Source of the DNA: Minutocellus sp. GHC0000111
Taxonomy: Eukaryota
Reading direction: 5' to 3'
Assembly: GCA_977018835.1 (NCBI GenBank)
Contig: OZ361258.1
Location: 1,178,001 to 1,242,000 of the forward strand
Length of the DNA stretch: 64,000 nucleotides
Shown: one piece after another, positions 1 through 64,000 of the stretch
How positions within the stretch are numbered: position 1 is the first letter of the stretch
Layout: every line of letters starts with the position of its first letter
Notes under the pieces: generated by a model
Told to the model about the DNA's origin: nothing
Databases searched by the model: none
Seen by the model: only the letters and a program-made list of their open reading frames with translations
Position numbers and translations under genes: made by a program

Positions 1-2487
1 CGGGATGGACGACGGCGTTAGCAAAGTGTTGGAGGTTTGGTAAAGGCGAGAAAGCTGCCATGTTGGCCACGTGGTGGGTGCTACGACGAGATGATGGCCG
101 TGGGGGAGGGTTCCGATGTGGAATGTACCCTCGCTGACGGTATGATCGTCGTCGAGGTGGTTTGGCGGTCGATGGTTTGGACTTGCTTGTCGATTTTGCT
201 GGAGCTGGTAATGTTGGAGTGGTATCGATCGTTGGAGACTTGCGTTTACGTTGCCGACGGGAGGTGGGGGCATTGGAACTTTGATTGGATGTTACGACGG
301 TTGCATCGTCGTCATGATTATCATCATCGTCGCCGTTGGGCTCGTCTACTGCAGCCAAAGGATTGTAGTAGTTGGAAGAAACTGACGAGCGAGGTGGCGC
401 GTTGGATCGACGTGATCGACGGCTTTTAGTGGTGGCTGCATCACATGTGGAGGATTTTGCCACCCTCGGAGGTTGCTGGGGCTGAGGCAACGGAGCGTTG
501 GGGTTGGAGACAAGGTGACGGCCTACTTCAGTCTCGTTCATCTCTTCTACGTCGTCGTCCTCGTATTTGATTTTGTAGTACTTATGCTTCTTGTCAAATG
601 CAACGACTCTACCCTTGTAATTGCGATCTCCAAACACTTTGGCGACGATGGTACCGAGGCGGAATCGTTGGGAGTCGTCATCGTTCTCCAGCACCCTCGG
701 AGCTGCGGTTGTCTGCATCGTCTCATCAGAGGCGGAGGTGGCAGATTCTGCTGGGGTCGCGCTGTTGAAAATCTCGGAGAGCTTTTCTAAAGCTTGACGA
801 TGCTCGTCTCGAAGGGGAGCAAGGGGTGCCGCTGGATGTGGATTCTGTAGAGCGTGCAGGAGTTCATGAGCTGCGACTATTGCTGCATCGGCCGACGACG
901 TTTTGGGTACCGGAATCATTTGGGGAGCCAGACGAGTGTGTTACCAGTGCGTTCCGCCCGAGTTTCCTCAATCCAAACCTTGTAACACCGGTAGTGTTCC
1001 ATGGCTGGACCGACATAGTACCCATCAACGCCATGCGGGGACCAAGAGCCGCGTGCCGAGGGCATCTCGTGAAAGATGACCTTGCATCCGAGGGGGCCGA
1101 GAGGCGTGCGATTGAAATCAAAGCCGCCATTGAGTTGCTCGTACGCTGATAGTCGAGGGTTGACTCGGGATGCTCTCAGGAAATTGAGGGTCATTACCGC
1201 CTGCTCCAGCAATTTATCCCACAAGATGAGGGGAAAGTCGGGATCGGTACCACAGAGAATCGCAATGAAATGATTCTTAAAGGTTCGAATGGCTCGTTCG
1301 GCCGCATTTCGGCGGTGGGAGTGCGTTGGGGTCAATTGAAAATCTACATCCTTTTCTTCCATGAACTCCTTCAGCTCTCGACTCACTTCATTATCCAATC
1401 GTTGCAATTTTGGGCGAAATCCTCGCTTGGAGAGGTATTCGAAAATAGTTTGGTGCGCTCGGCGCATTTCCGTTCCCGATCGGCTTTTCATTGGTTCGGC
1501 CAAGATGCTGTTGGAGTCATAGTCATAGACGACCATTATGTACTGGTGGCCAGAAATAGACGATGCCAAGAAACGGCCGGGCTGATCTGAGAAGATCTGG
1601 CCCGTTATGTCATGACAATCAGCAAAGACATAGTTGGTGCGCTGTTGGTGTTGTGCCGGGTGGAGATCCTGCTCGGTTTCGTCCACCCCAGGGAGAGATT
1701 TTGGCGTAGCCATCGACCGTTTGGGCTTGGTCGACCTGATGTTCTTGCGCTGCTGGTCTAAGTGACCTTTAATCATCGGTATCGACTGTGGCATGTGCTT
1801 ACGTACAAGCTTTGATGTGAGGCCTGGCCAAGATCTATAAAATCCCGCATCGATTGCTTTGCACCAGGTAGATAGCTGAGGACTGCCAGCGCACCAATGT
1901 AAAAAGGCTACACGTTCCGGAACCGTCTCCTGGGCAATTGCGGCGTTGGCAGCATGTTGGATGACGTTGGGGCCGGGGAGCGGCGACATGATGGGCGAGC
2001 AATTAAGATCTACCATCCACAATTTCGTTGAGGGGTCTCGTTTACCTTGCAAAATGACGGTATTGTCCTTGGCGATGACTACCGAATCCTTATCGAAAGT
2101 GGCAATGCATCCATCGTCACACAGCTGCCCAATCGATAGGAGCGATGATGCCATATTATTGAAAATATAGGCCTTGCTAGCCGATGGGGAAACCCCAGGG
2201 AGGCGAAGCGTGGCCTCGTGGGTGTTCGTCATTGTGCTGTTATCCGGAAGGGTGACGCTGATAGGAATTGCTGTCTGTTGGACGTTGAAAATTGGGCCAT
2301 CGTACGATAGGTGTTGGGGCTTCTGGACAAAATGTCCCGTCGTTCCAGCATCTGCTGCGAGGACGATTGGCTCTTGAGTTGGAGGTTTGCTTTTTGACGT
2401 AAGAAAAGCTAACGAAGGCGGGGAGGAGGTGGATTCAGATGTGCTATCCTCTATTTTACACTGATTAATATCCACCGTCCCTCCCGC
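1..2487 (-). CDS. pol: Copia pol (protease, integrase, Tudor-like domain, linker to RT), with a 1-nt frameshift near 916
   Basis: ORF 916..2475 carries the PR and IN motifs. After AAA-TG-ATT at ~916 another frame reads IPVPKTSSADAAIVAAHELLHALQNP... and stays open to the window edge. Confidence 0.88.
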
Positions 2488-3758
2488 TCAGTTACGACGC
2501 GAGCTACCACCGCAAGGATTGCACTTGGTGGCGTTATCAACGTGGTTGGGCCCTTTGCAAGTGCATTCAAAGCTGGGGTGGTTGGACGAATAGCCGCACG
2601 TGTGACAATAATGGCCTCTGGGGAGGATCGACTGCAGTTCCCGCTTCTCCTGGCGGTTGAGGTTACGACCTTGGCCTGGGAAGTGGCCGGCGCCGTTCTG
2701 CTGGCCACCGCCGCGGTAGCCTCCACTGCCACCAGCATGGTTGCGTCCCTCACGCAGAACGCGGTTCTCGGCCTTGAGTGAAGCTATTTCTTGGCGAAGT
2801 TTGGCAATGGCATCATCCTTCTCGTTGCTCTTTTTGGCGAGGTTCGCCATCATGGCTTGGTTGGTCTTGAGGGCTTCGGTGGTGTCAGCCAAAAGGAGAT
2901 CGGCTCGAGAAAGAAATGGATCGTCCGAGGCCGATGAGGCCAAATTCGCGCCATGACATCCTGCCGCTTCGGTGGTGGTGTTGGCCATCTTCTTATCACA
3001 CCAATCGCGGAAGTCCGACTGCATGTTGGCCCACGTGCGTTCGGCCTCCGGTCTGTCGTCCCAATCCTCGCATGCCTTCTTTGCCAATGAGAACCTGCGC
3101 ACGGAGCGGCAGAACTTGGAGACCTTTTGCTTGTTGGTGAAGGGTTCGCCGGCCGTTTCAAACACCTTGAAGACTTTGTTGAACATGGCGATGTGGGTGT
3201 CGATGGGTCCCCCGTCGTGCTGCTTCTCTAATTCCTCCTTCTCAGTCTCGTTGAATTTCAAGTAGCGATCGGCAATGCTGTCGATGATTTGGCGGATGGT
3301 GACTGGCTGGAAACCGAGCATGTCATCTTCGAGATGATTGATGTAGACGGCGTCGATCGAGTCGAGGAGGAGATTCTTGAGCGCCGTGTTGACTTGCTCG
3401 CACAAGTTGCAGTGGCCCTTTTCGATGCAATGTCCCCGGATTGCACGATCGCGTTGGTCTAGATTGGCCACGGCGGGAGTGGTGGGGCTGGGGCCAGGAT
3501 TTGCCGGAGGCACATGTGGTCGGCCGTTACTTTTGGTGGTGTGTTCGGCATCGCTGACGACGAGGCCCAAATGGCCGAGGTTGTGGTCATTGCACCCTGC
3601 TGGAATGCTGGCCGCCGCTTGTTGAAGTTCCTTGAGAGCGCTTTGGCAACACGCTCGCGTTGGGGAGGTTGTCCTGGGTCATTCACACGTGTGATTAACT
3701 TGGTGGGGAGAATCGGCGCTGCGCCGAGAGGTTGGCCAAAAACTGCGTCGGGATTCAT
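2488..3758 (-). pseudogene. gag: Copia gag, degenerate (frameshift near 3640, apparent Y->C/H substitutions)
   Basis: ATG at 3758 (MNPDAVFG..) shifts frame into LKELQQAAASIPAG..LGHLGLVV. The C-terminus has a zinc-knuckle-like YCHTCG...HPSFEC....H..NAT..NPCGGS. Confidence 0.8.
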
Positions 3759-4042
3759 GCTGGTGTTTCAGTCAGCGAAGACAGGCAGCACGGCGGTGTT
3801 GCTGCGAGAGACGTGTGATCGACAGAAGGTTCGATCCAGAGAAGTGTGATCGATTGGATGGGTCGATCTGGTCAGGACTTTCGGGGAAGGGATTGGATCG
3901 TCGCTCCAACATTGTCGAAAGAAACGGTCGTTTTGGCCGATTGAAGATGTGTCGGTTTTTCTTGCGTGACGAGTGAGTTGAGAACCCAAGACAAACCGGT
4001 GTGAGGTGCGAACCGAAATGGGGCGAGCACGGGTGGAAAAGA

Positions 4043-4253
4043 TGTATCACGTAGGTCTGCTAAGAGGTCCTAAAGCTAAGCTAGATAGATATAGCTAGTA
4101 GAGGTTAATAGGACCTACGTAGATGAAAAATGGGCCATCGGAGATGTCGTTGGCCCATGGATCAACGGTCAGGAGAGGGCACTGAGTCAGTGGTCTGATC
4201 ACCGTACGTACCGTACGTATGTATACGTACGTACGTATCCCATGGTATCAACA
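4043..4253 (-). repeat. Putative 5' LTR (inner boundary uncertain)
   Basis: Minus strand begins TGTTGA at 4253. The segment is TA-rich (TACGTA/TAGCTA runs), and composition changes sharply near 4045. The partner LTR is not in the window. Confidence 0.55.
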
Positions 4254-4492
4254 AGGATGTGCAAGGGCAAGTCCACCATTATATTTGGTGTTGGAGACAC
4301 ATGCTTCGACGACGGCCCAGCAGAAAGAAGTACATAGAGCAAGTATGTAGATAAGCGATTGTAGATCCGAGCACTGCTCTATGTAATAAGCTATCACCAG
4401 AAACTGCAGCTTGGTCGTTGTGATCTTGCAATCTCCTGCTCGCTCGTTCGATAAAAAGACACCCGGAAGCAAGAAACCGTTGCAAGCTGTCT

Positions 4493-4566
4493 CTGTTCAT
4501 AGCCCTGGCCGACCACTAGGCCACTATCCGGATGATGGCCTAGTGGTCGGCCAGGGCTATGAACAG
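4493..4566. repeat. Perfect 31-bp inverted repeat (hairpin/palindrome) with 12-nt loop
   Basis: CTGTTCATAGCCCTGGCCGACCACTAGGCCA (4493-4523) is the exact reverse complement of 4536-4566. Confidence 0.97.
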
Positions 4567-4668
4567 TCTCATTCTCACAACCAAAGTAGAGCACCGGCAG
4601 ACCCAACGACTTCTATCAAGACCGCCAACAAGATACGGCTGTAAGATACCTGCAGGCTTGCTGGCAGG

Positions 4669-7600
4669 ATGTCTTCGGATGGTGCCAGATGTCGCAGCAG
4701 CGGCGGTGGCCATTCATCATTTGACGAGGAGCAGCAACGCCGCCAAGCCGGGACATCACCATCATCATCGTATCTTTTTCAAGGTGGCCGTACTGGAGGA
4801 CGAAGATCATCGTTTCCAGAAGAAGATACCGTTGAAGGCCGTGGCCGACGACGACAAAGCAGATCCAAATCTCCAGGAAGATACCATCGCCCCCACCATT
4901 TCGGCAGCCGCGATGAGCAATCTTCGAGGCCGAACCGCAGCCGCAGCCAGAGCTATGACCAATACGCCTCCTCGTCCCGCAATCCACACAACTACTACTC
5001 GAACCGCAGCCATGACGAGCAATTGTCGGGCAGCAGCCGAAGCTACGGTCGGCACTCCAACAAGCGCGTCAGTTCGGACCGAAGCCGTGATGAACAATCG
5101 TCGGAGCAGGGCCGCAGCCGTAACCGCGATCGACACCCCTCGGCGCGGAAGAGCAGCAGCGGCGGCGGCAGTAGTGGGCTAGACCACGAACACTCAACAG
5201 CGGGGCAAAGATATCGGCCCCAGGCATCTCCATGTGGTCCGCCTGCACTGCATGGTGGACACGGTCACGTACACCGTTCTACGCCATACGCGTCGGCCGG
5301 CACAACCTCCGCCTCGGCCGTATCTTCGTCCCAACGCACTGCTTCGGCCACTTTGGCACGTTTAGCGTCAGCTCCCACAAGGCACAATCTTCACGATCCT
5401 CTCGTATCACTACAACGGAATGGCGTCAGGACTGATATGATGGCCTCCATGGGCGTCGATGCTAATAGCCGTCTACTGCGATTGATGATTAACGTGAGTT
5501 TAATTTGTTTGTTCACTTCCTACTGCGTAGCGAGCAACGTGGTGTCTTCACATCATTGCGCATGCGCATTGCTTTCAAGCAAAAGTTCTAATGTCCATGT
5601 CCGGCTTGCTCTTCTTTTTCTTCTCCACAGATCGGTAATCCCTCGATAATCAATGCTGTTTTGAATTGGGGTTCTCAGGAGTCGTCGGCGGGGGCTTTTC
5701 GTGAAAACAGCAACATTCCTGGACTCATTGCAACTCGGCTCAGAGATGCTGAAAAGCATGGGTGCCGCAAATCCCTCCCGGCGTCGATGAGAATCTCATG
5801 GCCTCCTTGGGCATCGATGATAACTACAGGATACTGGGCTTCATGGCGAGGGTGAGTTTCATTGGTTTTCTGACTACCTGCATTATTGCATTACTGTTTC
5901 TTTCGACCCAAAATACTAATGTCCGGATTGCCCTTCTTTCTTTTCGTTCCCCCATAGATCGGTAATCCCTCAATGATCAACGCTGTTTTGGGTTGTGTTT
6001 CTCGGGATGTCTCGGTGGGAGTTATACGAGGAGACAACTTTGCTGGCATCATTATCGCTCGGCTCAGCAAGGAGGCTGAACGAATGGCAGTGAGTCATAG
6101 TACCAGTGGGCCCAAGATTGTGTCTTCCGACGCGGACAAGCAAGACTCGTTTGTTCTTCCCAGCGACAAGAGAAATGCCTCTGACAAAGCCGAATGCAAT
6201 GATGACTGTCCGTGTGGAGATCAACCCCCGCCCCAATCCAAAGCTTCTGCTAGTACAGTTACCGCCAAAGACGTAGCTAAGGCCGAAAAGACCCTGGAAT
6301 ATCTCGCTATGGATGGGCGTGATTTGGCCAAGGATGGCAAGTATATTGGCGTGCTCTTTGCCTCGGATCCCGGTGCAGTTATGACGGCGTTGTCAAATTT
6401 GCTAAAAGCCAGCGGTGGCGACGAGAAGAAAATCAACGCCTTGCTCTCCGCGGTACGTCTCTTCTTCCGTACGGCCGTGAAGAATTCAGATGAGAGAGCA
6501 AAGCTCCACGTCGATGCATTCGAGGCGAGCGAGGATGTGCGAGATTGCATGGAGAGCATCTGCCGTGATAACCCAAGCCTCGCCCCGTCATTCCAATCCT
6601 TTGGAGACAAACTGAAGGGCATGAAAGGTGTCTCAGCTCTCTTCATCGATGCTACGTTCAAGCCTATGTTTACCAAGATACTTCAGAAGGAAGAAAAACG
6701 CCGTGCCATCGAGCTTCGTCGTGCGGAGGAGATCGAACTTCAGCGCCTCGAAGCTGAACGTCAGGCTGCTGAGATGGAACGTCAGCGCCTCGAAGCTCAA
6801 CGCCGCGAGCAAGAGGCCAATGAGCGTCGGCGGGTGGAAGCTAAGAAACGAAAGGAGCTCAAGGAGCAGCGTATTGCAGATGAGGCTGCTCCCACAGAGG
6901 AACGCCGGGCCAAATGGACGAATGCGGCACAGAAGAAGCTACAAATGGTGGAGGAGGAGCTGACTATGCTCGAGACCGAGGAGGAAAAGTCCGTCGTTGC
7001 CATCAAGAAGCTGTCGGATATTCTAGACGTCATGGAGGAAGTTGCTAGTTCTGGTATTTTCGATCGGGAGCTGTTGGTGGGCACTAAGGTCCAACCTCTA
7101 TTCAGGAAAGTTGCGAAACGCCATTTGGATAGGAACTCCGATATTGGTGTTCGAGCGCTTGCCGTTTATGAGAAGATGATTGGCAATGAAAAGCAGAAGT
7201 CCGCCCTCGCTGTTGTGTCAAAGCCCAAGGCTGCCAAGCGTTCCTCGACCAAGTCAGCAGCACCATTGATCGAGAAGAGCAGTGGAGCAATGAATAGTCC
7301 AACCAAAAAGCGCCCTAGATCTCGGAAGCTACAGATATCTCAGCCCTCTTTGCCTCAGAAGGAGGAGAAATCGACCAAGAAGAGGAGCAAGATGGTTCAA
7401 TCTAATAGCAGCAGTACCGGTATTGCCGCTGCTGATCCTACCTCCAAGGCGCGTCCCACCTCCACTGGGAACAAGGGAAAGAAGAGGAGCGCGTCGGAGA
7501 GCAGCGATGAAAACAGCAGCAAGAAGAAGAGGAAGACGAACGACGAGAAGGAGAAGCACGCGTATGGCAAGGCGATGGATGAAGAAACCAAGCACCTTCA

Positions 7601-9173
7601 TTCCGATGATGGTCAATTGAGCAAGTCTGCCGGATTTACCATCGCCCCCCCGTTTCATCCTTTCGATGAGAATCGCGAGGAGCCTGATCTGACTATCGAT
7701 CCTGAATGGCGTAATCATGTGTCTGAGGAATCGCCCGAAAAGGCAAAAAATATGGACACAATCATGGACTATGTCCTCAATCACCCAGATTATGTGAACG
7801 ATGTTGAACGTGGTCGTAGCATCCACGTACGAGGCCGCCTGTATCTTCTATTGGAGCCTCTTTCAGAGGAGACTCTTTGCAGTTGGGCCAATCTGATCAA
7901 GAAAATGTTCTGTTCCATGGATCTTGAGAAGAAATATGAGCTAGCCAAGTCGCACTGCGAGGCATACTACGACACAGCGACCGAGGAATTTTACAACAGC
8001 AGTGGCAACGTTATTTCCAACGGTTCGAGGCTCATTCACCACCCCATGGTGTACTGCATCGTGATCACTGGTGGAAAATTCATGGGAGCATCTCGATTCA
8101 ACGACTATGCTACCAGGAATGCATCCAAGATTCCAAGAAGTTGCGACGAGGATGGTAAGGCCCCGACAAGGATTGTCCTCTGCTTTATGGCGCGCCTAAC
8201 GCACCTTGGAAGCAGCTCCGAAGCCAAGAATTATCCTCTCAAAAATCTACGCAACCGCATTGTAGAGGAAGTCGAGGCAGTCTGGCTTAAGATCCTCATG
8301 GAGACTATTCTGGGTCACGGAATGTACGGCGATGTCCGATCCATGAGTGCCAAGGAGCTATCGAAGCGATGGTGGGAACTCTATGAGAAGTATGGATTTG
8401 CCATTTTCGGTTGGAGTGCTGACACTTGGAGCAAGAAGCTTGGCAGCGAGAGCGGTAAGGCTCGCAAGAGCGGTAAGGTTCGCAAGAAGGGTGCTCAAAA
8501 GGGCAAGCCAAAGCAGACAAGCGGAGATGGTTCATCCAGGGGCTTCTTCGATCGAGCCAATCCATCAAGATTTGCGACGTTTTGTTTCACGAGATCGGAT
8601 GGCACGAAGGCGGAGGGGTCAAAACTGCTTTGGCTGGTGGACAGGAAGCCCGCGAAAGAGAAGGGCCATGTGTATTACAAGCTTGTGGGCGATGGCAATA
8701 AAACAGTCGACCGAATGAAGCCAATCTTCTATATTACGCCTAACGGAGACAAAGTGGACATCAGCAACGAAATCGAGGAACGCTATCCCACGCCTACTCC
8801 TTGGGTCTGTATTGAGGGCGTTGAAAAGAAATTCTCTCAGAATGATGTGAAAGATGAGCTGGAGCGTGGCCTACAGGACGGGACGGAGAGCAACGATGAT
8901 ATTGGTATTGTTGATATTCAGCGATGGAATGACGGGCGTATCTTTGTCAAATTTGACAAGGTCTGGGACGCAAGAGGCTGCAAATTCGTACTCGGTGGTA
9001 CCAAGAAGTTGTTTGGCGGCGGCGAAATTGGTGTATCGTGCGTACTGGAGAATAATTTGCCCGATACTTTGAAGATTTCCGAGGCCAGGAAGCGAGATGC
9101 GGCCTCGGCAGACAAGAAGGCCAAGAAGGCCGCGGCGTCCAAGTCAGCAATGGAGATTGAAGAATTTGACTAA
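4669..9173 (+). CDS. Large multi-domain, probably nuclear protein (RS-rich N-terminus, duplicated helical module, TFIIS-N-like segment, C-terminal RRM/UHM-like domain); exons 4669-5493, 5631-5851, 5958-9173
   Basis: Two GTGAGT...YAG phase-0 introns (5494-5630, 5852-5957) and a 1066-aa last-exon ORF. Exon 2 needs one extra G at CATGGG (~5760) to stay in frame. GRIFVKFD..DARGC..VLGG..LFGGGEIGVS is RRM/UHM-like. Confidence 0.7.
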
Positions 9174-9258
9174 ATTGTTTTTGCTGGCATTAAGATGGTA
9201 TTGATCCGCTATCACATCAAACTAAGAATACAGTCTCCATAAACTTTTGTAGAGCATG

Positions 9259-12200
9259 CTAAAAGTTCATGGTGGCACCGCTTCCGAGATCGTCCCCAAA
9301 TGAATGAAAGGTCTCGACACCGGCCTCTCTCGCTGTCCACGCCGAGGACGATCCATTGTTCTGCCCGTTCTGCCCACCCCTACCTCTTGACGCCTTCTTC
9401 CTCCCTCTACCACCCTTGCGCTTGCCTCCTCCACCACCGCCACTGCGATACTTTCGCTTGCCCCGTCCCCACTTCTTGCCTCCACCGCCGCACCTCCCAC
9501 CACGATGTTCGGCTTGAATTGGCGGCCTATCGTAGTCGTCGCCGTAGATCTCGAGGCTGTCTCCTTCCTCGAGAACGAATTGACCTCCTCCACCTCCATT
9601 ATTGGAGTTGCCTGATGCAGCAGCAGCAGGGGCCCCATTCCCACCGGCTGCACCCACGATAGGATCGCTACTATTTCCACTGAGGAGGAAACCTCCGATC
9701 CCAGCACCAGCGCCCCCACTTATGTCATTGCGCTGGGTGGGCACTGACGAGGAGGCCGAGCCTGTACCCTGACGGTACCACACATCTCCCGTTTCACCGC
9801 CCACTTGCACAAACGAGGAAGAGGCCGATGCCGAAGCTGAGCTCTTACGGCCACCAGACGAACGCTTCTTGGAGGCCTTTGCTGCTCTTCCAGCATTTGC
9901 TGACGCCCCATCGGCCTCATTATGCATCGTCCAAACATCGGGCCGTGACAAACTCGGCTGGCGAGATCGCGAGGAGGATGCACCATTTGAGGATGCCCCA
10001 GCAGTCGTAACGCCGCTCCAGTTAGAGGTGGCATCGCGCAGTTTCCGGCGTCGATCGGTACCAGTACTCCAGCGGTCGGGCATCGTTGGATGATGCCCAG
10101 CGAAAGCATCAGTGCCTGAAAAAAGAGGGGCGGTGGAAGTGGTGGAGCCGGTGCTTCTCTTGCCGCCGGCAGCAATGTCCATAGAATCCTGCTGGTCAAA
10201 GTAAGACGAAGCCTGCTTCTTGCTTTTTTGCTTCCGGGAAGAGCCGGCCGACTGCTGGTGCTGAGAGCCGCGCCGTCGCTTCTTCTGTGAAGGAGAGGCA
10301 GGTAGTACCTCCACATCTCCATCGTCATCTGACGAAGTGAAGTCAATGATATCGTCATGGTTTACCGGAGCAGATGCAGCGGCAGCCGCTGCAGAAGCCC
10401 CAGTGAGACTCCTTCGACCGATACCGGAATCGTCTTCGCTTGGGCCAAGTAGACTCCTCCTGGCCTTGGATACGGATGACCTCGAAGCTTTTCGTCTTGA
10501 GGCAGGAGTGCTCGACGCACACGACCGGGCCGATTTGTTGAATTCCGGACTTGGTGGACCAAGCCGCGGCGGGGATGTAATATCCTGCTTGGCCTTGCTC
10601 TTTGACCTGGCTGGACTATCGAGGTTGAGATCAAACGACCCCGCCGACGAAGATGACGACGACGAAGAGGACGCTGCCGAATTGTCACTGTCGCTATCGC
10701 ACAGATCCACCACGTCCTCCTTCTTGGTTTTGGTCTTGGCCTTGGGCTTGGCACTTCTCTTCTTGGACGACGTCGCATCATCCTTGGATCGTTGCTTCGT
10801 CTTGGTTGCATTCCGCTCCGTGATCAAACCAACGTCCGAATCCGAATCAGATTCGTCGCTCTCCTCCTGTTGTTGCACATTCACTTCGGCCTTCTTCTTC
10901 CTTCCACCTCGTTGCCTCTTGACAAATGCTGGCGATGCCGCGCTCCACATGGACGCCGCCGACAGACCAGCACCACCACCGCCACTATCGGGGGCCATCC
11001 AGCTTTCGTCGCTGCTGAAATCATCCCCATTCCCTCCTCCACCACCACCGCCCAGAATATCCTCCTTCCGACCGCCGCGGTCGTCGTCCGAGGCGATAAA
11101 GTCGGCCATGCTCCCCAGGCTGTCGTCGTCGTCCTTGCTCCTGTCATCGCCGTCCTTGCTCCTGTCATCGTCGTCATCGTCGTCTGCAATCCGCTTGCGC
11201 TTCTTTTTTATGTTTGATTCTGTTTTGCTGCTGGTTTTGCTGTCGTTGCCGTTGCCACCAAACTTGTTGGATTTGGTATGTCGAACAGTGGAAGAGGCGG
11301 GTGCAATGCTGGTATCACTATCGCTATCGCTGTCAGACGATGACGAGGTCAGGTCGATACTTCGCAGCGGGTCCTTGTGCATCCACCCTCCGCCATTGCT
11401 CTTGCTCTTGCTAGTCGTGCTCGCCTTGCTGTTCCGACTGCCGGGTGGCGCGGATGGCCGGGAGCATGATTCAGTGCTCCTCTTCGTCTTCTTCGTTGTG
11501 CTGACATTGGCCCTATCTGTATCCTTTGCATCCTCCTCCTCGTCCGAATCTGGTGACGAGTCCGAGGAGTCCGACGACGACGACGAGGAATCGTCGTCCT
11601 CGGGAAGGCGTACCTCGAACTGGTCCTCCTTGGCATCCTCACCAGCCTCCGTCGGCTGCCGCTCTGGCTCTGGTTGCTGCTTGGGCAGCTGGGCCGGCAC
11701 TCTTGCCTCCACTACCGCTTCCGCTGCCGCTGTCACCGCCGGCTTTGGCTTGGCAGCATCCGCATCATCCGACTTGTCATCAGGCGGCGGCTCTGGCTGA
11801 TCCACCTGCTGCCGCTGCGGCAATACCGGCTCGGACCTAGATGCAGACTTGGCTTCCCCATACCGCTCCGACGATGCCGATGCCTCCATCTCCGCCGGCT
11901 GGGCCGCCGACTCGTCGTGCGCCACCCGCTCCTGCACTTGCTCCTGCTCTTCACTGCCATCGGCCTTCGCTGCTGCATCATTATTCTTCGCCGCCATAGT
12001 CGCCGCCGCCGCTGCCCGGCCCTCCTTGGCCAGCATCCGCTCCATCCGCCTCTGCCGTCGTTCGGCCTTGCGCTTCGACAGATTCAAGCGCGACGACAGC
12101 GACGACGAGGAGGACGAGCCCGGACGCTTCTTGCCGCTGCTGCTCTGGCTCTTGCCGGTGCTTCCTGACGAGCCGGGCCGGCGGTTCGCAAGGAGGGGAG

Positions 12201-12324
12201 AGTGGGCCAGACCGCCGCCGCCGACGTTAGCGGTAGCGGGGCGAGGTGAGGACCGCACGTGGGAGGTGGCGACGGGGGCAGCCGCAGCCTCGGCGGAGCC
12301 CTCCTCGGTCACGCCCGTCATCAT
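9259..12324 (-). CDS. Intrinsically disordered S/D/K/G-rich protein with SUMO-interacting-like motifs and an RGG-rich tail
   Basis: ~1020-aa ORF with motifs IDLTSSSSD, VVDLCDSDSD and IIDFTSSDDD, plus basic NLS-like clusters. Confidence 0.75.
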   Translation of the reverse strand: MMTGVTEEGSAEAAAAPVATSHVRSSPRPATANVGGGGLAHSPLLANRRPGSSGSTGKSQSSSGKKRPGSSSSSSLSSRLNLSKRKAERRQRRMERMLAKEGRAAAAATMAAKNNDAAAKADGSEEQEQVQERVAHDESAAQPAEMEASASSERYGEAKSASRSEPVLPQRQQVDQPEPPPDDKSDDADAAKPKPAVTAAAEAVVEARVPAQLPKQQPEPERQPTEAGEDAKEDQFEVRLPEDDDSSSSSSDSSDSSPDSDEEEDAKDTDRANVSTTKKTKRSTESCSRPSAPPGSRNSKASTTSKSKSNGGGWMHKDPLRSIDLTSSSSDSDSDSDTSIAPASSTVRHTKSNKFGGNGNDSKTSSKTESNIKKKRKRIADDDDDDDRSKDGDDRSKDDDDSLGSMADFIASDDDRGGRKEDILGGGGGGGNGDDFSSDESWMAPDSGGGGAGLSAASMWSAASPAFVKRQRGGRKKKAEVNVQQQEESDESDSDSDVGLITERNATKTKQRSKDDATSSKKRSAKPKAKTKTKKEDVVDLCDSDSDNSAASSSSSSSSSAGSFDLNLDSPARSKSKAKQDITSPPRLGPPSPEFNKSARSCASSTPASRRKASRSSVSKARRSLLGPSEDDSGIGRRSLTGASAAAAAASAPVNHDDIIDFTSSDDDGDVEVLPASPSQKKRRRGSQHQQSAGSSRKQKSKKQASSYFDQQDSMDIAAGGKRSTGSTTSTAPLFSGTDAFAGHHPTMPDRWSTGTDRRRKLRDATSNWSGVTTAGASSNGASSSRSRQPSLSRPDVWTMHNEADGASANAGRAAKASKKRSSGGRKSSASASASSSFVQVGGETGDVWYRQGTGSASSSVPTQRNDISGGAGAGIGGFLLSGNSSDPIVGAAGGNGAPAAAASGNSNNGGGGGQFVLEEGDSLEIYGDDYDRPPIQAEHRGGRCGGGGKKWGRGKRKYRSGGGGGGKRKGGRGRKKASRGRGGQNGQNNGSSSAWTAREAGVETFHSFGDDLGSGATMNF

Positions 12325-12730
12325 GGCCACGAGCCAGTAGTCAAAAATTGCAAAATGGCTTTCCTCAAACCTCCTCCTCGGGGCGGGGCTTCAAAATTTT
12401 AGCCCAAACGTTCCCCCTTTTTCTTGCGCTTCCAAATGACGACGAACGACCCAAAACGGGGGAAAACGCATCAGTTGGTGAATCTCTCTGGCACGCAAAA
12501 ATTAGATTTGAGGTAGTATTGGTGGATTCCCTCTTTATATTTGTAGAGGGATATAGTGTTTCAACTTTCGGAAGTTGGCGGGTCGGCAGGCTCGCCACAG
12601 CACAATCAGTTTGAATGTGGCGCGCCCGCCAACCAGAGCGAAACGACTGCGCCCGGCCATCGATGCATTGCTTCTTGGCGTAGGAATGCTCGCAACCCCA
12701 ACCCCAACCCAACCCGCGGCCCCTCCTTCG

Positions 12731-12773
12731 ATACAATACAATACAATACAATACAATACAATACAATACAATA
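12731..12773. repeat. (ATACA)n pentanucleotide microsatellite, ~8 copies
   Basis: atacaatacaatacaataca... in the divergent intergenic region. Confidence 0.97.
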
Positions 12774-12969
12774 TTAAGAACATACACGCGGCCACGCACG
12801 TCCACCAATGAAAGGGGATGCTTCCACATCCTCCTCCTCCTGCACATCTTCCCCCCACCTCCTCCCGCTGATACCCCTGTCCCTGGCGCTGCTGTAATCG
12901 GTTTCGGCCCACGTGTTCCTGGCGGCGTGGCACGAAGTCGCTTGGTCCGACGGCGACCGATGTCGGTCC

Positions 12970-14315
12970 ATGGCCGGCAGGGCTGCCCTGCTGGGCGCTG
13001 CCGCTGCCGCGGCAAGCACGGCCTTTGCGCCGAGGACTGGCGGCAGCGGTGCAGTTAGCAGGCCGTCGTTGCCGACATTGTCCTCCGCTGGACCCGCCAC
13101 CCTCACGGCCTTGAGCATGGCGGCCTCGGCCTATCTCATCCAGCAAACCCGCCAGCTGCACGTGCAGGAACCGCTCCGCACCAGCACTTTGACGTCCCAA
13201 TCCCTCCGGGGCAGGGTGTACTTTATCACGGGTGCCAACACCGGGGTGGGATATGCCACGGCGCGGCAGCTCTATGAGGCCGGCGCGACGGTCGTCCTGG
13301 GCTGCCGGAGCGAGGGCAAAGCGCGGGAGGCCATGAATAGGATACGAACGTCGGCGGCTTTCAGCGATGGTGCTGCTGCTGACGACGACAACGATGGTAC
13401 CAACGACGAACGCCTGATATTCGTCCAAATTGACGTCTCGGATCTGGAATCGGTCCGAAGGGCGGCCAAACATTTCCAATCCCTATCCCTACCACTACAT
13501 ACTCTCATCCTCAACGCGGGCGTCGTGATGGCCGACCGGAGGGAGAGCGTCGACGGGCACGAGCTGACCCTGGCGGCCAATCACTTGGGACACTTTCTGC
13601 TGGCCAATCTGTTGTTGCCGTCAATGAGGACCGTGGACGATCCACGCGTGGTGGTGCTGACCAGCAGCATGCACCAGCTAGCATCGCCGGGACTCGATTG
13701 GGAGGATTTGCAATGCAGACATAGACGGTATGCCATGTTTGGCCAGTACGCGCAGACCAAGTTGGCCAACATATTGTTCGTCAAGGAGCTGGCGAGGAGG
13801 GAGGAGCGATTGCGGCAAGCAGCGGTAAAAGCAGATGCAAATGATGATGATGATGATGATGATGGAAAGTCCACGACGGCGGCGACAGTCAAGGCCTACG
13901 CCGTCCATCCGGGTCTGGTCCGGACCGACGTGGTGCGGAACATGCCGTGGTATCTGTACTATCCCAACACCATCTTTGGCTTTGCCGTGGCGGCCTTTCA
14001 AAAGACCCCCGCGGCGGGGGCGTGGACGACCGTGTTTTGTGCGACTTCGGCAGATGTTCTGGATGAGAGCGGGAGTTATTACGTCAATAGTAGGAGAGAG
14101 GCGGTGGAGGAGTTTGCCAATGATGTGGAGGTGAGTTTATCGTGAGGTTGATGGATTGAGGCGAGGAAAACTCGGCTTCTCTCTCGGCTCTATTGGATGA
14201 TATCAACAACAGCACATTTTTCATGTATTTCCTCTTCGTTATCCCTTCTCATCTTCCACAGGCGGCATCAAAGCTTTGGACAATCAGCGAAGAACTTGTC
14301 GGCCTGAAGAGATGA
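12970..14315 (+). CDS. Short-chain dehydrogenase/reductase, retinol dehydrogenase/WWOX-like; intron 14131-14261
   Basis: TGANTGVG NAD(P) motif, LILNAG, NHLGHFLL, YAQTK catalytic YxxxK and VHPGLVRTD. The spliced final exon gives AASKLWTISEELVGLKR*. Confidence 0.92.
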
Positions 14316-14472
14316 CATTCGTTTATAATGCAATTAGCCAGCCTAGAATTTATGTGCAAATGGACCTCATACGGTACCTGATTGGTCTGACCTCCGCTAG
14401 GGGATATCAACACCATCTTCATTATTCAATCACATGTATGCGCAAAACCAATCCAACATCTGTAGTCCCCAA

Positions 14473-14778
14473 TCAATTCGGGAGCGAAGCCAGATATACG
14501 AATGGCGTAACACTTCTGGTATCGACCTTACGGACGATACTGTGCCATTCATCTAATGCAATGCCTCCTCCTCTCAGCGCCCGCAAGACAGATAAGGGAG
14601 GCTGTCGATCCCGCTTCGGTGCTGTCGGATGAAACATTTCCATGTCTTTGTGCAATACTAGTGGCTGCGGCGCATGGGTCGAAAAGTTGTCAATTCTGCT
14701 TGCATGCGACGACGCACTATCCACCACATCAAGCAGTGCGAGCAGACAAAACAACTGGAGCAGATGTCTCATGGTCAT
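14473..14778 (-). CDS. Small putative secreted/ER-targeted protein with LRGG motif
   Basis: 101 aa with a signal-peptide-like start (MRHLLQLFCLLALLDVVDSA) and an internal VLRALRGG. Confidence 0.45.
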   Translation of the reverse strand: MTMRHLLQLFCLLALLDVVDSASSHASRIDNFSTHAPQPLVLHKDMEMFHPTAPKRDRQPPLSVLRALRGGGIALDEWHSIVRKVDTRSVTPFVYLASLPN

Positions 14779-15391
14779 CTGCTTTGGTCTACTTTCGTTC
14801 GATTCTTTCGACTTGTGATTGTATTTTTTGGCCGGCTTCTTTTTCGGTGTTGGTTCGAGCTGACTTGTTCCACTTTGCTCACCTTGCTACCTCACGCACA
14901 ATATAAGGCTCTCAAATAATTTGGCCCTCTCCAAAAACAACTCGCGTGGCTTTCAATCTTTTGATGGTATGTTTACGGCTTGGTCTTCGGCGTGATGTCT
15001 TCTCTGGCTGATGCAATGCTTCTCTTTTTCTCTCGGCGATATCCGCCGGCGAAGTCGGTGCGAACCCATCGCATCTCGGGTCGGTGGCCCTGCGAACCCT
15101 GCTGGCCGGCTTTCAAGCTTCCACATCTCTCAACGCTAAGAGAAAGAGGTGGAATTTTCAGCACTTTCTCCCATTGCTAAGAGAAAGAGGTGGTGCTGAC
15201 TGAGGGGCAGAATGTTCGGCGATACTACCTCGGAATCCTAGTTCGAGTATCTACAGTTTAAACTCAAGGAGCTCACACAACCGAGGCGCGGCGCAAAGAT
15301 AAACTCTCCACCTCCTTCGTCAATTTTCGGGCCACATGCAGCCGTAAGACGACCATATCCCCTGTCCCCCATCACATATCCAGCCAACAGA

Positions 15392-16633
15392 ATGGTCGAC
15401 GATGTATCGAGAGTCAAATATTCTTGCAGCCAGGTAGCTGAAACAATCAGCGACAAAACGAAGCAGCTTGATTTTTACTTTCTCTACAAAATCGATGCTG
15501 CCGAGGTTGACTCCAAAGTAGAGCTCAATCGCCTAGAAGTTGCATATGTCTACAATTTAGCATCAAAACTTCTGCCATGCGCAGGCGACGACGATTCCAA
15601 CAAAGGGAGCAAATCGAACGATAATCTGTTCACGGTAGTGGCAATTGATTCTGCCAAGCAAGACGAGCTGTTGGAAATCGGTGAGAAAGACATAGATGCG
15701 ACGTAGCTACTAGTAGCTAGTGCAGACTGTACATGCAAACGACTTACAATAAATATCGATATCATGCGAAAGCCAATTTATTTGCTTTCTATCTCACCCA
15801 CTACGAAATCTCTTCTTCTTCGTTGCTCTTTAGGACTTTGCGAAGAAACTGGCTCAGGCACCGCTTCCTCGGACCACCTATGTCATATGGTCGATGGTAG
15901 CTTCTCCGTCATTTACAGCATTGTTGGGAATAATACGAGCACCGCAGATATTGAAGATCAGGTCTCCGAACAAGTCACTACAGCGCTCCAAGACTTCTTT
16001 GCAGACAATGATCTTCTTTCCGGTTCTCAACCAAATAGTCTGGGGGCATCGCTCATTATGCCCATCGCTACCACACCACCAGATTATTTGATCTCCGATA
16101 ACATCGGCAGAAAGATCGTGTCCCCTACCACGGTTGCCTCCTTCTGTGCTGGCCTCTTTGCTACGATTGTCCTGCTATACCTTACCAAAAGGAACTATCA
16201 CTCACGCATTGAAGACCGAAACAAGAGATCTGAGGAAAGCGGAGAGAGCACGCCCAGGCGATCCCTGAGACGTATTGGCATTCTCAGTCCGAGAGGAGGG
16301 CAAAATTATCTCGATCTCGACGATAATATCCTCCCAGACTCTTCGGGCACTGCGATGGCATCTGGCCTTCAGGCCAATGCCTTCAACTTTGAGCCCGTTC
16401 TAGCCGCCACTACATCGACTGAGAGCGAGAGTGTATCCTTGTCCACCGAACCTTCCACTTTCGCTACGATACAATCCCCCGCTTCAAGCGATTCATCATG
16501 TCCTTTCGATGACCTCCCAGAAGACGATTCCAGGAGCTACGGGTCGGTCGATCTCGGCTGCTCCGTCATTGGCGATGGTGACCTATCAACGATCTATGAA
16601 GAGCCTACACTTAGTCATTCTGTCTCCTTTTGA
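15392..16633 (+). CDS. Single-pass membrane protein of unknown function; intron 15681-15833; true 5' end uncertain
   Basis: G|GTGAG...TTTAG|GA splice joins ORF 15392 to ORF 15764 in frame. TM segment VASFCAGLFATIVLLYL is followed by basic residues and an acidic Ser-rich tail. Confidence 0.65.
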
Positions 16634-16774
16634 TTTCGTCGACACTGTACAAACTTCAAAAAAATCATTCACTATAGTACAAGATTATGAAAGTATCAGG
16701 CAACCTACGATCGTAATCAAATATGATTTTTTTTGTGGGCGGAGGCCGCAAACCCCGAAAGCATTCCTGCCTCC

Positions 16775-19583
16775 CTAACCCTTCCTAGAACTTTCTTTGC
16801 GACTATAATCGTATACAAGGGCATGGTCGATGAGACTGTACACGGACGAATGTGTTTCTCTCGAATGTAGAGCTGGGTTCTGATTTGCGATGGCACCCTC
16901 CAGAATCCTCGTAGCTTGCGCCATTTCCGTTAGGCCAAACTCAGAACTGTAATTTGTAATCGGTACGAACTGGCCGAATCCCTTCTGGTTGTTTTCTCTG
17001 ACAAACCCAATCATTTCCTTATTAGAATTGTAGCAAGGGAATCCCAATTTTTCGTTTGTGCTAACACTCTTGAAAGCCTTGGCCAGGATGTAAAATATCT
17101 GATCCCGGGTAGGCTCGTCAGCAGCAACAGATTCAGCGATTCCACTAGAACTTTGTCGGCTACTGGCCCTACTCGATCGAGACGGTGGACGAGGACTCGA
17201 ATCTTTCTTTGCAGAGGTATTTCCAGATGCATCCGGGGGAAAGAATGGCCCAAAATTAGGGTGAGGCATAGCTACAGGCGAACTGCCATGCTGGACCGGG
17301 TAGGGAGGAGGTGGGTAAGCAAAGGGGTTCGGTTGGTGATGCTGCCATGGTGCAGTTTGGTCAGGGGGGGACGGATAATAGTTTTGGCCAGGTGGCGACG
17401 GATTGTAGGGAGTATATGGCTGCATTGCCATCGTGGAGCGTGAAGGTGTGGCACGAGCGACGGTTGACGCAGAGCTGGCACTAGCATCGGCGGTCGCACC
17501 TGAAGCACCAGCTGCACTCGCGGCGGATGAAGCCCTTGAGCCTGGTACGCCTGGTGCGCTTTGACCCACTTGGGCGGCAGTTGTGCTTTCTACAGCTTCG
17601 AGAAGTGTGCGAAGATTCTCCCTCGATTCGTCAGAATACATGGATAGAACGCGCTGAATGCACTCATTTGGGTTGGGCACTGTGTAAATTAGATGGGGAA
17701 AAGAAATGAGAAAACATGTGATGCGAGAAATTTGCAGAAAGTACCTAAGCACGAGATGCATTGATTCCCAACAATACAAACTTACTGCTGTGATACGGAC
17801 GATTGTAGTCTACAGTCCCGTCGGGAAATTGGGCATAACCGATAACTTGCCACTTCAATGGATAGAGTCCATTCACAACTTCTTCAGTCCAGCGAATGAC
17901 ACCCCTCATGGCGGCACGAAGTGCTTGGATGTCGTTCACACCAGCCATAGTCGGCGGCTGAGGTTGCTGCTGAGGCGGGATAATCGTAGCCCTAGACGCA
18001 CTGACAACACTAGCGGCCGATGATGGTATCGCAGAGGCATGCATATCTCGGAAAGATTCCGAGCCAGCGGATCCTGTTCTCATCCCTCCAAAAGATGATC
18101 CCGAGGACCTTTGCCTCTTGTTACGCTTGGATCGAATCGATACAGGTGGAGAAAACCCCGGTGCGATGTCCGACGCGGTCCTCGGCGAATCGGGAGAGAT
18201 TTCCAATTTGAAGGCCATGCCTTGGTGATTTTTCGATACATCTTCAATGCGGAAGGAAATGATTGCAGGAGAACCGTTTGCATTGATATACTGACGTTCA
18301 GAACCAAATACCTTGAGGATGTTTTGATTCATAACTCGCAGGGATTGGCCGTTGTCGTAGAGAAGGGTGAACTTGAGGGGTATCTTCCGCCCTGACACTG
18401 GATCTCCATTCTTATCGGACAATGTGACTCGGACCTGCATACATTTTTCTCGTCCACCCTCATCTTTGTACCACGTTGACTCCCAATCCATGGGTTCGAC
18501 CTTGAGTTTGGCTGAGACGATGACAATGGGGCGAGTTATTATCGTCTGCGATTGAAGGGAGCGTGCAGAAGTAGGTAGATTCTGACCCTTCTTGGCAACA
18601 AATTTGATGGAATACAGCGATTGTCGATCTTGCCGAATATTCTTCGCATCGATCTTCAAAAGGACTTTGGTCGACGAGCGCAACGGATCTTTGGCCTTGT
18701 CGGGGACGTGAACTCGTCTCTGTGATGCCGGTTTCTTTGGGTTCGAAGGCTGAAGTGGCACTTGAATGATGCTATGCCCCCCAACATCGAGCCTCGCTCC
18801 TGACGTAACTGGCTCAGAGGATGGTCCCATTTCGGGAGGATCGTGAATATGCAGATAAGGAACAAACTCAATGGTTCCCACCCCATGCGTTTGCCCTTGC
18901 CCCTGAGCACCTTGCGCTGATGCTGCCTCGGACGATGGCGGTGCACTACCAGGCGGGAATTCAAGTCCAATTTCCATCTCAAACCATTCGTTGGGAATGA
19001 TATGTGTGGGTGGTTGTCGAATGGCGATAAGGCGTGGCTGCTGTCGTCCGTTGCCATTGCCATTACCAGAAGTACCACTGCTCCCCACGCTGACTTCTGG
19101 CGATGACGCGGCAGCTGTTGGGCGCTGCCGGATTGCACCACCGCCACCTGTCGGCGGAGACTGATACTGCTCCATCCCTAATGTATCTTGCAACTCAAAA
19201 GTATCTGTCAGTGTCTGCTGCGCATATGTTGGAGTAGATCCTCGTTGGCTCTGTCTCGATTCCGGCGCTGCTGCTAATGTTTCCTCAACCTCACTTCCCC
19301 TCAAAATGTTCTCCTCGTCAATGTCCCCAAAGTTAAACGAAGAGTACGACCCACCGCTTGAGCCGGTCTGTTCGAAGCTGGATCTAGTACTACTCGGAGG
19401 CACAGGGCTGTAACTCCTTCGAGTATTCGAACTGGGACCGCCTTCCCCTCCGTCGTCGTTATTACTGGGATGAATGCCACTCGTTTTGTTATAACCACTC
19501 GTGGTCCCACTACTTTCGTTGCCGATATTACCAGTCTTGAGCTCAAAAGATTCTCTATCAGTCGCCCCACAGCTGTACTTCAT
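16775..19583 (-). CDS. Putative DNA-binding protein with beta-rich core (CudA/STAT-like fold suspected); intron 17680-17785
   Basis: Globular core WYKDEGGREKCM...FRIEDVSKNHQGMAFKLEI...SPPVSIRSKRNKRQR with flanking P/Q/S-rich regions. The GTAAG...ACAG intron joins the two ORFs in frame (A|TG). Confidence 0.7.
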
Positions 19584-20673
19584 TCCTCTCTCCCTCCCAC
19601 TTTGATCCAATAGCGTTTGATGGCTTATGTCAATGATAAGTGATCAACAAATGAATTCGTGCTGGTTGATGTGTTTGTAGCTTTCTTGTCGTGTTGTGAC
19701 GTTGTGTTTGAGATGCTGCGCGTGCACACTATCAGGAACGGACAATCGTGGAGGGAGATGAATTCGATTGGGCGTGTCGAGGGTTGGGCCGGCCTTGGCG
19801 TTTAGCCTACAGTCAATCGTGGCAGTTATTGTGTCGAAAAGCACAAGGTCTTCGCACCCAACTACCAGAATGCAAGATACGGTACGAAAAATGACACAAG
19901 TTGCGCCGAAGGACGAGCCTTTCTCTGATCAAACGATATGTGCAGGTCGACCTCAACGCAATGTGTCCGGGCGTGGAATTATGGGAGATGTCGGAGCTTC
20001 GCCGAGAGAATGTGAAAGCCACCGTGGAATTCGTTTGAATGTGGAACGGTGCTTGAGACAAAACCCGGTCACGAAATCTTGATGGGCTCGAGGTGTCGAG
20101 AAAGATTCCAGATACGAGCGACGATGAAACCAATACTGAACAGTGGGGCAGTGATCCCAACCGATGCCCACACCAGTAAATAAGCAACCTATTGCTTCAT
20201 ATCAGCAAGCAACGCTCTCTGCTCCGGTTCGGCCGCCTTTCGTCATTATTTGATTGAAGGAAGAGCCGAGCAGATGCCGCCATTTCTTTGCGAGCATGCC
20301 GGAACAGCCGTTACGCCGGATTCGCCACAGGAGTAACGCCTCGATTTCTTTGACGTGTTTGATGCAAGAAGAGCGTCCGAAAACCAACCGCTCGGCTTGC
20401 TCGATCGCGCGCCTGCCACGACCGCTAGAACGTTCTTGCTGGGAATAAAAGTACGGTAATATGAATTGATGTATTGTCCTCACCAAACACTTTATACCCT
20501 ACTCAAATTCTTAGAAAGCAAGACAATTTTGGTCACCACTCTTTCAATCTCAGTGCTTGCCCACACTTTCCTTCCCCTTTTCCATTTGTTGTTTGCTTCA
20601 TCACCAGTTGCTCTCTCTAAGCTACGTAGACTAGCTACTACGTAGCTAGATCTACATTGGAACCAAAGATTTA

Positions 20674-22332
20674 TTAATCAAATTGGAGTTCTTCCAATAT
20701 CGAAAGGAAAGCATCCTTTCTCTTCCCTTCTCCAGTACCGGTAACTTCATCGTCGGCACCCCCCTCAAGGTCCAAAACTCTCTCCAATTCATTCCTAACC
20801 AGAGATGAAAGTCTATCGCTGGTCCCAACCAAAGCAACGATACGACGGCGAGCAATATCTTCCGACATGTCCGCCGTGGATCCACCTGCTTCACCCATAT
20901 CTTCATTTGCATTGTTTGATGAAATAATAGACTTTATCACTCTGTCTGCCAAGATACGGGGCATATCGAGATGAATATCGATGGTTCTTTGGAGCAAATG
21001 TCGAATATATTCGTGAGCGAAAGGAAAGTAGGCGTGACTGATTGCACAAAGTAACGGCGACGCCAAATTCGCCCATGCTGGCGAGCTCGGGATTGAATTA
21101 TTTCCTTTCTTCTCGTCTTTTGCTTGCAGCTTGATCAATTTTTGGCAGAGTTCGGTGCACAATGTCGAAGAACACGCCTTGTCGACATCCAAAGACGATA
21201 TAACGATGCCGGACTTGCTATCATGGGCTGTTGAGCTGCTCGTTTGGCCCTGCTCGGCACCTAACAACCTAATCCTTCTAATCGGTTCCAATAATAAAAG
21301 CCCATACACTTCCATTACTCGCATATTGGAAAGCGCCAGCATCCCCAGCTTATCCAACAGCTGCTTCGATGCATTCGTGAGAGACGAAGTTGGTGGTACA
21401 GCAATGTCCCCGGTGCCTCCACCCCCATCTCCCGCATTATCAGCACCCCCGCCAAACTCTACCAACCGATCGTAGATTTCGGAGGCATAGGCAGTGGCCA
21501 CGGATGTGCTGGGCTTTTGGAAATATCTGTCGGATTCGTCCAGCACAGCCAGGCATAGGTTGTCTCTACTCAGACCCACGAGATTGGACAGAGACTCGTC
21601 GGACTTGAGTTCGTTGGCAGCTACATCCTTTTCATTACTGGTAGTATTGTTACTAACACCAATTGACGCTGCCAAACACGCATTGTACAGCTCATGCGTC
21701 TCAGATCTGGCCATGGCGATGTCAGCGAGATCGGATCTCATTGCATCCAAAGGACGCCGACGCCCACCGCCGTACTCCCTGGAAGAAGTACTAGTAGACG
21801 CAGCAGCGCCATTAGACTCAGCCGCTGCATATCCTACCAAGACTTCTCGGACGGGAGCCTCCGACCTCTTGGGCTCTTTTCGGCGGATACGGTGCTCATC
21901 TCCAAGACTGTCATCATCGGCTGGCTTCCGAGGTCTGGCCGGCCGAGCCTCGGCAATGCCAGAATTGTGCAGCAGCGACCGGAGCAAATTGAAGGCATCC
22001 TTGTCTGCAGCACCTGCAAAAGAGGAGCCACCAGGCCTAGTTGCAGCATGGGCAGCAGGCGCCGATGTTGGCGGCTGGCGGAACCAGAGCAATGCGTTGC
22101 GGACGTCGGTGTTGGTCCAGGCATAGGGTCCGTGCGATTGAGCAGCAGCGAGGAGGTCCGCCCGACGCTGCGCCGTTCGTTCCTCCACCTCGGAAGATGA
22201 GAGGAGACGGCGGCGCTGCTTCGGCCGCTCGCCAGCGGCCTGAGAGGAGGTCATGGTGCACGCAGCCGTACGACGCCCCTTGCCTTGATGATATGACTGC
22301 ATCAAGGCACCAAGCAAAGCATCAGATATCAT
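20674..22332 (-). CDS. Hypothetical protein
   Basis: 552-aa ORF with a helical-looking C-terminal half and no recognised motif. Confidence 0.7.
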   Translation of the reverse strand: MISDALLGALMQSYHQGKGRRTAACTMTSSQAAGERPKQRRRLLSSSEVEERTAQRRADLLAAAQSHGPYAWTNTDVRNALLWFRQPPTSAPAAHAATRPGGSSFAGAADKDAFNLLRSLLHNSGIAEARPARPRKPADDDSLGDEHRIRRKEPKRSEAPVREVLVGYAAAESNGAAASTSTSSREYGGGRRRPLDAMRSDLADIAMARSETHELYNACLAASIGVSNNTTSNEKDVAANELKSDESLSNLVGLSRDNLCLAVLDESDRYFQKPSTSVATAYASEIYDRLVEFGGGADNAGDGGGGTGDIAVPPTSSLTNASKQLLDKLGMLALSNMRVMEVYGLLLLEPIRRIRLLGAEQGQTSSSTAHDSKSGIVISSLDVDKACSSTLCTELCQKLIKLQAKDEKKGNNSIPSSPAWANLASPLLCAISHAYFPFAHEYIRHLLQRTIDIHLDMPRILADRVIKSIISSNNANEDMGEAGGSTADMSEDIARRRIVALVGTSDRLSSLVRNELERVLDLEGGADDEVTGTGEGKRKDAFLSILEELQFD

Positions 22333-22532
22333 ATCAAGATGCCGCCGACGACGGACGGACTGACCGACCAGCTTAGCGCGCGCTTACCTAGGTAGGCCTA
22401 CGCTTACGTTACGCTTGCTAGCTTTGTGCTCCACATGTGCGCGCATTTTGCACATTCGTTCAGAGATTCGATCATCAGTTGAGACCGAGGCATCTTCCCT
22501 AATACAAAGCAATTGGTGAATCAAAACAAGAT

Positions 22533-23566
22533 ATGACATCAGGAGGCGATTCAACAATGGGAGGAGAAACTCGGAAGCGGGTAATCCGAACTACGACCAG
22601 GACGGTGGTACGGAGCGGGAACTCAACAAAGACCACCGTCACCCGATCGTCAGGGAGCGGCGAATCAGCCAATGATAGCAACATCGATCTGTCCTCCAAG
22701 GCGACAGCAGTGGTCATTGCGGTGGCCGTCGGTGCTGCGTCGTTTCTCATCAAGGGGATGAAATCCTACCAGCACTCCATCTACCAATCGATATTGCGCG
22801 AACAGTTCCAAGTCAAAATAGTCGATGGATTCTTGGACGACGATTTGGAGCTGAAGAATCGCGTGCAAAACGACACACTTTGGAGGGCATGCGACACCAT
22901 AACCTCAGCAGCTGCTGCAACGTCCACACGATTTTGGTTCTACAAGGGACAGCCACGAAACATATTTGAGGAGCTGGCCGAAAAGATATACATGGGTACA
23001 CCTTATTGGGACGAGGCGGTAAGCTTTGAGTATTGGTGCAATATCATCGAGCTGGGTAAGGGCAGCTTTGGCCAGCGGTTGGAACATCCATGGCACACGG
23101 ATCGTGATGAGGATGTTTTAGCAAAGGAGAAGAAATTTGTCACTCCTCTCATGGGAAGTGTCTTTTATGGGTTCGACGAAGAATTTGAGGGTGGCGAGTT
23201 TTTCACATGATTGATTCTGTGCCATACAAGCTTGGCACAAAGGAACGAGCACCAGGGGACGAGTGTCATCCAACAGAGGGAATGTGTTTGACCAATCCCC
23301 ACCTTTTTGATAAAGATAGCCCTGCAGATCATATGCGAGTCCCGGCAATGTTCAACCGTTTGATATACGCCGATGTATCGCACTTTCACAAGGTTGATCG
23401 AGTTCGTCGAGGGAAGCGATATGCCCTTGCGGTGAATGCCAATCATTGGCTCCCGTACGATTATCCAAAGCTAGCGCCGACCAATGAAGAGCTTGTGGAG
23501 ATGGCCAAGTCGATTACCGAAGAGGACATCAATGTGCAGCATGACATCGCCAGTATTCTTTCGTAA
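22533..23566 (+). CDS. Membrane-anchored 2OG-Fe(II) oxygenase-like protein, frameshifted near 23200
   Basis: N-terminal TM, FEYWCN, WHTD (HxD), GSVFY..FEGG. After the shift come FNRLIYAD..FHKV (distal His) and KRYALAVN (2OG-binding Arg). Confidence 0.8.
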
Positions 23567-23766
23567 CATAAGAAGTCTACACTCTGCGCATGTTGTTCCT
23601 GTCTCAAGTTTACCATTTTTTGTAGCATACCACTTGCTTAGTTCAACGGCGCCTTATCTATCACATTTATTTATGCCCAAAGCTCTCAATCCCCAAGCAC
23701 TGTTCTAACTTGGCCATAATTTGACGCCGTGACAAAAAACAACATTCTACGTATCTTCAATCCATG

Positions 23767-24528
23767 CTACTTGCCGGCCAATCCCAGCTCCTCCATCTCC
23801 TCTGGAAAGGTCTCCTTGAGCTTCTCGCACATGTTGGTCCAGTAGGCATCTCTCTCTGCCGGTGCCGGCGGCCCATCCAAGGTCGGGTCGACCTCCTCGT
23901 ACTGCTGCTTCTCCGTCGACCAGATCCTCACGGCTGCCACCGGACGGGGCAGAATGACCTTCTTGCCATGATCGTCGGTCACCTCGAAGGCATCCTTCTC
24001 GTCCTCCGGGGACGGGAACATGTGATGATCGAACACGTTGTACACCGGTCCGATGCCCATCATCCGTCGGAACTCCGCCTTGCACGTCGGTTGGAGCAGC
24101 CTCTTTTCCCAGTCGGCGAACTTGCCGGCGCGGAAGGCCAGCAGATATTCCAAGCACACCATGGACAGGCGCCACTCGGCCCCACCGCCTGCTCCGGACT
24201 TGGCGGCATCGTCGGCGAAGCGGTACTCCACCAGATGGGCCGGGGGCAGCTCTTCATAGGATACCTTGCACTCAATGAGGAGGGGCGCGGCATCCTTGCC
24301 ATCGCGGATGCGGACGGCGTGTTCCAGTGGTCCCCGTCCGCCGGCACATCGGACGGCCACCAGGGCATCGGTGGGGAGGAGGGTGTCGGCATGTTCCGTG
24401 GCGAGGCGGGAACTCCAGACCTGCCGCCGGTCGGCGGAAACCTCGCCAACGACCTCCTTGGACGTAACCGGGCCCTCATCCTCGTCGTTGAGGGCGAGGC
24501 CGTCGATGAGTTGCTGGTGTTCTGCCAT
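23767..24528 (-). CDS. Hypothetical protein
   Basis: GC3-biased ORF starting MAEHQQLID, with globular composition. Confidence 0.8.
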   Translation of the reverse strand: MAEHQQLIDGLALNDEDEGPVTSKEVVGEVSADRRQVWSSRLATEHADTLLPTDALVAVRCAGGRGPLEHAVRIRDGKDAAPLLIECKVSYEELPPAHLVEYRFADDAAKSGAGGGAEWRLSMVCLEYLLAFRAGKFADWEKRLLQPTCKAEFRRMMGIGPVYNVFDHHMFPSPEDEKDAFEVTDDHGKKVILPRPVAAVRIWSTEKQQYEEVDPTLDGPPAPAERDAYWTNMCEKLKETFPEEMEELGLAGK

Positions 24529-24696
24529 TTTGTTTTTTTTTCTGGACGGTCGATACCGAGTACTCCACGTGTCGACACTGGAAAAAGTTGTGCCATTTTT
24601 CTCATCTTGGAAAGCGACACTGTCTCCGGGTTTCTTTGTCACCTCGACAAAAATTCAAGTACAACGTTCATTTCCAGCACGAGAGAGTCCCGAACA

Positions 24697-25747
24697 ATGG
24701 CAAAAGGCAAGAAGACAGCGGCCGCTCCCAAGGCAGCGGCGCCCAAGACGGAGGAGCCCAAGAAGGGCTCAGGTAGGTTTTCGTTTTGTTTGCGGACCGA
24801 GGTGCTGGCGAGGAAGGCATGATGGGGGAGATTTCACTTGGAGAAAAGCAAAGCGAGTGCAGCTCGTGCACGCATTTGTTCCTGCATGTCATGTTTCATC
24901 ATCGGGGCTGTTGTCTGCGCACGTGGTATCTGGGCACCGATCTTTGGTACTCAAGTTACCAAGGTTTGTTGCCTGGTTGCGAAATTTCGTCGGTTGGGTA
25001 CGAACATTTCGTCTCTTGCTTTTCAACGTTCGGTTCGGAGGGGAACGAACCCTCGTCCACACACGGCACGTGGCACATGTGGTCAGTTTCCATCGTTTGG
25101 GCAGTCGACACATGGCTCGATGTGGCTTTGGCATATGGATACCAATATAATGTGCTTTACGAGGCATCGGAACTTTCGTATCCAAGCAGCGAAAATTTCG
25201 CCGCTCGGAACCAAAATTTCGTCGCTGTCTCTCCGCGGCGTCTTTCAGCGTATGGACGACTCGGTCTCTGCACATTTCATAGGCCCATGCTTCCAGGCTC
25301 GCCGAGGGCTTTCAGGTGCACCACCATAGTCCAGGATTGGTCACGAGATGGGTGGCGTTTGTTTCCGCAGATCGATACTCTATTGTCAATTTGGTCGTGC
25401 TTCGTAGATTTCTCTCCAACAATATTGCCAAATCATTGCGCTCACTTTCCTCTTCACGACCTTTCCACCCCAAACTTCCCATTGTGCCAATAGCCATTGA
25501 GGCGGTGAAGCACTTTTCGTTGTTTGCGCACTTCCTCTCGGGTATCGCTGTCCTCGTATTTTATTACTGTGGCAACCAAGAGGAGAAGGATAAATATCTG
25601 AACCGCCTCCTGGTCGCGTGCATGTCCCTCCTGTTCATGGCCATTGCATTGCCACCCCTTGGTCTGCCCAAGCCGGAATCGCATGATTTGCAAAATAAGG
25701 GCTTCGAGATACCGAAGATTTCTCAGGAGCCTCTGAAGAAGGATTAG
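24697..25747 (+). CDS. Small two-TM membrane protein; exons 24697-24772 and 25494-25747 (721-nt intron)
   Basis: MAKGKKTAAAPKAAAPKTEEPKKGS G|GTAGG...AATAG|CC gives in-frame AIEAVKHFSLFAHFLSGIAVLVFYY...LLVACMSLLFMAIALPP...KKD*. Confidence 0.75.
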
Positions 25748-26091
25748 AAGGTGGATTGGATTTCAGTTTTAGTGGCCGTTCGCTTTTGAGATCTGAAAGA
25801 ATAACGCATTTGGGGATGCTCTCATTGGGTTGTGACGACCACTTTCATGCTGATTTCTTTTGCATTTCATGGGCGGACGAATGTATTTATTTGCAATGCG
25901 GAAAGTGTGCGGAATAAAAAAAAATCCTCTACCAGCTCAGGGGCTCAACCAGCTACGCAGTACATTTGAGACGCAAATCTTGCAGTGATGTGGTGGCATC
26001 CGAGGCAATGCCCCAGATTGCTCGGAATGCCAAGAGCAACAGATATTTGATAACAGATTTTTCATTTCGTTCACCGCACAACAAACTATGG

Positions 26092-26938
26092 CTATTGCTC
26101 CTCAAGCGAAGCCTTTAGAAATTCTACCATCTTATCCACATATGCGGCCTTGGTTGGAAATAAGTGTCCCTTGTCATGGACAACGAGTTCTCCGTTGCCT
26201 CCTCTCCGGCACAATGCATCTGTTGACTCCACTGAAATGATTGCATCTGTTTCACCGGCCAGATGCAGTTTTGGAATCGCCAATCCTGAACCTGTATCTT
26301 GTAAGTCTCCCGACTCTGCTACCCATTCCGATGCAGATTCAAATACCTCCTCGATATGAGGTGCCCCAGCGGTGAGCACTGCTCGAACCGGTACTGCCCC
26401 TGACGTGGCCAATGCCGTTACAACAGTACCACCCTGCGAAAAAAACCATCAATCCATCGAATGGCCCATGTTTCAAGGCATATTCGGAGACATATGTCAT
26501 TGCCTCTGCAAGCTTGAGATATCGATACTGCTCTGGGTTGTCCTCCAGAGGCTCTCTCAGGAACCAAGCCCTCGCCGTGTTGAACATTGGCGTTTCTGCA
26601 TCGGACCCTGCAGATGCACTTGGTGCAGTTGTTGACTGCGAAACCTCCTCCAAATCGATGGGCCCGTCCAAAAAAGTCAAGTCGAACGCCCTCTCCAGCT
26701 TCCGTCGTGCACCACCAATCTTTTTGGGGAAAGACTCGGCCGTCTGCGCCTTGCCGTGAAGACAGAGTATTCTGGGCTTTGTCATTGCTGAGAATGCCTC
26801 GACCGTGCTGCTCTTGAACACGAGCAAACAGACCAGCAATGGGAACAGAGTAGTCAAAGGAGCGGCAATTGTGTTCTTTGGTACCAAGCGCGATTTTAAG
26901 CCAGCGCCGAAGGTAGGAGGGGTGGAACGGCTACTCAT
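26092..26938 (-). CDS. FSH1/OVCA2-family serine hydrolase, frameshifted at a homopolymer near 26440
   Basis: PRILCLHG..Q, FLDGP, GPFDGLM(GFSQGG) nucleophile region, LHLAGETDAII and HDKGHLFP. Confidence 0.88.
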
Positions 26939-27079
26939 GGAAGACTGGAAGACTCATGCGAACGACAGTAGCGGTTGTGCGCGCAATGCGAGGCAGCAAA
27001 AGCCGGGCGACGGTCAGAACATTTATTTTCGCCGCGTCATTCGACATTCGACAACGCGCCACAACCACTCGCCTGACTA

Positions 27080-27127
27080 CGAGGTCCGGGACAGCAATTT
27101 CGGGGACCCGGTTTTTTGGGTCTTTGG
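27080..27127 (+). repeat. Left terminal inverted repeat
   Basis: TA|CGAGGTCCGGGACAGCAATTTCGGGGACCCGGTTTTTTGGGTCTTTGG. Confidence 0.9.
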
Positions 27128-27278
27128 ACTTTCCGACACGGCGGTTTGCGCGCACCTTGAAAAACACGCGGCAAAGCAAGCAAATCAAAACACATCCGTC
27201 AACAACGACCTCCAAGCAATTACCACAAATAGACTGGGCAACTTCTGCCGACTGGCGCTTCAAGAAGCTTCCATACTC

Positions 27279-28415
27279 ATGGATACTCCAAAGGGACACA
27301 TCTTCAGTCCACCGCGTCCACCGAAACGCGCCGAGGCGACTGCATTCAGCCCCTCGCGCCATGAGAAGGAAACTTCCAACGAAACGCCGGAACATCCGCG
27401 GTATCGAGAGAACAAGGACAACCATGACGAGGAGGACAACCAAGGGGTCCCACCGGCATCGTCAGACCTCACATCTCCTCGTGTGTTGAAATATCGACGC
27501 GAGTACAACGAAGAGGATGGCTTCGCCGCCGAACAAGCCCAAGCAAGGAAGTACTTGCATCATGACATATTGCGTGCCGACTTTCGCGGTACCGCTACCG
27601 TTTCATCTCATTCTGATGAAGATGATTCATTCTCAGAGACGAGCATAGCAACCGCCGACGCAAAGCCAAGCGGCGAGAGGAGAAAGCCCGTGAGCTCATT
27701 CGACCTTCCCTCCGCCACGCCCATGGTAACAAGTCCAATGTCAGTTCATACTCAGTATGCTCTTACCCCAAGCCGCTCATGCCCGTCGTTCAGCAACCTT
27801 CAATTGTCATCCCCTACCATCTTGGAGCCCTTGCCTCCAACCGAACCAACCGAACGACAGATTGAACGAGAGGTTGAGGAACATCGGAGGCTTGCGTGCT
27901 TTTTGACGTACGGAGAAGCACCACTACCACAAGATATAAAGAACTACAAGTCACCCACATGTAGTCTGAGGCCCGAACCAAGAAGAAAAGAGAAAGGGGT
28001 CTACCTCCCCTTCAAACAAGTTCCTGGTTGGGGTAGCGAGGTCGCGGTCACCACAGTGCTAGGCATGATCGAAGTCGATCGCCAAGTAAGAGAGGGTCGT
28101 GGTGCCTACCCGAAAGGGTGGAGAAGCAGAGAACTCGGATTGTATGATAACAAGACAATAGAATTCTCTATTGCATTATCTACTGACAAGATTGCATTAG
28201 ATGCATATAAGTTGGGATATGAGGATGGGAGTAAACAACCAACTGCTCACCCTGCCCTCACTGACAATAAACTTGCCGATGCATATGGTGTGAAGCGCGG
28301 AAAGATTCGTCAGTCCCTCCACGCTGTGTGGCTTTCTAATGATCATAAGAAGGCCAAGGAGGCAAAAAAGAATACCGGTAGAAATAGAAGAACAAAGAAG
28401 CCCACCGTGATATAA
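27279..28415 (+). CDS. Transposon-borne cargo ORF of unknown function, possible C-terminal HTH
   Basis: Uninterrupted 378-aa ORF from MDTPKGHIF inside the TIRs. TDNKLADAYGVKRGKIRQSL is HTH-like and is followed by a basic tail. Confidence 0.7.
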   Translation: MDTPKGHIFSPPRPPKRAEATAFSPSRHEKETSNETPEHPRYRENKDNHDEEDNQGVPPASSDLTSPRVLKYRREYNEEDGFAAEQAQARKYLHHDILRADFRGTATVSSHSDEDDSFSETSIATADAKPSGERRKPVSSFDLPSATPMVTSPMSVHTQYALTPSRSCPSFSNLQLSSPTILEPLPPTEPTERQIEREVEEHRRLACFLTYGEAPLPQDIKNYKSPTCSLRPEPRRKEKGVYLPFKQVPGWGSEVAVTTVLGMIEVDRQVREGRGAYPKGWRSRELGLYDNKTIEFSIALSTDKIALDAYKLGYEDGSKQPTAHPALTDNKLADAYGVKRGKIRQSLHAVWLSNDHKKAKEAKKNTGRNRRTKKPTVI

Positions 28416-28510
28416 ACAAACCAATGCTGCTGCATCTTACATGTAGATCTATAAATAATTTGTAGACGTGTAACATTTATTTAATACATGTGTAAAGACA
28501 TTAACACTAT

Positions 28511-31315
28511 CTATTTATTAGAAGGATGACGAGCTGAGGGCTCCATCCCCTTGGCCGTTTCGTTGAAGTCGATCCTAATTCCAGTGTGCAAGTTTTCGTC
28601 ACCCAACCTTCCAACAAACTCATTGCTACCACCGGCCTTAATCACCAGGCCCATTATCCTCCAGTACTGAATGAAGGCCGAAGCAATTTTGCAGTTAGGC
28701 ATGCTATCGTAAACGTCCTCGGCAGTGTCCCAGATCTGGTCGGTGGAAATGACGGAGGTGCCTACCATTTTTCGTGCCCATTCCGAGTGCCGCCGGCTCA
28801 TCGCGGGGAACACGCTCAAGTCAAGGACGTTGGCGTGAGGCATCTGCGGTGCCTGTGGCTGCCACGTCCAGCCTTGCTCAGCACAGAAGTTAGTAACAAA
28901 TTGCGTGAAGGTTCCGTCCTCGTGAGGCCCGGCCTGGTCGCCCTGGATAATAACATGGCAATCTTCGTATTGCTTGCCCGGACCGACAAGGTTGAGAATC
29001 GCTGGGAAAATAGTCTCCTTGAATACGAGGAGCAAAGAGCATTTCGGATCCTTTTTGGTGCCTTCGTTCGATCCAGTAACGCAACAATCAACAAGAAACG
29101 ACTCTCCTTTCCGGCGAAGAGGTTCCTTTCGTGTCCCATCGGGGTTGGTATTTGGGTACCGTGTTGAACCATCAGGCTGTGATGCTGCTTCGTACTGAGC
29201 TCGCTCCGCTATTTTAGGAGCTTGAGCTCGTACCAGTGGCAGTTTTACAACCTCGCACCCACTCTCAAGAGAACCGTCAAAGACAGCGGCAACAAATGCA
29301 ATGGCCATGACCTTGTTGATGTGGCTCCTGCGAAAGGCCGCGTAATCTCGCTTTTTCACGCCGATTTCCTCGCAAGCCTTCGCAAAAGCTCGGAGGACGA
29401 GACCCCAGAACCATTTCTCATCGTAATGCACGAGGAGAACTCGCTTCTTTCCATTCGGTAAATTGCCGTTCTCATCCCGAATGTTCCAGAAATTCCGCAC
29501 GAGCTGAGCAAAGGCCAGATGCTTAGCTTTTTGAGCCTCCGACAGGCGCGGTACCAGCCGCTCCTTGTAGAAAGTGAAGGTGTCGAATGACTTGAGCCAC
29601 CGCTCCCACAGCTGCTTGTCATCGTCGCTGATGGTGTCGTACTCGGCCAGGTACGTTTTGAGCAACTCATTGTCAGCCTCCTTCGATGCAGAATCATAGC
29701 AGTCTTCCTTTGCCTCTCTGCACTTATTGATTGCATACAGGCGCTTAGCAGCAAAGTACTGCTCAGCCGTCTTGTAATTGTCAATGGTAGACTTTGGCCG
29801 AACCGACGAATCCTTGGGAGCGGGGGTGACAAATGCAAGCTCGGCCTGATCTGCTGGCATGCCCCGGGCAATGGCATTCTTCCGAGACTCGTTCTGGATG
29901 TCTCGCAGCCCATTCTTACCCTTCCCCCACGCTCTGCAGAGCTCACGAATAGTGACCCTCCCATCCGACTGAAACTTCTGCGATGAACTGTTCCTACTTG
30001 AGTGCTGCGTCCCTCCGGTGCTCTTCAAATGCACTTCCAGAAGCAATCCCTGGGCAAAAAGCATGCTCTTGTCCTCGTCGTTCAATCCCTTCTTGCCTTT
30101 GGTTGCTCGATTCGCCTCCTTTCGAAGACATCCATCCTTCTTCCTGTGTCGCATGCCATGCAAAAGCTTTCCGACAAGAGTCTCCATCGGACTGCCATCG
30201 CTCTTTGCACGCTTGTTGGCACCGGCGCTGTCAACACCATCCATCCCCGCCTGAGCAGCTGCTGTCCGTTTGCGCCTGTCCTTGGCAATTGAATCGGTGT
30301 TGAGGCCGAGTGGGATCGGGGTGATGGCCTTGAGAGGCACATTCTCATGCATCATGCCACCAAAAGGCTTCTCATGCTGGACATCGCAAAGAGCACCTCC
30401 ACCGACACCTCGACTGACCACAACAAATCCCTTGCCCTCAGGCCGATTCATGTTGGGACTGAAGTCGGCAGACACAAGGACATGTTCCCCAGCACTGATG
30501 GCAGGTCGCATGTTGTCTTCCATTCTCATTGCTTTCTTGCGTTCGGGTGGTGCATCCGTCGGCATCCTGTGCGACCGAAGATGTTTTCACGCATTTGTGC
30601 CCTCTGCTCCAAATGACGCATCGCCTCCTTCATTTTGTTCCTTTTCTTCTCGGCATCGACCATGGCCTTTTCATCCTTCCGCTTTTCTCGTTTCAAGGCA
30701 TCCCTTAGCCCTTTCAAAGCCTCCTCTGCAGCTTTGTGTTGCGCTTCGGCCTCAACCAGCAGCACATCCAAATTCTCCTCGGTCGATCCACCAGAATTGG
30801 CGGTGCCGGCAGCAGAAACACCGACACTGGCAGGATTGCCAGATTCTTCACTGTTGCCGCTTCCATCCACCACCATGGACTCGGCGACGCCCCCAGCTTC
30901 GATGTTGTCATCACCAGGACGAGCAGCGATGCCTGCCAGCATTGTCCTCGACCGTCGGCTCAGGGCTGGCATCGGCGTCATTGGATGACGAATTGCGCCG
31001 AGCAATTTGAATTTGAGAAATCGGCACATCTTGTGCCGGATCAGGACCGGTCTGGCTCGGACAGCACAGCTCCTCCTCTCGGGCTTGCTCCACAATATCC
31101 TGCTGTTTCTGAAGTGAGAGGCCCGTCCATGCCCGGTTCGCTATGGTCTGGATCATCCCAGGAGACTTGCCACGAATCGTAGAGGCATCGATGGTGCCGC
31201 TCCGATGGACAAAACAATCAAAGCATGGGATGGAGCTGCCGGACCGACGGGAGCGGCGACATGCTGGCGCATCAGCTGCGGTGGCAGCAGTAGTAACAGC
31301 CATTTGCATTAACAT
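28511..31315 (-). pseudogene. Mariner-type transposase with a long, frameshifted and hypermutated N-terminal region
   Basis: Three overlapping ORFs (30911-31315, 30526-31095, 28511-30565). The last has an intact D..D38D triad. Confidence 0.85.
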
Positions 31316-31846
31316 GGTGTTGGATGCAGTATTTTGTGGCAGTAGAGCAACAGTTTGTATGTCGGGTGGGTTGGAAATGAGGAAGGTTTCATTGAGTGGC
31401 GGGCGCGCCGGGCGGGTGATGATTTTTTTGGCCCGCTCGATTTTGGCGCGGGGTCACCCGGACCGCATAAGATACGCCATTATGGGGACCATGGAGACCG
31501 ATATCGGAGCTCAAACCATATGGCTACTTGAATCAATGCATTTGGGAGGTGGTGGTGGGGTCGGGAGGTGGAGGAGGTGACCGGTTGTCATCGGAAAAAC
31601 TGGCAGAAGTCGGGAGGGGCGATGGATGGGGTGAGTCGGCCAGACAGACGCTGGCATGGGAAGATGAAATCGATATCTCCGAGTCGGTCCAAGGTCAAGG
31701 ACCAACCCGTTCTGGAGATACCACGCTTATCCCTTGCGTGAAGCGGATGCCGTCGGCACTGCCGTCACCGCCATCTTGAAGACAGGACGATAGCAAATAA
31801 ATGCTGCTTGCTGCGTGCGTTTGTGCTGATTTTTATGAGATTTTGC

Positions 31847-31893
31847 CCGAAGACCCGAAAACCGGGTCCCTGAAACTGCTGTCCGCGACCTCG
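31847..31893 (-). repeat. Right terminal inverted repeat
   Basis: Reverse complement reads CGAGGTCGCGGACAGCAGTTTCAGGGACCCGGTTTTCGGGTCTTCGG. Confidence 0.9.
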
Positions 31894-31916
31894 CACTTTC
31901 CCCAACATCGGTGACG

Positions 31917-33692
31917 ATGCCTCCTTATCGAGGCGGAGCCTCAACTTCTGTGGCGGTCACTGCATTTGTAGCGCTGGTATCCGCCTATGCGCTTGGTGCA
32001 GTCACAGGCTCTCTCCTGAGCCGGAGAGAGGACGACAAGACAAACACATCACGTGCTGACAATCGCAAAGAAAGTCGAAAGACGAAGAAGACAAAGAATG
32101 GAGGGCAGGGCACAAGTAACAACGGCAAGCGCGAGGGCGAAGCCGACTCGAGTGAGGAGCTGTCGTCAATCAATCTTATTCCTATCGGGAAAATATCATC
32201 TGTGTATAGATTATGCGTTGGAACACCAAGGCAGGGGCTACTGGCACCCAACTGTCGAGGCCGCATCGAGCTGTCACCGGCTCTTCTCTCGGCCGATAGC
32301 ATTCTAGGCCTTGACGGATACTCCCATGTATGGGTGGTATTTGTGTTTCATCTCAATACCAACTCCAAGATTGTGAAGCAAAGTGCCGAGGCCGCAACTG
32401 TAGCTAGTGGTTCTAGAGGTAAGAAGAAGGCCAAGGGTGGTTCGCGACAATTCCCAGCCAAAATTGCGCCTCCAGCTCTTGGCGGAAAGAAGGTTGGTTT
32501 GTTCTCCACCCGCACGCCGCATCGGCCAAATCCGATTGGTCTGACTCTATGCAAGATTGATTCTATCAGTAGAGGAAAGGACCCAAGCCAACCGTTCTAC
32601 ATCAATATTAGTGGGCTGGATCTCGTCGATGGGACCCCGGTGTTGGACATCAAACCATTTGTGCCACATTATGACACGGTCATTAATCCCGAGAAGATCG
32701 GTGATAGCAACTGCATGCCCGACGGAGTTACGGTACCGCATTGGGTGGGTAGTGGACTGGAGAAACGACGAGAAGTCACCTTTGCGCCGGGCGCTCTGGA
32801 TCAGTTGACAAGCATCGTTCGGGATGAAGGCACAGCGTTGGATTTTTATGGCATTCACTCAGGCAGAGATGCGAGCATAGATGACAGCCTCAATACTATT
32901 CAAGGAGCAATATCTCAGGTTTTGGCCATCGATGTTCGGTCCAAGTGGCAGACTGGTAAAGCACGGAAAGGCAAATTTCAAGCAGAGAAAGCCAAGAGAG
33001 TAAAATCCGTGATGGAGAAAGGAAATTCCATAGATAGTGGTGCTACGAATTCAGCTGCGGTTGATAACGACGACGACAATGTACTTTGCACACAACAGCT
33101 GGACAACTTGCTCATCAAATATTCAATTCGAGCACCCGAGGGAGTTGGGAAAGACGACGAAGTAACAAGAGGCAGCGGTGCAAACGATTTGGTTGAAGTT
33201 CGTGAAATCGAAGTACTCCGATCCGCTGGAGAGAATAATGCTACCGTTGGTACCAAGGCTAAAAGAATCGAAGAAAAAAGAGCAGAGAAGAAAACAGAGG
33301 ACGTCGGAATGAGCGATAGCAATGCCAAAGATTGGCTGAGTACCCCGCAAAAGATGGATAGTGGTCATGAGGGTGATGGTAGTGCCGGCGACAGTCGAGA
33401 TAACTCGGGCCCACCACAAGAATTCGGTGCTCTCAAGAACTATTGGGCCGAGAGGGGAGTGGCACACACACCGAAGGGATTAACCCCCACGGCGAGTGCG
33501 GAACAATTGAGTGCTGATAGGGCCAGTGGTCGAGCCCTCACATTCTCGAACCGGAGAACTCTGACACCTCCTCGCCTCAATGGCTTGTCTGCTGCAGCGA
33601 GGAGAAATTCCAGCGAAACGAAGGAAGAAGGAGGGGATACCACTGCTACAAGTGCAAGTGCAACTTCTCCGCAGCCTTACAAACAATCTTGA
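31917..33692 (+). CDS. trmO: tRNA (adenine37-N6)-methyltransferase TrmO/TsaA family
   Basis: GTPRQG, GLDGYSHVWVVFVFH, GLFSTRTPHRPNPIGLT and GLDLVDGTPVLDIKP, with an N-terminal TM anchor. Confidence 0.93.
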   Translation: MPPYRGGASTSVAVTAFVALVSAYALGAVTGSLLSRREDDKTNTSRADNRKESRKTKKTKNGGQGTSNNGKREGEADSSEELSSINLIPIGKISSVYRLCVGTPRQGLLAPNCRGRIELSPALLSADSILGLDGYSHVWVVFVFHLNTNSKIVKQSAEAATVASGSRGKKKAKGGSRQFPAKIAPPALGGKKVGLFSTRTPHRPNPIGLTLCKIDSISRGKDPSQPFYINISGLDLVDGTPVLDIKPFVPHYDTVINPEKIGDSNCMPDGVTVPHWVGSGLEKRREVTFAPGALDQLTSIVRDEGTALDFYGIHSGRDASIDDSLNTIQGAISQVLAIDVRSKWQTGKARKGKFQAEKAKRVKSVMEKGNSIDSGATNSAAVDNDDDNVLCTQQLDNLLIKYSIRAPEGVGKDDEVTRGSGANDLVEVREIEVLRSAGENNATVGTKAKRIEEKRAEKKTEDVGMSDSNAKDWLSTPQKMDSGHEGDGSAGDSRDNSGPPQEFGALKNYWAERGVAHTPKGLTPTASAEQLSADRASGRALTFSNRRTLTPPRLNGLSAAARRNSSETKEEGGDTTATSASATSPQPYKQS

Positions 33693-33778
33693 TGTTTCAA
33701 TATGTAAATTAAGTGTGAATAATGAATGTGATAATTGTTAGTGCTTCTTCCCCCCATATTAGATCCCTGAGTAGCTAG

Positions 33779-35818
33779 CTAGGTGGATACACTTGTAGGT
33801 TTCTTAGAATCACTACATCCACTGACGCCAACTCTCTGAATACATTTGCGTTTGGCCTGAATTGCCTCCTTCTTCTTCTGTGTCAAGATGCGCCGAAGTC
33901 TTTTGGCCTCTTCATTGAGAAATGCAACGTGCTGCTCGTGACTTTCGATTTCTTCGTCTCTTCCACGAATCATTCGAAGGTAGACATATTGCTCAGCCCA
34001 TTCGGCGCCTAATAGCTCGATGGTTGCTGTGGCGTCTTCGGCAAGGAGAGTGATGTCAGCGGATTCTCTCACAATATCACTGGACCTTGATTTCAGCTCA
34101 GGCAGGGACTCGAGCAAATCAACATCGGCCGTAAGAACCTCTTTCATTTGCTGTATCTCACCATGGGCCGAAACAAAGGCCTTCTGAAGCTCATCAGGAT
34201 TCTCGGTTGACTCGACGGTGCCATACCTCCCTTCCACAATATCCTTAGAAGCTTGGTTGCTATTGCACTTTGCGATGCGGGATTTCATCAAAGCTATTCG
34301 AGATGCAAGCTCTTCCTTTTCGATATGCTCCACGATGCGATTCTCCTCAATCGTTCTTTTCACATCGGCTACAGTGCCCTCGGCACGAACCCTTGGGATC
34401 TCCCGCAATAACTCTGCCTGTTTTGTATTGGTTTGTTTTTCTTCTTGCACGATGTCATCTATCCTTCCTCTGAGGTCTCGGAGAAGCTGACGACTCTCTT
34501 CTGTTTCCTTCAGGGCTTGCCTATATTCCGGATCATTTTTCCTTTCTGCCGCTATAGCGTCGGAGTCTTGGCGCCGGACTGCATTGAAGCGCAATGCAGC
34601 CTTCGTTTTCAGTATCTCCACCTTGAGATCGGCAATGGTCTTGACCTGCATCGTGGCAATCTCATCCATCATGTTGGAATTCTCCTCGGCACTTTCTATC
34701 CTCATTTCCATTCGATTCCGCACCTGCTCAATCTCGTCTTTCCTTTCCTTGATCTGTTTCTGAAGATCGGCAATGGCCGCCACCTCCATTTTGCGCATAC
34801 TTTTGTTATTGTTGGCGGGCCGCTTCCGAAGATGTCGGGGCTGGTAGCCGGCACCACCGACATCCAAGGACCGACTTCGGATGCGCCTTTCACCGCCATC
34901 GCCACTGGTTCCACTATCGCCACCAGTATCTCGGCTCGATGATCTCGTTAGCCGCCGACCACGACGGGGCTTACGCTTGGCCCCCATGCCCACACGGTCG
35001 ACACTCATACTTCTCGATCTCCTCGTCTGCTGGATCCTCTCAATCTTGTTTTCGGCATAATCCAACTTTTCCACGGAGCAGACGGATCCCTCCTCATCCG
35101 AAGATGGAGATCGGGCTCTACTGGTCCTGCGCCTACCACGTCGAGTGGTGCTGGTGTGCTTCGCGTCTTCGTCCTTGACCGGCTCCTCGTATGCAACTAA
35201 ATGATCCGTTGGGTCGAACGTGGCCGCCGAGATCTTGCCGGAATCCTCCCCTCGAAGGTCACCCTCGATCATGACGTCCACCGGAATCGAAAAGTCTCCC
35301 ATGGAGAGTGTACCAGAACTACCCCCCTGCTGCTGCCGCTCGTGCCGACGGATCGCCGCATCGATGTCGAAACCACCGTCGGCCATGGACGCCGTCTCGA
35401 TCAAATCTTCGAGCATGTTGGCGCTCTCGACGGATTGCTGCCGCTCCAACCGCAGGCGGCGCTTCTCCTCCTCGGCCAATTGAAGCTCGTGTTCCCTGCA
35501 TTCCTGCAAGTCCTTGATCTCCGCGGCCAACTTATCGATGTTATGGCTGGCCCGGCTCTGCGCAGAATCGTGCGATGCGATGGAAAGCATGGAATTGCGA
35601 CGTCGGGTCCGTCTCCTGGTGGGTCGGTTGTTGCCAGCGTCAGCGCCTATGCCAGAGCCGGGCGTGGAAACGCTGGTCTGACTGATCTGGCTTGCTTGCG
35701 AAGCCATGCTGCCCCGCCGCATTCCGGTGACGCGGCCCGTCATCGAGGAGCGACGGAGGAGCCGGCGCCGTGGAACGTCGGGCGTTTGGTCGGCATAATT
35801 TTCATGTGGGTTATCCAT
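33779..35818 (-). CDS. Coiled-coil hypothetical protein
   Basis: Long ORF with an R/S-rich N-terminus and an E/K/R heptad-rich C-terminus. Start assumed at MDNPH. Confidence 0.75.
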   Translation of the reverse strand: MDNPHENYADQTPDVPRRRLLRRSSMTGRVTGMRRGSMASQASQISQTSVSTPGSGIGADAGNNRPTRRRTRRRNSMLSIASHDSAQSRASHNIDKLAAEIKDLQECREHELQLAEEEKRRLRLERQQSVESANMLEDLIETASMADGGFDIDAAIRRHERQQQGGSSGTLSMGDFSIPVDVMIEGDLRGEDSGKISAATFDPTDHLVAYEEPVKDEDAKHTSTTRRGRRRTSRARSPSSDEEGSVCSVEKLDYAENKIERIQQTRRSRSMSVDRVGMGAKRKPRRGRRLTRSSSRDTGGDSGTSGDGGERRIRSRSLDVGGAGYQPRHLRKRPANNNKSMRKMEVAAIADLQKQIKERKDEIEQVRNRMEMRIESAEENSNMMDEIATMQVKTIADLKVEILKTKAALRFNAVRRQDSDAIAAERKNDPEYRQALKETEESRQLLRDLRGRIDDIVQEEKQTNTKQAELLREIPRVRAEGTVADVKRTIEENRIVEHIEKEELASRIALMKSRIAKCNSNQASKDIVEGRYGTVESTENPDELQKAFVSAHGEIQQMKEVLTADVDLLESLPELKSRSSDIVRESADITLLAEDATATIELLGAEWAEQYVYLRMIRGRDEEIESHEQHVAFLNEEAKRLRRILTQKKKEAIQAKRKCIQRVGVSGCSDSKKPTSVST

Positions 35819-36175
35819 GGGTTGAGAAGCTGTCCCCAATAACGATACCGCGCGCTGTATTGCCTCGTTTCTGGCAGGCAACGCATGACGCGTGACACCC
35901 ATCCCTTGGTGACACATGTTGTTGCTGCTTCGTCGCGTCGGCGCCGCGAGGCGCAGCAGCAGCAGCAGGCCATCGCCATGCAGCATGCAGCAGCAGCAGA
36001 GCAATCCGCGCGGCGCGCGGCGCGCGGTTAAGATGATGCTGACGTTGATGTGACGACGAAAAGAAATGACACGATACGTTAGCTTGACACTGGCTGCTGC
36101 TGAGACGGTACAGCACCCTACAATAGCTCTTACAATGCAGCTACAGTCATCAGATAGAACACTTAGTCCTTAACC

Positions 36176-36880
36176 ATGGTGGAAGCAGGAAGAAGTCAGA
36201 GCCGTGGCAAGCACAGATCCATTGATCCTAGCTTTGACAATTCTCCATATTTGAGCAGGCCCATCCGTCCCATCCCTTCCACCTCTGGAGGCGGCGTAGG
36301 CAAGAATCGTCCGGCCCGATCCTCACCAAATGGCAAGGGCCAATCCCAACCAAACGATGACGTAGACGATGGCATTGCCCCACTTCGCGACATTACCGTA
36401 TCCAGCAAGTCGCCAACATCCCTGCTCCGATCCACGAGCAGATCGCGATCCGCAGGAAGACAGAGGGATGCCGACGTTGACAATGATGGATGCTCCCGTG
36501 CCGATTCCACCATATGCACAACCCGCACAGCAACCAAAGGCAACACTGCATCTCGCAAATCTCCCTATCTGATGGGGGCGGGTGCCACCGATACTTATGG
36601 CAGTGGCAGGTCGACAAGTGCCAAGAGAGTGGGACGGGGCGCAAAAGCAACATCCAAAACAGCAAAAAAGATGCCTCTTCCCAAGCTCTTATTGATGCCG
36701 GACGAAATCGACGAGATGCTTCTTGAGTTCAAACAGCGCCAACACGAAGAAGGGAAGTTGCTTCTCAGGAATACAGGCGAAGGTGCTGAGGACGATGCCG
36801 ACGAAGAGTACTCGAGCGATGAAGAGGACGATTCGTCGTCGTCAGTGTCCGATGCATCGTCATCCTCCTCCGAGGAATAG
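36176..36880 (+). CDS. Low-complexity hypothetical protein
   Basis: 234-aa S/R-rich ORF with an acidic tail. Confidence 0.6.
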   Translation: MVEAGRSQSRGKHRSIDPSFDNSPYLSRPIRPIPSTSGGGVGKNRPARSSPNGKGQSQPNDDVDDGIAPLRDITVSSKSPTSLLRSTSRSRSAGRQRDADVDNDGCSRADSTICTTRTATKGNTASRKSPYLMGAGATDTYGSGRSTSAKRVGRGAKATSKTAKKMPLPKLLLMPDEIDEMLLEFKQRQHEEGKLLLRNTGEGAEDDADEEYSSDEEDDSSSSVSDASSSSSEE

Positions 36881-36962
36881 GTCAGGCAATGCAAACTGTA
36901 AAGTCGGATCAGAACATGATAATCCATGTATCGTCACCCCCCACCGCGCCGTGTCCCTCCTC

Positions 36963-37619
36963 CTATTCCTCCTCAATGCCCAACGAACTACAGGTAACCT
37001 CCCTCAGCATCGCTCTCACTTCATCCCTCTTCTCGGACGCCTCTCGATGCTTCTCCTCCAACTGCCGATCGATGGCGCGGTTCTCCTCGATCAACGTTGC
37101 AATCCTCTCCATCTGCTCGGCCTTGCTCCGTCCCATCCCCGGCAAATGGTCCACCAATTCCTCCACCTCGCGACTCTTGTCCAATATCTCCCCCGCCAAC
37201 CGCTGGGCGGTCCCGACGTCGCTCTCAAAGTCCATCCGCGCCAGCACCTTGAGGTACTCCTCCTTGCTCTGCGGGGGTTTCTCCCCGGCCTTTTGGGCCA
37301 CCTCCAGGGCATGCGGTTCCTGGTTGTGGTAGGCGATGAGAAAGTCGTCAAAGTCGGCCTCGTCTTGGTTGTTGCTGTTGCCCTTGGCAGTGTTGGTGTT
37401 GGCAGCCTCGCCGACCAGTGCCTCGGGTGCCGTGGCGTCGCGGATGCCGCGCAGAGCCTCGAAGAGCGACAGGGCCAGACCGTCGATGGCATCCTGCACT
37501 TGGGTTACGGGGTCAATCTTGGCAGGTGGTGGAGGTGGCGCTTGGGGTGCAGTTGGTGTGGAGGCGGCGGCGGTACCATCGGCGGCGGCAGACGAGGCGG
37601 GCGGCGGTTCGGTCGTCAT
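36963..37619 (-). CDS. MED21: Mediator of RNA polymerase II transcription subunit 21
   Basis: DPVTQVQDAIDGLA...LAGEILDKSREVEELVDHLPGMGRSKAEQMERIATLIEEN matches the Med21/Srb7 pattern. Confidence 0.9.
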   Translation of the reverse strand: MTTEPPPASSAAADGTAAASTPTAPQAPPPPPAKIDPVTQVQDAIDGLALSLFEALRGIRDATAPEALVGEAANTNTAKGNSNNQDEADFDDFLIAYHNQEPHALEVAQKAGEKPPQSKEEYLKVLARMDFESDVGTAQRLAGEILDKSREVEELVDHLPGMGRSKAEQMERIATLIEENRAIDRQLEEKHREASEKRDEVRAMLREVTCSSLGIEEE

Positions 37620-38005
37620 GGTCACGCGATACTTTATGCGATCGACTCTCTAAACTAGAGGGTGAGTAAAGCCAATGCAGATCGACTAATTTCGTAAGAA
37701 CGCTAGCTACTTGTGGTGTATCGAGTGGGGAGGTTGGAGCGTTGGAGCAGGTCAGGCCGGTTGGTCCACCGCCTCGTGCTTCTTTGGAATGTGAGGCCAA
37801 CAGCGCAGCAGCGGCACGTGGGCCGTATGACTCAATCGACTGACTAAAAAGCTAGAGGCAAAGATTGAATCAAGACGACAGAGTGCAGGAGGCTAGTCTA
37901 CCAAAGCGCAGCAGCGGCATTCTTCTCTTGCTCTGATAACCTTCTTTCTGATAAGAACTCTAGCTTGGCTACCACACACATGTACAAGATAGACCCTAAA
38001 TCCTC

Positions 38006-39682
38006 TCATGCATTTTTACTGACATCCCCCATAACAATCACAACCTCATGCCGTCCCTTGAGATTGCTGGATATAAACGCATTCGCTGGTAAATTGTTTT
38101 GCTTCTTTCTGTCCAGCTGAAAGGCTTCTATGTGCGACCCTGACCCATGAATGCCAATGTCTAGAATCATTTTCTGATACCGAAAGTTGGTCAGAGTCAC
38201 TGGTGATTTCGATGGAAACAAGGATTCTGGCTTCACGGGCGCAAATCGCAACCCATCGACCTCAAACGTCACGCCAAACAAACCTTGGTATATCATGGCG
38301 AGATATCCAGTATCAGACCACAACTGCCGACTCCTCTCAGCGGGAAATGTGCCATCGAGCTCATAAAATTCGGCAAACGTTCCACCTTTTACTGCCAAAT
38401 TCTTCAGAGCTTCGAGAGCATACTCAAATACATCCATCCGCCCATGTCTCGCAGCGGCGATGGCGAAATATCCTTGGACAAAAGGCCAAAGGCGGCCATT
38501 ATGATAGTACTGGGCGATGTGTATTGACTCCTTCAATTCAAATCGAGGCCACACACAGGGGAGACCATAGCTCTGCTGCTTCACATTGTCAAAGAGGCTT
38601 TGAATGCGCAATGGATCCTTTTCGACGCCGTCCAAAATGACGAGTGCCGAGCCCAGTCCCTCCACATTTTCCCACAGTGCTCCGTCCTCGCCCAAGACGT
38701 AACTGTAGTAACCCCCCTTTTCCAGCCAAAGGTTGGTGCGAATGGCATTCCTGAGTCGAGCAGCCTTGTCCTCGTATTGCTGGATCTCGCGTTCGTCTTT
38801 ACCAAGCTCTCTCCCCATTTTCGCAGCTATGGCGTACCCGCTTGCATACAGTGCGTTGGTTGAGAGGGCCTTGGTTTGATTGATCAAGTCTCCTCGATGG
38901 TGATACCGAGCAGGGTAACCCGAATTCGATTCCATGAATGACGAACATCCCCGAAAGAGACCAAGCTCGACGTCAAAGGCGTCGCGTTCTCCGCGGACGA
39001 GGGAATTTCTTGTCACGTCGTAAGCCCAACTAAGAAAAGTCCGATTGCCACCACCGACCAGGTACAACGACCAGGCTCCCCGAGCCCCCACGATGGCATC
39101 CGAAAGGACAGGCCAACCGCCAAAGTGGGCACAACTGTCCTGCAGCCAAACCAAGGGCGGCGCATCGTCATCGGCATTGTTGGCATTGCTGTCGATCTCG
39201 ACGCTGGCCTCGAGCGACGAACGGACGACGTCCGGATACAGCAAGCTGGCGGCCGATTCGGCGGCATAACTCGTATCTCTGGTCCACAGCTGGGCCCATC
39301 CCTCCCCGGCTATAAATCGGTCGCCCTCGCCGACGTTGGCGTCGATCTCCTCTAAGGCGAGGCGGTAGGCCCAATCGAAGTCGTCTTGGCCCGTTGTCAA
39401 AATCGGCGGGCCACCACCGGAAGGGCTACTACTGCTGCGGCTGCTAATATCTTGCGTAGAAGGCGTGCCACCACCGGCACCCCAGTAGATGGCACCGGAA
39501 ACAAACAAAGCTGCTCCAATGAAACCCATGTGCAGGCGCATTGGCGGTGAAATACTCGTGCATTCACTACAGGCAGCACTACACGTACTGACGCTGTTGC
39601 GCCGGTGCAGAATTGGCGACTGCTGCTGCCGCGATCCCGGCGATCCCCTCGGGCTCGAGTAGGGCGAACGGACACCGCTCAT
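38006..39682 (-). CDS. Membrane-anchored six-hairpin (alpha/alpha)6 glycoside hydrolase, glycogen-debranching-C/GH63-like
   Basis: AGEGWAQLWTRDTSYA, KALSTNALY, IRTNLW...YY, YHNGRLWPFVQGY, FAEFY and RQLWS..GY. TM near the N-terminus and no intron. Confidence 0.82.
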   Translation of the reverse strand: MSGVRSPYSSPRGSPGSRQQQSPILHRRNSVSTCSAACSECTSISPPMRLHMGFIGAALFVSGAIYWGAGGGTPSTQDISSRSSSSPSGGGPPILTTGQDDFDWAYRLALEEIDANVGEGDRFIAGEGWAQLWTRDTSYAAESAASLLYPDVVRSSLEASVEIDSNANNADDDAPPLVWLQDSCAHFGGWPVLSDAIVGARGAWSLYLVGGGNRTFLSWAYDVTRNSLVRGERDAFDVELGLFRGCSSFMESNSGYPARYHHRGDLINQTKALSTNALYASGYAIAAKMGRELGKDEREIQQYEDKAARLRNAIRTNLWLEKGGYYSYVLGEDGALWENVEGLGSALVILDGVEKDPLRIQSLFDNVKQQSYGLPCVWPRFELKESIHIAQYYHNGRLWPFVQGYFAIAAARHGRMDVFEYALEALKNLAVKGGTFAEFYELDGTFPAERSRQLWSDTGYLAMIYQGLFGVTFEVDGLRFAPVKPESLFPSKSPVTLTNFRYQKMILDIGIHGSGSHIEAFQLDRKKQNNLPANAFISSNLKGRHEVVIVMGDVSKNA

Positions 39683-39994
39683 GTTAGTTATTAATAGGTC
39701 ATAGACAACCAATCGAGTTCCTTTCGTCCTCAAGTTCAAAAATAAATGCCGGCTAGCTAGGACTCCTTATTACATGTTTAGTTGAGCAAATGTAACCATA
39801 AACTTGTATTGAGGAGTGGATTAGTCTGTCTGTCATACCGACGCCAGTCGCCCACCGCAGGATCGCTTTGCCTTCCTCCACAATGAGATATCTCTGCTTC
39901 GTCTCGGCGTCTCGCTCGGCATAGCCTGGCCAACCAGCAGTGATACAAGATCCACATGCGTCTGGCAATAAGCGCAGAATTCACTTATAATAAA

Positions 39995-42889
39995 ATGGGC
40001 GAGAAGTCAAATTGGAGAAATATAGGAAATTGCATTCAAAGCATGATGACACGCATGAGGAGTAGGGGCGAAGTGAGGAGCAGTGTTGCTCTCCTATCAT
40101 CTTTGCTGTTGCTCCTCATCATCTTGGATCCAGCTGCCGATGCCTTCTCCGTTGCATCCTTTACTGGTGCCTACACGAACATACCTCTAAGTGCGCGTTC
40201 CTTCGCCAGGACACATGGGATTCCTACTTTATCGAATAGACACCATGTGCCGATGCCATCATCGAAGCTCTTCTCGTCCCTCACCGACGAGACCAATGCG
40301 AGCGACGACGAGGCCGGTTCGTTCGATCCCGATGCCGCCGATCTGACCGAGTCGGAAATGGCCGCGGCGGCCAACGATCTGGTCCGTCTTTCCGGCGGTG
40401 GTTCCGGCAGCGTCGAACTTCCCGACGAGATATCGCAGTCCTTCCTGCAGTACGCCCTGAGCATCATCCTGGGCCGGGCCCTGCCCGATGCCCGTGACGG
40501 ACTCAAGCCGGTCCATCGGCGCATCCTGTACGCCATGTCCGGCCTGGGCCTTAGCCCCTCCAGCTCCCATCGCAAGTGTGCCCGTGTCGTTGGCGAAGTG
40601 CTCGGTAAGTACCACCCCCACGGCGACATGGCTGTGTATGATGCATTGGTCCGCCTGGCGCAAGATTTCAGCACCGGCACTCCCCTCATCGATGGACATG
40701 GGAACTTTGGCTCGATCGATAACGATCCCGCCGCCGCCATGCGATACACTGAGTGTAAGCTGACCAAGGTTAGCAGCGAGACCCTGCTGGAGGATCTGCA
40801 TTCCGACACCGTCGACTTCATCCCCAACTTTGACGGCAACGAGATGGAGCCCACCGTCCTACCAGCGAAGTTGCCCGTACTTCTTCTGAATGGGTGTGCT
40901 GGGATTGCCGTGGGGATGGCCACCAACTGTCCGCCGCACAATCTGGGAGAGCTGATGGATGCCTGCATCGCCCTGACGAAAAGTCAAGAGGAGGAGGCAC
41001 CGGAGGTTACCGACGAGGCATTGTTCCGCTTGGTCCCAGGTCCTGACTTTCCAACTAGCGCGCTCATTATTGGTACCGATGGGGCCAAGAAGCTGTACAA
41101 GACGGGCAACGGCGGCGTCGTTATGCGAGCCGTGACGCAAGTAGAGCAAATCGTCACTGGAAGGGGCAAGGCACGCTCGGCTATCGTGGTGACCGAGCTT
41201 CCCTACCAGGTGAACAAATCCGCCCTTCTAGAGAAGATTGCCGACCTCGTCAACGACAAGAAGCTCGAGGGGGTGGCCGATCTGCGCGACGAGTCCGATC
41301 GAGACGGCATTCGGGTCGTCATCGAGCTGAAGCGAGATGCCGTCCCCTCCATCGTGCAGAACAATCTCTTCAAAAAGACGGCGTTGCAGACTACCTTCAG
41401 TGGCAACTTCTTGGCCTTGATGGGCGGTGGGACCGTACCGCAGAGGTTTACTCTGAGGGGCGCATTGAATACCTTTCTGGATTTTCGCTTCGAAACGATC
41501 CGAAGGAAGAGCGCATTCCAGCTGAAAAAGGTCGAGGCTAGGGCACATATCGTTGAAGGTCTTCTCCGTGCGTTGGAGTCGGCCGACGACGTCATCGAGC
41601 TGGTCCGATCGGCACCAGATCAGGCCCAGGCTAGGGAGGCTCTCATGGCCGAAGATGGGAAGGGTGGACTCGGTCTGACCCGAGACCAAGCCGATGCCGT
41701 CTTACGGCTTCAATTGGGACAATTAACCCGCCTCAATAAGGGCAAGCTTCTGGAGGAACAGCAGACCCTTGCCACGTCACAGGCTGAGTTGGAGAAGCTT
41801 CTCACCGTCGATGGTGCCGTCCGAGACCTAATGATCGAAGAGTTTAATGAGAGCAAGAAGAAGTATGGCATCCCACGAAGGACGAGGATCCAACCCGAAG
41901 AGGGTGAGCTCGAGGATGTTGATTTCATCAAGAATTCTCGTTCGGTTATTGTGGTTACGAGGGGTGGCTACATTAAGCGAATGCCCCTCAAGACCTTCGA
42001 GAGCCAGCGGCGTGGTACTCGGGGCAAGAAGGGAACGTCCAGTGCTTCCGAGGACAATGAGGTGATGCATTGCTTCACATGCAATGATCATGACACATTA
42101 CTAATGACGACTCAGCGAGGCGTTGCCTTTGGATTGCGAGCATTCCAGGTACCCACAGGAACCAGGACAGCCAAAGGTGTCCCAATCCCCTCTGTTCTTC
42201 CCGTCAAGTCAGATGATGTTATTACCTCTGTGCTTACTGTATCGGAATTCTCAGACGACGAGTACGTGGTCCTAGCAACAGAAAATGGATACATCAAGAA
42301 GACTCCGCTTAAAGCTTTCGAGAAGCTAACTTCTCGCGGTCTCATCATTGCAACACTTGGCGAAGGTGACCGGTTGGCCGGCTGCCAGAAATGCACGGAC
42401 GACGATGACATTCTCATCGGTTCTAAGCTTGGAATGGCAACGAGAATATCCGCCGAGAAGCTCCGGCCCACGGGAAGGACGAGCCGGGGTGTAATCTCCA
42501 TGAAGCTGAACGAAGGCGATAGGGTGGCCGACATGAACGTCTTGCCAGCGGAATCGTCCGGATACGCCCTAGTGGTGACTTCGAGCGGATATGGAAAGCG
42601 AGTTGACACGAACGAGTTCCGAACCCAGGCAAGAGGGGGGAAGGGAGTGATCGCCATCAAATTCAAACAGTCAAACTCGGACGATGAGGTCAGTTGTCTT
42701 CGCATAGTGGATGAGGAAGATGAAGTCCTTGTGATTACGGCAAAAGGAGTCATGGTTCGACAAAAAGTAAAGAATATTCCCAGTCAAGGCAGAGCAGCAA
42801 CCGGTGTCCTGGTTCAGAAGCTTGACAATGAAGATGCAATCGCCAGTGTTAGCCTCGTACCGGTGCCATCGTATGAGGATAAGGAATAG
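39995..42889 (+). CDS. gyrA: DNA gyrase subunit A, nucleus-encoded with plastid-type bipartite presequence
   Basis: [34 protein letters not shown] (catalytic Tyr), GyrA-box QRRGTRG and C-terminal pinwheel repeats. The signal peptide ends ADA|FSV. Confidence 0.97.
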
Positions 42890-43169
42890 CTGTGTACCGC
42901 GTCGTATTTATTATTTATTATACAACAAAGATCACAAGTCAAATCAATTAGAAGGCGCAATTGTAACTACATATTGAAATGGCAATCATCAGAGAGAGAT
43001 CTCTCTGTCGTACTCCTTACACTTTAGAGTTGAGTAAAATTAATCCAAAAATTTCCTTGAAGGAGTGCGGATCTGCGGACACTGCTCTGGCGATGGCGGC
43101 ACATTGCAACATCAAGCTGTATTGCACTACTCGGCTGCCACTGCCCCCTACTCGAAAGAACAACACCAC

Positions 43170-44840
43170 ATGATCCATATCCGAGAATACGATGGGGACC
43201 CACTGAGGAATGCTCAGCAGCGACAAGGGGAGCATCCTTCAGAAGGCGACGGCGACGCGGCCGCCGCATCTGGATTGTCGGCATTTGCAGCCGATGCAAG
43301 CCAACCGCAATGCATTGCCCATTACGTCGTCCAATCACCAAGTAGGAGTCCTACTCTCCAAAGACTTTCGTCGTCGCCATCACTACCCACTAGAACGTGG
43401 CAACAGTCGCTGCATCATGGGTTTGTTATCCGACCGCAGCGGATATTTGCCGACCTGTTTCTGCCACTTGGATATCCTGAGAGTGTCGGCGAAGGCTACC
43501 TTGCCTACCAAGTCTACGACAGTCTTCAGGGTATATGCTCCTACCTGCGTGGAGTGGTAGCCACCTCGGCCGTCATGATGGCCGCCGGCGTTGGCGATGC
43601 TGAAGCCACTGCCATGTCAGCAGCCGTCAATTGGGCGCTGAGGGATGGTACCGGAATGATCGGTGGATTGCTCTTCTCGTATGTTGCATCGGCTCAATTT
43701 GACAGCTACGTCAAGGAATTTAGGCTCTTTGCTGATGTGATCAATGACGTCGGGCTTACCCTTGACATGCTGGCATCGTATGCTGGCCGAGGACGTGTCC
43801 TTTACGTGACGAGCTTGGCGACAATATGCAAAACCATGTGTGGGATGGCCGCGGGTGCGACCAAGGGCAGCATTACGCATCACTTTGCCATACATGGCAA
43901 TATGGCCGATTTGAATTCCAAGGAATCCACTCAAGAGACCCTCGTGTCGCTATTGGGGATGATATTTGGAATTGGACTTGCGCGATATTTACATGGGCTG
44001 GAAAAGCATGGGTGTGGGGATGGAAACACTGCTGATGTCAATGAAGAGGAATGTATTGCCGACGGCACGGCGAAATTTATATCATGGGCCATTTTCATCT
44101 TTCTTACCATTGTTCATGTGTGGGCAAATTATCTAGGAGTCAAGATATTGCGACTTAGGACGCTGAATCGGGAGCGTGCAGAGGTGGCTCTCAAGAATAT
44201 CATAGACGAGTGCACAAAACAATGCGAGGACAATCTTCTCGATTTCAAAAAGATGGAACTATTGGATGCCGAAACGTTACTGAAATCCATCTTATCGCCG
44301 CATGATGTTTCAGAGTCGCTTTTGTCATCTGTTGGTAAGCTCGTTTTTCCCGGAAAGGTTCGTTTGAATTCACATGTTCATGAGGCGTTCCGCGGCATGA
44401 GAGAGGCGGAAAATTCAGATTCGATATCTGATGTGTTGAAAGAATTTGATGGCGAAAGATATTTCCTAACAGATAATAATAAGGATGTGGTGTCAGTCGT
44501 GTTGTGTGCGGGATGCACCGAAGAGGATGAGCTGAAGGCTTTTGTGCATGCAATGGTGTTATCGGCGTTGTGTAGGAGTGAGCGAATGAAGGACAGAGAG
44601 GAAACGATGAAACAGAGCGAGAACTTCTGCAAAGGCAGACAGCGGTACTTATTCGCGGTGATAAGCCACATGTGCATCTGCCAATTATTCCAACAGCAGG
44701 GGCCTGGTGCAGTCAATTCTACTAAGCCCAAACTTACGTTGGATTGGCTCAAGGAGCGAGGTTGGGAAACCAATAGGCTCTATCTCGGGTTTGGCCATTG
44801 CCGAGCACAAATTAGCGACGAGCGGAAGAAAGAAGAATGA
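43170..44840 (+). CDS. RUS1 (root UVB sensitive, DUF647) family protein
   Basis: FLPLGYPESV..YLAYQVYDSLQ, WALRDGTGMIG, RLFADVIND, HFA..GNMADLNSKESTQET and LRTLNRER. Confidence 0.93.
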   Translation: MIHIREYDGDPLRNAQQRQGEHPSEGDGDAAAASGLSAFAADASQPQCIAHYVVQSPSRSPTLQRLSSSPSLPTRTWQQSLHHGFVIRPQRIFADLFLPLGYPESVGEGYLAYQVYDSLQGICSYLRGVVATSAVMMAAGVGDAEATAMSAAVNWALRDGTGMIGGLLFSYVASAQFDSYVKEFRLFADVINDVGLTLDMLASYAGRGRVLYVTSLATICKTMCGMAAGATKGSITHHFAIHGNMADLNSKESTQETLVSLLGMIFGIGLARYLHGLEKHGCGDGNTADVNEEECIADGTAKFISWAIFIFLTIVHVWANYLGVKILRLRTLNRERAEVALKNIIDECTKQCEDNLLDFKKMELLDAETLLKSILSPHDVSESLLSSVGKLVFPGKVRLNSHVHEAFRGMREAENSDSISDVLKEFDGERYFLTDNNKDVVSVVLCAGCTEEDELKAFVHAMVLSALCRSERMKDREETMKQSENFCKGRQRYLFAVISHMCICQLFQQQGPGAVNSTKPKLTLDWLKERGWETNRLYLGFGHCRAQISDERKKEE

Positions 44841-44927
44841 GTAAAAAATAGCCGCTGTCGCATTAGTGCACATAATACCGTACTGAATGCAAAGTGTTCG
44901 TGTACAGTCTTAAATGGAGCTAGCTAA

Positions 44928-46835
44928 TTACCCTACAGCGCGTTGAGTTAGATCCGTTTCGCCATTCCCATCTGTCACGTTAGATCCGCCCAACAAACCA
45001 AAGAGATTATTTCCCAATGGAAGCGATGGCATGGGCGGCAATTGCATCGGAACAAGAGAGCCCGTTGCCAACGAATTTAGCTGCCCAATACCAGGGACGA
45101 GATTTTGTTCTGTCATGGCCGGCGGATTAAGCTGCTGCGGCATTTGTACCTGAGCTGGTTGCTGTAGCTGCTGCATCATTACTTCATTTTGTGCTTGAAC
45201 TTGCGCTTGGAGCTGCATCTGTGGTTGGTATGGCTCACCACCTTTCTCTTGATGTTGTTGAGTAGGCTTGGACGACTCTCCCTTCTTTTGCTTCGCCAAG
45301 CGTAATCGGCGTGAAAGTTGATTCTTGCGCTGGGTCAATCGGACGCCATCTCCGGCATCGACCTCCTCGCCGGCATGGTCAAAGACCCCAAAGACGAACC
45401 CACCCTGTTCCAGGGCATCCTTGAGCTTCATCTTGGGGTTGGCCAATCGCAGTTCGACGGCCTTCTTCATTCTGTCGTCGGCGTAGGTCATTCTCTTGCC
45501 GGTGGGCTTTGTCGCTGTTGATGATGACGAGGATGAGGATGCCGACGTCCTGGAAGTGCCCGATGTGCCGGATGTGGCAGTACTGGCGGTGTTATTGGTC
45601 TCGACACTGTCGGGCGTGCTGTTGTGATCGGTGCGAATTCTCTTGACGTTGGGCATATTGGCGACGGCAAAGTTTCCTTGTGCATGTGCGATTGGCATGT
45701 CGTGCCCTACATGCGCCGGCGAGGCTGCAGCTGGCGCTGGTACCACCATGGGCCCTGCTGCCGGAGGAAAAGGAGCAGCAGCGGTGATGATGATCCCTCT
45801 CTCCTTCAAGCGACGCTCGACAAGAAAGGCATCCGTGTCAACCCGGAGGTCACCCCCGAGATCCGCCGGGACGCACCGCTTGGGCAACCGAAATCCATTC
45901 AGGATCATGATGATCTGCTCATCGGATCCGCGATGGATCTTGAACCGACGGCGGATGTGCTTCCCCACAAAGCTCTTGAGGACAGGAAACAACACATAAT
46001 ATCCAACCGCCGACGGATGGCACAGGTGGAGCGCCCGCAGATGGAACGGCACGCAGTTGCAGACGGACGTCAGCAGCCGCATCAGGTACAGGTTGTAGTG
46101 CCGCTTCTCCACTCCCTTGCCGTTGACGACGACGACGATGCCGCGCTTCCGCACCTCGGGATCCTCGAGGGCGGCCTCCATGATGTACATCTTGGCCATC
46201 GCCTCCTGTTCGGGAGAGACGACGTCAAAGTCACGCCTGCCGGGTTGGAGCATGACAATGGCCCGCCCGGCGGCATCCCGCGCGGGGAGGAGGCACACCA
46301 GTCCCCTGCGCAGGACCGACTCCTGTCCCCTCATGGCCCCATCGAGCGTCATGGGGAGGAAGGCGCGGTGGGCCCCGAAGCATTTGAGGCGGACCTCCCA
46401 GTAGTCGACGAATCTGGCGGCCGCCTCGACGGGGTTGTTGTCGTCACGGTCCAAAAATATCAGCCGCCGTTCCGGATCGTTGACCAGATGGGGACACTGC
46501 AGCTGCGCATGGAGGTAGGCCGCCTTGTTCTCTGGGGAAATGGCCTCGATGGCCTCCTCCAGCCGACGGAGCAGATGGGCGGCGTGGCCGGTGTCGTTCC
46601 GGAGGATGGAAATTCGATCGACGCCGGACGCGATGCCCCGCAGATCGCTCTCGAGTTTCACGACGTCTCGAATCGACAGGGCGGCCACCTCCTCCTTCTC
46701 GGCCTGTTCCGTGAAGGCAAAGTTGGCGTCGGTGTCGCGAAAGACGAGATGGGCCGGGCGGTGCTTGGATGTGTTGTTGGGAGCGGCAGCGGCAGCGGCG
46801 GCGGCGGTTTCCGGTGAGATGCTATCGCTCAGCAT
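44928..46835 (-). CDS. CRAL-TRIO (Sec14) domain protein with a basic C-terminal domain and Q-rich tail
   Basis: LIFLDRDDNNPVEAAARFVDYWEVR, RDAAGRAIV, PFHLRALHLCHP and LPKRCVPADLGG, followed by DDRMKKAVELRLANP..ALEQGGFVF..QRKNQLSRRLR. Confidence 0.88.
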   Translation of the reverse strand: MLSDSISPETAAAAAAAAPNNTSKHRPAHLVFRDTDANFAFTEQAEKEEVAALSIRDVVKLESDLRGIASGVDRISILRNDTGHAAHLLRRLEEAIEAISPENKAAYLHAQLQCPHLVNDPERRLIFLDRDDNNPVEAAARFVDYWEVRLKCFGAHRAFLPMTLDGAMRGQESVLRRGLVCLLPARDAAGRAIVMLQPGRRDFDVVSPEQEAMAKMYIMEAALEDPEVRKRGIVVVVNGKGVEKRHYNLYLMRLLTSVCNCVPFHLRALHLCHPSAVGYYVLFPVLKSFVGKHIRRRFKIHRGSDEQIIMILNGFRLPKRCVPADLGGDLRVDTDAFLVERRLKERGIIITAAAPFPPAAGPMVVPAPAAASPAHVGHDMPIAHAQGNFAVANMPNVKRIRTDHNSTPDSVETNNTASTATSGTSGTSRTSASSSSSSSTATKPTGKRMTYADDRMKKAVELRLANPKMKLKDALEQGGFVFGVFDHAGEEVDAGDGVRLTQRKNQLSRRLRLAKQKKGESSKPTQQHQEKGGEPYQPQMQLQAQVQAQNEVMMQQLQQPAQVQMPQQLNPPAMTEQNLVPGIGQLNSLATGSLVPMQLPPMPSLPLGNNLFGLLGGSNVTDGNGETDLTQRAVG

Positions 46836-47319
46836 GATTGGCTTGTCAGCTTAGACCAAGTACAGTCAGGAGGATAGAACGGATAGAATGGTCGCCGCGC
46901 GGCGGGGTATGGCGGGGTGGAATTACCTCTCTATCTGAGGTACATTTTGTGTGCATGGAATATGAGGGCCTATTTTGTGAGCATGGAATATGCGGGCCTG
47001 CTTTATTTGTGCCGATCGATTATTTGGGTTGTCTGACCCGTTTCGGCATGGATCATTTCGGCGAAGTCCAAAGTTGCTGCAAAGTGGCTTTTGAGTTTTC
47101 CTGTGTACGGGACTACATTTCAACATGACATGTACGCCGTGGAGCACGTACGTACCAAAATACCGAGAAATCGAATGAACCATGCCGCGTCGTCAGTGCC
47201 ATCCCATGCATCATGCGCTGGGAAAGCAAGCGGCGAAGGGGCAAGCGACAGCCAAGCATAAGAGCAAAGTACTGAGCCGTGCGGTCACGTGGCGTAACGC
47301 ATCGGCCATTAAAAGCAAC

Positions 47320-49072
47320 ATGCTTCAATCTTCTATGGCCCTTTCGTCGCTTCTTCTTGTGAGCGCCCCGAGGCCGACCGGTGCCTTTAGCGTCGCACGC
47401 ATTGGACCACCTTCCCCACGACCTCTGCACGTACCTCCCTCCTCCTCCTCTTCCTCCTCCTCCTCCGTCACATTATTATCGGCATCTTCCAGCAATAACA
47501 ACAACGACAACGACGACTTAGACTACGACAACGACGACTTCTTCTTCGACGAAGACGCCGCCGCCATTGCCCGTGCCACGTCCAGCGGAACGTCCAACAT
47601 CGACGACGACCAAGACGATGCCTCGATAATAACCGCCCGGGACAAGTCGGGCTCCAGCTCCCGCCTCTTCAGCCTGGGGTACGACCTCATCCTCGACACG
47701 TACGCGGGCAGCATGGGATTCGACGAGGTGACCGACTGGGACTACTACACGCAGGACGAGGACGGCAATCGAATCGAATCCGTCGAGCCCAACCCGTTCG
47801 ACAGCTCCCAGCCCAAGCGCACCCGGTCGAGCAGCGGGTCGGTCGTCCGCATATTCCGCGGCGAGCTGGGTGGGAAGCTGGGCAACACGCTCCGAGCCCG
47901 AGGACTGGACAAGCGGGTGCTCGTCAAGGAATTTTCCGGAAAGATTGCCAAGGACTTGGCCAGCTCCGAGCTCGACTGCGTCGGCAAGCTCCAGTCCGAG
48001 GTGGTGGCCGATGCAGACGACGGGGCCGCCGGCGGGGAGTGGGCAACGACGGCATCCAAGCGCTGGTTGGCCGCCAAGATGGGCGGCTCGACCACCCAGG
48101 ACGATGCCGCCATTGTCCAACTGCTGAGCATCCTCGGCGTGGGCAAGTCCAACAGCAGGGACCATTCGCCCTTCGTCGGCATTCTCGGCCGGCTGGACTT
48201 GAGCGACTTTGAGGAGGACATGGGCGTGACGCCGCAGGAATGGTACTCGGCGCTCAAGGTGGCGCCACCGAAGAAGGATGCGATCTGGGTGGTGTACGAG
48301 TACGTCGGACTGACGACGTTGAATGCCTATGCCCGACCACCGCTCGTACGGTTGCAAAATCTTCCACCGCAGAGGAATTTCTTTGGTGCCGTGGTCGCCC
48401 CACCGCCACTGCCTCCGTGGAGGGAACGGGCCAAATATGTGGTTAAGGGCATCATGTTCCAATGTCTCGAGGCGGTGGCCTTTCTCCACGAGAATGGAAT
48501 AGCCCACCGATCAATCGGTAGGAACAGCATCATATTGTCGAGTGTCGCGCAAGATAAGACGGAGGCGATTTCGCCATATGCGCTCGTTCCGTCTCGGTTG
48601 GTTGTAAAGCTGTCCGATTTTGGATTTGGCGGGCCAATTGCGGACTCGTCATTCGATGAGGAATTTGGAACAAGAGCCAGATCGTTTGGCATTGACATCA
48701 AAGAAGGGACATCGTCGGTTGGAATGACCAATTTTGCCATGGCAGAAGACCTTCATGCGTTGGGTTTTGTCTTCCTTGGACTCTTGCTTACTTCGTTGGC
48801 GGAGATACCGACACCGCAGTACAAGATGCCGGCGACCGATGAAGATAGCTTGCAGCGCCTTCTCGCGGAAATCTTTGACAAGGACTTTGATGCATTTCGA
48901 GAATATGTCGAAGCCGAAGACATTTGGGAGAATTTGGTGTCATTGCTTGATGAGAACGAGGGAGCCGGCTGGGATCTTCTTCGGAGAACGGGCGAGTGAA
49001 AACAAGAACGAGCTGACGGTTCTGACAGCAAGAGGACTTTTGTCAAATCCAATTTTTACTTCTCGATGGTAA
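47320..49072 (+). CDS. Plastid-targeted protein kinase-like protein (STN7-like superfamily, probable pseudokinase); 3' frameshift near 48985
   Basis: Signal peptide ends TGA|FSV. Motifs are VLVKEF, IWVVYEY, LHENGIAHRSIG, VKLSDFG, EDLHALG and GAGWDLL. An alternative frame gives the tail LTARGLLSNPIF. Confidence 0.85.
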
Positions 49073-49177
49073 ATAATGAATACTAGCTACAGCCAGCCAG
49101 AGCAATATGCATGAATACATAATACGTAATTCCTCTATATTGTAGACATTCTATAAAGATTTTCTGCCATCCCAAAT

Positions 49178-50722
49178 CTACATATACTCCACGAGGACGT
49201 CGCCTTCTGGGAGTTTTCCATCAACAATTTTGGGAGGCTGCTTAGGAGGAGTGACTTTCATGACACGATAGACATTTTCCGGGATGAAATATAAGCGCCC
49301 GTCGAGGCCCACATGGCCACCCTGCCACTTATCCTTGTGCTTCGGAACTTCTCCAAAAACAGGTTTCTCACCTTCAATATCCGTGCCGGTATAAATGCGA
49401 AGAATGTGGTGCCCACTCGCTGGGATACAATAGATACACTGATCACTCGGGGAATACAAACCGCCTTGCCACTTGTTCTTCATCTTGCCCGCAAATCCGA
49501 ACGTTGTGCATTCGTCCGTCTTGGTATCGATCCTCAGTATTGAGCTCGTGTCACATGCGGGGCAGTAAATATTGCCATCAGCACCCACAGATCCTCCAAG
49601 CCATTTGAAGTTCTTTCGGTCGTCCTTGTCATACTCAGCGCGCTTGATCGGTAACTCTGTGCAGATTTCGTCTTGTGGGCAGTCTGGATTGGTGTTGATA
49701 ACAAGGACTAGGTCATCGGCATGACTCGGGTGGGCATAAATCTTTCCACCTATTTGAATGCCTCCATGCCAATTGTAGCCTGCAACACCATAATCAGGTC
49801 CGACAAGACTGGCTGAGTCGTTATCACAATCAATACGAAGAACAGCACAAGATCGATACGGAACGCCGTACACGCAATTATCCTCGCCGAGGATTCCACC
49901 GTAGAACTTATTGGAAAGATCGATTTTGAACGATGAATATTTTGCCTCGTCGTAATCAATTGGTATCAACGACGTAGTTTGGGTCTTCAGGTCGACCTTG
50001 AGTACCTTCTGGGCATTCGATGGGATGCAGTAGATCGCGTCTTTCTGCTTATTGATGCCGGCACCGTGCCACTGCCAAGTCATTCCTTTGGGGTGTTCTT
50101 CCGGTAGATCGAGGAGCTTGACAATGTCCCCATCTGCCTCCCTTCGGCCCCAGAATGCATCGACATCGACACACAAGACAGCATCGGCCCATGCTGGAAT
50201 AGCCCACAAATATCCTCCCTGGAAGATGCCCCTCAACCACTTCATTTGCGTATTCTTGACAGAATCGGGAAGAGGAATCGAAGTCATTTTGTACGACGAT
50301 CCATCTCCTCCGCCCTTGGTATCAGGATACAGACACAATACTGCTTTGGAATTCGCCGGCACGCCGTAGATACAGCCATCGGTCGGGTCATACGCACCAC
50401 CGAGATGCTTGTGAGATCCGGGCAGGAGACATTCTTGCGTTGAGCTCTCGGACTTGGGATAAAGCTCCGCTGCCTCGATGATGTTGGCTCGAATGGGAGG
50501 TGAGATATAGGCCTCGTCAAGAACCTGCGACTTAAATTCGGCGACATATGCCTTCCACTTATGATTCGTCTTCGCCGCCTTCTTAAGGGCTGACTTGGAC
50601 GGCTGCTTCTTCGCATCGTTGGTGTCAGCTGGGGGAGCTGGTTGGCCGACGTCCTGCTGCTGCTTCTTCCCCTTCCGAGATGAAGCCCCTTTGCTCTTAT
50701 TTTTCGATGCGCCAATGCCCAT
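49178..50722 (-). CDS. Beta-propeller (kelch-like) repeat protein with putative N-myristoylation
   Basis: About 7 repeats of KWxGG...DGxIYxxP..A..VLxID, and an MGIGASKNKSK N-terminus with a polybasic stretch. Confidence 0.85.
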   Translation of the reverse strand: MGIGASKNKSKGASSRKGKKQQQDVGQPAPPADTNDAKKQPSKSALKKAAKTNHKWKAYVAEFKSQVLDEAYISPPIRANIIEAAELYPKSESSTQECLLPGSHKHLGGAYDPTDGCIYGVPANSKAVLCLYPDTKGGGDGSSYKMTSIPLPDSVKNTQMKWLRGIFQGGYLWAIPAWADAVLCVDVDAFWGRREADGDIVKLLDLPEEHPKGMTWQWHGAGINKQKDAIYCIPSNAQKVLKVDLKTQTTSLIPIDYDEAKYSSFKIDLSNKFYGGILGEDNCVYGVPYRSCAVLRIDCDNDSASLVGPDYGVAGYNWHGGIQIGGKIYAHPSHADDLVLVINTNPDCPQDEICTELPIKRAEYDKDDRKNFKWLGGSVGADGNIYCPACDTSSILRIDTKTDECTTFGFAGKMKNKWQGGLYSPSDQCIYCIPASGHHILRIYTGTDIEGEKPVFGEVPKHKDKWQGGHVGLDGRLYFIPENVYRVMKVTPPKQPPKIVDGKLPEGDVLVEYM

Positions 50723-51682
50723 CTTGGTAGGTGTGTCTTGTAAGAATGATTTCACAAGCGGATACAAGCAAGCGACGAGGAGTAGCTGCAGCAGCAAAGA
50801 ACAACGGCGGCTGCTCCTTCTCATTTCAAGAAAATGAAATGAGCGGCCGAGAATTAGGTTATGAGCCACGAGGCGATTTGAGCATTGATGACGCATCACA
50901 GTTCCAGGTGGACCGCTCACCATAGTGAAACGGACAAAATAAGGCCCTTTTGTGCTGACGTACTGTAGAAAGCACTTCATTTTACCCTCTTCACCATGAT
51001 GAACTGCCACTCTTTGCCGCCGTGGTCAATATTTTCACGAAGTGAGCACGCCGAATGCAAGCTGATACCTGTCCGCCAATTGAGCGGCGGCAGTGTCTGG
51101 AAATTCCCCACGCATCAAAAGTTGTCACATCACAAAATTGTCAACCCGTCGTCAAAATCGCACGACATGAGTCGACTTGGAGATGCGATGCTGAGAGAGC
51201 CCCAGCCTCCAATCGCTCCAACATTCAAGAAATATTCGCCCAACATGTCTAATGAGGCGTTGTTGTGGTTGATTGTTGCCAAAATGTGTTGCATCTTCCC
51301 CTCCATCGGCCGCTTCCGGAGAGCAAAATTTCGTTCGTCGGCGTCGTTTTTTTGAGTGATTTTCCCCCTCGACAGCACATGATGTGAGAGGAATTTTCTG
51401 GCCGGACTGCCAAGTGCGCATACTTCAATATGTCTAATTTGCGCACATGTATGCGGAAAGCATGCTCAACCGCGCGACAAACACTTGCGGAGGGGGGAAG
51501 GCACAGCGTCGCTCTTCCTTCTGAAATCAGAATAATTTAGAGCGGGACCAAAAAATCCCGTGTTTTCTAGTAGTTATGACAATGAAAAGAAAGGCCTTAT
51601 GCTTGTCCGAAAATGATCCACCTGAAACTGTGATGCGTCTGATGCGGTGCTCATCGCCGGCACGTGTTTAGACTTAACAAAA

Positions 51683-52909
51683 CTACAATCTACTCGAGGG
51701 CCCACCATTTCCTAGGACCATATATGGCACCTCGTCTATCAATGACTTCGTTATTTGCACCATCTTTGGTAAAAGTGCCGCGACAGCTTTCGCTTGGGCA
51801 CTGCTTGCAACTCCAGCCTTGGCTCGCATGGCGACTCCATGAACAATCACGCAATTCTTAAAGAATAGAAAGGCCAGATAGAACTTGCTCCAATCCAATG
51901 CTTCTTTTTGCGATATAGCTTCATTGGCAGCAGCGGCATACATACGAATCAAATCTGTTCTCTCCGGTAATCCCAGGTCCTGCAGGTCTAACCCAGCAAT
52001 GCCTCGAATACCAACCTTGACGCTCTGCCCTACATAATACATCATGCATAAATTCGCCAGATCGCACAGCGAATTTCCAATTGTAGACAGCTCCCAGTCC
52101 AGTACCGCCAATATCCGCGGCTCGGTCGGGTGGAAGATGAGATTATCAATCTTGTAGTCTCCATGAATCAGTGATACGTGATCAGGACACTTGGTTGCCA
52201 TAGTTGCCAACTTTGAAGCGATATCATCAAGACCATCGACCGCGCCCACCGTCTCAGCCTGCTTTTGACTTACAGCCATCAGCCGACGGATTTGCCGAGA
52301 GACATATCCCCCTCTACGACCGAATTTCTCCAACCCATTCGCAGACCAATCTATACTGTGAATATTCGCCAGCACCCGAACTACGTCAGCAAATGCTGTT
52401 CTTCGATCGGCCTTTGATAGCCCCGGCATGGACGGATCGGTAAAGATGCGACCCTGCACAAACTCCATCAAATAGAATTCGGCACCCAGCACGGTAGCAT
52501 CGGAACAGTATGCCACGACACGGGGAACGGGCACATCATTCTTCGGTGGGCAAGTTTTATTGTGTCTGGAGATACCGACCAGTACAGCGTACTCCCTGTC
52601 GAGAGCATGTGCCGACTTGTGCGCAACCTTGGAGGGTTTCCGACGTAGCACTAGCTGGGTTGTCGATGACTGTACGGATATTGTCAGGAGATAGGTTGGG
52701 TTTGATTGGCCAAATCCAAACTGTCGCACTGTTATTTGGTCCTCTTGAATGTTCATGTTGGTTGCTGCATGCCCCAGCCCCAGGTACGCTCGAACTGCCT
52801 CTTGGCTCGACATCCATTGGCAGAGGGACGCCACATCGATCGACTGTCGCACGGCAGAAGTCTGCTGACCAGAGCTACCGGGGGAATTGTCGGAATGAGG
52901 GCTCATCAT
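51683..52909 (-). CDS. Stand-alone ACAD10/ACAD11 N-terminal APH-like phosphotransferase with PTS1
   Basis: [43 protein letters not shown] and [30 protein letters not shown]. Ends in SRL*. Confidence 0.92.
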
Positions 52910-53229
52910 TGGTGGTGCATAAGTTGTATTGGCCGATTCGATTCGAGAGACCTTGAGGCAGCTACTGTTTTCCGCCGCCTCCGCACCGCGAGAAAACATG
53001 AGCCCTGCCTTGAGGTTGAGTCTTTGCACTCTTTTTCTGATGCAATAATGGCTCATTCTGAAGGGAGTTTAATCGCTGGGAGTGGTACCGACCAAGGCAA
53101 GGAGATATGTGACCATCTGGCTGACCATCTCATCAACCTGAAGATCTCTCCCTACGCCTGTCTCGCCAGCCAGCAGCCAGCCTGCCCCTGATTTTATTCA
53201 TATTCAGGATTTTCAGCGGAAATTATCAC

Positions 53230-53784
53230 ATGACGGAAGCCGCCACCACATCGAATGACCTTCCCCTACACACGGCGGTGCTTCTCAACGATGCCAGTGC
53301 AGTCCGGAAGATCCTCTTGGAAGGAAAGGTCAACCCCAACCTCGAAGATGCCAACGGCGTGACGGCTTTGATCGAGGCATGCATCGCGGGATGCGACGAT
53401 TTGGTTGAAATTCTCGTCACCGAAGGAAAATGTCCAGCACATCCGGAAGGCGAGTTTCGACACTCGCCCATCCGAGGAGCAGCGGTTGCCGGCCAAGCGT
53501 CGACGATGAAGCTACTGCTGGAACTTGGGGCCGATCCCAACGCGCTGTCGGATGGCAACCGAACGGCTCTCATGGAGGCGTGCTTCTTGCGCAAGACGGT
53601 GGAGGGGGACCACCCCACAATATCGGCAGAATGCGTCAAGGTATTGCTGGATGACGAAAGGACGGACCCGACCATTGCCAACAGCTTCGGGGAAACGGCG
53701 TTGGACTTGGCCAAGATGCGAGGATATGCGGAATCGGTCGAGCTGGTAGAGGCGGCTGTTAAGAAGTGGAGTGATGAGCAGTGA
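53230..53784 (+). CDS. Ankyrin repeat protein
   Basis: PLHTAV, GVTALIEAC, LLLELGADPN, RTALMEAC and GETALDLA. Confidence 0.93.
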   Translation: MTEAATTSNDLPLHTAVLLNDASAVRKILLEGKVNPNLEDANGVTALIEACIAGCDDLVEILVTEGKCPAHPEGEFRHSPIRGAAVAGQASTMKLLLELGADPNALSDGNRTALMEACFLRKTVEGDHPTISAECVKVLLDDERTDPTIANSFGETALDLAKMRGYAESVELVEAAVKKWSDEQ

Positions 53785-54646
53785 TAAATGCGATGCTGCC
53801 ATGCTTGCGTCGCATTTTGCAATTTATAAAACTTATCTTTACTTATGATGTTGCTTCTCTGAGGGCAACGCAAAATACTGTCTACGTAATGGTAGGAAAT
53901 CTTGGCAATATTATCCCATGTGCATGCCATCACCTATTTCAAACCAACATGTCAAATGATTGGCGCCGTTGCTACCATTATCCCATAGGAAAATGAGCAT
54001 TGTTGCTTCTGCATCAACAGGAGGCCGCGTGCATGCCGGTAGTTGTCCTAGACTTTCTTTCCCAGGGCTAGAATCATCGGAAACGAAAACAACACCGACA
54101 CTCACATCCAAAAGAGAGAAATTTGCCGAATATTCCGGGGCGTACTGTGCCTGCGATTACAGCAGTAAGGAATGCCTGTGGTGTTGATCCTTGCCAGTGG
54201 ACTCTGTGGCATCGGTTGCCCGTTGGCCAGGCGGACGTCGGGGACAGCGGCGCTTCATGGACACACACGTCATGTGCTCGCTTTTTCGCGCAGTAGATGG
54301 TCAGCTGGTGCCAAAGCCGCAGTACTACGCAGCAATGGCAGCAGAATAAATTAATGACATTGCAACAGCAGCCCGGCCAAAAGCACAGAAAAAGCAGCAG
54401 CAGCCAAGTCAAAAGCCAAAGGTCGCGTCACATAAGGGTTCGCACATCATGCTGCTGCTGCGACCTTTTCAGCCTTTTCAAGTCCTGCGCGCCGGCCTCG
54501 CCGCCTCGCCTCGCCGGTGACACCGCAAGCTCGGCTCAACGCACTTCGAGTCCATTTCGAAGTTCTTGCAGTTTATCGAATATCCAGGCCCTGGCCCCTC
54601 GAGACTTTTATGTAATCAAACGCCCCAATAATAGTAAAGCTGCGGT

Positions 54647-56338
54647 ATGAGATACCTATCGTCTGATCTGTTCCGTCGTCGGAATTCTTCGTCCAACCAG
54701 CAGCGCTATCCCACCCGAAGGCGCCATCCCCATCTCCCACCTCTGTACTATTCTGTTCAGAATCGTCGATGGGCTGAGGTCCGACGCAGAGTCAGAACAC
54801 ATCCACACGAAATCTATGTCCAGGAGGAGCTCAGTGGCAACACACCTCTGCACGTCGCGTGTCGCCATGATCCGCCCGTCGATATCGTACGTCTACTTCT
54901 TCGATGTGCTGACGTAAAGAATTCTGATGGCGCCATCCCACTACATTTGGCTGCAAGTCATCGCAGCTCGGCCGATGTGATCCGGGCCCTCATCGAAGAA
55001 GGTTCAGAAGCGTGTCAACGACCCGAAAGAGAAGAAGAAGAAAAAGAGTGCGGTCGTGCTATTCCTTGCCCATCGCCGACGCAGGCTCTGACCCGCATCG
55101 GACGTACGCCAATTCATTACGCATGCATGTCGTTTCGTGGCCTGGGCGTTGAAGCCTTCCAGGTCCTCCTCGAGGCAACAATCAAGGCTCCAGAAGCTTC
55201 ACCTGATATCAAACAGAATGAGGATATCATCGATCTCGACGAAATGTCTTTGATGAGCAAGGATTCGAATGACGACGAAATGAAGGAAGGTGCTTCCACC
55301 AACGCCATGACTCTACGCGACAAGACCGGCCAAACAGCTCTGGGGCTGCTATTTCGCCGATATCGGGAACGCGTTCGTTGCGTCATCAAACTAGTCGAGG
55401 CTCATGCCAGAGCACATGGTAACAACCTTATCCACTCTAATCAATCGACTGCTGCTGCCCAGGCTGTACAAGCCGATCTCGGCGAATTGTGGGCAAAATC
55501 TCGTCTGATCGTTTCGACAATGTCTGAATACCATCTCCAGCGGGACGATTTCGAGCGCGCCGACAGCTGCATCAGTGATTTCTCGACGTGTCCTGCCGAA
55601 TCAGCGGCAGCTCAAAAGGCAGCGGCTTTGGCAGCATCGAAACACCAAGCCTGTCCATCGGAAGAAGAAGATCATCTTTCCACTGGTCGAAAGTTTCGCA
55701 TCGTTCATGCGAGTGTGGGTCTGACTGGCTATGGCTGCCCACCGGAGATGATTCGCCTTGCCATCTCAGTTCATCCTCATCAGGTTTGTGAGATGGACGA
55801 GGATGGGCGCCTGCCGATTCATCTGGCTGCTATAGCTGCATCTTCGGTTGCTCCGATCGATTATACTCCACAACTCGATGACGATAGTGCTAGTATCTAT
55901 ACTTCCAATACTTTCATGAGTTCCGTCACCAACGCAGACGTGAAAAATCCATTCGACCAGATCATTAGAATATTGCTTCGCCACTACCCTGATTCGGCAC
56001 GGATTCCCCACGGCAAGCACGGCAGACTTCCCTTCGCCCTGGCGATTGATGCTGGGCGACGAACATGGGAAGATGGACTCAAAGCTCTTTTCAACGCCTA
56101 TCCTGCAGCAGTTGATAGCCGCGACGACATCCCCCCTCATCTCTATCCCAACATATTCACTCTCATTGGCAAAGCATATGATGAAAATGAAGGTGATAGA
56201 AGTGCTATTGTAAGAAGCCGACCTACGGCATACCAGAGAAGAACGCGTCTAGCCTTGAAGCAAAACAAGACTTTATCGTCAGTGTTTGATGTACTAAGGG
56301 CAAAGCCAATTCTAATTGTACCAAAGGAGGAGTTGTAG
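54647..56338 (+). CDS. Ankyrin repeat protein
   Basis: GNTPLHVAC, GAIPLHLAA, GRTPIHYAC, GQTALGLL, GRLPIHLAA and GRLPFALAI. Confidence 0.9.
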   Translation: MRYLSSDLFRRRNSSSNQQRYPTRRRHPHLPPLYYSVQNRRWAEVRRRVRTHPHEIYVQEELSGNTPLHVACRHDPPVDIVRLLLRCADVKNSDGAIPLHLAASHRSSADVIRALIEEGSEACQRPEREEEEKECGRAIPCPSPTQALTRIGRTPIHYACMSFRGLGVEAFQVLLEATIKAPEASPDIKQNEDIIDLDEMSLMSKDSNDDEMKEGASTNAMTLRDKTGQTALGLLFRRYRERVRCVIKLVEAHARAHGNNLIHSNQSTAAAQAVQADLGELWAKSRLIVSTMSEYHLQRDDFERADSCISDFSTCPAESAAAQKAAALAASKHQACPSEEEDHLSTGRKFRIVHASVGLTGYGCPPEMIRLAISVHPHQVCEMDEDGRLPIHLAAIAASSVAPIDYTPQLDDDSASIYTSNTFMSSVTNADVKNPFDQIIRILLRHYPDSARIPHGKHGRLPFALAIDAGRRTWEDGLKALFNAYPAAVDSRDDIPPHLYPNIFTLIGKAYDENEGDRSAIVRSRPTAYQRRTRLALKQNKTLSSVFDVLRAKPILIVPKEEL

Positions 56339-56422
56339 AGAAGGATCTGGTTGTTGTGTGCATATTTCAGTATCGGTAGGAGGCGTAGGCGTAGTGTTGT
56401 TGAAATCATTTGTGTAGCAGTA

Positions 56423-56563
56423 CTAAAGATAATATATAATGCATATCTCACACCTATATATAAAAAACAGAGTTGAATTGATTGCAAAAGGGCTAAAGAT
56501 AATATATAATGCATATCTCACATCTATATATAAAAACAGAGTTGAATTGATTGCAAAAGGGCT
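56423..56563. repeat. Two-copy ~70-bp AT-rich tandem duplication
   Basis: CTAAAGATAATATATAATGCATATCTCACA(C/T)CTATATATAAAAA(A)CAGAGTTGAATTGATTGCAAAAGGG repeated at 56423 and 56493. Confidence 0.95.
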
Positions 56564-56564
56564 G

Positions 56565-58636
56565 CTACCTTAAACTCAGTGAAGATATGTCTATATCTAC
56601 CTCGTAAAACCCGCAGCGGCTGTAGTAGCCAAAGACATGCCGCTGCAAGCTTGGTCTGTACACGGCTTCCAACTGCGGCTTCTCCATCATACATTCTCCC
56701 TCGACGTATGCGACTAGCTGCTCCCAAAGATATCGCTCTCCGTCCCCCTTTGCAAAATATAGCGAATACGGCTTTTGAAGACCAGCTTCTATCCGTATTC
56801 GATCGTAGAATCCATCACCATCAAAGTCTCCTACACAATGATCCCCAAGCCGGCTATCGGAACCGAGAAGAGTGCGCTTCGGAACCTCTCCCTCGTCACA
56901 GTATTCGAAAACAAAATTATCTGGATTCCTAGATCTGAGAAAGAAGCACCAGTTCTCTGCTTCGTCGGTCACCTTTGTCATCATTAGTTTCGTTTCTGGA
57001 TCTCGTTCCCACTTCCAGCTGGTACTTGCTTTGTTGAACTTCCCTTCTTTGTAATGAGTGTTGTCATTGCAGTGTGCTGCGTGTCATGGGCGCCGTCGGG
57101 ACTTGTCAAATCGGCCCATATGTTGCCATAATTGTCGTAATCTACAAAGTCGTTGAAGATTGTTGAGATCGAGCTCCCCATTTCCAAGCTCTTCTTCTCC
57201 CATCGGAATAAGAGCATCAGAAGAGACATCAGAGTGCTCGTAGAGAATGTAGATCGCCAAATCATATGGTGTGGGTTTGCTGTAGTGTTCCTCAGGAAAG
57301 TGGGAGGTTAAATCGTGTTCAACACGAATAGTGCTTTCGGGAGGAATCTCAACATTTAGTGGCACGACAGCATCAAATGGCGCTGACTTCTCGCCTGGTC
57401 TGTGCGGTACCGGGCAAATTGTTTTGACCTCCTTCCCATCGATTAGGAGCCGTATTCGCGTGTCGCCGGCGACATAGTGATTTAACATGCTTCGGAAAAT
57501 TCCAAGGCCGCGCACCCGCAGTGGGCTGTCCTTTGCGTTTTTGAATTCAGTAAGAGGCATCACTTCCGAGTTGGGTAGCGGAAATATCGATCTATCACGC
57601 AACGGTGAGCGAGCAGATCGCAGTCCAAGTCCGCTTTGATTGCTTCCTGCGCCGGTGTCGGATGGAACGATCAATGCTTGGAAATTCAAAGCAAGTAAGT
57701 CCAAGCTTGTTGCAACATTACCAAGCCCGGGCACTTCCACCGGGACCTTTGGCGCGTCCCGAACTCTCACTTCATCTTCTGGCAGTGGTGTAAAACGTTT
57801 GGACGTGAAAATCTTGCTAACCGATGCAATATCCAGCTTGGTGCCTGGACGCAAGGGAAATCCGCCCGGCCCAAAATCAAATGTTATCTCATCAGTCGAC
57901 TCCTCATCGCCACCGAAATAGCTCTCATGAGTGCAGAATACCTCTTCGCCGCTGCTAACGCTGTTCTGTTTGCTCTGCGGTACGATGGTAACGCAAACAT
58001 CGCTCTCCACCCCTCGTCCTTGTGAATTGCCGTATAATTCAAGGACGCCGTCAGCCCCAGCAGCCGATGTTCGTCGTTGTCGGTGTTGAACAGCATTGAA
58101 CTTCCCGTGCTCAATATTGGTCCATTTGGAAACTTGGAGCTGCGAGCCTGGAACAGTATTGCATCGTGCTCTTCGGCGTCCCCTTGCGATTTGAGAAACC
58201 CATCCCCGATGAGAGGCGTTGCCGGAAAGCCCTTGACTATGACGGGGTTGGTGGGTTTCGCATTGGCACTGTTGGCGGAGGAAGATTGTTGCTCATTTGG
58301 CGCTGCCTTTTCTACCGCTGGGCAGTTATACGGGTTATCAACTTGCACTTATACTTGCCTAGCCACGATGGTAGGTATGCTGCCACTGTTATTCGTACCA
58401 CCCCTGGTCCCCTTTTTGATGAAGAATGACGAGTTGCTCGCCGTTCGTCCAGGTGCCGAACGTATGGAGATGTAGGCAACTGCAGCGACTGTCGATGCAA
58501 TTCCTATCCGAGCGAGGAACCCTCCTTGCTGCCACTTCACTATCAAGGAAAGTAATAACCGATGTGGTTTGGAGGAAGCCATGTCTTTGGTAGGGTTGGG
58601 CATAGCAACGAGATGCTGGGCGGCGTATCTCCTCAT
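56565..58636 (-). pseudogene. Interrupted gene for a probable type II membrane protein with a C-terminal GDFDGDG motif
   Basis: Colinear ORFs 58349-58636 (TM), 57884-58348, 57084-58010, 56984-57265 and 56565-56984, separated by a stop and several frameshifts. Confidence 0.55.
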
Positions 58637-59032
58637 GCCGCTAACGCATAACGCATGTGCCGAGCCGATAAAAATGAGACCAGGGAGGGCTAGCTACGTA
58701 GGGAGTTCCCAACATCTCTTTTCCCCTTTTATCGTCTGAAGAAACCCGGATGAGCCCTCGAGCCGCATCCAGTCAGCCCAGCCCAGGTTGCCGAAGATCC
58801 CATCAGAACTACAATGCGGCCAGCAACACGTCAGTGTCAGTGGAACCTCCTTCCCTCCAGTTGCTGCCGATAATCTTGGAGCCTCCATTCATTGCCAGTA
58901 AATCAATTCGCAACCGCATCAGTACACGTGCGAAATCAATATTCTTCGCCGCTGAGTCAGATTTCTTCCCCGCCCCGCCGAAAGTAGACCGAGCAGTTTA
59001 GCTTGACATCACCATAAAAACGAGAAAGAACC

Positions 59033-60094
59033 ATGCCCCTCGCAACCAAGAAGATACCGGTACTTGCCACCGCATCGCTGTGCCTTGCGGCCCCAATGCA
59101 TTCGTCGGCTCTCGAAGGTCTGTCGTCCAATGTCCTCCATGGAGCCCAGGAGGTCTTCCACCAGGCACAACACGTGGCAGTTCCAATTGTAGCCACGCTC
59201 CAGGAGACGGCGGCCGCCATCCAATCCGATCCCGTCGCCTCCAAGGTCCACGACGTGGTCCGGCACAGCGCCCAGAACGTTCATTTCAACCCTGCTAATT
59301 CCAAGCTCCTCAAGTCCTACGGCGATCTTCTGGTGACGCACCCGCTCGAAACGAAGGTAGGGACAGCGGCGGTACTGGCGACGGTGGGCGACGCCATTGC
59401 TCAAAAGTCATCCGATGCCTCCAAGGAGTACGATTTGAGTCGGGGCGTGTCCTTTGCACTGTTTGCGGCCATGTACACGGGAGCGTTTCAACACTATTGG
59501 TTTGGATGGGAAAATACAAAATTGGCGTTCACTGCCGCCGAGCTATCGCCGACGCTGGCACTACTTTTCGCGTCGGCAGCCGTCCTTCCCATTGCCAAGC
59601 TTGTTTTGAATCAGTTCGTGGTGGTGCCGTTTCTGTACATGCCTTTGTTTTTCGCCTTCACGGGACACATGGCTGGCCTTTCGGCGGAGGAAAGTTTGGA
59701 CCGAGCGAAACAAATGTATGGGCCGATTATATTGAGGAACTACTCTTACTGGCTACCAGCACAATTCATTCAATTTGCCTTGATTGCGCCGGAGTGGCAG
59801 ATCCCGTATGTTTGTTTCGCAAGTCTGATATGGACCATCATTCTTTCATCAGTGAGCAGCGCAACTGCCACCCCCGCCGAAGCAGCTGCTGCTGCTGCAG
59901 TCAACATTTCCCCATCGTCAGTCGAAGCTATCGATATCCCAGCAATGGGTGTGCTCGATGGGGATGTCGTTACCCTCGATGACATTGGTGATAGCCTCGC
60001 CGAAGCCACGGTTGAAGTGACCGATGCCCTGCTAGAGATGACATCGGGTGCAGAATTAGAGACCGAAGCATCACAGGTGAATGCAGGACCGTAA
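59033..60094 (+). CDS. Mpv17/PMP22 family membrane protein
   Basis: HPLETKVGTAAVLATVGDAIAQ, YDLSRGVSF, YTGAFQHYW, KLVLNQFV..P and YWLPAQFIQFALIAP...WTIILS. Confidence 0.93.
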   Translation: MPLATKKIPVLATASLCLAAPMHSSALEGLSSNVLHGAQEVFHQAQHVAVPIVATLQETAAAIQSDPVASKVHDVVRHSAQNVHFNPANSKLLKSYGDLLVTHPLETKVGTAAVLATVGDAIAQKSSDASKEYDLSRGVSFALFAAMYTGAFQHYWFGWENTKLAFTAAELSPTLALLFASAAVLPIAKLVLNQFVVVPFLYMPLFFAFTGHMAGLSAEESLDRAKQMYGPIILRNYSYWLPAQFIQFALIAPEWQIPYVCFASLIWTIILSSVSSATATPAEAAAAAAVNISPSSVEAIDIPAMGVLDGDVVTLDDIGDSLAEATVEVTDALLEMTSGAELETEASQVNAGP

Positions 60095-60738
60095 GAGGGT
60101 GGGATACCAGAGTAGTATCATGTTGTAAAGTAAATGCCAGCTAGCTAAGGTAGATCTGACGAATCTGAGCTGCATGGTAGTCGTCGGAGCGCCCTGATTC
60201 GAATTTCATCAATCTTTGCCGTTGGTGGGCTATTGGTTGGTGTACGGAACCATTGGGCGGTCGCTGATCTTTCTCTCACGAAGCCCGAGAGCATAAGTTG
60301 AATCCGGATGCAAATACGATGAAGGCAAACAACAAGCCTTCACGGAGAGCGTCGATACTTCCTTGGTTCGCCTCTGGCTTCGGGATGATTGGTTCCGAAC
60401 AGATTCATTCAACGAAAGACAATAGGACACAAGTGTGACTGCTTGAGACTGCTACTATGATTATATAATGAATATTTGACATCTAAAGCATTCCTCTTAT
60501 TTATCATCTGCCTTATCAACAAAGCGCATCTGCAATGATCTGGTCCGCATTTTTTTTCTCCAAAGGAAAAGACAACGCCGAAAATGGAGGGGCCGCGCCA
60601 TGTGGCTGCGAATATCCCACTCCAAAGCCAAATCATCCACGCTCGACCCGACACACAACATTCAGGTAACCCTTCCAGACAACCATCCGATGATGGTGAT
60701 ACCGAATCGCCGACATCATCACCTTCATCTTCGCAAAT

Positions 60739-62750
60739 TTAGAAGCACTTCCTGTGGACGATGGAGGGGCCGGACTCGTCGTACTCCTCCTTGCTGATCC
60801 ACATGGACTGGAAGGTGGAGAGGGAGGCGAGGATGGAACCTCCGATCCAGACGGAGTACTTGCGCTCGGGGGGTGCCACGATCTTGACCTTGATGGAGGC
60901 GGGGGCGAGGGCGGTGATCTCCTTGGACATGCGCTCGGAGATGCCGGGGAACATGGTGGTGCCGCCGGACAGGACGATGTTGGCGTACAGGTCCTTGCGG
61001 ATGTCGACGTCGCACTTCATGATGGTCTGGAAGGTGGAGTCGGCGATGCCGTCCATCTCGAGGCCGGTGAGGTTGGGCTGGAAGAGGACCTCGGGGCAGC
61101 GGAAGCGCTCGTTGCCGATGACGATGATGTTGCCGTCGGGGAGCTCGAAGGACTTCTCGAGGGCGGAGGACTCGGCGGCCTTCTTCATCTCCTCCTCGAA
61201 GTCGACGGCGACGAAGCAGAGGGACTCCTTAATGTCGCGGACGATCTCGCGCTCGGCGGTGGTGGTGAGGGAGTAGCCACGCTCGGTGAGGATCTTCATG
61301 AGGTAGTCGGTCAGGTCACGTCCGGCAAGGTCGAGACGGATGACGGCGTGGGGAAGGGCGTAACCCTCGTAGATGGGGACGGTGTGGGTGACGCCGTCGC
61401 CGGAATCGAGGACGCAGCCGGTGGTACGGCCGGAGGCATAGAGGGAAAGGACGGCCTGGATGTTGACGTACATGGCGGGGACGTTGAAGGTCTCGAACAT
61501 GATCTGGGTCATGCGCTCGCGGTTGGCCTTGGGGTTCTGGGGGGCCTCGGTGAGGAGGACGGGGTGGGCCTCGGGGGCGACGCGGAGCTCGTTGTAGAAG
61601 GTGTGGTGCCAGATCTTCTCCATGTCGTCCCAGTTGGTGACGATGCCGTGCTCGATGGGGTACTTGAGGGTGAGGACACCGCGCTTGGCCTGGGCCTCGT
61701 CTCCGACGTAGGCGTCGCGCTGCTCCATGCCGACCATGATGCCGGGCTGGCGGGCGCGGCCGATCAGGGAGGGGAAGACGGAGCGGGGGGCGTCGTCTCC
61801 GGCGAATCCGGCTGTTTAGTCATGTGGTCGTCGCGAAGGGTTTGGATAGGGACGGGTCCGGCGGGGTCATGACCAAGTAATGCATTGATTGCCAAGCCAA
61901 CAAATAAATACCGCATAATAAATGATGCATAGTGATTGTGCCCATATCAGTCAATTCAGGGTTCGTCGCAATCGCAAAATCAGATGCAATGCACCAGTCA
62001 CCAATGCACGGTAATCCGATAGCGAATAGCAATTGCCAAGTGGATCGGTTCGGTTCGGTCAGGGTCAACACGTGTGATCAATCATTCAATTGAGGGGCAA
62101 CGACGAACCGAGATAAATTATTAGCCGACAAACCGTCAAAAATGGAACCAAGGCAAGATACCGCGCGCAGAGAATGTGCCACGAGTTTGGGTTGGTGGCG
62201 ATTTCATGGTAAGTTCATCGTCAAAGAGAGAAGAGACAACAAGAGAAGGGGGGGGTGGAGGGTTGGGTGAGTGGTTGCTTTGCTTGCGTCGGCATTTTTG
62301 GTGGACGAGTGAGGTATATAAACTTTTATACGGATCTGAATATTTTTCAATGTTCGTTTGGTCCCGATTTTGCCTGATAAACGGCCATGAACGAGGGGAG
62401 AGGCTGGGGAGTTGTTGTTGTTGATCGTCCGCTCGGTGCGCTCAATGAAACGCCAACCATGGCGGCGGTGCAATGGGTACCGGGAGTACGATGGCGGTGG
62501 GGTGCGATGCTCATCCCAGGCTTGCGCATCGACTCAACAAACAAATCGTGCCAGTGAATGTTGATTCCCAGCAATGCCCACGATGTGCCAGTATCTCGTG
62601 CCCCGACAAAAAAATGCCCCGGACGACTTTCACTTCGTCGCGTCGCCCCAATCGGAGCGCCGACAACATACCGCATCATTTGCACTTACCCTTGCACATT
62701 CCGGAGCCATTGTCGATGACAAGGGCGGCGATATCCTCTTCGTCAGCCAT
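60739..62750 (-). CDS. ACT: Actin (377 aa); exon 1 62690-62750, intron 61812-62689, exon 2 60739-61811
   Basis: [35 protein letters not shown]...IVHRKCF, with a GTAAG...ACAG intron and strong codon bias. Confidence 0.99.
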
Positions 62751-64000
62751 GGTTAGTTATTGGATCGTTTGCAGGTCTTGCGTTCAAAAGTGAGCTGGAT
62801 GCAAGCTGGAAGGCCAAACTTTCCGGGTTACGAATGACTGTGCGAGGTCGGTCAAAGTAAAACATGAAAAATGGGACCGGCGACCTCGCACCATCGCATG
62901 CTCGCAGCGCAGCCACATCTCGCAAGAAGCAGCCGGAAGCCGGAAGCCAAGAAGAAGCTTGCTGGAAGTAGCTTGCTTGGTGCCTGCAAGGGCGTATGCC
63001 GCATGCATAAGAGGTCTCCCATCAAACATGACATGACCCGCAACTGTACGACGTCAGCTCTTGGCGCCGGTGGCGGCACGTTCCCGTCGGCGCAGTCTTC
63101 ATCTTTGTCGACGACCTTCGCCTCGGCCTCCTTCGTCGTGGTCTGGCCCTCACTCGTGCTGGCCCTCACTTCGATTGCGATTACATGTGCCGTCGTCAAT
63201 ATCAACGATGCGTCTTCTTCTCAGAGCAAATACTCACCGCCGCATAGGAACGAATGGGGCGGGCGCGGTTTCCTGGCCCAGATTGGTCTGCTGGTCTGCG
63301 CGACCGTCCTTCATGCATCGTCCATCTGGAGGTCTCAGCGTGACGAATCTTTCTCTTTCAACGCCGACGCCACATCGAAAACCGGTAATGATGATATCCC
63401 TCCAGATCCACAAGCAGTACTGAATGCGTCGGTCTTTCTAAAAATTTTCGTCAACATCGTGTTTCATTTGGCTGCTGTATCTTGGAATGAGTATCACAGC
63501 AGCACCATCACCGCCAAGTACCGCTATTGTCATGTCTCGACAGACACAACGCGCTCGATATCGATCGCCAACCTGGGTCCAGTGGTTTATTCAATCCTTC
63601 CGATTATGGAAAGTAGAGGGAATGGCAAGGCAAGGAACCTACACAATTACAATCAATGGCACATGGCGATGGTGTCTTATGTTTTGGTCCTGCTTGTCGC
63701 ACAATTCCTCCAAAGGCTGATAAAGAAGCGGCGGGGACAGCGCAGTGTTCTGGCTGGGATACCGTTGGCCAATGGTTACGCACATGTGGGTGATGGCGAA
63801 GGAGCAAGAGCAACGATGCCACCCCCGCGTCCTGATAGATGGCACGAATGGTCTGCCGAAGAGGTGTCCGATTTGGTGTCGTCTCTGCCTCAGTTGGGGT
63901 CTTCCGGTCCAAACAGCATGGCTTATAATGATGGTTTCAGCATCGGGCGGTCGAAATTCAAATCCAGAGAAAGCAACCAACACTATGCGTCGCTTCTGCG

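Follow-up and report, generated by a model that had tools for sequence, protein, structure and literature searches.

Likely programmed readthrough of a conserved stop codon between gag and pol in diatom CoDi-like Ty1/copia elements

Comparison of a retrotransposon copy with its relatives suggests that pol of CoDi-like Ty1/copia elements is likely expressed by programmed readthrough of a conserved stop codon, and that this readthrough is likely stimulated by the base following the stop and by a predicted hairpin about six bases downstream. A layout in which gag and pol share a frame and are separated by one stop is common to the window (the whole stretch of 64,000 nucleotides that was analysed) and 33 other families. 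The conserved signal at this junction is real and probably functional.

The retrotransposon copy in the window

On the minus strand of the window, the region from about 4253 to 1 belongs to a CoDi-like Ty1/copia element of the diatom type and represents a decayed copy, with the following parts.

4058..4253, minus strand: 5´ LTR of about 196 bp (TG...CA), with putative boundaries
2491..3758, minus strand: gag, with the ATG at 3758; two extra bases near 3634 shift the frame in the window copy
2542..2610, minus strand: Cys/His knuckle-like motif at the Gag end (YCHTCG...H...C...H)
1..2487, minus strand: pol, with protease, integrase and a Tudor-like insert (521-655); RT/RNase H lie beyond the window end
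2344..2352, minus strand: protease active-site motif, DAG in the window copy and DTG in relatives; D46 is invariant

Loose ends of the run contigs compared with the window cluster at 4253-4255 and 4058-4061, and on the minus strand TG opens at 4253 and CA closes at 4058. A second LTR copy was not found within the window, the 3´ LTR being located beyond it. Just outside the element, at 4493-4566, there is a 74-base near-perfect inverted repeat.

The pol order of Ty1/copia elements is supported by the protease motif followed by the integrase in the window (weak DDE/SH3 matches), the RT itself being located outside. The window pol frame has 1043 relatives of 917-2615 aa, often 1200-1400 aa, many of which carry the copia RT family PF07727, among them the full-length relatives 77-86% identical to the window. 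All named relatives come from diatoms (P. tricornutum, Fragilaria crotonensis, Fistulifera solaris and Arcocellulus cornucervis); the distant families come from metagenome loci. No relatives of the element were found among the viral contigs searched. On the gag side, the intact relative P0121 (426 aa) is 93% identical to the window gag. Of the 150 best Gag relatives, 115 contain the knuckle motif, at a distance of 33-93 residues from the C-terminus; among 72 junction sequences it is located upstream of the stop in 66.

The pol frame of the window copy is broken near 918, where one base is missing. Both this indel and the one in gag were absent from all four runs of one comparison, and a copy variant is present at 2349, within the protease active-site motif. 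Directly after the integrase, at 521-655 on the minus strand, the copy contains a Tudor-like domain (PF21743, E 1.4e-12), which among the 120 pol relatives listed is found in the four closest only. For CoDi-A elements a chromodomain has been reported at the matching position (PMC2774666), and the insert is possibly a chromatin-targeting module.

Differences between copies centre on TpA. In the window region 700-4300, 22 of 34 transitions (from 40 differences listed of 70) make or break a TpA and six further ones affect CA/TG sites of that type, whereas positions at which a TpA can be made or broken amount to 20% of all positions. Since Tyr codons that distant relatives conserve are replaced by Cys or His codons in the copies, the direction of mutation is likely TA to TG/CA. 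This pattern resembles the TpA-only T/A to C/G hypermutation described for viral inserts of Bigelowiella natans (bioRxiv 10.64898/2026.01.13.699255); here it would act on a retrotransposon of a probable diatom.

The gag-pol junction

On the minus strand the junction reads CGT AAC TGA GCG GGA GGG ACG GTG GAT ATT, and the following features can be distinguished.

2488..2490, minus strand: gag stop UGA, the candidate readthrough codon; the next base is G
2479..2487, minus strand: 6-base spacer and conserved GGG codon (stop-N6-GGG), with GGG at 2481-2479
2470..2487, minus strand: predicted outer stem, 5´ arm; conserved core from 2481
2435..2464, minus strand: predicted inner stem and variable loop; 2464-2458 pairs with 2442-2435
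2418..2434, minus strand: predicted outer stem, 3´ arm, C-rich and encoding Ser-Ser-Pro-Pro

The stop-to-stop frames 3678-2488 (396 aa, gag) and 2487-916 (523 aa, pol) adjoin each other without a change of frame, and the first in-frame ATG of pol is codon 86, located 40 codons further on than the protease Asp (codon 46). The initial annotation had described a gag-UGA-pol junction, with pol in the gag frame and without a nearby ATG, and both descriptions are correct. The pairing it proposed for the outer stem, 2487-2470 with 2434-2418, is likewise confirmed in its details (mismatch A2482/C2423, wobble G2481-U2424, bulge at C2477), as is the extension by the inner stem.

The view that a strong stem-loop follows the stop had to be modified. 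Folding of 2500-2400 gives -32.7 kcal/mol (z -2.46), which was equalled by 3 of 200 shuffles; against synonymous recoding the z-score is -2.0, equalled by 1 of 100. The window fold alone is a moderate signal, and the weight comes from the relatives. Furthermore, the conserved part of the helix begins not at the stop itself but six bases past it, at the GGG codon (2481-2479), so that the first five pairs adjoining the stop lie outside it. Copy variants of the junction region are mostly located at 2439-2460. At 2460/2440 and 2459/2441, close copies differ in a way that looks compensatory for the inner stem; these changes were left uncounted, since the sites are TpA and mutate in either arm regardless.

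Conservation of the stop in copies and distant families

The window copy is decayed, with two frameshifts and DAG instead of DTG in the protease, and a chance nonsense mutation is therefore a real rival to a functional stop. No other letter at 2488-2490 was listed in the eight runs compared, seven of which cover the stop (X13 does not); variants were listed from 1 in 100 in two runs (499 and 421 contigs) and only from 30 in 100 in the other comparison. Where Gag relatives (53-93% identity) reach the knuckle in frame, their last residue corresponds to that of the window gag. The best 150 of 1353 Gag matches, from a 50% library with 1.84 billion representatives, are all at most 518 aa long, and none of these 150 contains a protease motif. 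Of the 120 long pol relatives listed, only P0026, P0059, P0078 and probably P0085 carry upstream sequence. Three of these (P0026, P0059 and P0085) are diatom gene models, whereas P0078, like P0183, has a Trp at the junction.

For more distant families, one metagenome scan yielded 79 loci, of which 71 had a protease match and an upstream stop; 65 of these also had the Gag knuckle. Left out before counting were four loci without a usable protease match, four that end before any stop and six without a visible knuckle. In 58 of the 65 scorable loci (window not counted) the knuckle, exactly one in-frame stop and the protease are located in one frame. In five of the seven exceptions (L007, L019, L034, L065 and L079) the junction motif is kept, with indels or an additional stop in the vicinity. 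Another, L030, has TAT, a sense codon, in place of the stop. When clustered at 60%, the sequences formed 35 families including the window, a number reduced to 34 by merging L071 into the L006 family by hand. The representatives of the 34 families are 17-59% identical to each other (median 35%), and the two other frames are closed at the junction in 33 and 34 of them.

The conservation of stop and frame that the initial annotation proposed to look for is thus present among copies as well as distant families. Because no variant was listed in the runs and 58 of 65 loci have the knuckle, one in-frame stop and the protease, the window stop is not copy damage. The sense codons could be taken as support for a nonsense mutation, namely TAT in L030 and Trp in P0078 and P0183; however, gag of L030 is broken and its sister L068 has TAG. 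With the stop invariant in the runs, Gag relatives ending at the same residue and one in-frame stop in the 34 families, a nonsense mutation of the decayed copy has practically no chance of being correct, and we reject it. Selenocysteine insertion or a changed host code was rejected too: UAG and UGA alternate at the site, and Trp in the element is encoded by TGG.

A -1 frameshift layout of gag and pol was not found in the window and the 58 loci, all of which are in frame 0. When frames and slippery sites were inspected, the seventh exception, L078, was the sole possible -1 case among the 65 scorable loci. Here (4752-5080) gag ends with TAG, followed by a GGGAAAAC run, and pol is located in the -1 frame with stops between. 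L078 may be a decayed copy or a frameshifting member.

Other routes to pol

Pol could be made separately, by reinitiation or internal initiation just past the stop at an AUG or a near-cognate codon (in the window, ACG at codon 4 and GUG at codon 5), possibly from a promoter at the junction. In close relatives, gene callers place the start at the GTG, and a weak junction promoter has been described for Tca2 (Forbes 2007, PMC2194720). In 23 of the 34 families, however, there is no AUG before the protease Asp, and 17 have neither AUG nor GUG; where present, these codons are found at scattered positions. Because so many families lack an AUG, reinitiation is disfavoured. Separate initiation would moreover require neither frame 0 nor the avoidance of UAA nor the tie between UAG and G, and we regard it as very unlikely.

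Removal of the stop by splicing is used in Drosophila copia and in plant copia elements. A rare splice might do the same here; UAG-G resembles a 3´ splice site as well. The diatom gene models P0026, P0181, P0059 and P0184 join gag to pol and skip the stop region, and 15 of the 34 families, among them the window, contain GT..AG pairs that would take out the stop in frame. Such a pair is lacking in the other 19, the positions are not shared between families, and UAG-G itself is used in none of the nine UAG families. The skip of the P. tricornutum type covers only about 10 codons (P0026 compared with L013). In addition, RNA contigs of X6, X12, X7 and X10 span the stop without a splice joint, although contigs can miss rare forms; the initial annotation had named an intron as an observation that would count against readthrough, and no such intron is seen in these contigs. 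Since splice sites are not shared and the four RNA contigs are unspliced over the stop, splicing is disfavoured and in our view highly improbable. The gene models that drop the codons round the stop probably contain false introns.

Hopping or sliding of the ribosome over the stop without decoding cannot be told from readthrough by the frame alone (Atkins 2016). No shared pairs of matched take-off and landing codons were found round the stop, and the same passage of that review knows of no natural case. Such a bypass is extremely improbable.

Stop codon, next base and the GGG codon

Over the 34 families the stop is UGA in 24, UAG in nine and UAA in one. All nine UAG codons are followed by G, whereas UGA is followed by C in 15 of 24 families, by A in four, by U in four and by G in one, which is the window (Fisher p 2.6e-7 for the link between stop type and next base). 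UGA-C (Type II) and UAG-G (Type III) are known viral readthrough classes (Firth 2011, PMC3159437), and 24 of the 34 families have one of these two leaky contexts. The UGA-G context of the window is the rare one; the same source lists a UGA-G exception for enamoviruses.

UAG is scattered on a quick tree, with seven changes, of which at least three are forced by well-supported branches, and shuffles gave values as low in 103 of 500 cases. The link between stop and next base would therefore not go back to one inherited event, as far as this weak tree allows, which contains four long branches, some of them probably from frameshifted translations.

Downstream of the stop the motif stop-N6-GGG is kept in 26 of 34 families. 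Where codon +3 encodes Gly it is GGG in 26 of 28 cases, compared to 53 of 462 Gly codons elsewhere in pol (p 1e-22), and no Gly codon is used less often in the pol genes than GGG. Two loci deviate: L023 (146-271) has UAA-C and AAG at codon +3 and still contains a GC stem, and in L060 (1557-1691) the G run is one codon nearer to the stop.

A predicted hairpin at a fixed distance from the stop

Folds of single sequences place the GGG codon at the base of a long bulged hairpin, in which a G-rich arm is complementary to a C-rich arm 53-130 bases further on, with a loop of widely varying length. A helix of at least 12 pairs on the GGG was predicted for 30 of 34 junctions; among 178 further GGG sites of these loci, 26 had one. 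In 32 of the 34 families the helix is at a fixed distance from the stop, whatever the distance to the protease. When arms were swapped between families, the own partner gave -20.3 and a foreign partner -16.6 kcal/mol. The own partner was among the top three in 14 of 34 families (p 4e-7), while at six control positions this was the case for 2-6 of 30-34.

Compensatory changes, which the initial annotation had also proposed to look for, were observed in one subset of 21 sequences, whereas the consensus of the whole set was empty. For this subset RNAalifold predicts a core of eight pairs, six of them with two-sided changes; the core is 95% paired compared to 83% in shuffles (0 of 500), a test inflated by relatedness, and 42-65% when the arms are slid. 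At pair 13:144, 11 sequences have G-C and eight have A-U, an amino-acid change on one side being matched on the other. Three further pairs beyond the core are only partly kept. Neighbourhood in the tree and a common 3´ motif served to select the subset, a choice that favours this result; the window is not part of the subset. RNAalifold gave no consensus structure on all 34 families and none on a 13-sequence group. In the window's own group two of 12 pairs covary (covariation term +0.11).

Folding energy alone is below z -2 in four of 34 junctions, with a mean of -1.33 compared to -0.26 to -0.62 elsewhere. In 15 pairs of relatives, 62 of the 292 scored predicted pairs are broken, 12 are compensated and 19 are kept by one change, a count without control; many of the broken pairs adjoin the stop or are located in the upper stem. 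A search of Rfam returned no family match apart from one at chance level (E 1.9). The folding used covers nested structures only; because the predicted helices span 53-130 bases, a compact pseudoknot of the MuLV type is unlikely in these families.

It might also be possible that readthrough relies on the stop and the next bases alone and that the hairpin is kept for RNA packaging, dimerisation or reverse transcription. Sequence cannot assign a function to the stem, its loop varies between 53 and 130 bases, and the structure of Tca2 did not drive readthrough (Forbes 2007, PMC2194720). However, the constant position relative to the stop is as in viral readthrough stems (PMC3159437), and a hairpin with a different job is unlikely. 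We favour a hairpin that would contribute to readthrough.

Discussion

In the mechanism we propose, most ribosomes would terminate at the stop and release Gag. The helix, located at the mRNA entry channel, would slow the ribosomes, and with the help of helix and next base the stop might be decoded by a near-cognate tRNA, so that a few per cent of ribosomes would insert an amino acid and continue to Gag-Pol. Gag-Pol would then be present at a low ratio to Gag, be packaged and be cleaved by its own protease. The need for such a low Gag-Pol to Gag ratio has been stated previously (Forbes 2007, PMC2194720).

A gag-stop-pol arrangement is itself already known from MuLV, Tca2 and Tj1-like elements, and the stop has been noted in passing in diatom elements. 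The initial annotation had contrasted the junction with copia elements, which it took to use typically one ORF, splicing or frameshifting; this contrast has to be restricted, since gag-UGA-pol with a 3´ structure is known from the copia element Tca2 of Candida albicans. Like the window element, Tca2 has an in-frame gag-UGA-pol, a purine-rich spacer and a predicted 3´ structure (PMC2194720). It is, however, a single element from a fungus, its spacer has eight bases and its structure is a pseudoknot, and 300 nt of its junction gave no readthrough in S. cerevisiae reporters (Forbes 2007, PMC2194720). Here, in contrast, 34 families show interchange of UGA and UAG, a 6-base spacer and a long predicted hairpin with comparative support.

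Moloney MuLV shares the in-frame order Gag-stop-protease, the UAG-G context (found in nine families here) and a structure that encodes the start of pol, but it uses a compact pseudoknot after eight bases instead of the long bulged hairpin predicted here (PMC3159437, PMC13517186). The Type II signals of tobraviruses resemble the junction in UGA-C, a short spacer and a bulged stem of about a dozen pairs that closes a long variable loop (Firth 2011, PMC3159437). They belong to RNA-virus replicases and have spacers of 7-12 bases and CGG or CUA after the stop, whereas the signal described here is located in a retrotransposon, with a 6-base spacer and only C favoured after the stop. The elements Tj1, Tosmo1-3 and Tcry1 of fission yeasts are LTR retrotransposons with a conserved in-frame gag-UGA-pol and UGA-CU; they are Gypsy-type, and the available text gives the signal as an 8-base motif and describes no 3´ stem (bioRxiv 10.1101/2022.12.06.519325). 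For the diatom CoDi elements, gag and pol have been reported to be separated by at most one stop or frameshift, with no mechanism or signal given in the sections at hand (Maumus 2009, PMC2806351). We found no description of readthrough or of a clade-wide signal in diatom copia elements in the literature searched; Repbase-type annotations, which were outside this search, may mention the stop.

Going beyond the single element, we lean towards the view that a large marine copia branch (more than 1000 pol clusters) uses one structure-stimulated cassette, made up of stop-N6-GGG and a long bulged hairpin, in which UGA-C and the gammaretrovirus-type UAG-G have repeatedly replaced each other under the same stem. 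This would be the first readthrough system common to a clade of copia elements and, for diatoms, the first case of programmed readthrough; as a natural series it would show that the two viral classes are interchangeable. Tca2, the one studied copia case of gag-stop-pol, failed in reporters; the dozens of diverged families presented here supply conserved bases and covarying pairs.

For the annotation of these genomes, a stop at the junction is a sign of an intact element and not of decay, and gene models that skip it by a tiny intron are probably wrong. Close relatives are found in the tractable diatom P. tricornutum, making the question of Pol expression directly testable. If readthrough is confirmed, these elements would provide a stramenopile case of programmed readthrough and a link between two viral readthrough classes.

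Follow-up and report, generated by a model that had tools for sequence, protein, structure and literature searches.

Does a small domain carried between the integrase and the RT of a copia retrotransposon read a histone mark, and would it bias where new copies land? The question is raised by one end of a 64,000-nucleotide stretch of Minutocellus sp. GHC0000111 (contig OZ361258.1, positions 1,178,001 to 1,242,000), called here the window. A sequence-only reading of this DNA had noticed a Tudor-like domain at 512..664, had likened it to PTM/DIR17-type Tudor domains with aromatic cage residues, and had proposed a copia analogue of the gypsy elements whose integrase carries a chromodomain. Elsewhere in the window, actin (60739-61815, minus strand) and gyrase A (39944-42889, plus strand) were recognized by eye, the latter with a plastid-type presequence, a type assigned to window genes by motif.

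Structure of the element

The leftmost 4253 bases of the window contain a minus-strand LTR retrotransposon, of which only the 5' part is included; its parts are as follows.

4058..4253 (-): 5' LTR, 196 bp, TG...CA, delimited by contigs that end loosely at 4253 and at 4058 with differing flanks, a depth drop past 4253, and sequence
4049..4057 (-): primer-binding-site position, complementary to LTR-internal 4112-4120, with no TGG start
2488..3678 (-): gag, degenerate, assigned by position and a C-terminal Cys/His cluster, with no Pfam match above cut-off
919..2487 (-): 5' part of Pol with protease, GAG-pre-integrase, DDE integrase core and SH3-like domain, from frames and Pfam
916..940 (-): one-base frameshift at about 918 that parts the integrase from the linker and Tudor domain, in the window copy only, from contigs and from relatives P0003-P0006, which read through
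668..916 (-): conserved block of helices that follows the SH3-like domain of the integrase; beyond it, low-complexity linker with a PRV motif at its end
512..667 (-): Tudor domain of PTM/DIR17 type, 52 aa, within the Pol linker between integrase and RT, from Pfam, AlphaFold2, Foldseek and VIA-align
2..511 (-): linker, disordered, that holds a second PRV motif and Arg/Lys clusters, with AN motifs immediately ahead of the RT block, which starts at the window edge

The 5' LTR has the TG...CA ends of an LTR; the 3' LTR and the target-site duplication are beyond the window. The RNA folds back over the primer-binding position (-22.5 kcal/mol, a value with no shuffle control), and self-priming of the element through the complementarity of 4049-4057 and 4112-4120 is possible. 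Gag and pol share one frame with a single TGA (2488-2490) between them, which suits read-through or a separate start. In the 5' part of Pol, the Pfam matches to SH3_retrovirus (E 0.0045) and DDE_3 (E 0.038) are both below cut-off, and what we take to be the protease was assigned by motif. The Arg/Lys clusters of the linker at 2..511 are possible nuclear localization signals. A perfect hairpin with 31-base arms (4493-4566) stands in the flank next to the LTR; because a contig of sequencing run X2 at equal depth has 22 other letters in place of 4481-4566, it looks like a small polymorphic insertion.

The Tudor domain belongs to an open frame (2-940, minus strand) that continues past the left window edge; its last residues within the window open the RT block, and the RT itself is outside. 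The frameshift ahead of it escaped the sequence-only reading: contigs of all eight sequencing runs compared (sponge and marine metagenomes, coded organisms) have one base more at about 918 than the window copy. The window copy is broken by this frameshift; intact relatives of 1399 aa keep the Tudor domain in frame, and one DNA contig covers 224-1300. In run X2, the word depth is 5,400-7,500 on the collapsed element contigs against 85 on the flank; this depth is not a copy number, but taken with a protein cluster of 113 members it suggests tens of copies. Since the depth of the Tudor contig (5,389) is like that of the rest of the element, most copies carry the domain. An intron or spliced-out insert was ruled out, as no contig joint skipping the Tudor domain occurs in the eight runs and RNA-library contigs (X10, X7, X9), which are evidence of presence and no proof of transcription, span it. 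A nested host gene or an assembly chimera was likewise ruled out by the in-frame position of the domain in intact Pols of four 90% clusters.

The class of the element is given by its intact relatives. P0004, P0006 and P0301 have the order integrase, Tudor, RVT_2 (E 1e-5 to 7e-7, below cut-off; P0338 is above it), that is, the Ty1/copia (CoDi-like) order PR-IN-RT-RH with an RVT_2-type RT. The integrase precedes the RT, so the order is not the RT-RH-IN of gypsy. The earlier placement of the domain in a copia Pol, between integrase and RT, is confirmed by these three proteins. Named relatives of the Pol come from Phaeodactylum tricornutum and Fragilaria crotonensis; with the plastid-type presequences of window genes, they give the host a diatom-like appearance.

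Copies of the family bear the marks of TpA to TpG/CpA mutation. Among the listed transitions, which come from the 40 differences listed out of 80, 27 of 37 are in a TA context, against 20% expected. The hypermutation extends over window 1-4253 and is strongest in gag (2491-3700), where the observed/expected ratio of TA is 0.27, compared with 0.49-0.64 in most other blocks. Conserved tyrosines were changed in 149 of 361 observations, 147 times to Cys or His (15 listed family proteins: P0003, P0273-P0286). In some copies the hypermutation hits cage tyrosines of the Tudor domain; in the window copy it hits only a non-cage tyrosine (586). A like signature is described in Bigelowiella in the available part of one report (10.64898/2026.01.13.699255). 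In the same window, a 691-codon frame (28511-30586, minus strand), which by eye resembles a DDE DNA transposase, has a low TA ratio of 0.41 and His/Cys at likely Tyr positions.

Identification and fold of the Tudor domain

The 51-residue peptide quoted in the sequence-only reading is reproduced exactly by translating 512-664 (minus strand). The domain begins one codon before it, at about 667, a point which that reading missed. By Pfam, the peptide is a member of PF21743 (PTM_DIR17_Tudor; E 3.5e-14, 52.8 bits against a cut-off of 27.2), the match spanning peptide residues 4-48 and profile positions 1-45 of 48. Weaker matches are to LBR_tudor, Tudor_3 and SGF29_Tudor. No Chromo family is among the Pfam matches of the window peptide at E ≤ 1; the integrase C-terminal chromodomain that is a trait of chromoviruses and of CoDi-A is absent at this threshold, and PF21743 is found instead.

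An AlphaFold2 model of the domain, with 44 relatives in the alignment, has a mean pLDDT of 86.7 and consists of four long strands and a short C-terminal helix. The top Foldseek rows for the model are Tudor domains (LBR, SMN, PHF1, PHF20), with a best E of 8.8e-3 and none at or below 1e-3. VIA-align gives Z-scores of 6.3-6.4 for the Tudor domains of SMN, PHF19 and RDM15; a PWWP domain ties with them, and these scores have no power to tell Tudor subtypes apart. The predicted structure is confidently a Tudor/SH3-like beta-barrel, and the assignment as Tudor comes mainly from the Pfam score. A phmmer search of the PDB with the bare peptide gave nothing relevant. With a profile from the 44 relatives, the best solved matches are the LBR Tudor (E 1.1e-4) and the RDM15 Tudor (7DE9; E 2.9e-4), LBR outranking RDM15 as a sequence match among solved structures. 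Both the Tudor-like assignment and the PTM/DIR17 type are upheld by the Pfam score and the modeled barrel, and the Pfam search and structure prediction that had been proposed as a check give no refutation on fold. Fusions of the same Tudor type also occur in P0223, P0263, P0139, P0188, P0203 and P0255, with a serine resolvase, with an RdRP, with 5-hmdU DNA kinase helical domains and with an OTU protease as partners; the one with the resolvase may be another mobile-element capture.

Distribution among copia Pols

The Tudor domain is confined to few lineages. PF21743 is present in 4 of the 120 closest Pols listed (the best 120 of 993 passing), and a profile of the four Tudors scores above 0 bits in none of the remaining 116. 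In the survey across copia families suggested by the sequence-only reading, the domain was found in two lineages and was lacking in 116 of the 120 closest Pols listed; because of these 116, the Tudor domain is not needed for transposition. The window groups with the four Tudor Pols in one clade (support 98; in a second tree, 100 for three of the four), which is nested among Tudor-less elements and whose sister clades have no Tudor domain. PF21743 also occurs in P0338, a distant full-length Pol, as a domain of its own that occupies the equivalent place and is about 39% identical to that of the window; the nearest relative of P0338, P0339, has none. A single clade of all Tudor-bearing elements was rejected (p-AU 7.8e-7) with 40 of 123 Pols picked to span the tree, integrase and RT columns, and an LG+G4 quick tree; repeated capture, module swapping and many losses all still fit.

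Among the best 150 of 319 Tudor relatives, six have copia flanks at E ≤ 1e-8, P0218 and P0128 being of the window's clade and P0207, P0222, P0269 and P0252 of others. Four more have such flanks at E 0.002-0.03; P0123 clearly belongs to the window's clade, and P0196, P0201 and P0243 are tentative. A scan of metagenome contigs gave one locus from 589 pattern matches, L001, which is a Tudor-less relative. The Tudor domain of each lineage is nearer to some domain not labeled as element-borne (44-57%) than to those of other lineages (35-46%). This identity pattern fits separate captures, but a tree built from 142 Tudor-domain rows and 54 columns has no resolution in its branching order.

Linker conservation and Pol processing

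In the window's clade the Tudor domain is placed between two PRV motifs, and the rest of the linker varies in length and content. A [P/L]RV motif occurs at least once, and usually twice, in 118 of 121 integrase-RT linkers (P0003-P0340), which are otherwise unalignable; it may serve in host binding or in processing. The Tudor domains of P0004 and P0006 are 65% identical and their two long linker parts 35% and 42%; against P0301, the Tudor domain is 81% identical and the two parts 42% and 52%. Selection on the Tudor domain is suggested by this excess of identity over the long linker parts. The same pair, P0004 and P0006, is 73% identical in the RT, 84% in the integrase core and 64% in the 25 residues after the Tudor domain; that the domain falls below RT and integrase, and is matched by the residues following it, is counted against a role in targeting.

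These values bear on the explanation that the domain is a neutral passenger, a host exon caught in a tolerant linker and functionless. Its absence from sister clades, the high variability of the linker and the loss of cage tyrosines to TpA mutation in family copies are all in keeping with a passenger. However, across relatives that are only 73% identical in RT, conservation of the domain clearly exceeds that of the long linker parts, its pocket is kept, and the lineages that carry it, at least two, cannot form a single clade. The tyrosine losses are copy-specific and found in decayed genomic copies. A neutral passenger is the least probable of the explanations considered here.

AN motifs cluster before the integrase start and before the RT. 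In the last 45 residues before the RT they are about six-fold enriched (0.019 versus 0.0033 per residue, 121 Pols), and 71 of the 121 Pols have one; between integrase and Tudor domain, none occurs in any of the four full-length Tudor Pols checked. The distribution suggests that the AN motifs are likely cleavage sites, which would leave the Tudor domain and the basic clusters on the integrase.

Predicted methyl-lysine pocket

The available part of a structural study (PMC8184781) describes how the RDM15 Tudor domain binds H3K4me1 through a cage of W616, Y623 and Y641, how D643 and D645 select the mono-methyl state and E647 and Q654 hold H3R2, and how residues around the cage set mark specificity. 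Alignment to the RDM15 complex (7DE9) places the predicted pocket codons, jointly spanning 545..634, as follows.

632-634 (-): predicted pocket codon F, at RDM15 W616
617-619 (-): predicted pocket codon Y, at RDM15 Y623
563-565 (-): predicted pocket codon Y, at RDM15 Y641
557-559 (-): predicted pocket codon D, at RDM15 D643
551-553 (-): predicted pocket codon D, at RDM15 D645
545-547 (-): predicted pocket codon E, at RDM15 E647

Of the seven residues with which RDM15 reads H3K4me1, five are identical in the window (Y623, Y641, D643, D645, E647), one is changed conservatively (W616 to F) and one is different: Q654 lies beyond the printed alignment and by counting corresponds to a V that adjoins a conserved E. 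The modeled domain superposes on 7DE9 with Z 6.3 and an rmsd of 2.4 over 54 residues, while overall identity to RDM15 is about 20% and the loop is two residues shorter. RDM15 is an Arabidopsis host RdDM factor, whereas the Tudor domain of the window is part of a mobile element. The three-residue aromatic cage of an RDM15-type reader is thus predicted, with a conservative change at its first position, in agreement with the cage that the sequence-only reading had proposed; the aligned aspartates correspond to the pair that selects mono-methyl-lysine. The two aspartates and the glutamate, on which that reading did not remark, point to a mono-methyl-lysine reader and not a heterochromatin reader.

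The pocket residues are retained across 15 element-borne Tudor domains: the F and both aspartates in all 15, the residues at Y641 and E647 in 14 each, and that at Y623 in 10, the other five having H or W. They are kept equally in 127 non-element domains; being family signatures, they are no proof of selection within the element.

Because W616 is F and Q654 is V, mark specificity may differ from that of RDM15. One alternative is broad nucleosome binding or the reading of another mark (H3K9me, H3K27me, H3K36me, H4K20me1 or unmodified H3), which would raise integration efficiency or steer the element to repressed chromatin as in chromoviruses. The change of W616 to F widens or alters the cage, the surroundings of which set mark specificity in the available account (PMC8184781), and the LBR Tudor is the best-scoring solved match. 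However, just one of the sequence matches has been solved as a complex, and in it the paired aspartates favor a lower methyl state rather than me2/me3; this alternative appears quite improbable.

A second alternative is that the Tudor domain binds a methylated non-histone partner, either a host factor of silencing, RNA processing or import or a protein of the element itself. Its role would then be in the assembly of particles, in nuclear entry or in evading silencing, and not in target choice. In fold, the domain resembles both histone readers and methyl-arginine readers (SMN, TDRD3); PF21743 relatives adjoin RdRP, OTU, RCC1-like and resolvase domains, and not chromatin domains only; and two positions that contact the peptide in RDM15 differ. 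On the other hand, the D-x-D-x-E motif, which in RDM15 selects mono-methyl ammonium and H3R2, is kept, and the position of the domain is that of integrase-borne chromodomains. A non-histone partner is considered unlikely, though less so than another mark.

Proposed function

The best reading, held with modest confidence from the predicted pocket and the position of the domain, is that of an integrase tether which reads a lower-methylated lysine and biases insertion, binding being a prediction. The Tudor domain sits in frame in the linker that joins integrase and RT of a CoDi-like copia element, and was probably captured from a host chromatin protein. Kept on the integrase after cleavage by the protease, it would bind a lower-methylated lysine and tether the integration complex to marked nucleosomes, so that the landing sites of new copies would be biased. 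H3K4me1 is the best candidate ligand, but a tentative one. We know of no retroelement reader that uses this mark. A literature search found no H3K4me1 map in diatoms, the material found, as far as available, covering only H3K4me2 and H3K9me2. The broader proposal is that one host Tudor type was acquired several times, each time independently, by diatom copia elements as an H3K4me1-reading integrase tether, aimed at a gene-associated mono-methyl mark and not at heterochromatin; it is possible but rather doubtful. Precedent for targeting comes from gypsy chromodomains, which steer integration in MAGGY (cited in the available part of 10.1101/2021.11.30.470311).

Relation to known elements

Reader-bearing LTR elements were already known; here the reader is a Tudor domain in copia. 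The novelty implied by the sequence-only reading is accordingly smaller than stated: as far as the available texts tell, a putative chromodomain at the integrase C-terminus of the diatom copia element CoDi-A was described in 2009 (Llorens et al., 2009; PMC2774666), and a C-terminal Tudor domain in Gypsy-10_Ec32 of Ectocarpus, termed the first reported TE with a Tudor domain, in 2025 (PMC12477816). CoDi-A is likewise a diatom copia element with a Royal-family domain at the integrase C-terminus and a proposed independent capture, but the window has a PF21743 Tudor domain with no Chromo match; the two are set apart by description, and the "putative chromodomain" could conceivably be related to the Tudor domain of the window. 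Gypsy-10_Ec32, also compared by description only, resembles the window element as a stramenopile LTR retrotransposon with a Tudor domain behind the integrase. It is, however, a gypsy element with the domain at the Pol C-terminus, whereas the window element is copia with an internal Tudor domain between integrase and RT. The Ty3/gypsy chromoviruses (MAGGY; Gao et al., 2008, as cited in the source available) share the principle of a histone-mark reader fused to the integrase for target choice, but belong to another superfamily and use a chromodomain for H3K9me heterochromatin, while the pocket in the window resembles that of a mono-methyl reader. A catalog of 823 TE-chromatin fusions consists, in its available part, mostly of PHD and Chromo fusions (Grau-Bove et al., 10.1101/2021.11.30.470311). 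The literature search found no copia element with a Tudor domain, though one may be among the 823 listed fusions.

Copia elements make up most of the mobile DNA of diatoms, according to the available part of PMC2806351. A small single-domain reader with a predicted pocket bears on what sets their insertion sites. The presence of the Tudor domain in one clade and its absence from the sister clade allow a direct test of targeting. If H3K4me1 proves to be what the domain reads, this would be a natural module for targeting an integrase to that mark, and copia would join the stramenopile elements that keep capturing chromatin readers.

Follow-up and report, generated by a model that had tools for sequence, protein, structure and literature searches.

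A both-strand TpA>TpG/CpA mutation signature, strongest toward the 5' end of the coding unit, in a copia-type retrotransposon and a Tc1/mariner-like transposon of the diatom Minutocellus sp.

RIP, the process that mutates repeats in ascomycete fungi, acts on C and makes TpA from CpA or TpG, being triggered by duplication during the sexual cycle; we know of no promoter gradient in RIP. AID somatic hypermutation, as described in the available text of PMC2212980, is motif-biased, starts about 100 nt after the promoter, spans 1-2 kb and spares the very 5' end; AID is a cytosine deaminase of vertebrate B cells that diversifies host genes, and its likeness to the present case is one of shape alone. 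More recently, de novo TpA>TpG/CpA mutation was measured in viral DNA integrated in the genome of Bigelowiella natans (Mettrop et al., bioRxiv 10.64898/2026.01.13.699255). The available text of this preprint gives an ongoing mutation at a roughly 1000-fold rate, an enrichment of DDE endonuclease and reverse transcriptase domains in TA-poor CDS, and ADAT2 as a proposed, unproven enzyme; it describes neither a flanking motif nor a 5' gradient and does not contain the words "diatom", "LTR" or "retrotransposon", though its supplement may show a motif. Our literature search, in which subscription papers were mostly beyond reach, returned, among the papers listed, this preprint alone for the signature, and nothing on diatoms.

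The locus described here resembles these systems in part. As in the NCLDV/virophage DNA of Bigelowiella, going by the main text of the preprint, A/T>G/C transitions are confined to TpA and give TpG or CpA by strand, and the target is foreign or mobile DNA, hit very unevenly across lines there and across copies here; Bigelowiella, however, is a rhizarian with viral regions of 25-186 kb, one of them silent, whereas here the host is a stramenopile and the targets are class I and class II transposons of 4-6 kb. With RIP, the present process shares dinucleotide-specific transitions on both strands of repeats, an uneven distribution across copies and a possible leak into the flank, but the direction is opposite. 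The basic TpA signature is already known from one preprint, and the present locus contributes the RTAY hierarchy, the 5' gradient in two unrelated families and a pol region that is not spared.

The window, which is the whole stretch of DNA analysed, covers 64,000 nt of Minutocellus sp. GHC0000111 (assembly GCA_977018835.1, contig OZ361258.1, 1,178,001-1,242,000 of the forward strand), and its positions 1-4253 are the 5' part of a diatom copia-type LTR retrotransposon lying on the minus strand (Table 1). We found the Ty1/copia (CoDi) layout, with a TG..CA LTR, gag, a protease-like motif and the integrase directly after it, the reverse transcriptase (RT) lying beyond the window. In the accessible text on the CoDi elements of diatoms (PMC2806351), the same TG/CA LTRs, the same order of gag followed by protease and integrase, and at most one stop separating gag from pol are described, as here; the present element is given no CoDi group because its RT is outside the window. 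The gag stop is a TGA at 2488-2490 with pol in the same frame beyond it, and stop read-through is possible. Its pol shares 48% identity with Phaeodactylum proteins, a gag relative at 53-58% identity is labelled Arcocellulus cornucervis, and the neighbouring host gene belongs to a mainly Bacillariophyta cluster. A depth of about 8000 over the element, vs. 100-300 in the flank (run X1), and a gag cluster with 71 members point to a multi-copy copia family. Pfam returned no retroelement domain for the window's gag and pol, and a PTM/DIR17-like Tudor domain (PF21743, E 7e-11) was found within copia pol, past the integrase (P0209, P0218). Over 4060-4205, the LTR shows no difference from the X1 majority contig. 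Runs X1 and X7 contain a joint between 4199 and 3586, suggesting that the 5' end of the element also exists as a rearranged or tandem copy.

Table 1. Positions, in window coordinates, of the two elements, their TA-depleted tracts and the adjoining sites.
Feature	Position	Strand	Remarks
5' LTR, TG...CA	4058..4253	(-)	loose ends at 4058 and 4253, with about doubled depth
Presumed primer-binding region (4045-4057) and 5' leader	3759..4057	(-)	
gag	2488..3758	(-)	frameshift from a 2-bp duplication at 3634; 4 codons missing near 3228
pol: protease-like motif, integrase, downstream domains	1..2487	(-)	1-bp deletion at 918; exits the window
TA-depleted tract of the copia element	2787..4044	n/a	7 TA, RTAY absent
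Two TA>CA differences in the flank	4298..4301	(+)	about 45 bp outside the LTR, vs. contigs apparently of the empty allele
Tc1/mariner-like DNA transposon	27080..31893	(-)	36-bp inverted ends, 27080-27115 and 31858-31893
Second TA-depleted tract, 5' transposase	29990..31140	n/a	3 TA, o/e 0.05
Presumed right target-site copy	31894..31895	(+)	CA (TG on the other strand), GTAC-type context; left end TA

The original prediction had counted about 7 TA dinucleotides by hand in some 1260 bp, with none in 3698-4044, and our recount gave exactly these figures for 2787-4044, where TA remains at 2994, 3229, 3263, 3344, 3460, 3528 and 3696. The observed/expected ratio (o/e) of TA in this tract is 0.11 vs. 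0.58 across the window, 35 TA would be expected at the background rate (Poisson P 8e-9), and only 0.5% of 1258-bp windows hold 7 TA or fewer; the sole comparable tract in the window lies inside the Tc1/mariner-like element. The neighbours are normal or rich in TA, as had also been claimed, with 25 TA on the LTR side at 4045-4253 (o/e 1.72) and 84 in pol (o/e 0.61). The absence of RTAY among the TA remaining in the tract compares with 35-36% of TA in 15 host ORFs. Six gag motifs had been proposed as former Tyr sites, four of which hold: at DAEH, HCNLCE (with two Tyr sites), DWCD and AAGCH, Tyr is present in 8-11 of 10-11 outgroup proteins, and the copies show a mixture of Y, C and H; at RPHVPP and DTHIAM, on the contrary, His is also present in relatives of 53-83% identity, so that the finding that would have spoken against the proposal, intact relatives with C or H at these positions, was made for two of the six motifs and not for the other four. 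The Met of DTHIAM is, however, itself an ATA>ATG loss.

The copies were compared through 33 gag and 34 pol protein pieces (67 in total) mapped onto the window, drawn from the cluster members listed (e.g., 15 of the 71 in the largest gag cluster), with these pieces and contig tables serving as the comparison set in place of a DNA alignment of copies. Synonymous losses are invisible in protein data, and lost TA sites are therefore undercounted. In copia, A>G change was found at 457 of 2429 TA observations (19%), each being one site in one copy, with copies not fully independent (P0335, P0341 and P0346 share patterns), and with ancestral states inferred from the same data and gag and pol pieces forming unmatched subsets. 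The same change was found at 19/4305 AA, 6/5259 CA and 10/5735 GA sites (0.1-0.4%), so that TA exceeds AA about 40-fold and CA and GA more than 100-fold. Transversions at TA are nearly absent (A>T 3/1856, A>C 0/2180), CpG transitions reach 14/4530 and G>A at TG 5/3234. Thus the changes are almost solely A>G / T>C transitions (other classes 0.0-0.4%) confined to TpA on both strands, as in Bigelowiella, and they do not show the C>T change at CpA/TpG yielding TpA that defines fungal RIP, TA being lost here. Nearly every Tyr codon reads as Y, C or H depending on the copy, while outgroups (53-83% identity) keep Y, and Ile>Met/Thr, Thr>Ala and Asn>Asp changes obey the same TA rule. At the nucleotide level, the window differs from the contigs of four runs at 123 positions; among the 40 listed, 31 fall inside the element, and 23 of these oppose TA to TG or CA. 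We therefore consider it confirmed that copia copies carry TpA>TpG/CpA changes on both strands.

The letters around the TA set a clear hierarchy when the motif is read on the strand carrying the mutated A. The rates in copia (sense/antisense) are 0.35/0.31 for RTAY, 0.20/0.10 for YTAY, 0.08/0.035 for RTAR and 0.02/0 for YTAR, and those of the transposase (59 pieces) are, in the same order, 0.21/0.22, 0.07/0.02, 0.03/0.01 and 0/0. A check of strand symmetry had been proposed, given that RNA editing would be sense-only, and the result is symmetric: copia Tyr codons following a purine have become Cys 93 times and His 97 times (P 0.83), in agreement with the near-equal RTAY rates, and a single codon has become C in some copies and H in others. 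Adjacent mutated Tyr codons do not significantly share the strand, either in copia (62/109, shuffle 0.49, P 0.05) or in the transposon (25/51, P 0.54), and hence there is no sign of long single-stranded patches mutated in one pass; this fits many separate hits. Since TA is palindromic, the data are compatible with either A or T as the damaged base.

With regard to position, the signature had been placed at the 5' end of the transcription unit, and in both copia and the transposase it is indeed heaviest where the coding unit begins. In copia, the motif-adjusted o/e of changes from 5' gag to the window end is 1.43, 1.17, 1.23, 0.97, 0.72, 0.57 and 0.60, and with sites as units the gradient gives rho 0.38 (P 4e-4, 84 targets) and, for 16 Tyr, rho 0.59 (P 0.017). 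The window copy is steeper in its 5' decay than its family, having lost 17 of 24 visible TA in 5' gag, where all 12 RTAY are gone (5 to CA, 7 to TG), and 10 of 28 RTAY in pol. A sharp tract of 1-1.3 kb, as first described, did not hold, and a discrete tract in every copy is rejected, because the family shows a gradient and some copies are heavily mutated throughout pol, such as P0204 with 31 of 54 sites mutated evenly along it. The further claim that LTR and pol are spared is right for the LTR, which at 4058-4253 largely escaped and retains 23 TA, 11 of them RTAY; it is wrong for pol, where other copies lose TA at about half the rate of 5' gag and where 8 of 13 window-specific TA losses among the listed differences fall. 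TA>TG/CA changes do occur in other LTR copies at 4086-4120, where they account for little of the depth, and a few LTR copies have changed strongly, with 8-10 differences within 75-110 bp. At 4200-4250, its outer end, the LTR consists of successive TACG/GTAC/ATAC units, which represent the hottest motif and have nevertheless stayed intact in the window copy. The burden per copy is very uneven, from 0/29 to 31/54 (chi2 268, df 65). The leader at 3771-4044 holds no TA vs. about 9 expected at background, and the majority contigs differ from the window in 3698-4044 only at 3904 and 3910, with one TA restored (3910); the TA-free leader is mostly an inherited family trait, its TA having perhaps been purged in earlier rounds. 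A gradient such as AID-like deamination might leave is seen in both families; the 3' half of copia lies outside the window, so that for copia the distance from the element end is not separable from the distance from the promoter.

In parallel, the Tc1/mariner-like transposon (Table 1) gave the same picture in a class II element. Its transposase, from about 31300 to 28511, is broken by frameshifts and a 46-codon deletion, and the inverted ends, together with PF01498 found on members of the family, suggest a Tc1/mariner-like element, whose flanks read TA on the left and CA on the right. A>G change was found at 262/2429 TA vs. 17/6036 AA, and the motif-adjusted o/e falls from 5' to 3' as 2.42, 1.89, 1.08, 0.76 and 0.35 (rho 0.74, P 0.006, 12 Tyr as units). 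The original prediction of one two-strand signature in class I and class II elements thus stands, with the same motif order and the same 5'-to-3' decay in both. The Tc1/mariner superfamily usually duplicates a TA target, and the CA on the right flank is presumably a mutated target-site TA, a reading of one site that assumes this duplication. A second Tc1/mariner-like family of 146 members in the same assembly (P0260, P0374-P0387) includes P0382, with many Tyr>Cys/His changes, while most of its siblings are nearly clean; the mutated elements are therefore two families and, in part, a third. In the left half of the transposon, the long ORF 26760-28415 (+) had no Pfam or Atlas match and may be cargo or an accessory gene. 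Residues 1-41 of P0306, a member of the transposon family, align at 98% identity with 31355-31477 read on the opposite strand, so that one of these two copies carries a local inversion.

Inosine pairs with C, and pure A>G change at TA fits this pairing. Together with the preference for a 3' pyrimidine and the apparent start after the promoter with subsequent decay, it leads us to propose a host DNA adenine deaminase. In its joint form, this reading has a putative host deaminase working after insertion, probably on DNA opened by transcription, and producing both the RTAY changes and the 5' decay, and we judge it evenly poised between right and wrong. In such a sequence of events, the element would insert, transcription from its own promoter would open the DNA and give the putative deaminase access, adenine at TA would become inosine and be fixed as G at replication, and many separate episodes would add up and finally destroy the codons for Tyr, Ile and Thr and the motifs close to the promoter, while repair of the lesions would leave short duplications. 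Taking its parts separately, we lean slightly towards A-to-inosine deamination by a putative TadA/ADAT-like enzyme fixed as G at replication; that transcription coupling explains both the gradient and the sparing of the upstream LTR could equally well be true or false. The TadA-derived adenine base editors, as far as the available text of PMC10188366 goes, also make A>G changes on DNA with a pyrimidine 3' of the A, and they prefer pyrimidines on both sides; these engineered enzymes, however, accept CA (YAY) besides TA, and CA is cold here (0.1-0.3%), which counts against a TadA-like deaminase. The flank TA>CA pair, the heavily changed LTR copies, the evenness of P0204 and the lack of strand-coordinated runs also count against the deaminase reading as a whole. 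Contigs from RNA runs cover the element and say nothing on start site or expression. A defence function of the mutator may be inferred. The broader proposal that diatoms hold a natural AID-like adenine editor, a putative deaminase loaded at active transposon promoters, whose both-strand action on RTAY would fade over 2-3 kb and destroy the elements under transcription, as a defence shared with Rhizaria, seems doubtful to us.

The best surviving rival keeps the same mutator and has it aimed by silent chromatin or small RNAs nucleating near the promoter, the gradient being the spreading of the mark; we find it rather unlikely, though it is served by the all-or-little burden per copy (P0382 vs. 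its nearly clean siblings), by the possible spill into the flank and target site and by the lack of strand-coordinated runs. LTRs are the usual focus of silencing marks, and the upstream LTR nevertheless keeps its 11 RTAY in the window copy, with LTR variant shares of mostly 1-3% vs. 19-47% at internal sites (run X1, contig depth being a crude measure). The NCLDV target in Bigelowiella, on the other side, is transcriptionally silent according to the main text of the preprint (bioRxiv 10.64898/2026.01.13.699255), which argues against a need for transcription and in favour of such aiming.

Less probable still, and in our opinion unlikely, is that the damaged base is thymine, with a TET/JBP-type enzyme marking T in RTA inside transposons (5hmU, then 5fU) and mispairing with G fixing T>C, a change that the palindrome makes equal to A>G in TAY. 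5hmU pairs with A and is only weakly mutagenic, which counts against this explanation, and TC (GA on the other strand) is cold (copia 10/5735; 6/6965). In dinoflagellates, a TET/JBP enzyme does produce 5hmU that is connected with the silencing of transposons, and a preference for TA and TC was reported early on (PMC11572971, whose available text does not mention "diatom"); base-resolution mapping in Breviolum, in the accessible text of PMC11071213, found no sequence preference.

We give little credence to a pol eta-like error-prone polymerase that would fill repair gaps, misinsert G opposite T and slip to leave short duplications. Such slippage would suit the private 2-5 bp tandem duplications in the leader at 3806, 3974 and 3999, which with that at 3634 make four in 3634-3999 (other copies have short duplications at 3760, 3776 and 3784, none sited at TA), and also the single-codon insertions, which are more frequent per codon in the 5' zone of copia (7 in 7770 codons vs. 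2 in 11915, P 0.03) and of the transposon (6 in 5910 vs. 3 in 16434, P 0.01), although N-terminal regions are richer in short repeats, which may alone explain the insertions. AA is indeed the second most mutable A context in copia (0.0044), but errors of pol eta fall on TA a few times as often as on AA and include many transversions, and here the TA:AA ratio is about 40:1, with neither A>T nor A>C in excess at TA.

That the mutation strikes genomic DNA after insertion is, in our judgement, very probable, given that one copy can hold changes of both directions, that the burden varies widely from copy to copy, that the same codon reads C in some copies and H in others, that a class II element is affected and that a presumed target site reads TG. 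The rival, RNA or cDNA editing during the element's life cycle and fixed by reverse transcription, is very improbable: copia is a retroelement and its single-path sites lean to sense A>G (YTAY 0.20 vs. 0.10), but RTAY is equal on the two strands, both directions coexist within one copy, and a DNA transposon with the same motif and a changed, presumed target-site copy outside the element are hard to reconcile with it. The ADAR/APOBEC-type marks, a one-strand bias per copy and restriction to retroelements, were looked for and are not seen. The two TA>CA differences in the flank are so few that normal variation between alleles may explain them.

Chance, composition or assembly error, which the low genome-wide TA (0.58, falling to 0.22 in one 600-nt stretch of a GC-rich gene) and a leader that is TA-poor throughout the copia family might suggest, has next to no probability given the P of 8e-9, variants recurring in independent runs and dozens of copies, and L001, a 77%-identical relative with a TA o/e of 0.65 upstream of pol, and is refuted for gag, an old family trait staying possible for the leader alone.

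Host genes and relatives elsewhere were also considered. Among the 15 host ORFs of the window, no 5' dip of TA was found (o/e 0.61 in the first 600 nt, 0.55 beyond), and by composition in this one window mobile DNA is targeted and host genes are spared, as in Bigelowiella. The CRAL/TRIO gene at 44928-46850 (-), with an o/e of 0.22 in its GC-rich 5' 600 nt, is the only host stretch nearing the tracts, and its low TA is probably a matter of composition. Scanning JGI metagenomes with gag gave 324 pattern matches, none of which was a relative; a pol-based scan gave 80 loci (the best 80 of 203), and in close pairs among them, TA-class differences are typically about one in ten (25/328 in L002/L005, 17/231 in L011/L062), CpG-class differences usually being commoner. 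The top share among the pairs compared is that of L067/L073, 14/37, which may mark another diatom having the process. Most related copias elsewhere are without the signature, and the process looks lineage-restricted, although collapsed contigs can hide it.

A transposon-targeted mutator that works in the reverse direction of RIP would add an arm to genome defence in a major group of ocean producers and would distort transposon dating and GC content in such genomes. For base editing, a DNA adenine deaminase that occurs naturally and has a defined motif would be of interest. The RTAY motif and the 5' decay are two concrete fingerprints for comparison with the Bigelowiella mutations and with candidate deaminases.

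Beyond the LTR of copia, a hairpin with 37-bp arms at 4493-4566 (region 4481-4566) is replaced by 22 other letters in contigs of X1 and X2, and this region is a polymorphic foldback or MITE-like insertion.

Follow-up and report, generated by a model that had tools for sequence, protein, structure and literature searches.

Organization of the locus

The window, the 64,000 bp stretch of Minutocellus sp. GHC0000111 DNA analysed here and in whose coordinates all positions are given, contains a 4.8 kb DNA transposon of the Tc1/mariner superfamily (27080..31893), delimited by 36-nt inverted repeats. In run X5 the depth is 12,330 on the element and 109.5 on host DNA, corresponding to about 110 copies. 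The left terminal repeat (27080..27115, forward strand) and the right one (31858..31893, reverse strand, 36 nt, upstream of the transposase gene) form pair I3 and are 89% complementary; the former is common to the related loci L001 and L003, and the latter is also found in relatives. The left target-site duplication reads TA (27078..27079), but the right flank reads CA in place of the expected TA (31894..31895), TA being present at 4/4 ends seen in the relatives' elements. Contigs of runs X1 and X5 over 31870-32079 have 0 differences from the window and confirm the CA, which at this single site is likely a TA-to-CA hit after insertion.

The element lies between divergent host genes encoding an FSH1 serine hydrolase (26342-26953) and a TrmO tRNA methyltransferase (31917-33692), the probable start of TrmO being some 25 bp away. 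It is present in RNA runs X2 and X8, but the contigs include the flanks and so need not be transcripts. Many other copies carry internal deletions, joining 29474 to 30626 (about one-third of the family depth in X5), 29467 to 30264 and 29192 to 30511, and a short derivative joins 27340 to 31858.

The transposase gene (28511..31309) is on the reverse strand, with its start position inferred from protein P0068. In the window copy it is broken by two frameshifts, one near 30584 and one at about 30930-30934, and by an in-frame gap of 46 codons near 29605. The upstream open reading frame fragments picked out in the sequence-only reading are frameshifted pieces of this one transposase of about 950 residues. 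In the long copy P0064 the catalytic triad is D697, D858 and D897, with 38 residues between the second and third aspartates, and Pfam HTH_Tnp_Tc3_2 (PF01498) scores above its cut-off; a PDB sequence search with P0064 gave no match, and the named transposase homologues are from Nitzschia. The terminal inverted repeats, TA flank, DDD triad and Tc3-type HTH are marks of the Tc1/mariner superfamily, held in common with the DD39D/GT and DD38D/IT families as described in the available text of PMC9219625. Set against that description, the Minutocellus element differs in its spacing of 38 residues (39 in DD39D/GT), its long N-terminal extension and its second open reading frame.

This second frame (27267..28415, forward strand, 382 aa) occupies the left arm, convergent with the transposase gene, and has no Pfam match. 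Copies within the family are 97-99% identical, with one 44% homologue (P0366), and the frame was not found in loci L001-L032, whose elements have the same terminal repeats.

A copia-like retrotransposon lies at the left of the same window. Its gag and upstream region (2488..4045, reverse strand) is TA-poor (o/e 0.21) and is followed by the integrase region of pol from the same element (916..2487, reverse strand), which is homologous to diatom integrase proteins. The named homologues are from Arcocellulus for gag, belonging to a cluster with 53% identity to it, and from Phaeodactylum for pol. On the reverse strand the frame runs on past the integrase into low complexity sequence (1-918), and reverse transcriptase is not seen within the window. 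A 37-nt near-perfect hairpin without a loop (4493-4566) lies just past the element. Elsewhere we note a nuclear DNA gyrase subunit A gene (39944-42889; PF00521, PF03989), presumably serving an organelle, and a multi-copy element of 759 bp with 23-nt inverted ends (50881-51639), which a second haplotype in runs X1 and X5 lacks, 50880 being joined there to 51640. This small element has a TA o/e of 0.38 and a TG o/e of 1.42, and 0/4 of its differences are TA-linked. No viral insert was recognised within the 64 kb window.

A TpA-depleted tract in the transposase gene

The 5' half of the transposase gene coincides with a tract (29997..31095) that contains 1 TA in 1,099 bp (o/e 0.02) at a GC content of 0.553. 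The single TA counted by hand in the sequence-only reading is indeed the only one; it lies at 30706..30707, preceded by a pyrimidine and followed by a purine, which is the context hit least, and the next TAs outward are at 29995 and 31096. TG and CA are in excess (o/e 1.29 and 1.57, with 64 kb window values of 1.13 and 1.12, as compared with 0.58 for TA), CG is at 0.81 vs 0.99 in the window, and AA and AT stand at 1.19 and 1.18. That reading had also proposed a comparison with GC-matched host genes, and no equally long TA-free tract was found in GC-matched host DNA: in the 303 GC-matched windows outside both transposons the TA count has a minimum of 14 and a mean of 30.9, from which the Poisson probability of the tract having one TA or fewer is about 1e-12. 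The lowest count in any of 1,047 overlapping 1,099-bp windows outside both transposons is 9, and host open reading frames in this one 64 kb window have TA o/e values of 0.36-0.68.

Stop triplets occur over the tract at 33 per kb vs 55 in host DNA. Long antisense and off-frame open reading frames span the tract and its neighbours (30255-31010, forward strand). Both are expected once TAA and TAG have been erased.

Copy-to-copy changes in transposon proteins

Because codon structure fixes the neighbouring base, amino acid exchanges among transposon copies report the context of mutation. The transposase set comprised the window protein and 60 database proteins, 15 listed from each of four clusters with 200 members, and 60/61 of these proteins contributed; a same-species origin of the 60 was taken from their 94-97% identity. 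We discarded any alignment below 85% identity, together with regions of locally poor alignment and the three outermost residues at either end; the outgroup served to assign Tyr to column 409, and the ambiguous column 448 was excluded. The cells of 21 tyrosine columns, which count copies and not events, include duplicates and come from copies that share ancestry and may include haplotype duplicates, hold 362 Y, 67 H, 51 C, 1 F and 0 R (481 cells).

Changes of Y>C, which report A>G after T, are seen at 16/21 Tyr columns vs 10/301 columns in which the A follows C, A or G (p = 2e-16), and changes of Y>H, which report T>C before A, at 13/21 Tyr columns vs 4/126 control columns (p = 3e-10). All but one of the 119 changes at these columns (118/119) are Y>C or Y>H, both C and H are present at 11/21 columns, and single copies also carry both. 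Reverse changes are zero (C>Y 0/464 cells, H>Y 0/511 cells), and R>H/Q/C/W is seen in 2/1,377 cells. The original suggestion that TA becomes TG and CA on both strands at the DNA level is therefore borne out copy by copy. Its residue examples fared unevenly: GEHVLV, DVQHEK and IPCFDCFVH do fall at Tyr columns of copies or relatives, but the His of GGMMHENVP is kept in relatives, hence not a Tyr>His change, and the variable letter there is a Lys>Glu. CA is a possible weak secondary target of change to CG, with H>R seen at 3/19 columns but Q>R at 0/41.

The copia-like element shows the same changes, at a heavier load than in the mariner element. In gag, 34 copies with 14 Tyr columns hold 168 Y, 105 C, 67 H and 1 F, so that 172/341 cells (50%) are C or H, and 172/173 changes are Y>C or Y>H. 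Here Y>C is found at 14/14 columns and Y>H at 13/14, with 13/14 carrying both states, and at two further columns Tyr is present in all 11 outgroups and only C and H in the copies. In pol, to which 32/35 copies contributed, 48/181 Tyr cells (27%) are C or H (29 C, 19 H), with Y>C at 12/12 columns and Y>H at 6/12; the load is heavier in gag than in pol (p = 1e-7). Per adenine, TA sites change 32-fold (transposase), 105-fold (gag) and 74-fold (pol) more than other A:T sites, which themselves change at a low background of 0.2-0.4%. The specificity for the TpA context, the two directions of change at one site and within one copy, and the occurrence in two transposon classes are thus directly observed. 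In sister families of other species, for which short-read assemblies collapse copies, the corresponding counts are Y 72:C 1, Y 205:S 1, Y 103:C 1, Y 191 and Y 74, and this near-absence of Y>C/H may be due either to collapsed assembly or to a true absence.

Nucleotide variation and a divergent relative

Contigs of four runs were compared with 26800-32200, and 40 of 65 differences were listed; 36 of these lie inside the mariner element, and with four adjacent pairs collapsed they form 32 sites. The host set comprised 36 rows from 36500-56300, which remained of 40 listed out of 227 differences once 4 within a small repeat had been removed, together with 4 flank rows; runs X15 and X18 have almost no host coverage. 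Among the differences listed, 18/32 mariner sites are TA vs TG or CA as compared with 5/40 in host DNA (p = 1e-4), and among listed transitions alone TA-linked changes are 18/26 in the element vs 5/23 in host DNA (p = 0.001). A tabulation by context had been proposed at the outset, and in proteins and DNA alike the substitutions are enriched for TA to TG or CA. Within this window host DNA is spared and the listed host SNPs have no TA bias.

At 30238-9 in X1 the share of T is 0.90 and that of G is 0.39, so that TA, TG and CA alleles coexist. The TG or CA letters at 29688 and 29752 occur almost exclusively in the window copy, so that hits go on after copies diverge. At 27640, 29331, 30888 and 31849 the window copy privately reads CG where other copies read TG or CA.

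A relative of the element, represented by the near-identical loci L001 and L002, which were counted once, is 67% identical and has a normal TA o/e in each half (0.52-0.56). Of the relative's TA sites, 27 align within the tract; the window reads TG at 9 of them, CA at 9, CG at 3, other dinucleotides at 6 and TA at none (0/27), whereas it keeps 19/49 of the relative's TA in the 3' part (p = 6e-5). A TA-poor sequence shared by all copies and homologues, named beforehand as an outcome contrary to hypermutation, is accordingly not what is found, either in the other copies or in the relative.

Sequence preference and position within the element

The mutation process prefers purine-TA-pyrimidine sites. 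With neighbouring bases taken from the window copy, 109/284 transposase Tyr cells are changed in columns preceded by a purine and 8/180 in those preceded by a pyrimidine, and the same is true of the 3' zone alone (38/165 vs 4/148). The 18 variable mariner TA sites comprise 9 purine-TA-pyrimidine, 9 mixed and 0 pyrimidine-TA-purine sites. Among the TA that remain, purine-TA-pyrimidine accounts for 0/15 in the gag region vs 619/1,771 in host DNA.

The load also varies along the transposase gene. In purine-preceded columns it falls from 44/63 (residues 213-415) through 27/56 (539-578) to 38/165 (773-949), that is 70% > 48% > 23%, and the front is more hit than the back in 10/11 long copies (p = 0.012). 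Column 54, however, is hit in 1/7 copies, and TA is normal at 31280-31579, both of which speak against a simple promoter gradient; the peak (29800-31250) lies within the 5' half of the gene. A gradient drawn from all codons, which speaks against it too, is much flatter, with 0.45, 0.43, 0.28 and 0.28 derived at variable TA columns, in part because only varying columns are counted. The mariner left arm and the second open reading frame are nearly spared, which a scan of the whole repeat would not predict; the second frame has a TA o/e of 0.69, and 3/50 of its Tyr cells are changed (6%) in a set sampled differently from that of the transposase. Beside the copia-like element, a TA-rich and apparently unmutated run (4045-4300) adjoins the TA-poor gag region at a sharp boundary.

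Proposed mechanism and alternatives

It is very probable that a targeted process acts on TpA in these transposons. The fuller reading, in which TA is changed to TG or CA on both strands of transposon copies 30-100 times as readily as other A:T sites, likely by a host adenine-deaminating enzyme, we regard as probable, and for the adenine deaminase taken by itself, which is a candidate only, our confidence is modest though on the favourable side. The sequence-only reading had described an A to G change; a transition process at TA is what is observed, and as TA is palindromic the same data would result from attack on the A or on the T. Both 'deamination' and 'defence' are what we infer from the pattern. 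A plausible scenario is that transcription, small RNA or chromatin would bring a host enzyme resembling TadA or ADAT2-3 to transposons, where it would deaminate TpA adenines to inosine, which would be fixed as G at replication. Hits would accumulate after insertion and would disable the elements through missense changes (Tyr>Cys/His, as well as changes involving Ile, Val and Thr) and the loss of the flanking TA. Mariner transposases need that flanking TA. Enumeration of TA to TG or CA changes gives 0 stop codons created and 48 removed; since the process cannot create stops, any defence would act through missense damage and flanking-TA loss. The mariner family is abundant despite the mutation process, which leaves defence a putative role.

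The alternative that survives best, although we consider it unlikely, is that thymine is attacked: a TET/JBP-type enzyme would mark transposons for silencing by oxidising the T of TpA to 5hmU or 5-formylU, and the modified base would mispair with G to give T>C. The TA palindrome would make its spectrum identical to that of adenine deamination, and in dinoflagellates 5hmU formed by TET/JBP is tied to transposon silencing, with T preferentially replaced in TA and TC, according to the available part of PMC11572971. TC is spared in Minutocellus, however, S>P being seen at 2/67, 1/23 and 0/45 columns of transposase, gag and pol, and the tract has a TC o/e of 1.20.

An error-prone polymerase or repair process acting on transcribed or broken transposon DNA, resembling pol-eta in the A:T phase of antibody hypermutation, is somewhat less likely again. 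The increase of load towards the 5' end resembles transcription-linked hypermutation and both strands are hit, but the pol-eta motif is WA and its products include transversions; here AA-context columns are changed at 6/144 vs 29/42 for TA (p = 3e-18), AA is not depleted in the tract, and only 1/119 Tyr-column changes is a transversion. On these data the WA spectrum itself was rejected.

Two further explanations appear very improbable. One, largely refuted, is that selection on the element removed its TA and so kept it from self-insertion, or that the tract is the inherited composition of a master copy; Tc1/mariner elements do insert at TA, and Tyr is gone from all copies at transposase column 409 and gag columns 55 and 109. 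The presence of both Cys and His at 11/21 transposase and 13/14 gag columns argues against it, as do the window-private letters at 29688 and 29752 and the heavier load in the copia-like element; the Tyr-less columns are split between Cys and His and so have changed more than once. The other is an artefact of sequencing or assembly, or RNA editing copied back into DNA, and it is true that run contigs derived from repeats are chimeric paths and that reverse transcription would let a retrotransposon fix RNA edits. Against this, the same TG and CA letters are found in DNA-type runs as well as in Illumina RNA runs from 2016 and 2018, an X2 contig of 355 bp within 29860-30214 matches the window without a difference, the mariner element is cut-and-paste with no reverse-transcription step, and single copies hold both C and H hits.

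Decay of methylated CpG, in which ancestral CG gave TG and CA and TA was never present, is scarcely credible and as a main cause is already refuted by the tyrosine polarity: the tract is slightly low in CG and at 30493-4 only CA vs TG alleles are seen, but relatives have Tyr and not Arg, Y>R is 0/481, 0/341 and 0/181 cells (transposase, gag and pol), R>H/Q/C/W is about 0.1% of cells, and the relative's CG reads TG or CA in the window at 24/78 sites in the tract and 27/95 outside it, which is no tract excess.

Fungal RIP was rejected as the cause, given the zero C>Y and H>Y counts and the loss, not gain, of TA. That the change is the opposite of RIP, as had been suggested initially, is upheld, TA being removed with no creation of TpA by C:G>T:A. 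Context-free GC-biased conversion was set aside on the low rate of change at A:T sites other than TA. A trigger of the ApT-type 6mA kind is unlikely, as AT is not depleted and GTAC sites, which lack ApT, are hit (columns 539 and 785).

Relationship to known systems

RIP is homology-triggered, premeiotic and dependent on RID. In ascomycete fungi RIP (see also PMC7296669) likewise consists of context-specific transitions on both strands that are concentrated in repeats. It differs in that RIP is C>T and makes TpA and stop codons, whereas the diatom process removes TpA and makes no stop codon.

The TpA signature is not undescribed, having first been reported in a 2026 preprint on Bigelowiella natans (bioRxiv 10.64898/2026.01.13.699255). 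According to its available text, two integrated viral regions acquired 231 de novo mutations, 230 of which are A:T>G:C, all of them at TpA; the de novo rate is raised about 1000-fold and the process is active in a subset of lines. Mettrop et al. (10.64898/2026.01.13.699255) also find DDE-endonuclease and reverse-transcriptase domains enriched in TpA-poor genes and propose an ADAT2-like enzyme. The same source notes that TadA/ADAT and ADAR convert A to I, which is read as G, and that ADAR favours a U 5' of the edited A; these enzymes act mainly on RNA.

The Minutocellus process resembles that of B. natans, as set out in the available text, in its TpA to TpG and TpA to CpA transitions, in acting on both strands and in being confined to selfish or foreign DNA; features of the Bigelowiella type seen here are changes that are almost all A:T>G:C transitions, the restriction to TpA, the two-strand products and, in one window, the sparing of host DNA. 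The two differ in that B. natans is a rhizarian with viral inserts, the large one single-copy, in which mutation was measured de novo, whereas Minutocellus is a stramenopile with multi-copy transposons observed through copy-to-copy variation. The purine-TA-pyrimidine preference, the gradient within the element and the hit on a target-site duplication are features of the diatom that the available text does not report for B. natans. The terms 'diatom' and 'stramenopil' are absent from the main text of that preprint (10.64898/2026.01.13.699255), and a search of literature largely outside the subscription journals found no diatom report of TpA hypermutation. Dinoflagellate 5hmU silencing by TET/JBP, as presented in the available part of PMC11572971, is likewise a base-level system aimed at transposons in an alga of the SAR group with a preference for TA; it is presented as a mark and not as a mutator, however, and also prefers TC, which the diatom process leaves unmutated.

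Implications

The B. natans preprint, in whose available text transposons are suggested as possible targets, is the only precedent found in the literature searched for targeted A:T>G:C mutation of nuclear DNA. The observations described here are new in extending such mutation to another supergroup, to both a DNA transposon and a retrotransposon as targets, to evidence at the level of individual copies, and to a 4-mer preference and an internal gradient. The preference and the gradient within the element constrain the enzyme and its targeting, and the genetic tractability of diatoms makes the hunt for the enzyme a testable undertaking. In such genomes transposon ages and gene models are distorted, with stop codons erased and long spurious open reading frames. 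A natural DNA adenine editor would matter both for genome defence and for base editing. Tentatively, and with rather more doubt than confidence, we raise the possibility that diatoms and chlorarachniophytes share a conserved 'reverse RIP', in which a double-stranded DNA adenine editor with a purine-TA-pyrimidine preference would be directed at the 5' portion of the transcription units of transposons and would wear elements down by missense changes and the loss of TA sites, making no stops. If true, such a genome defence would extend across the SAR group, and engineered adenine base editors would have a counterpart in nature.
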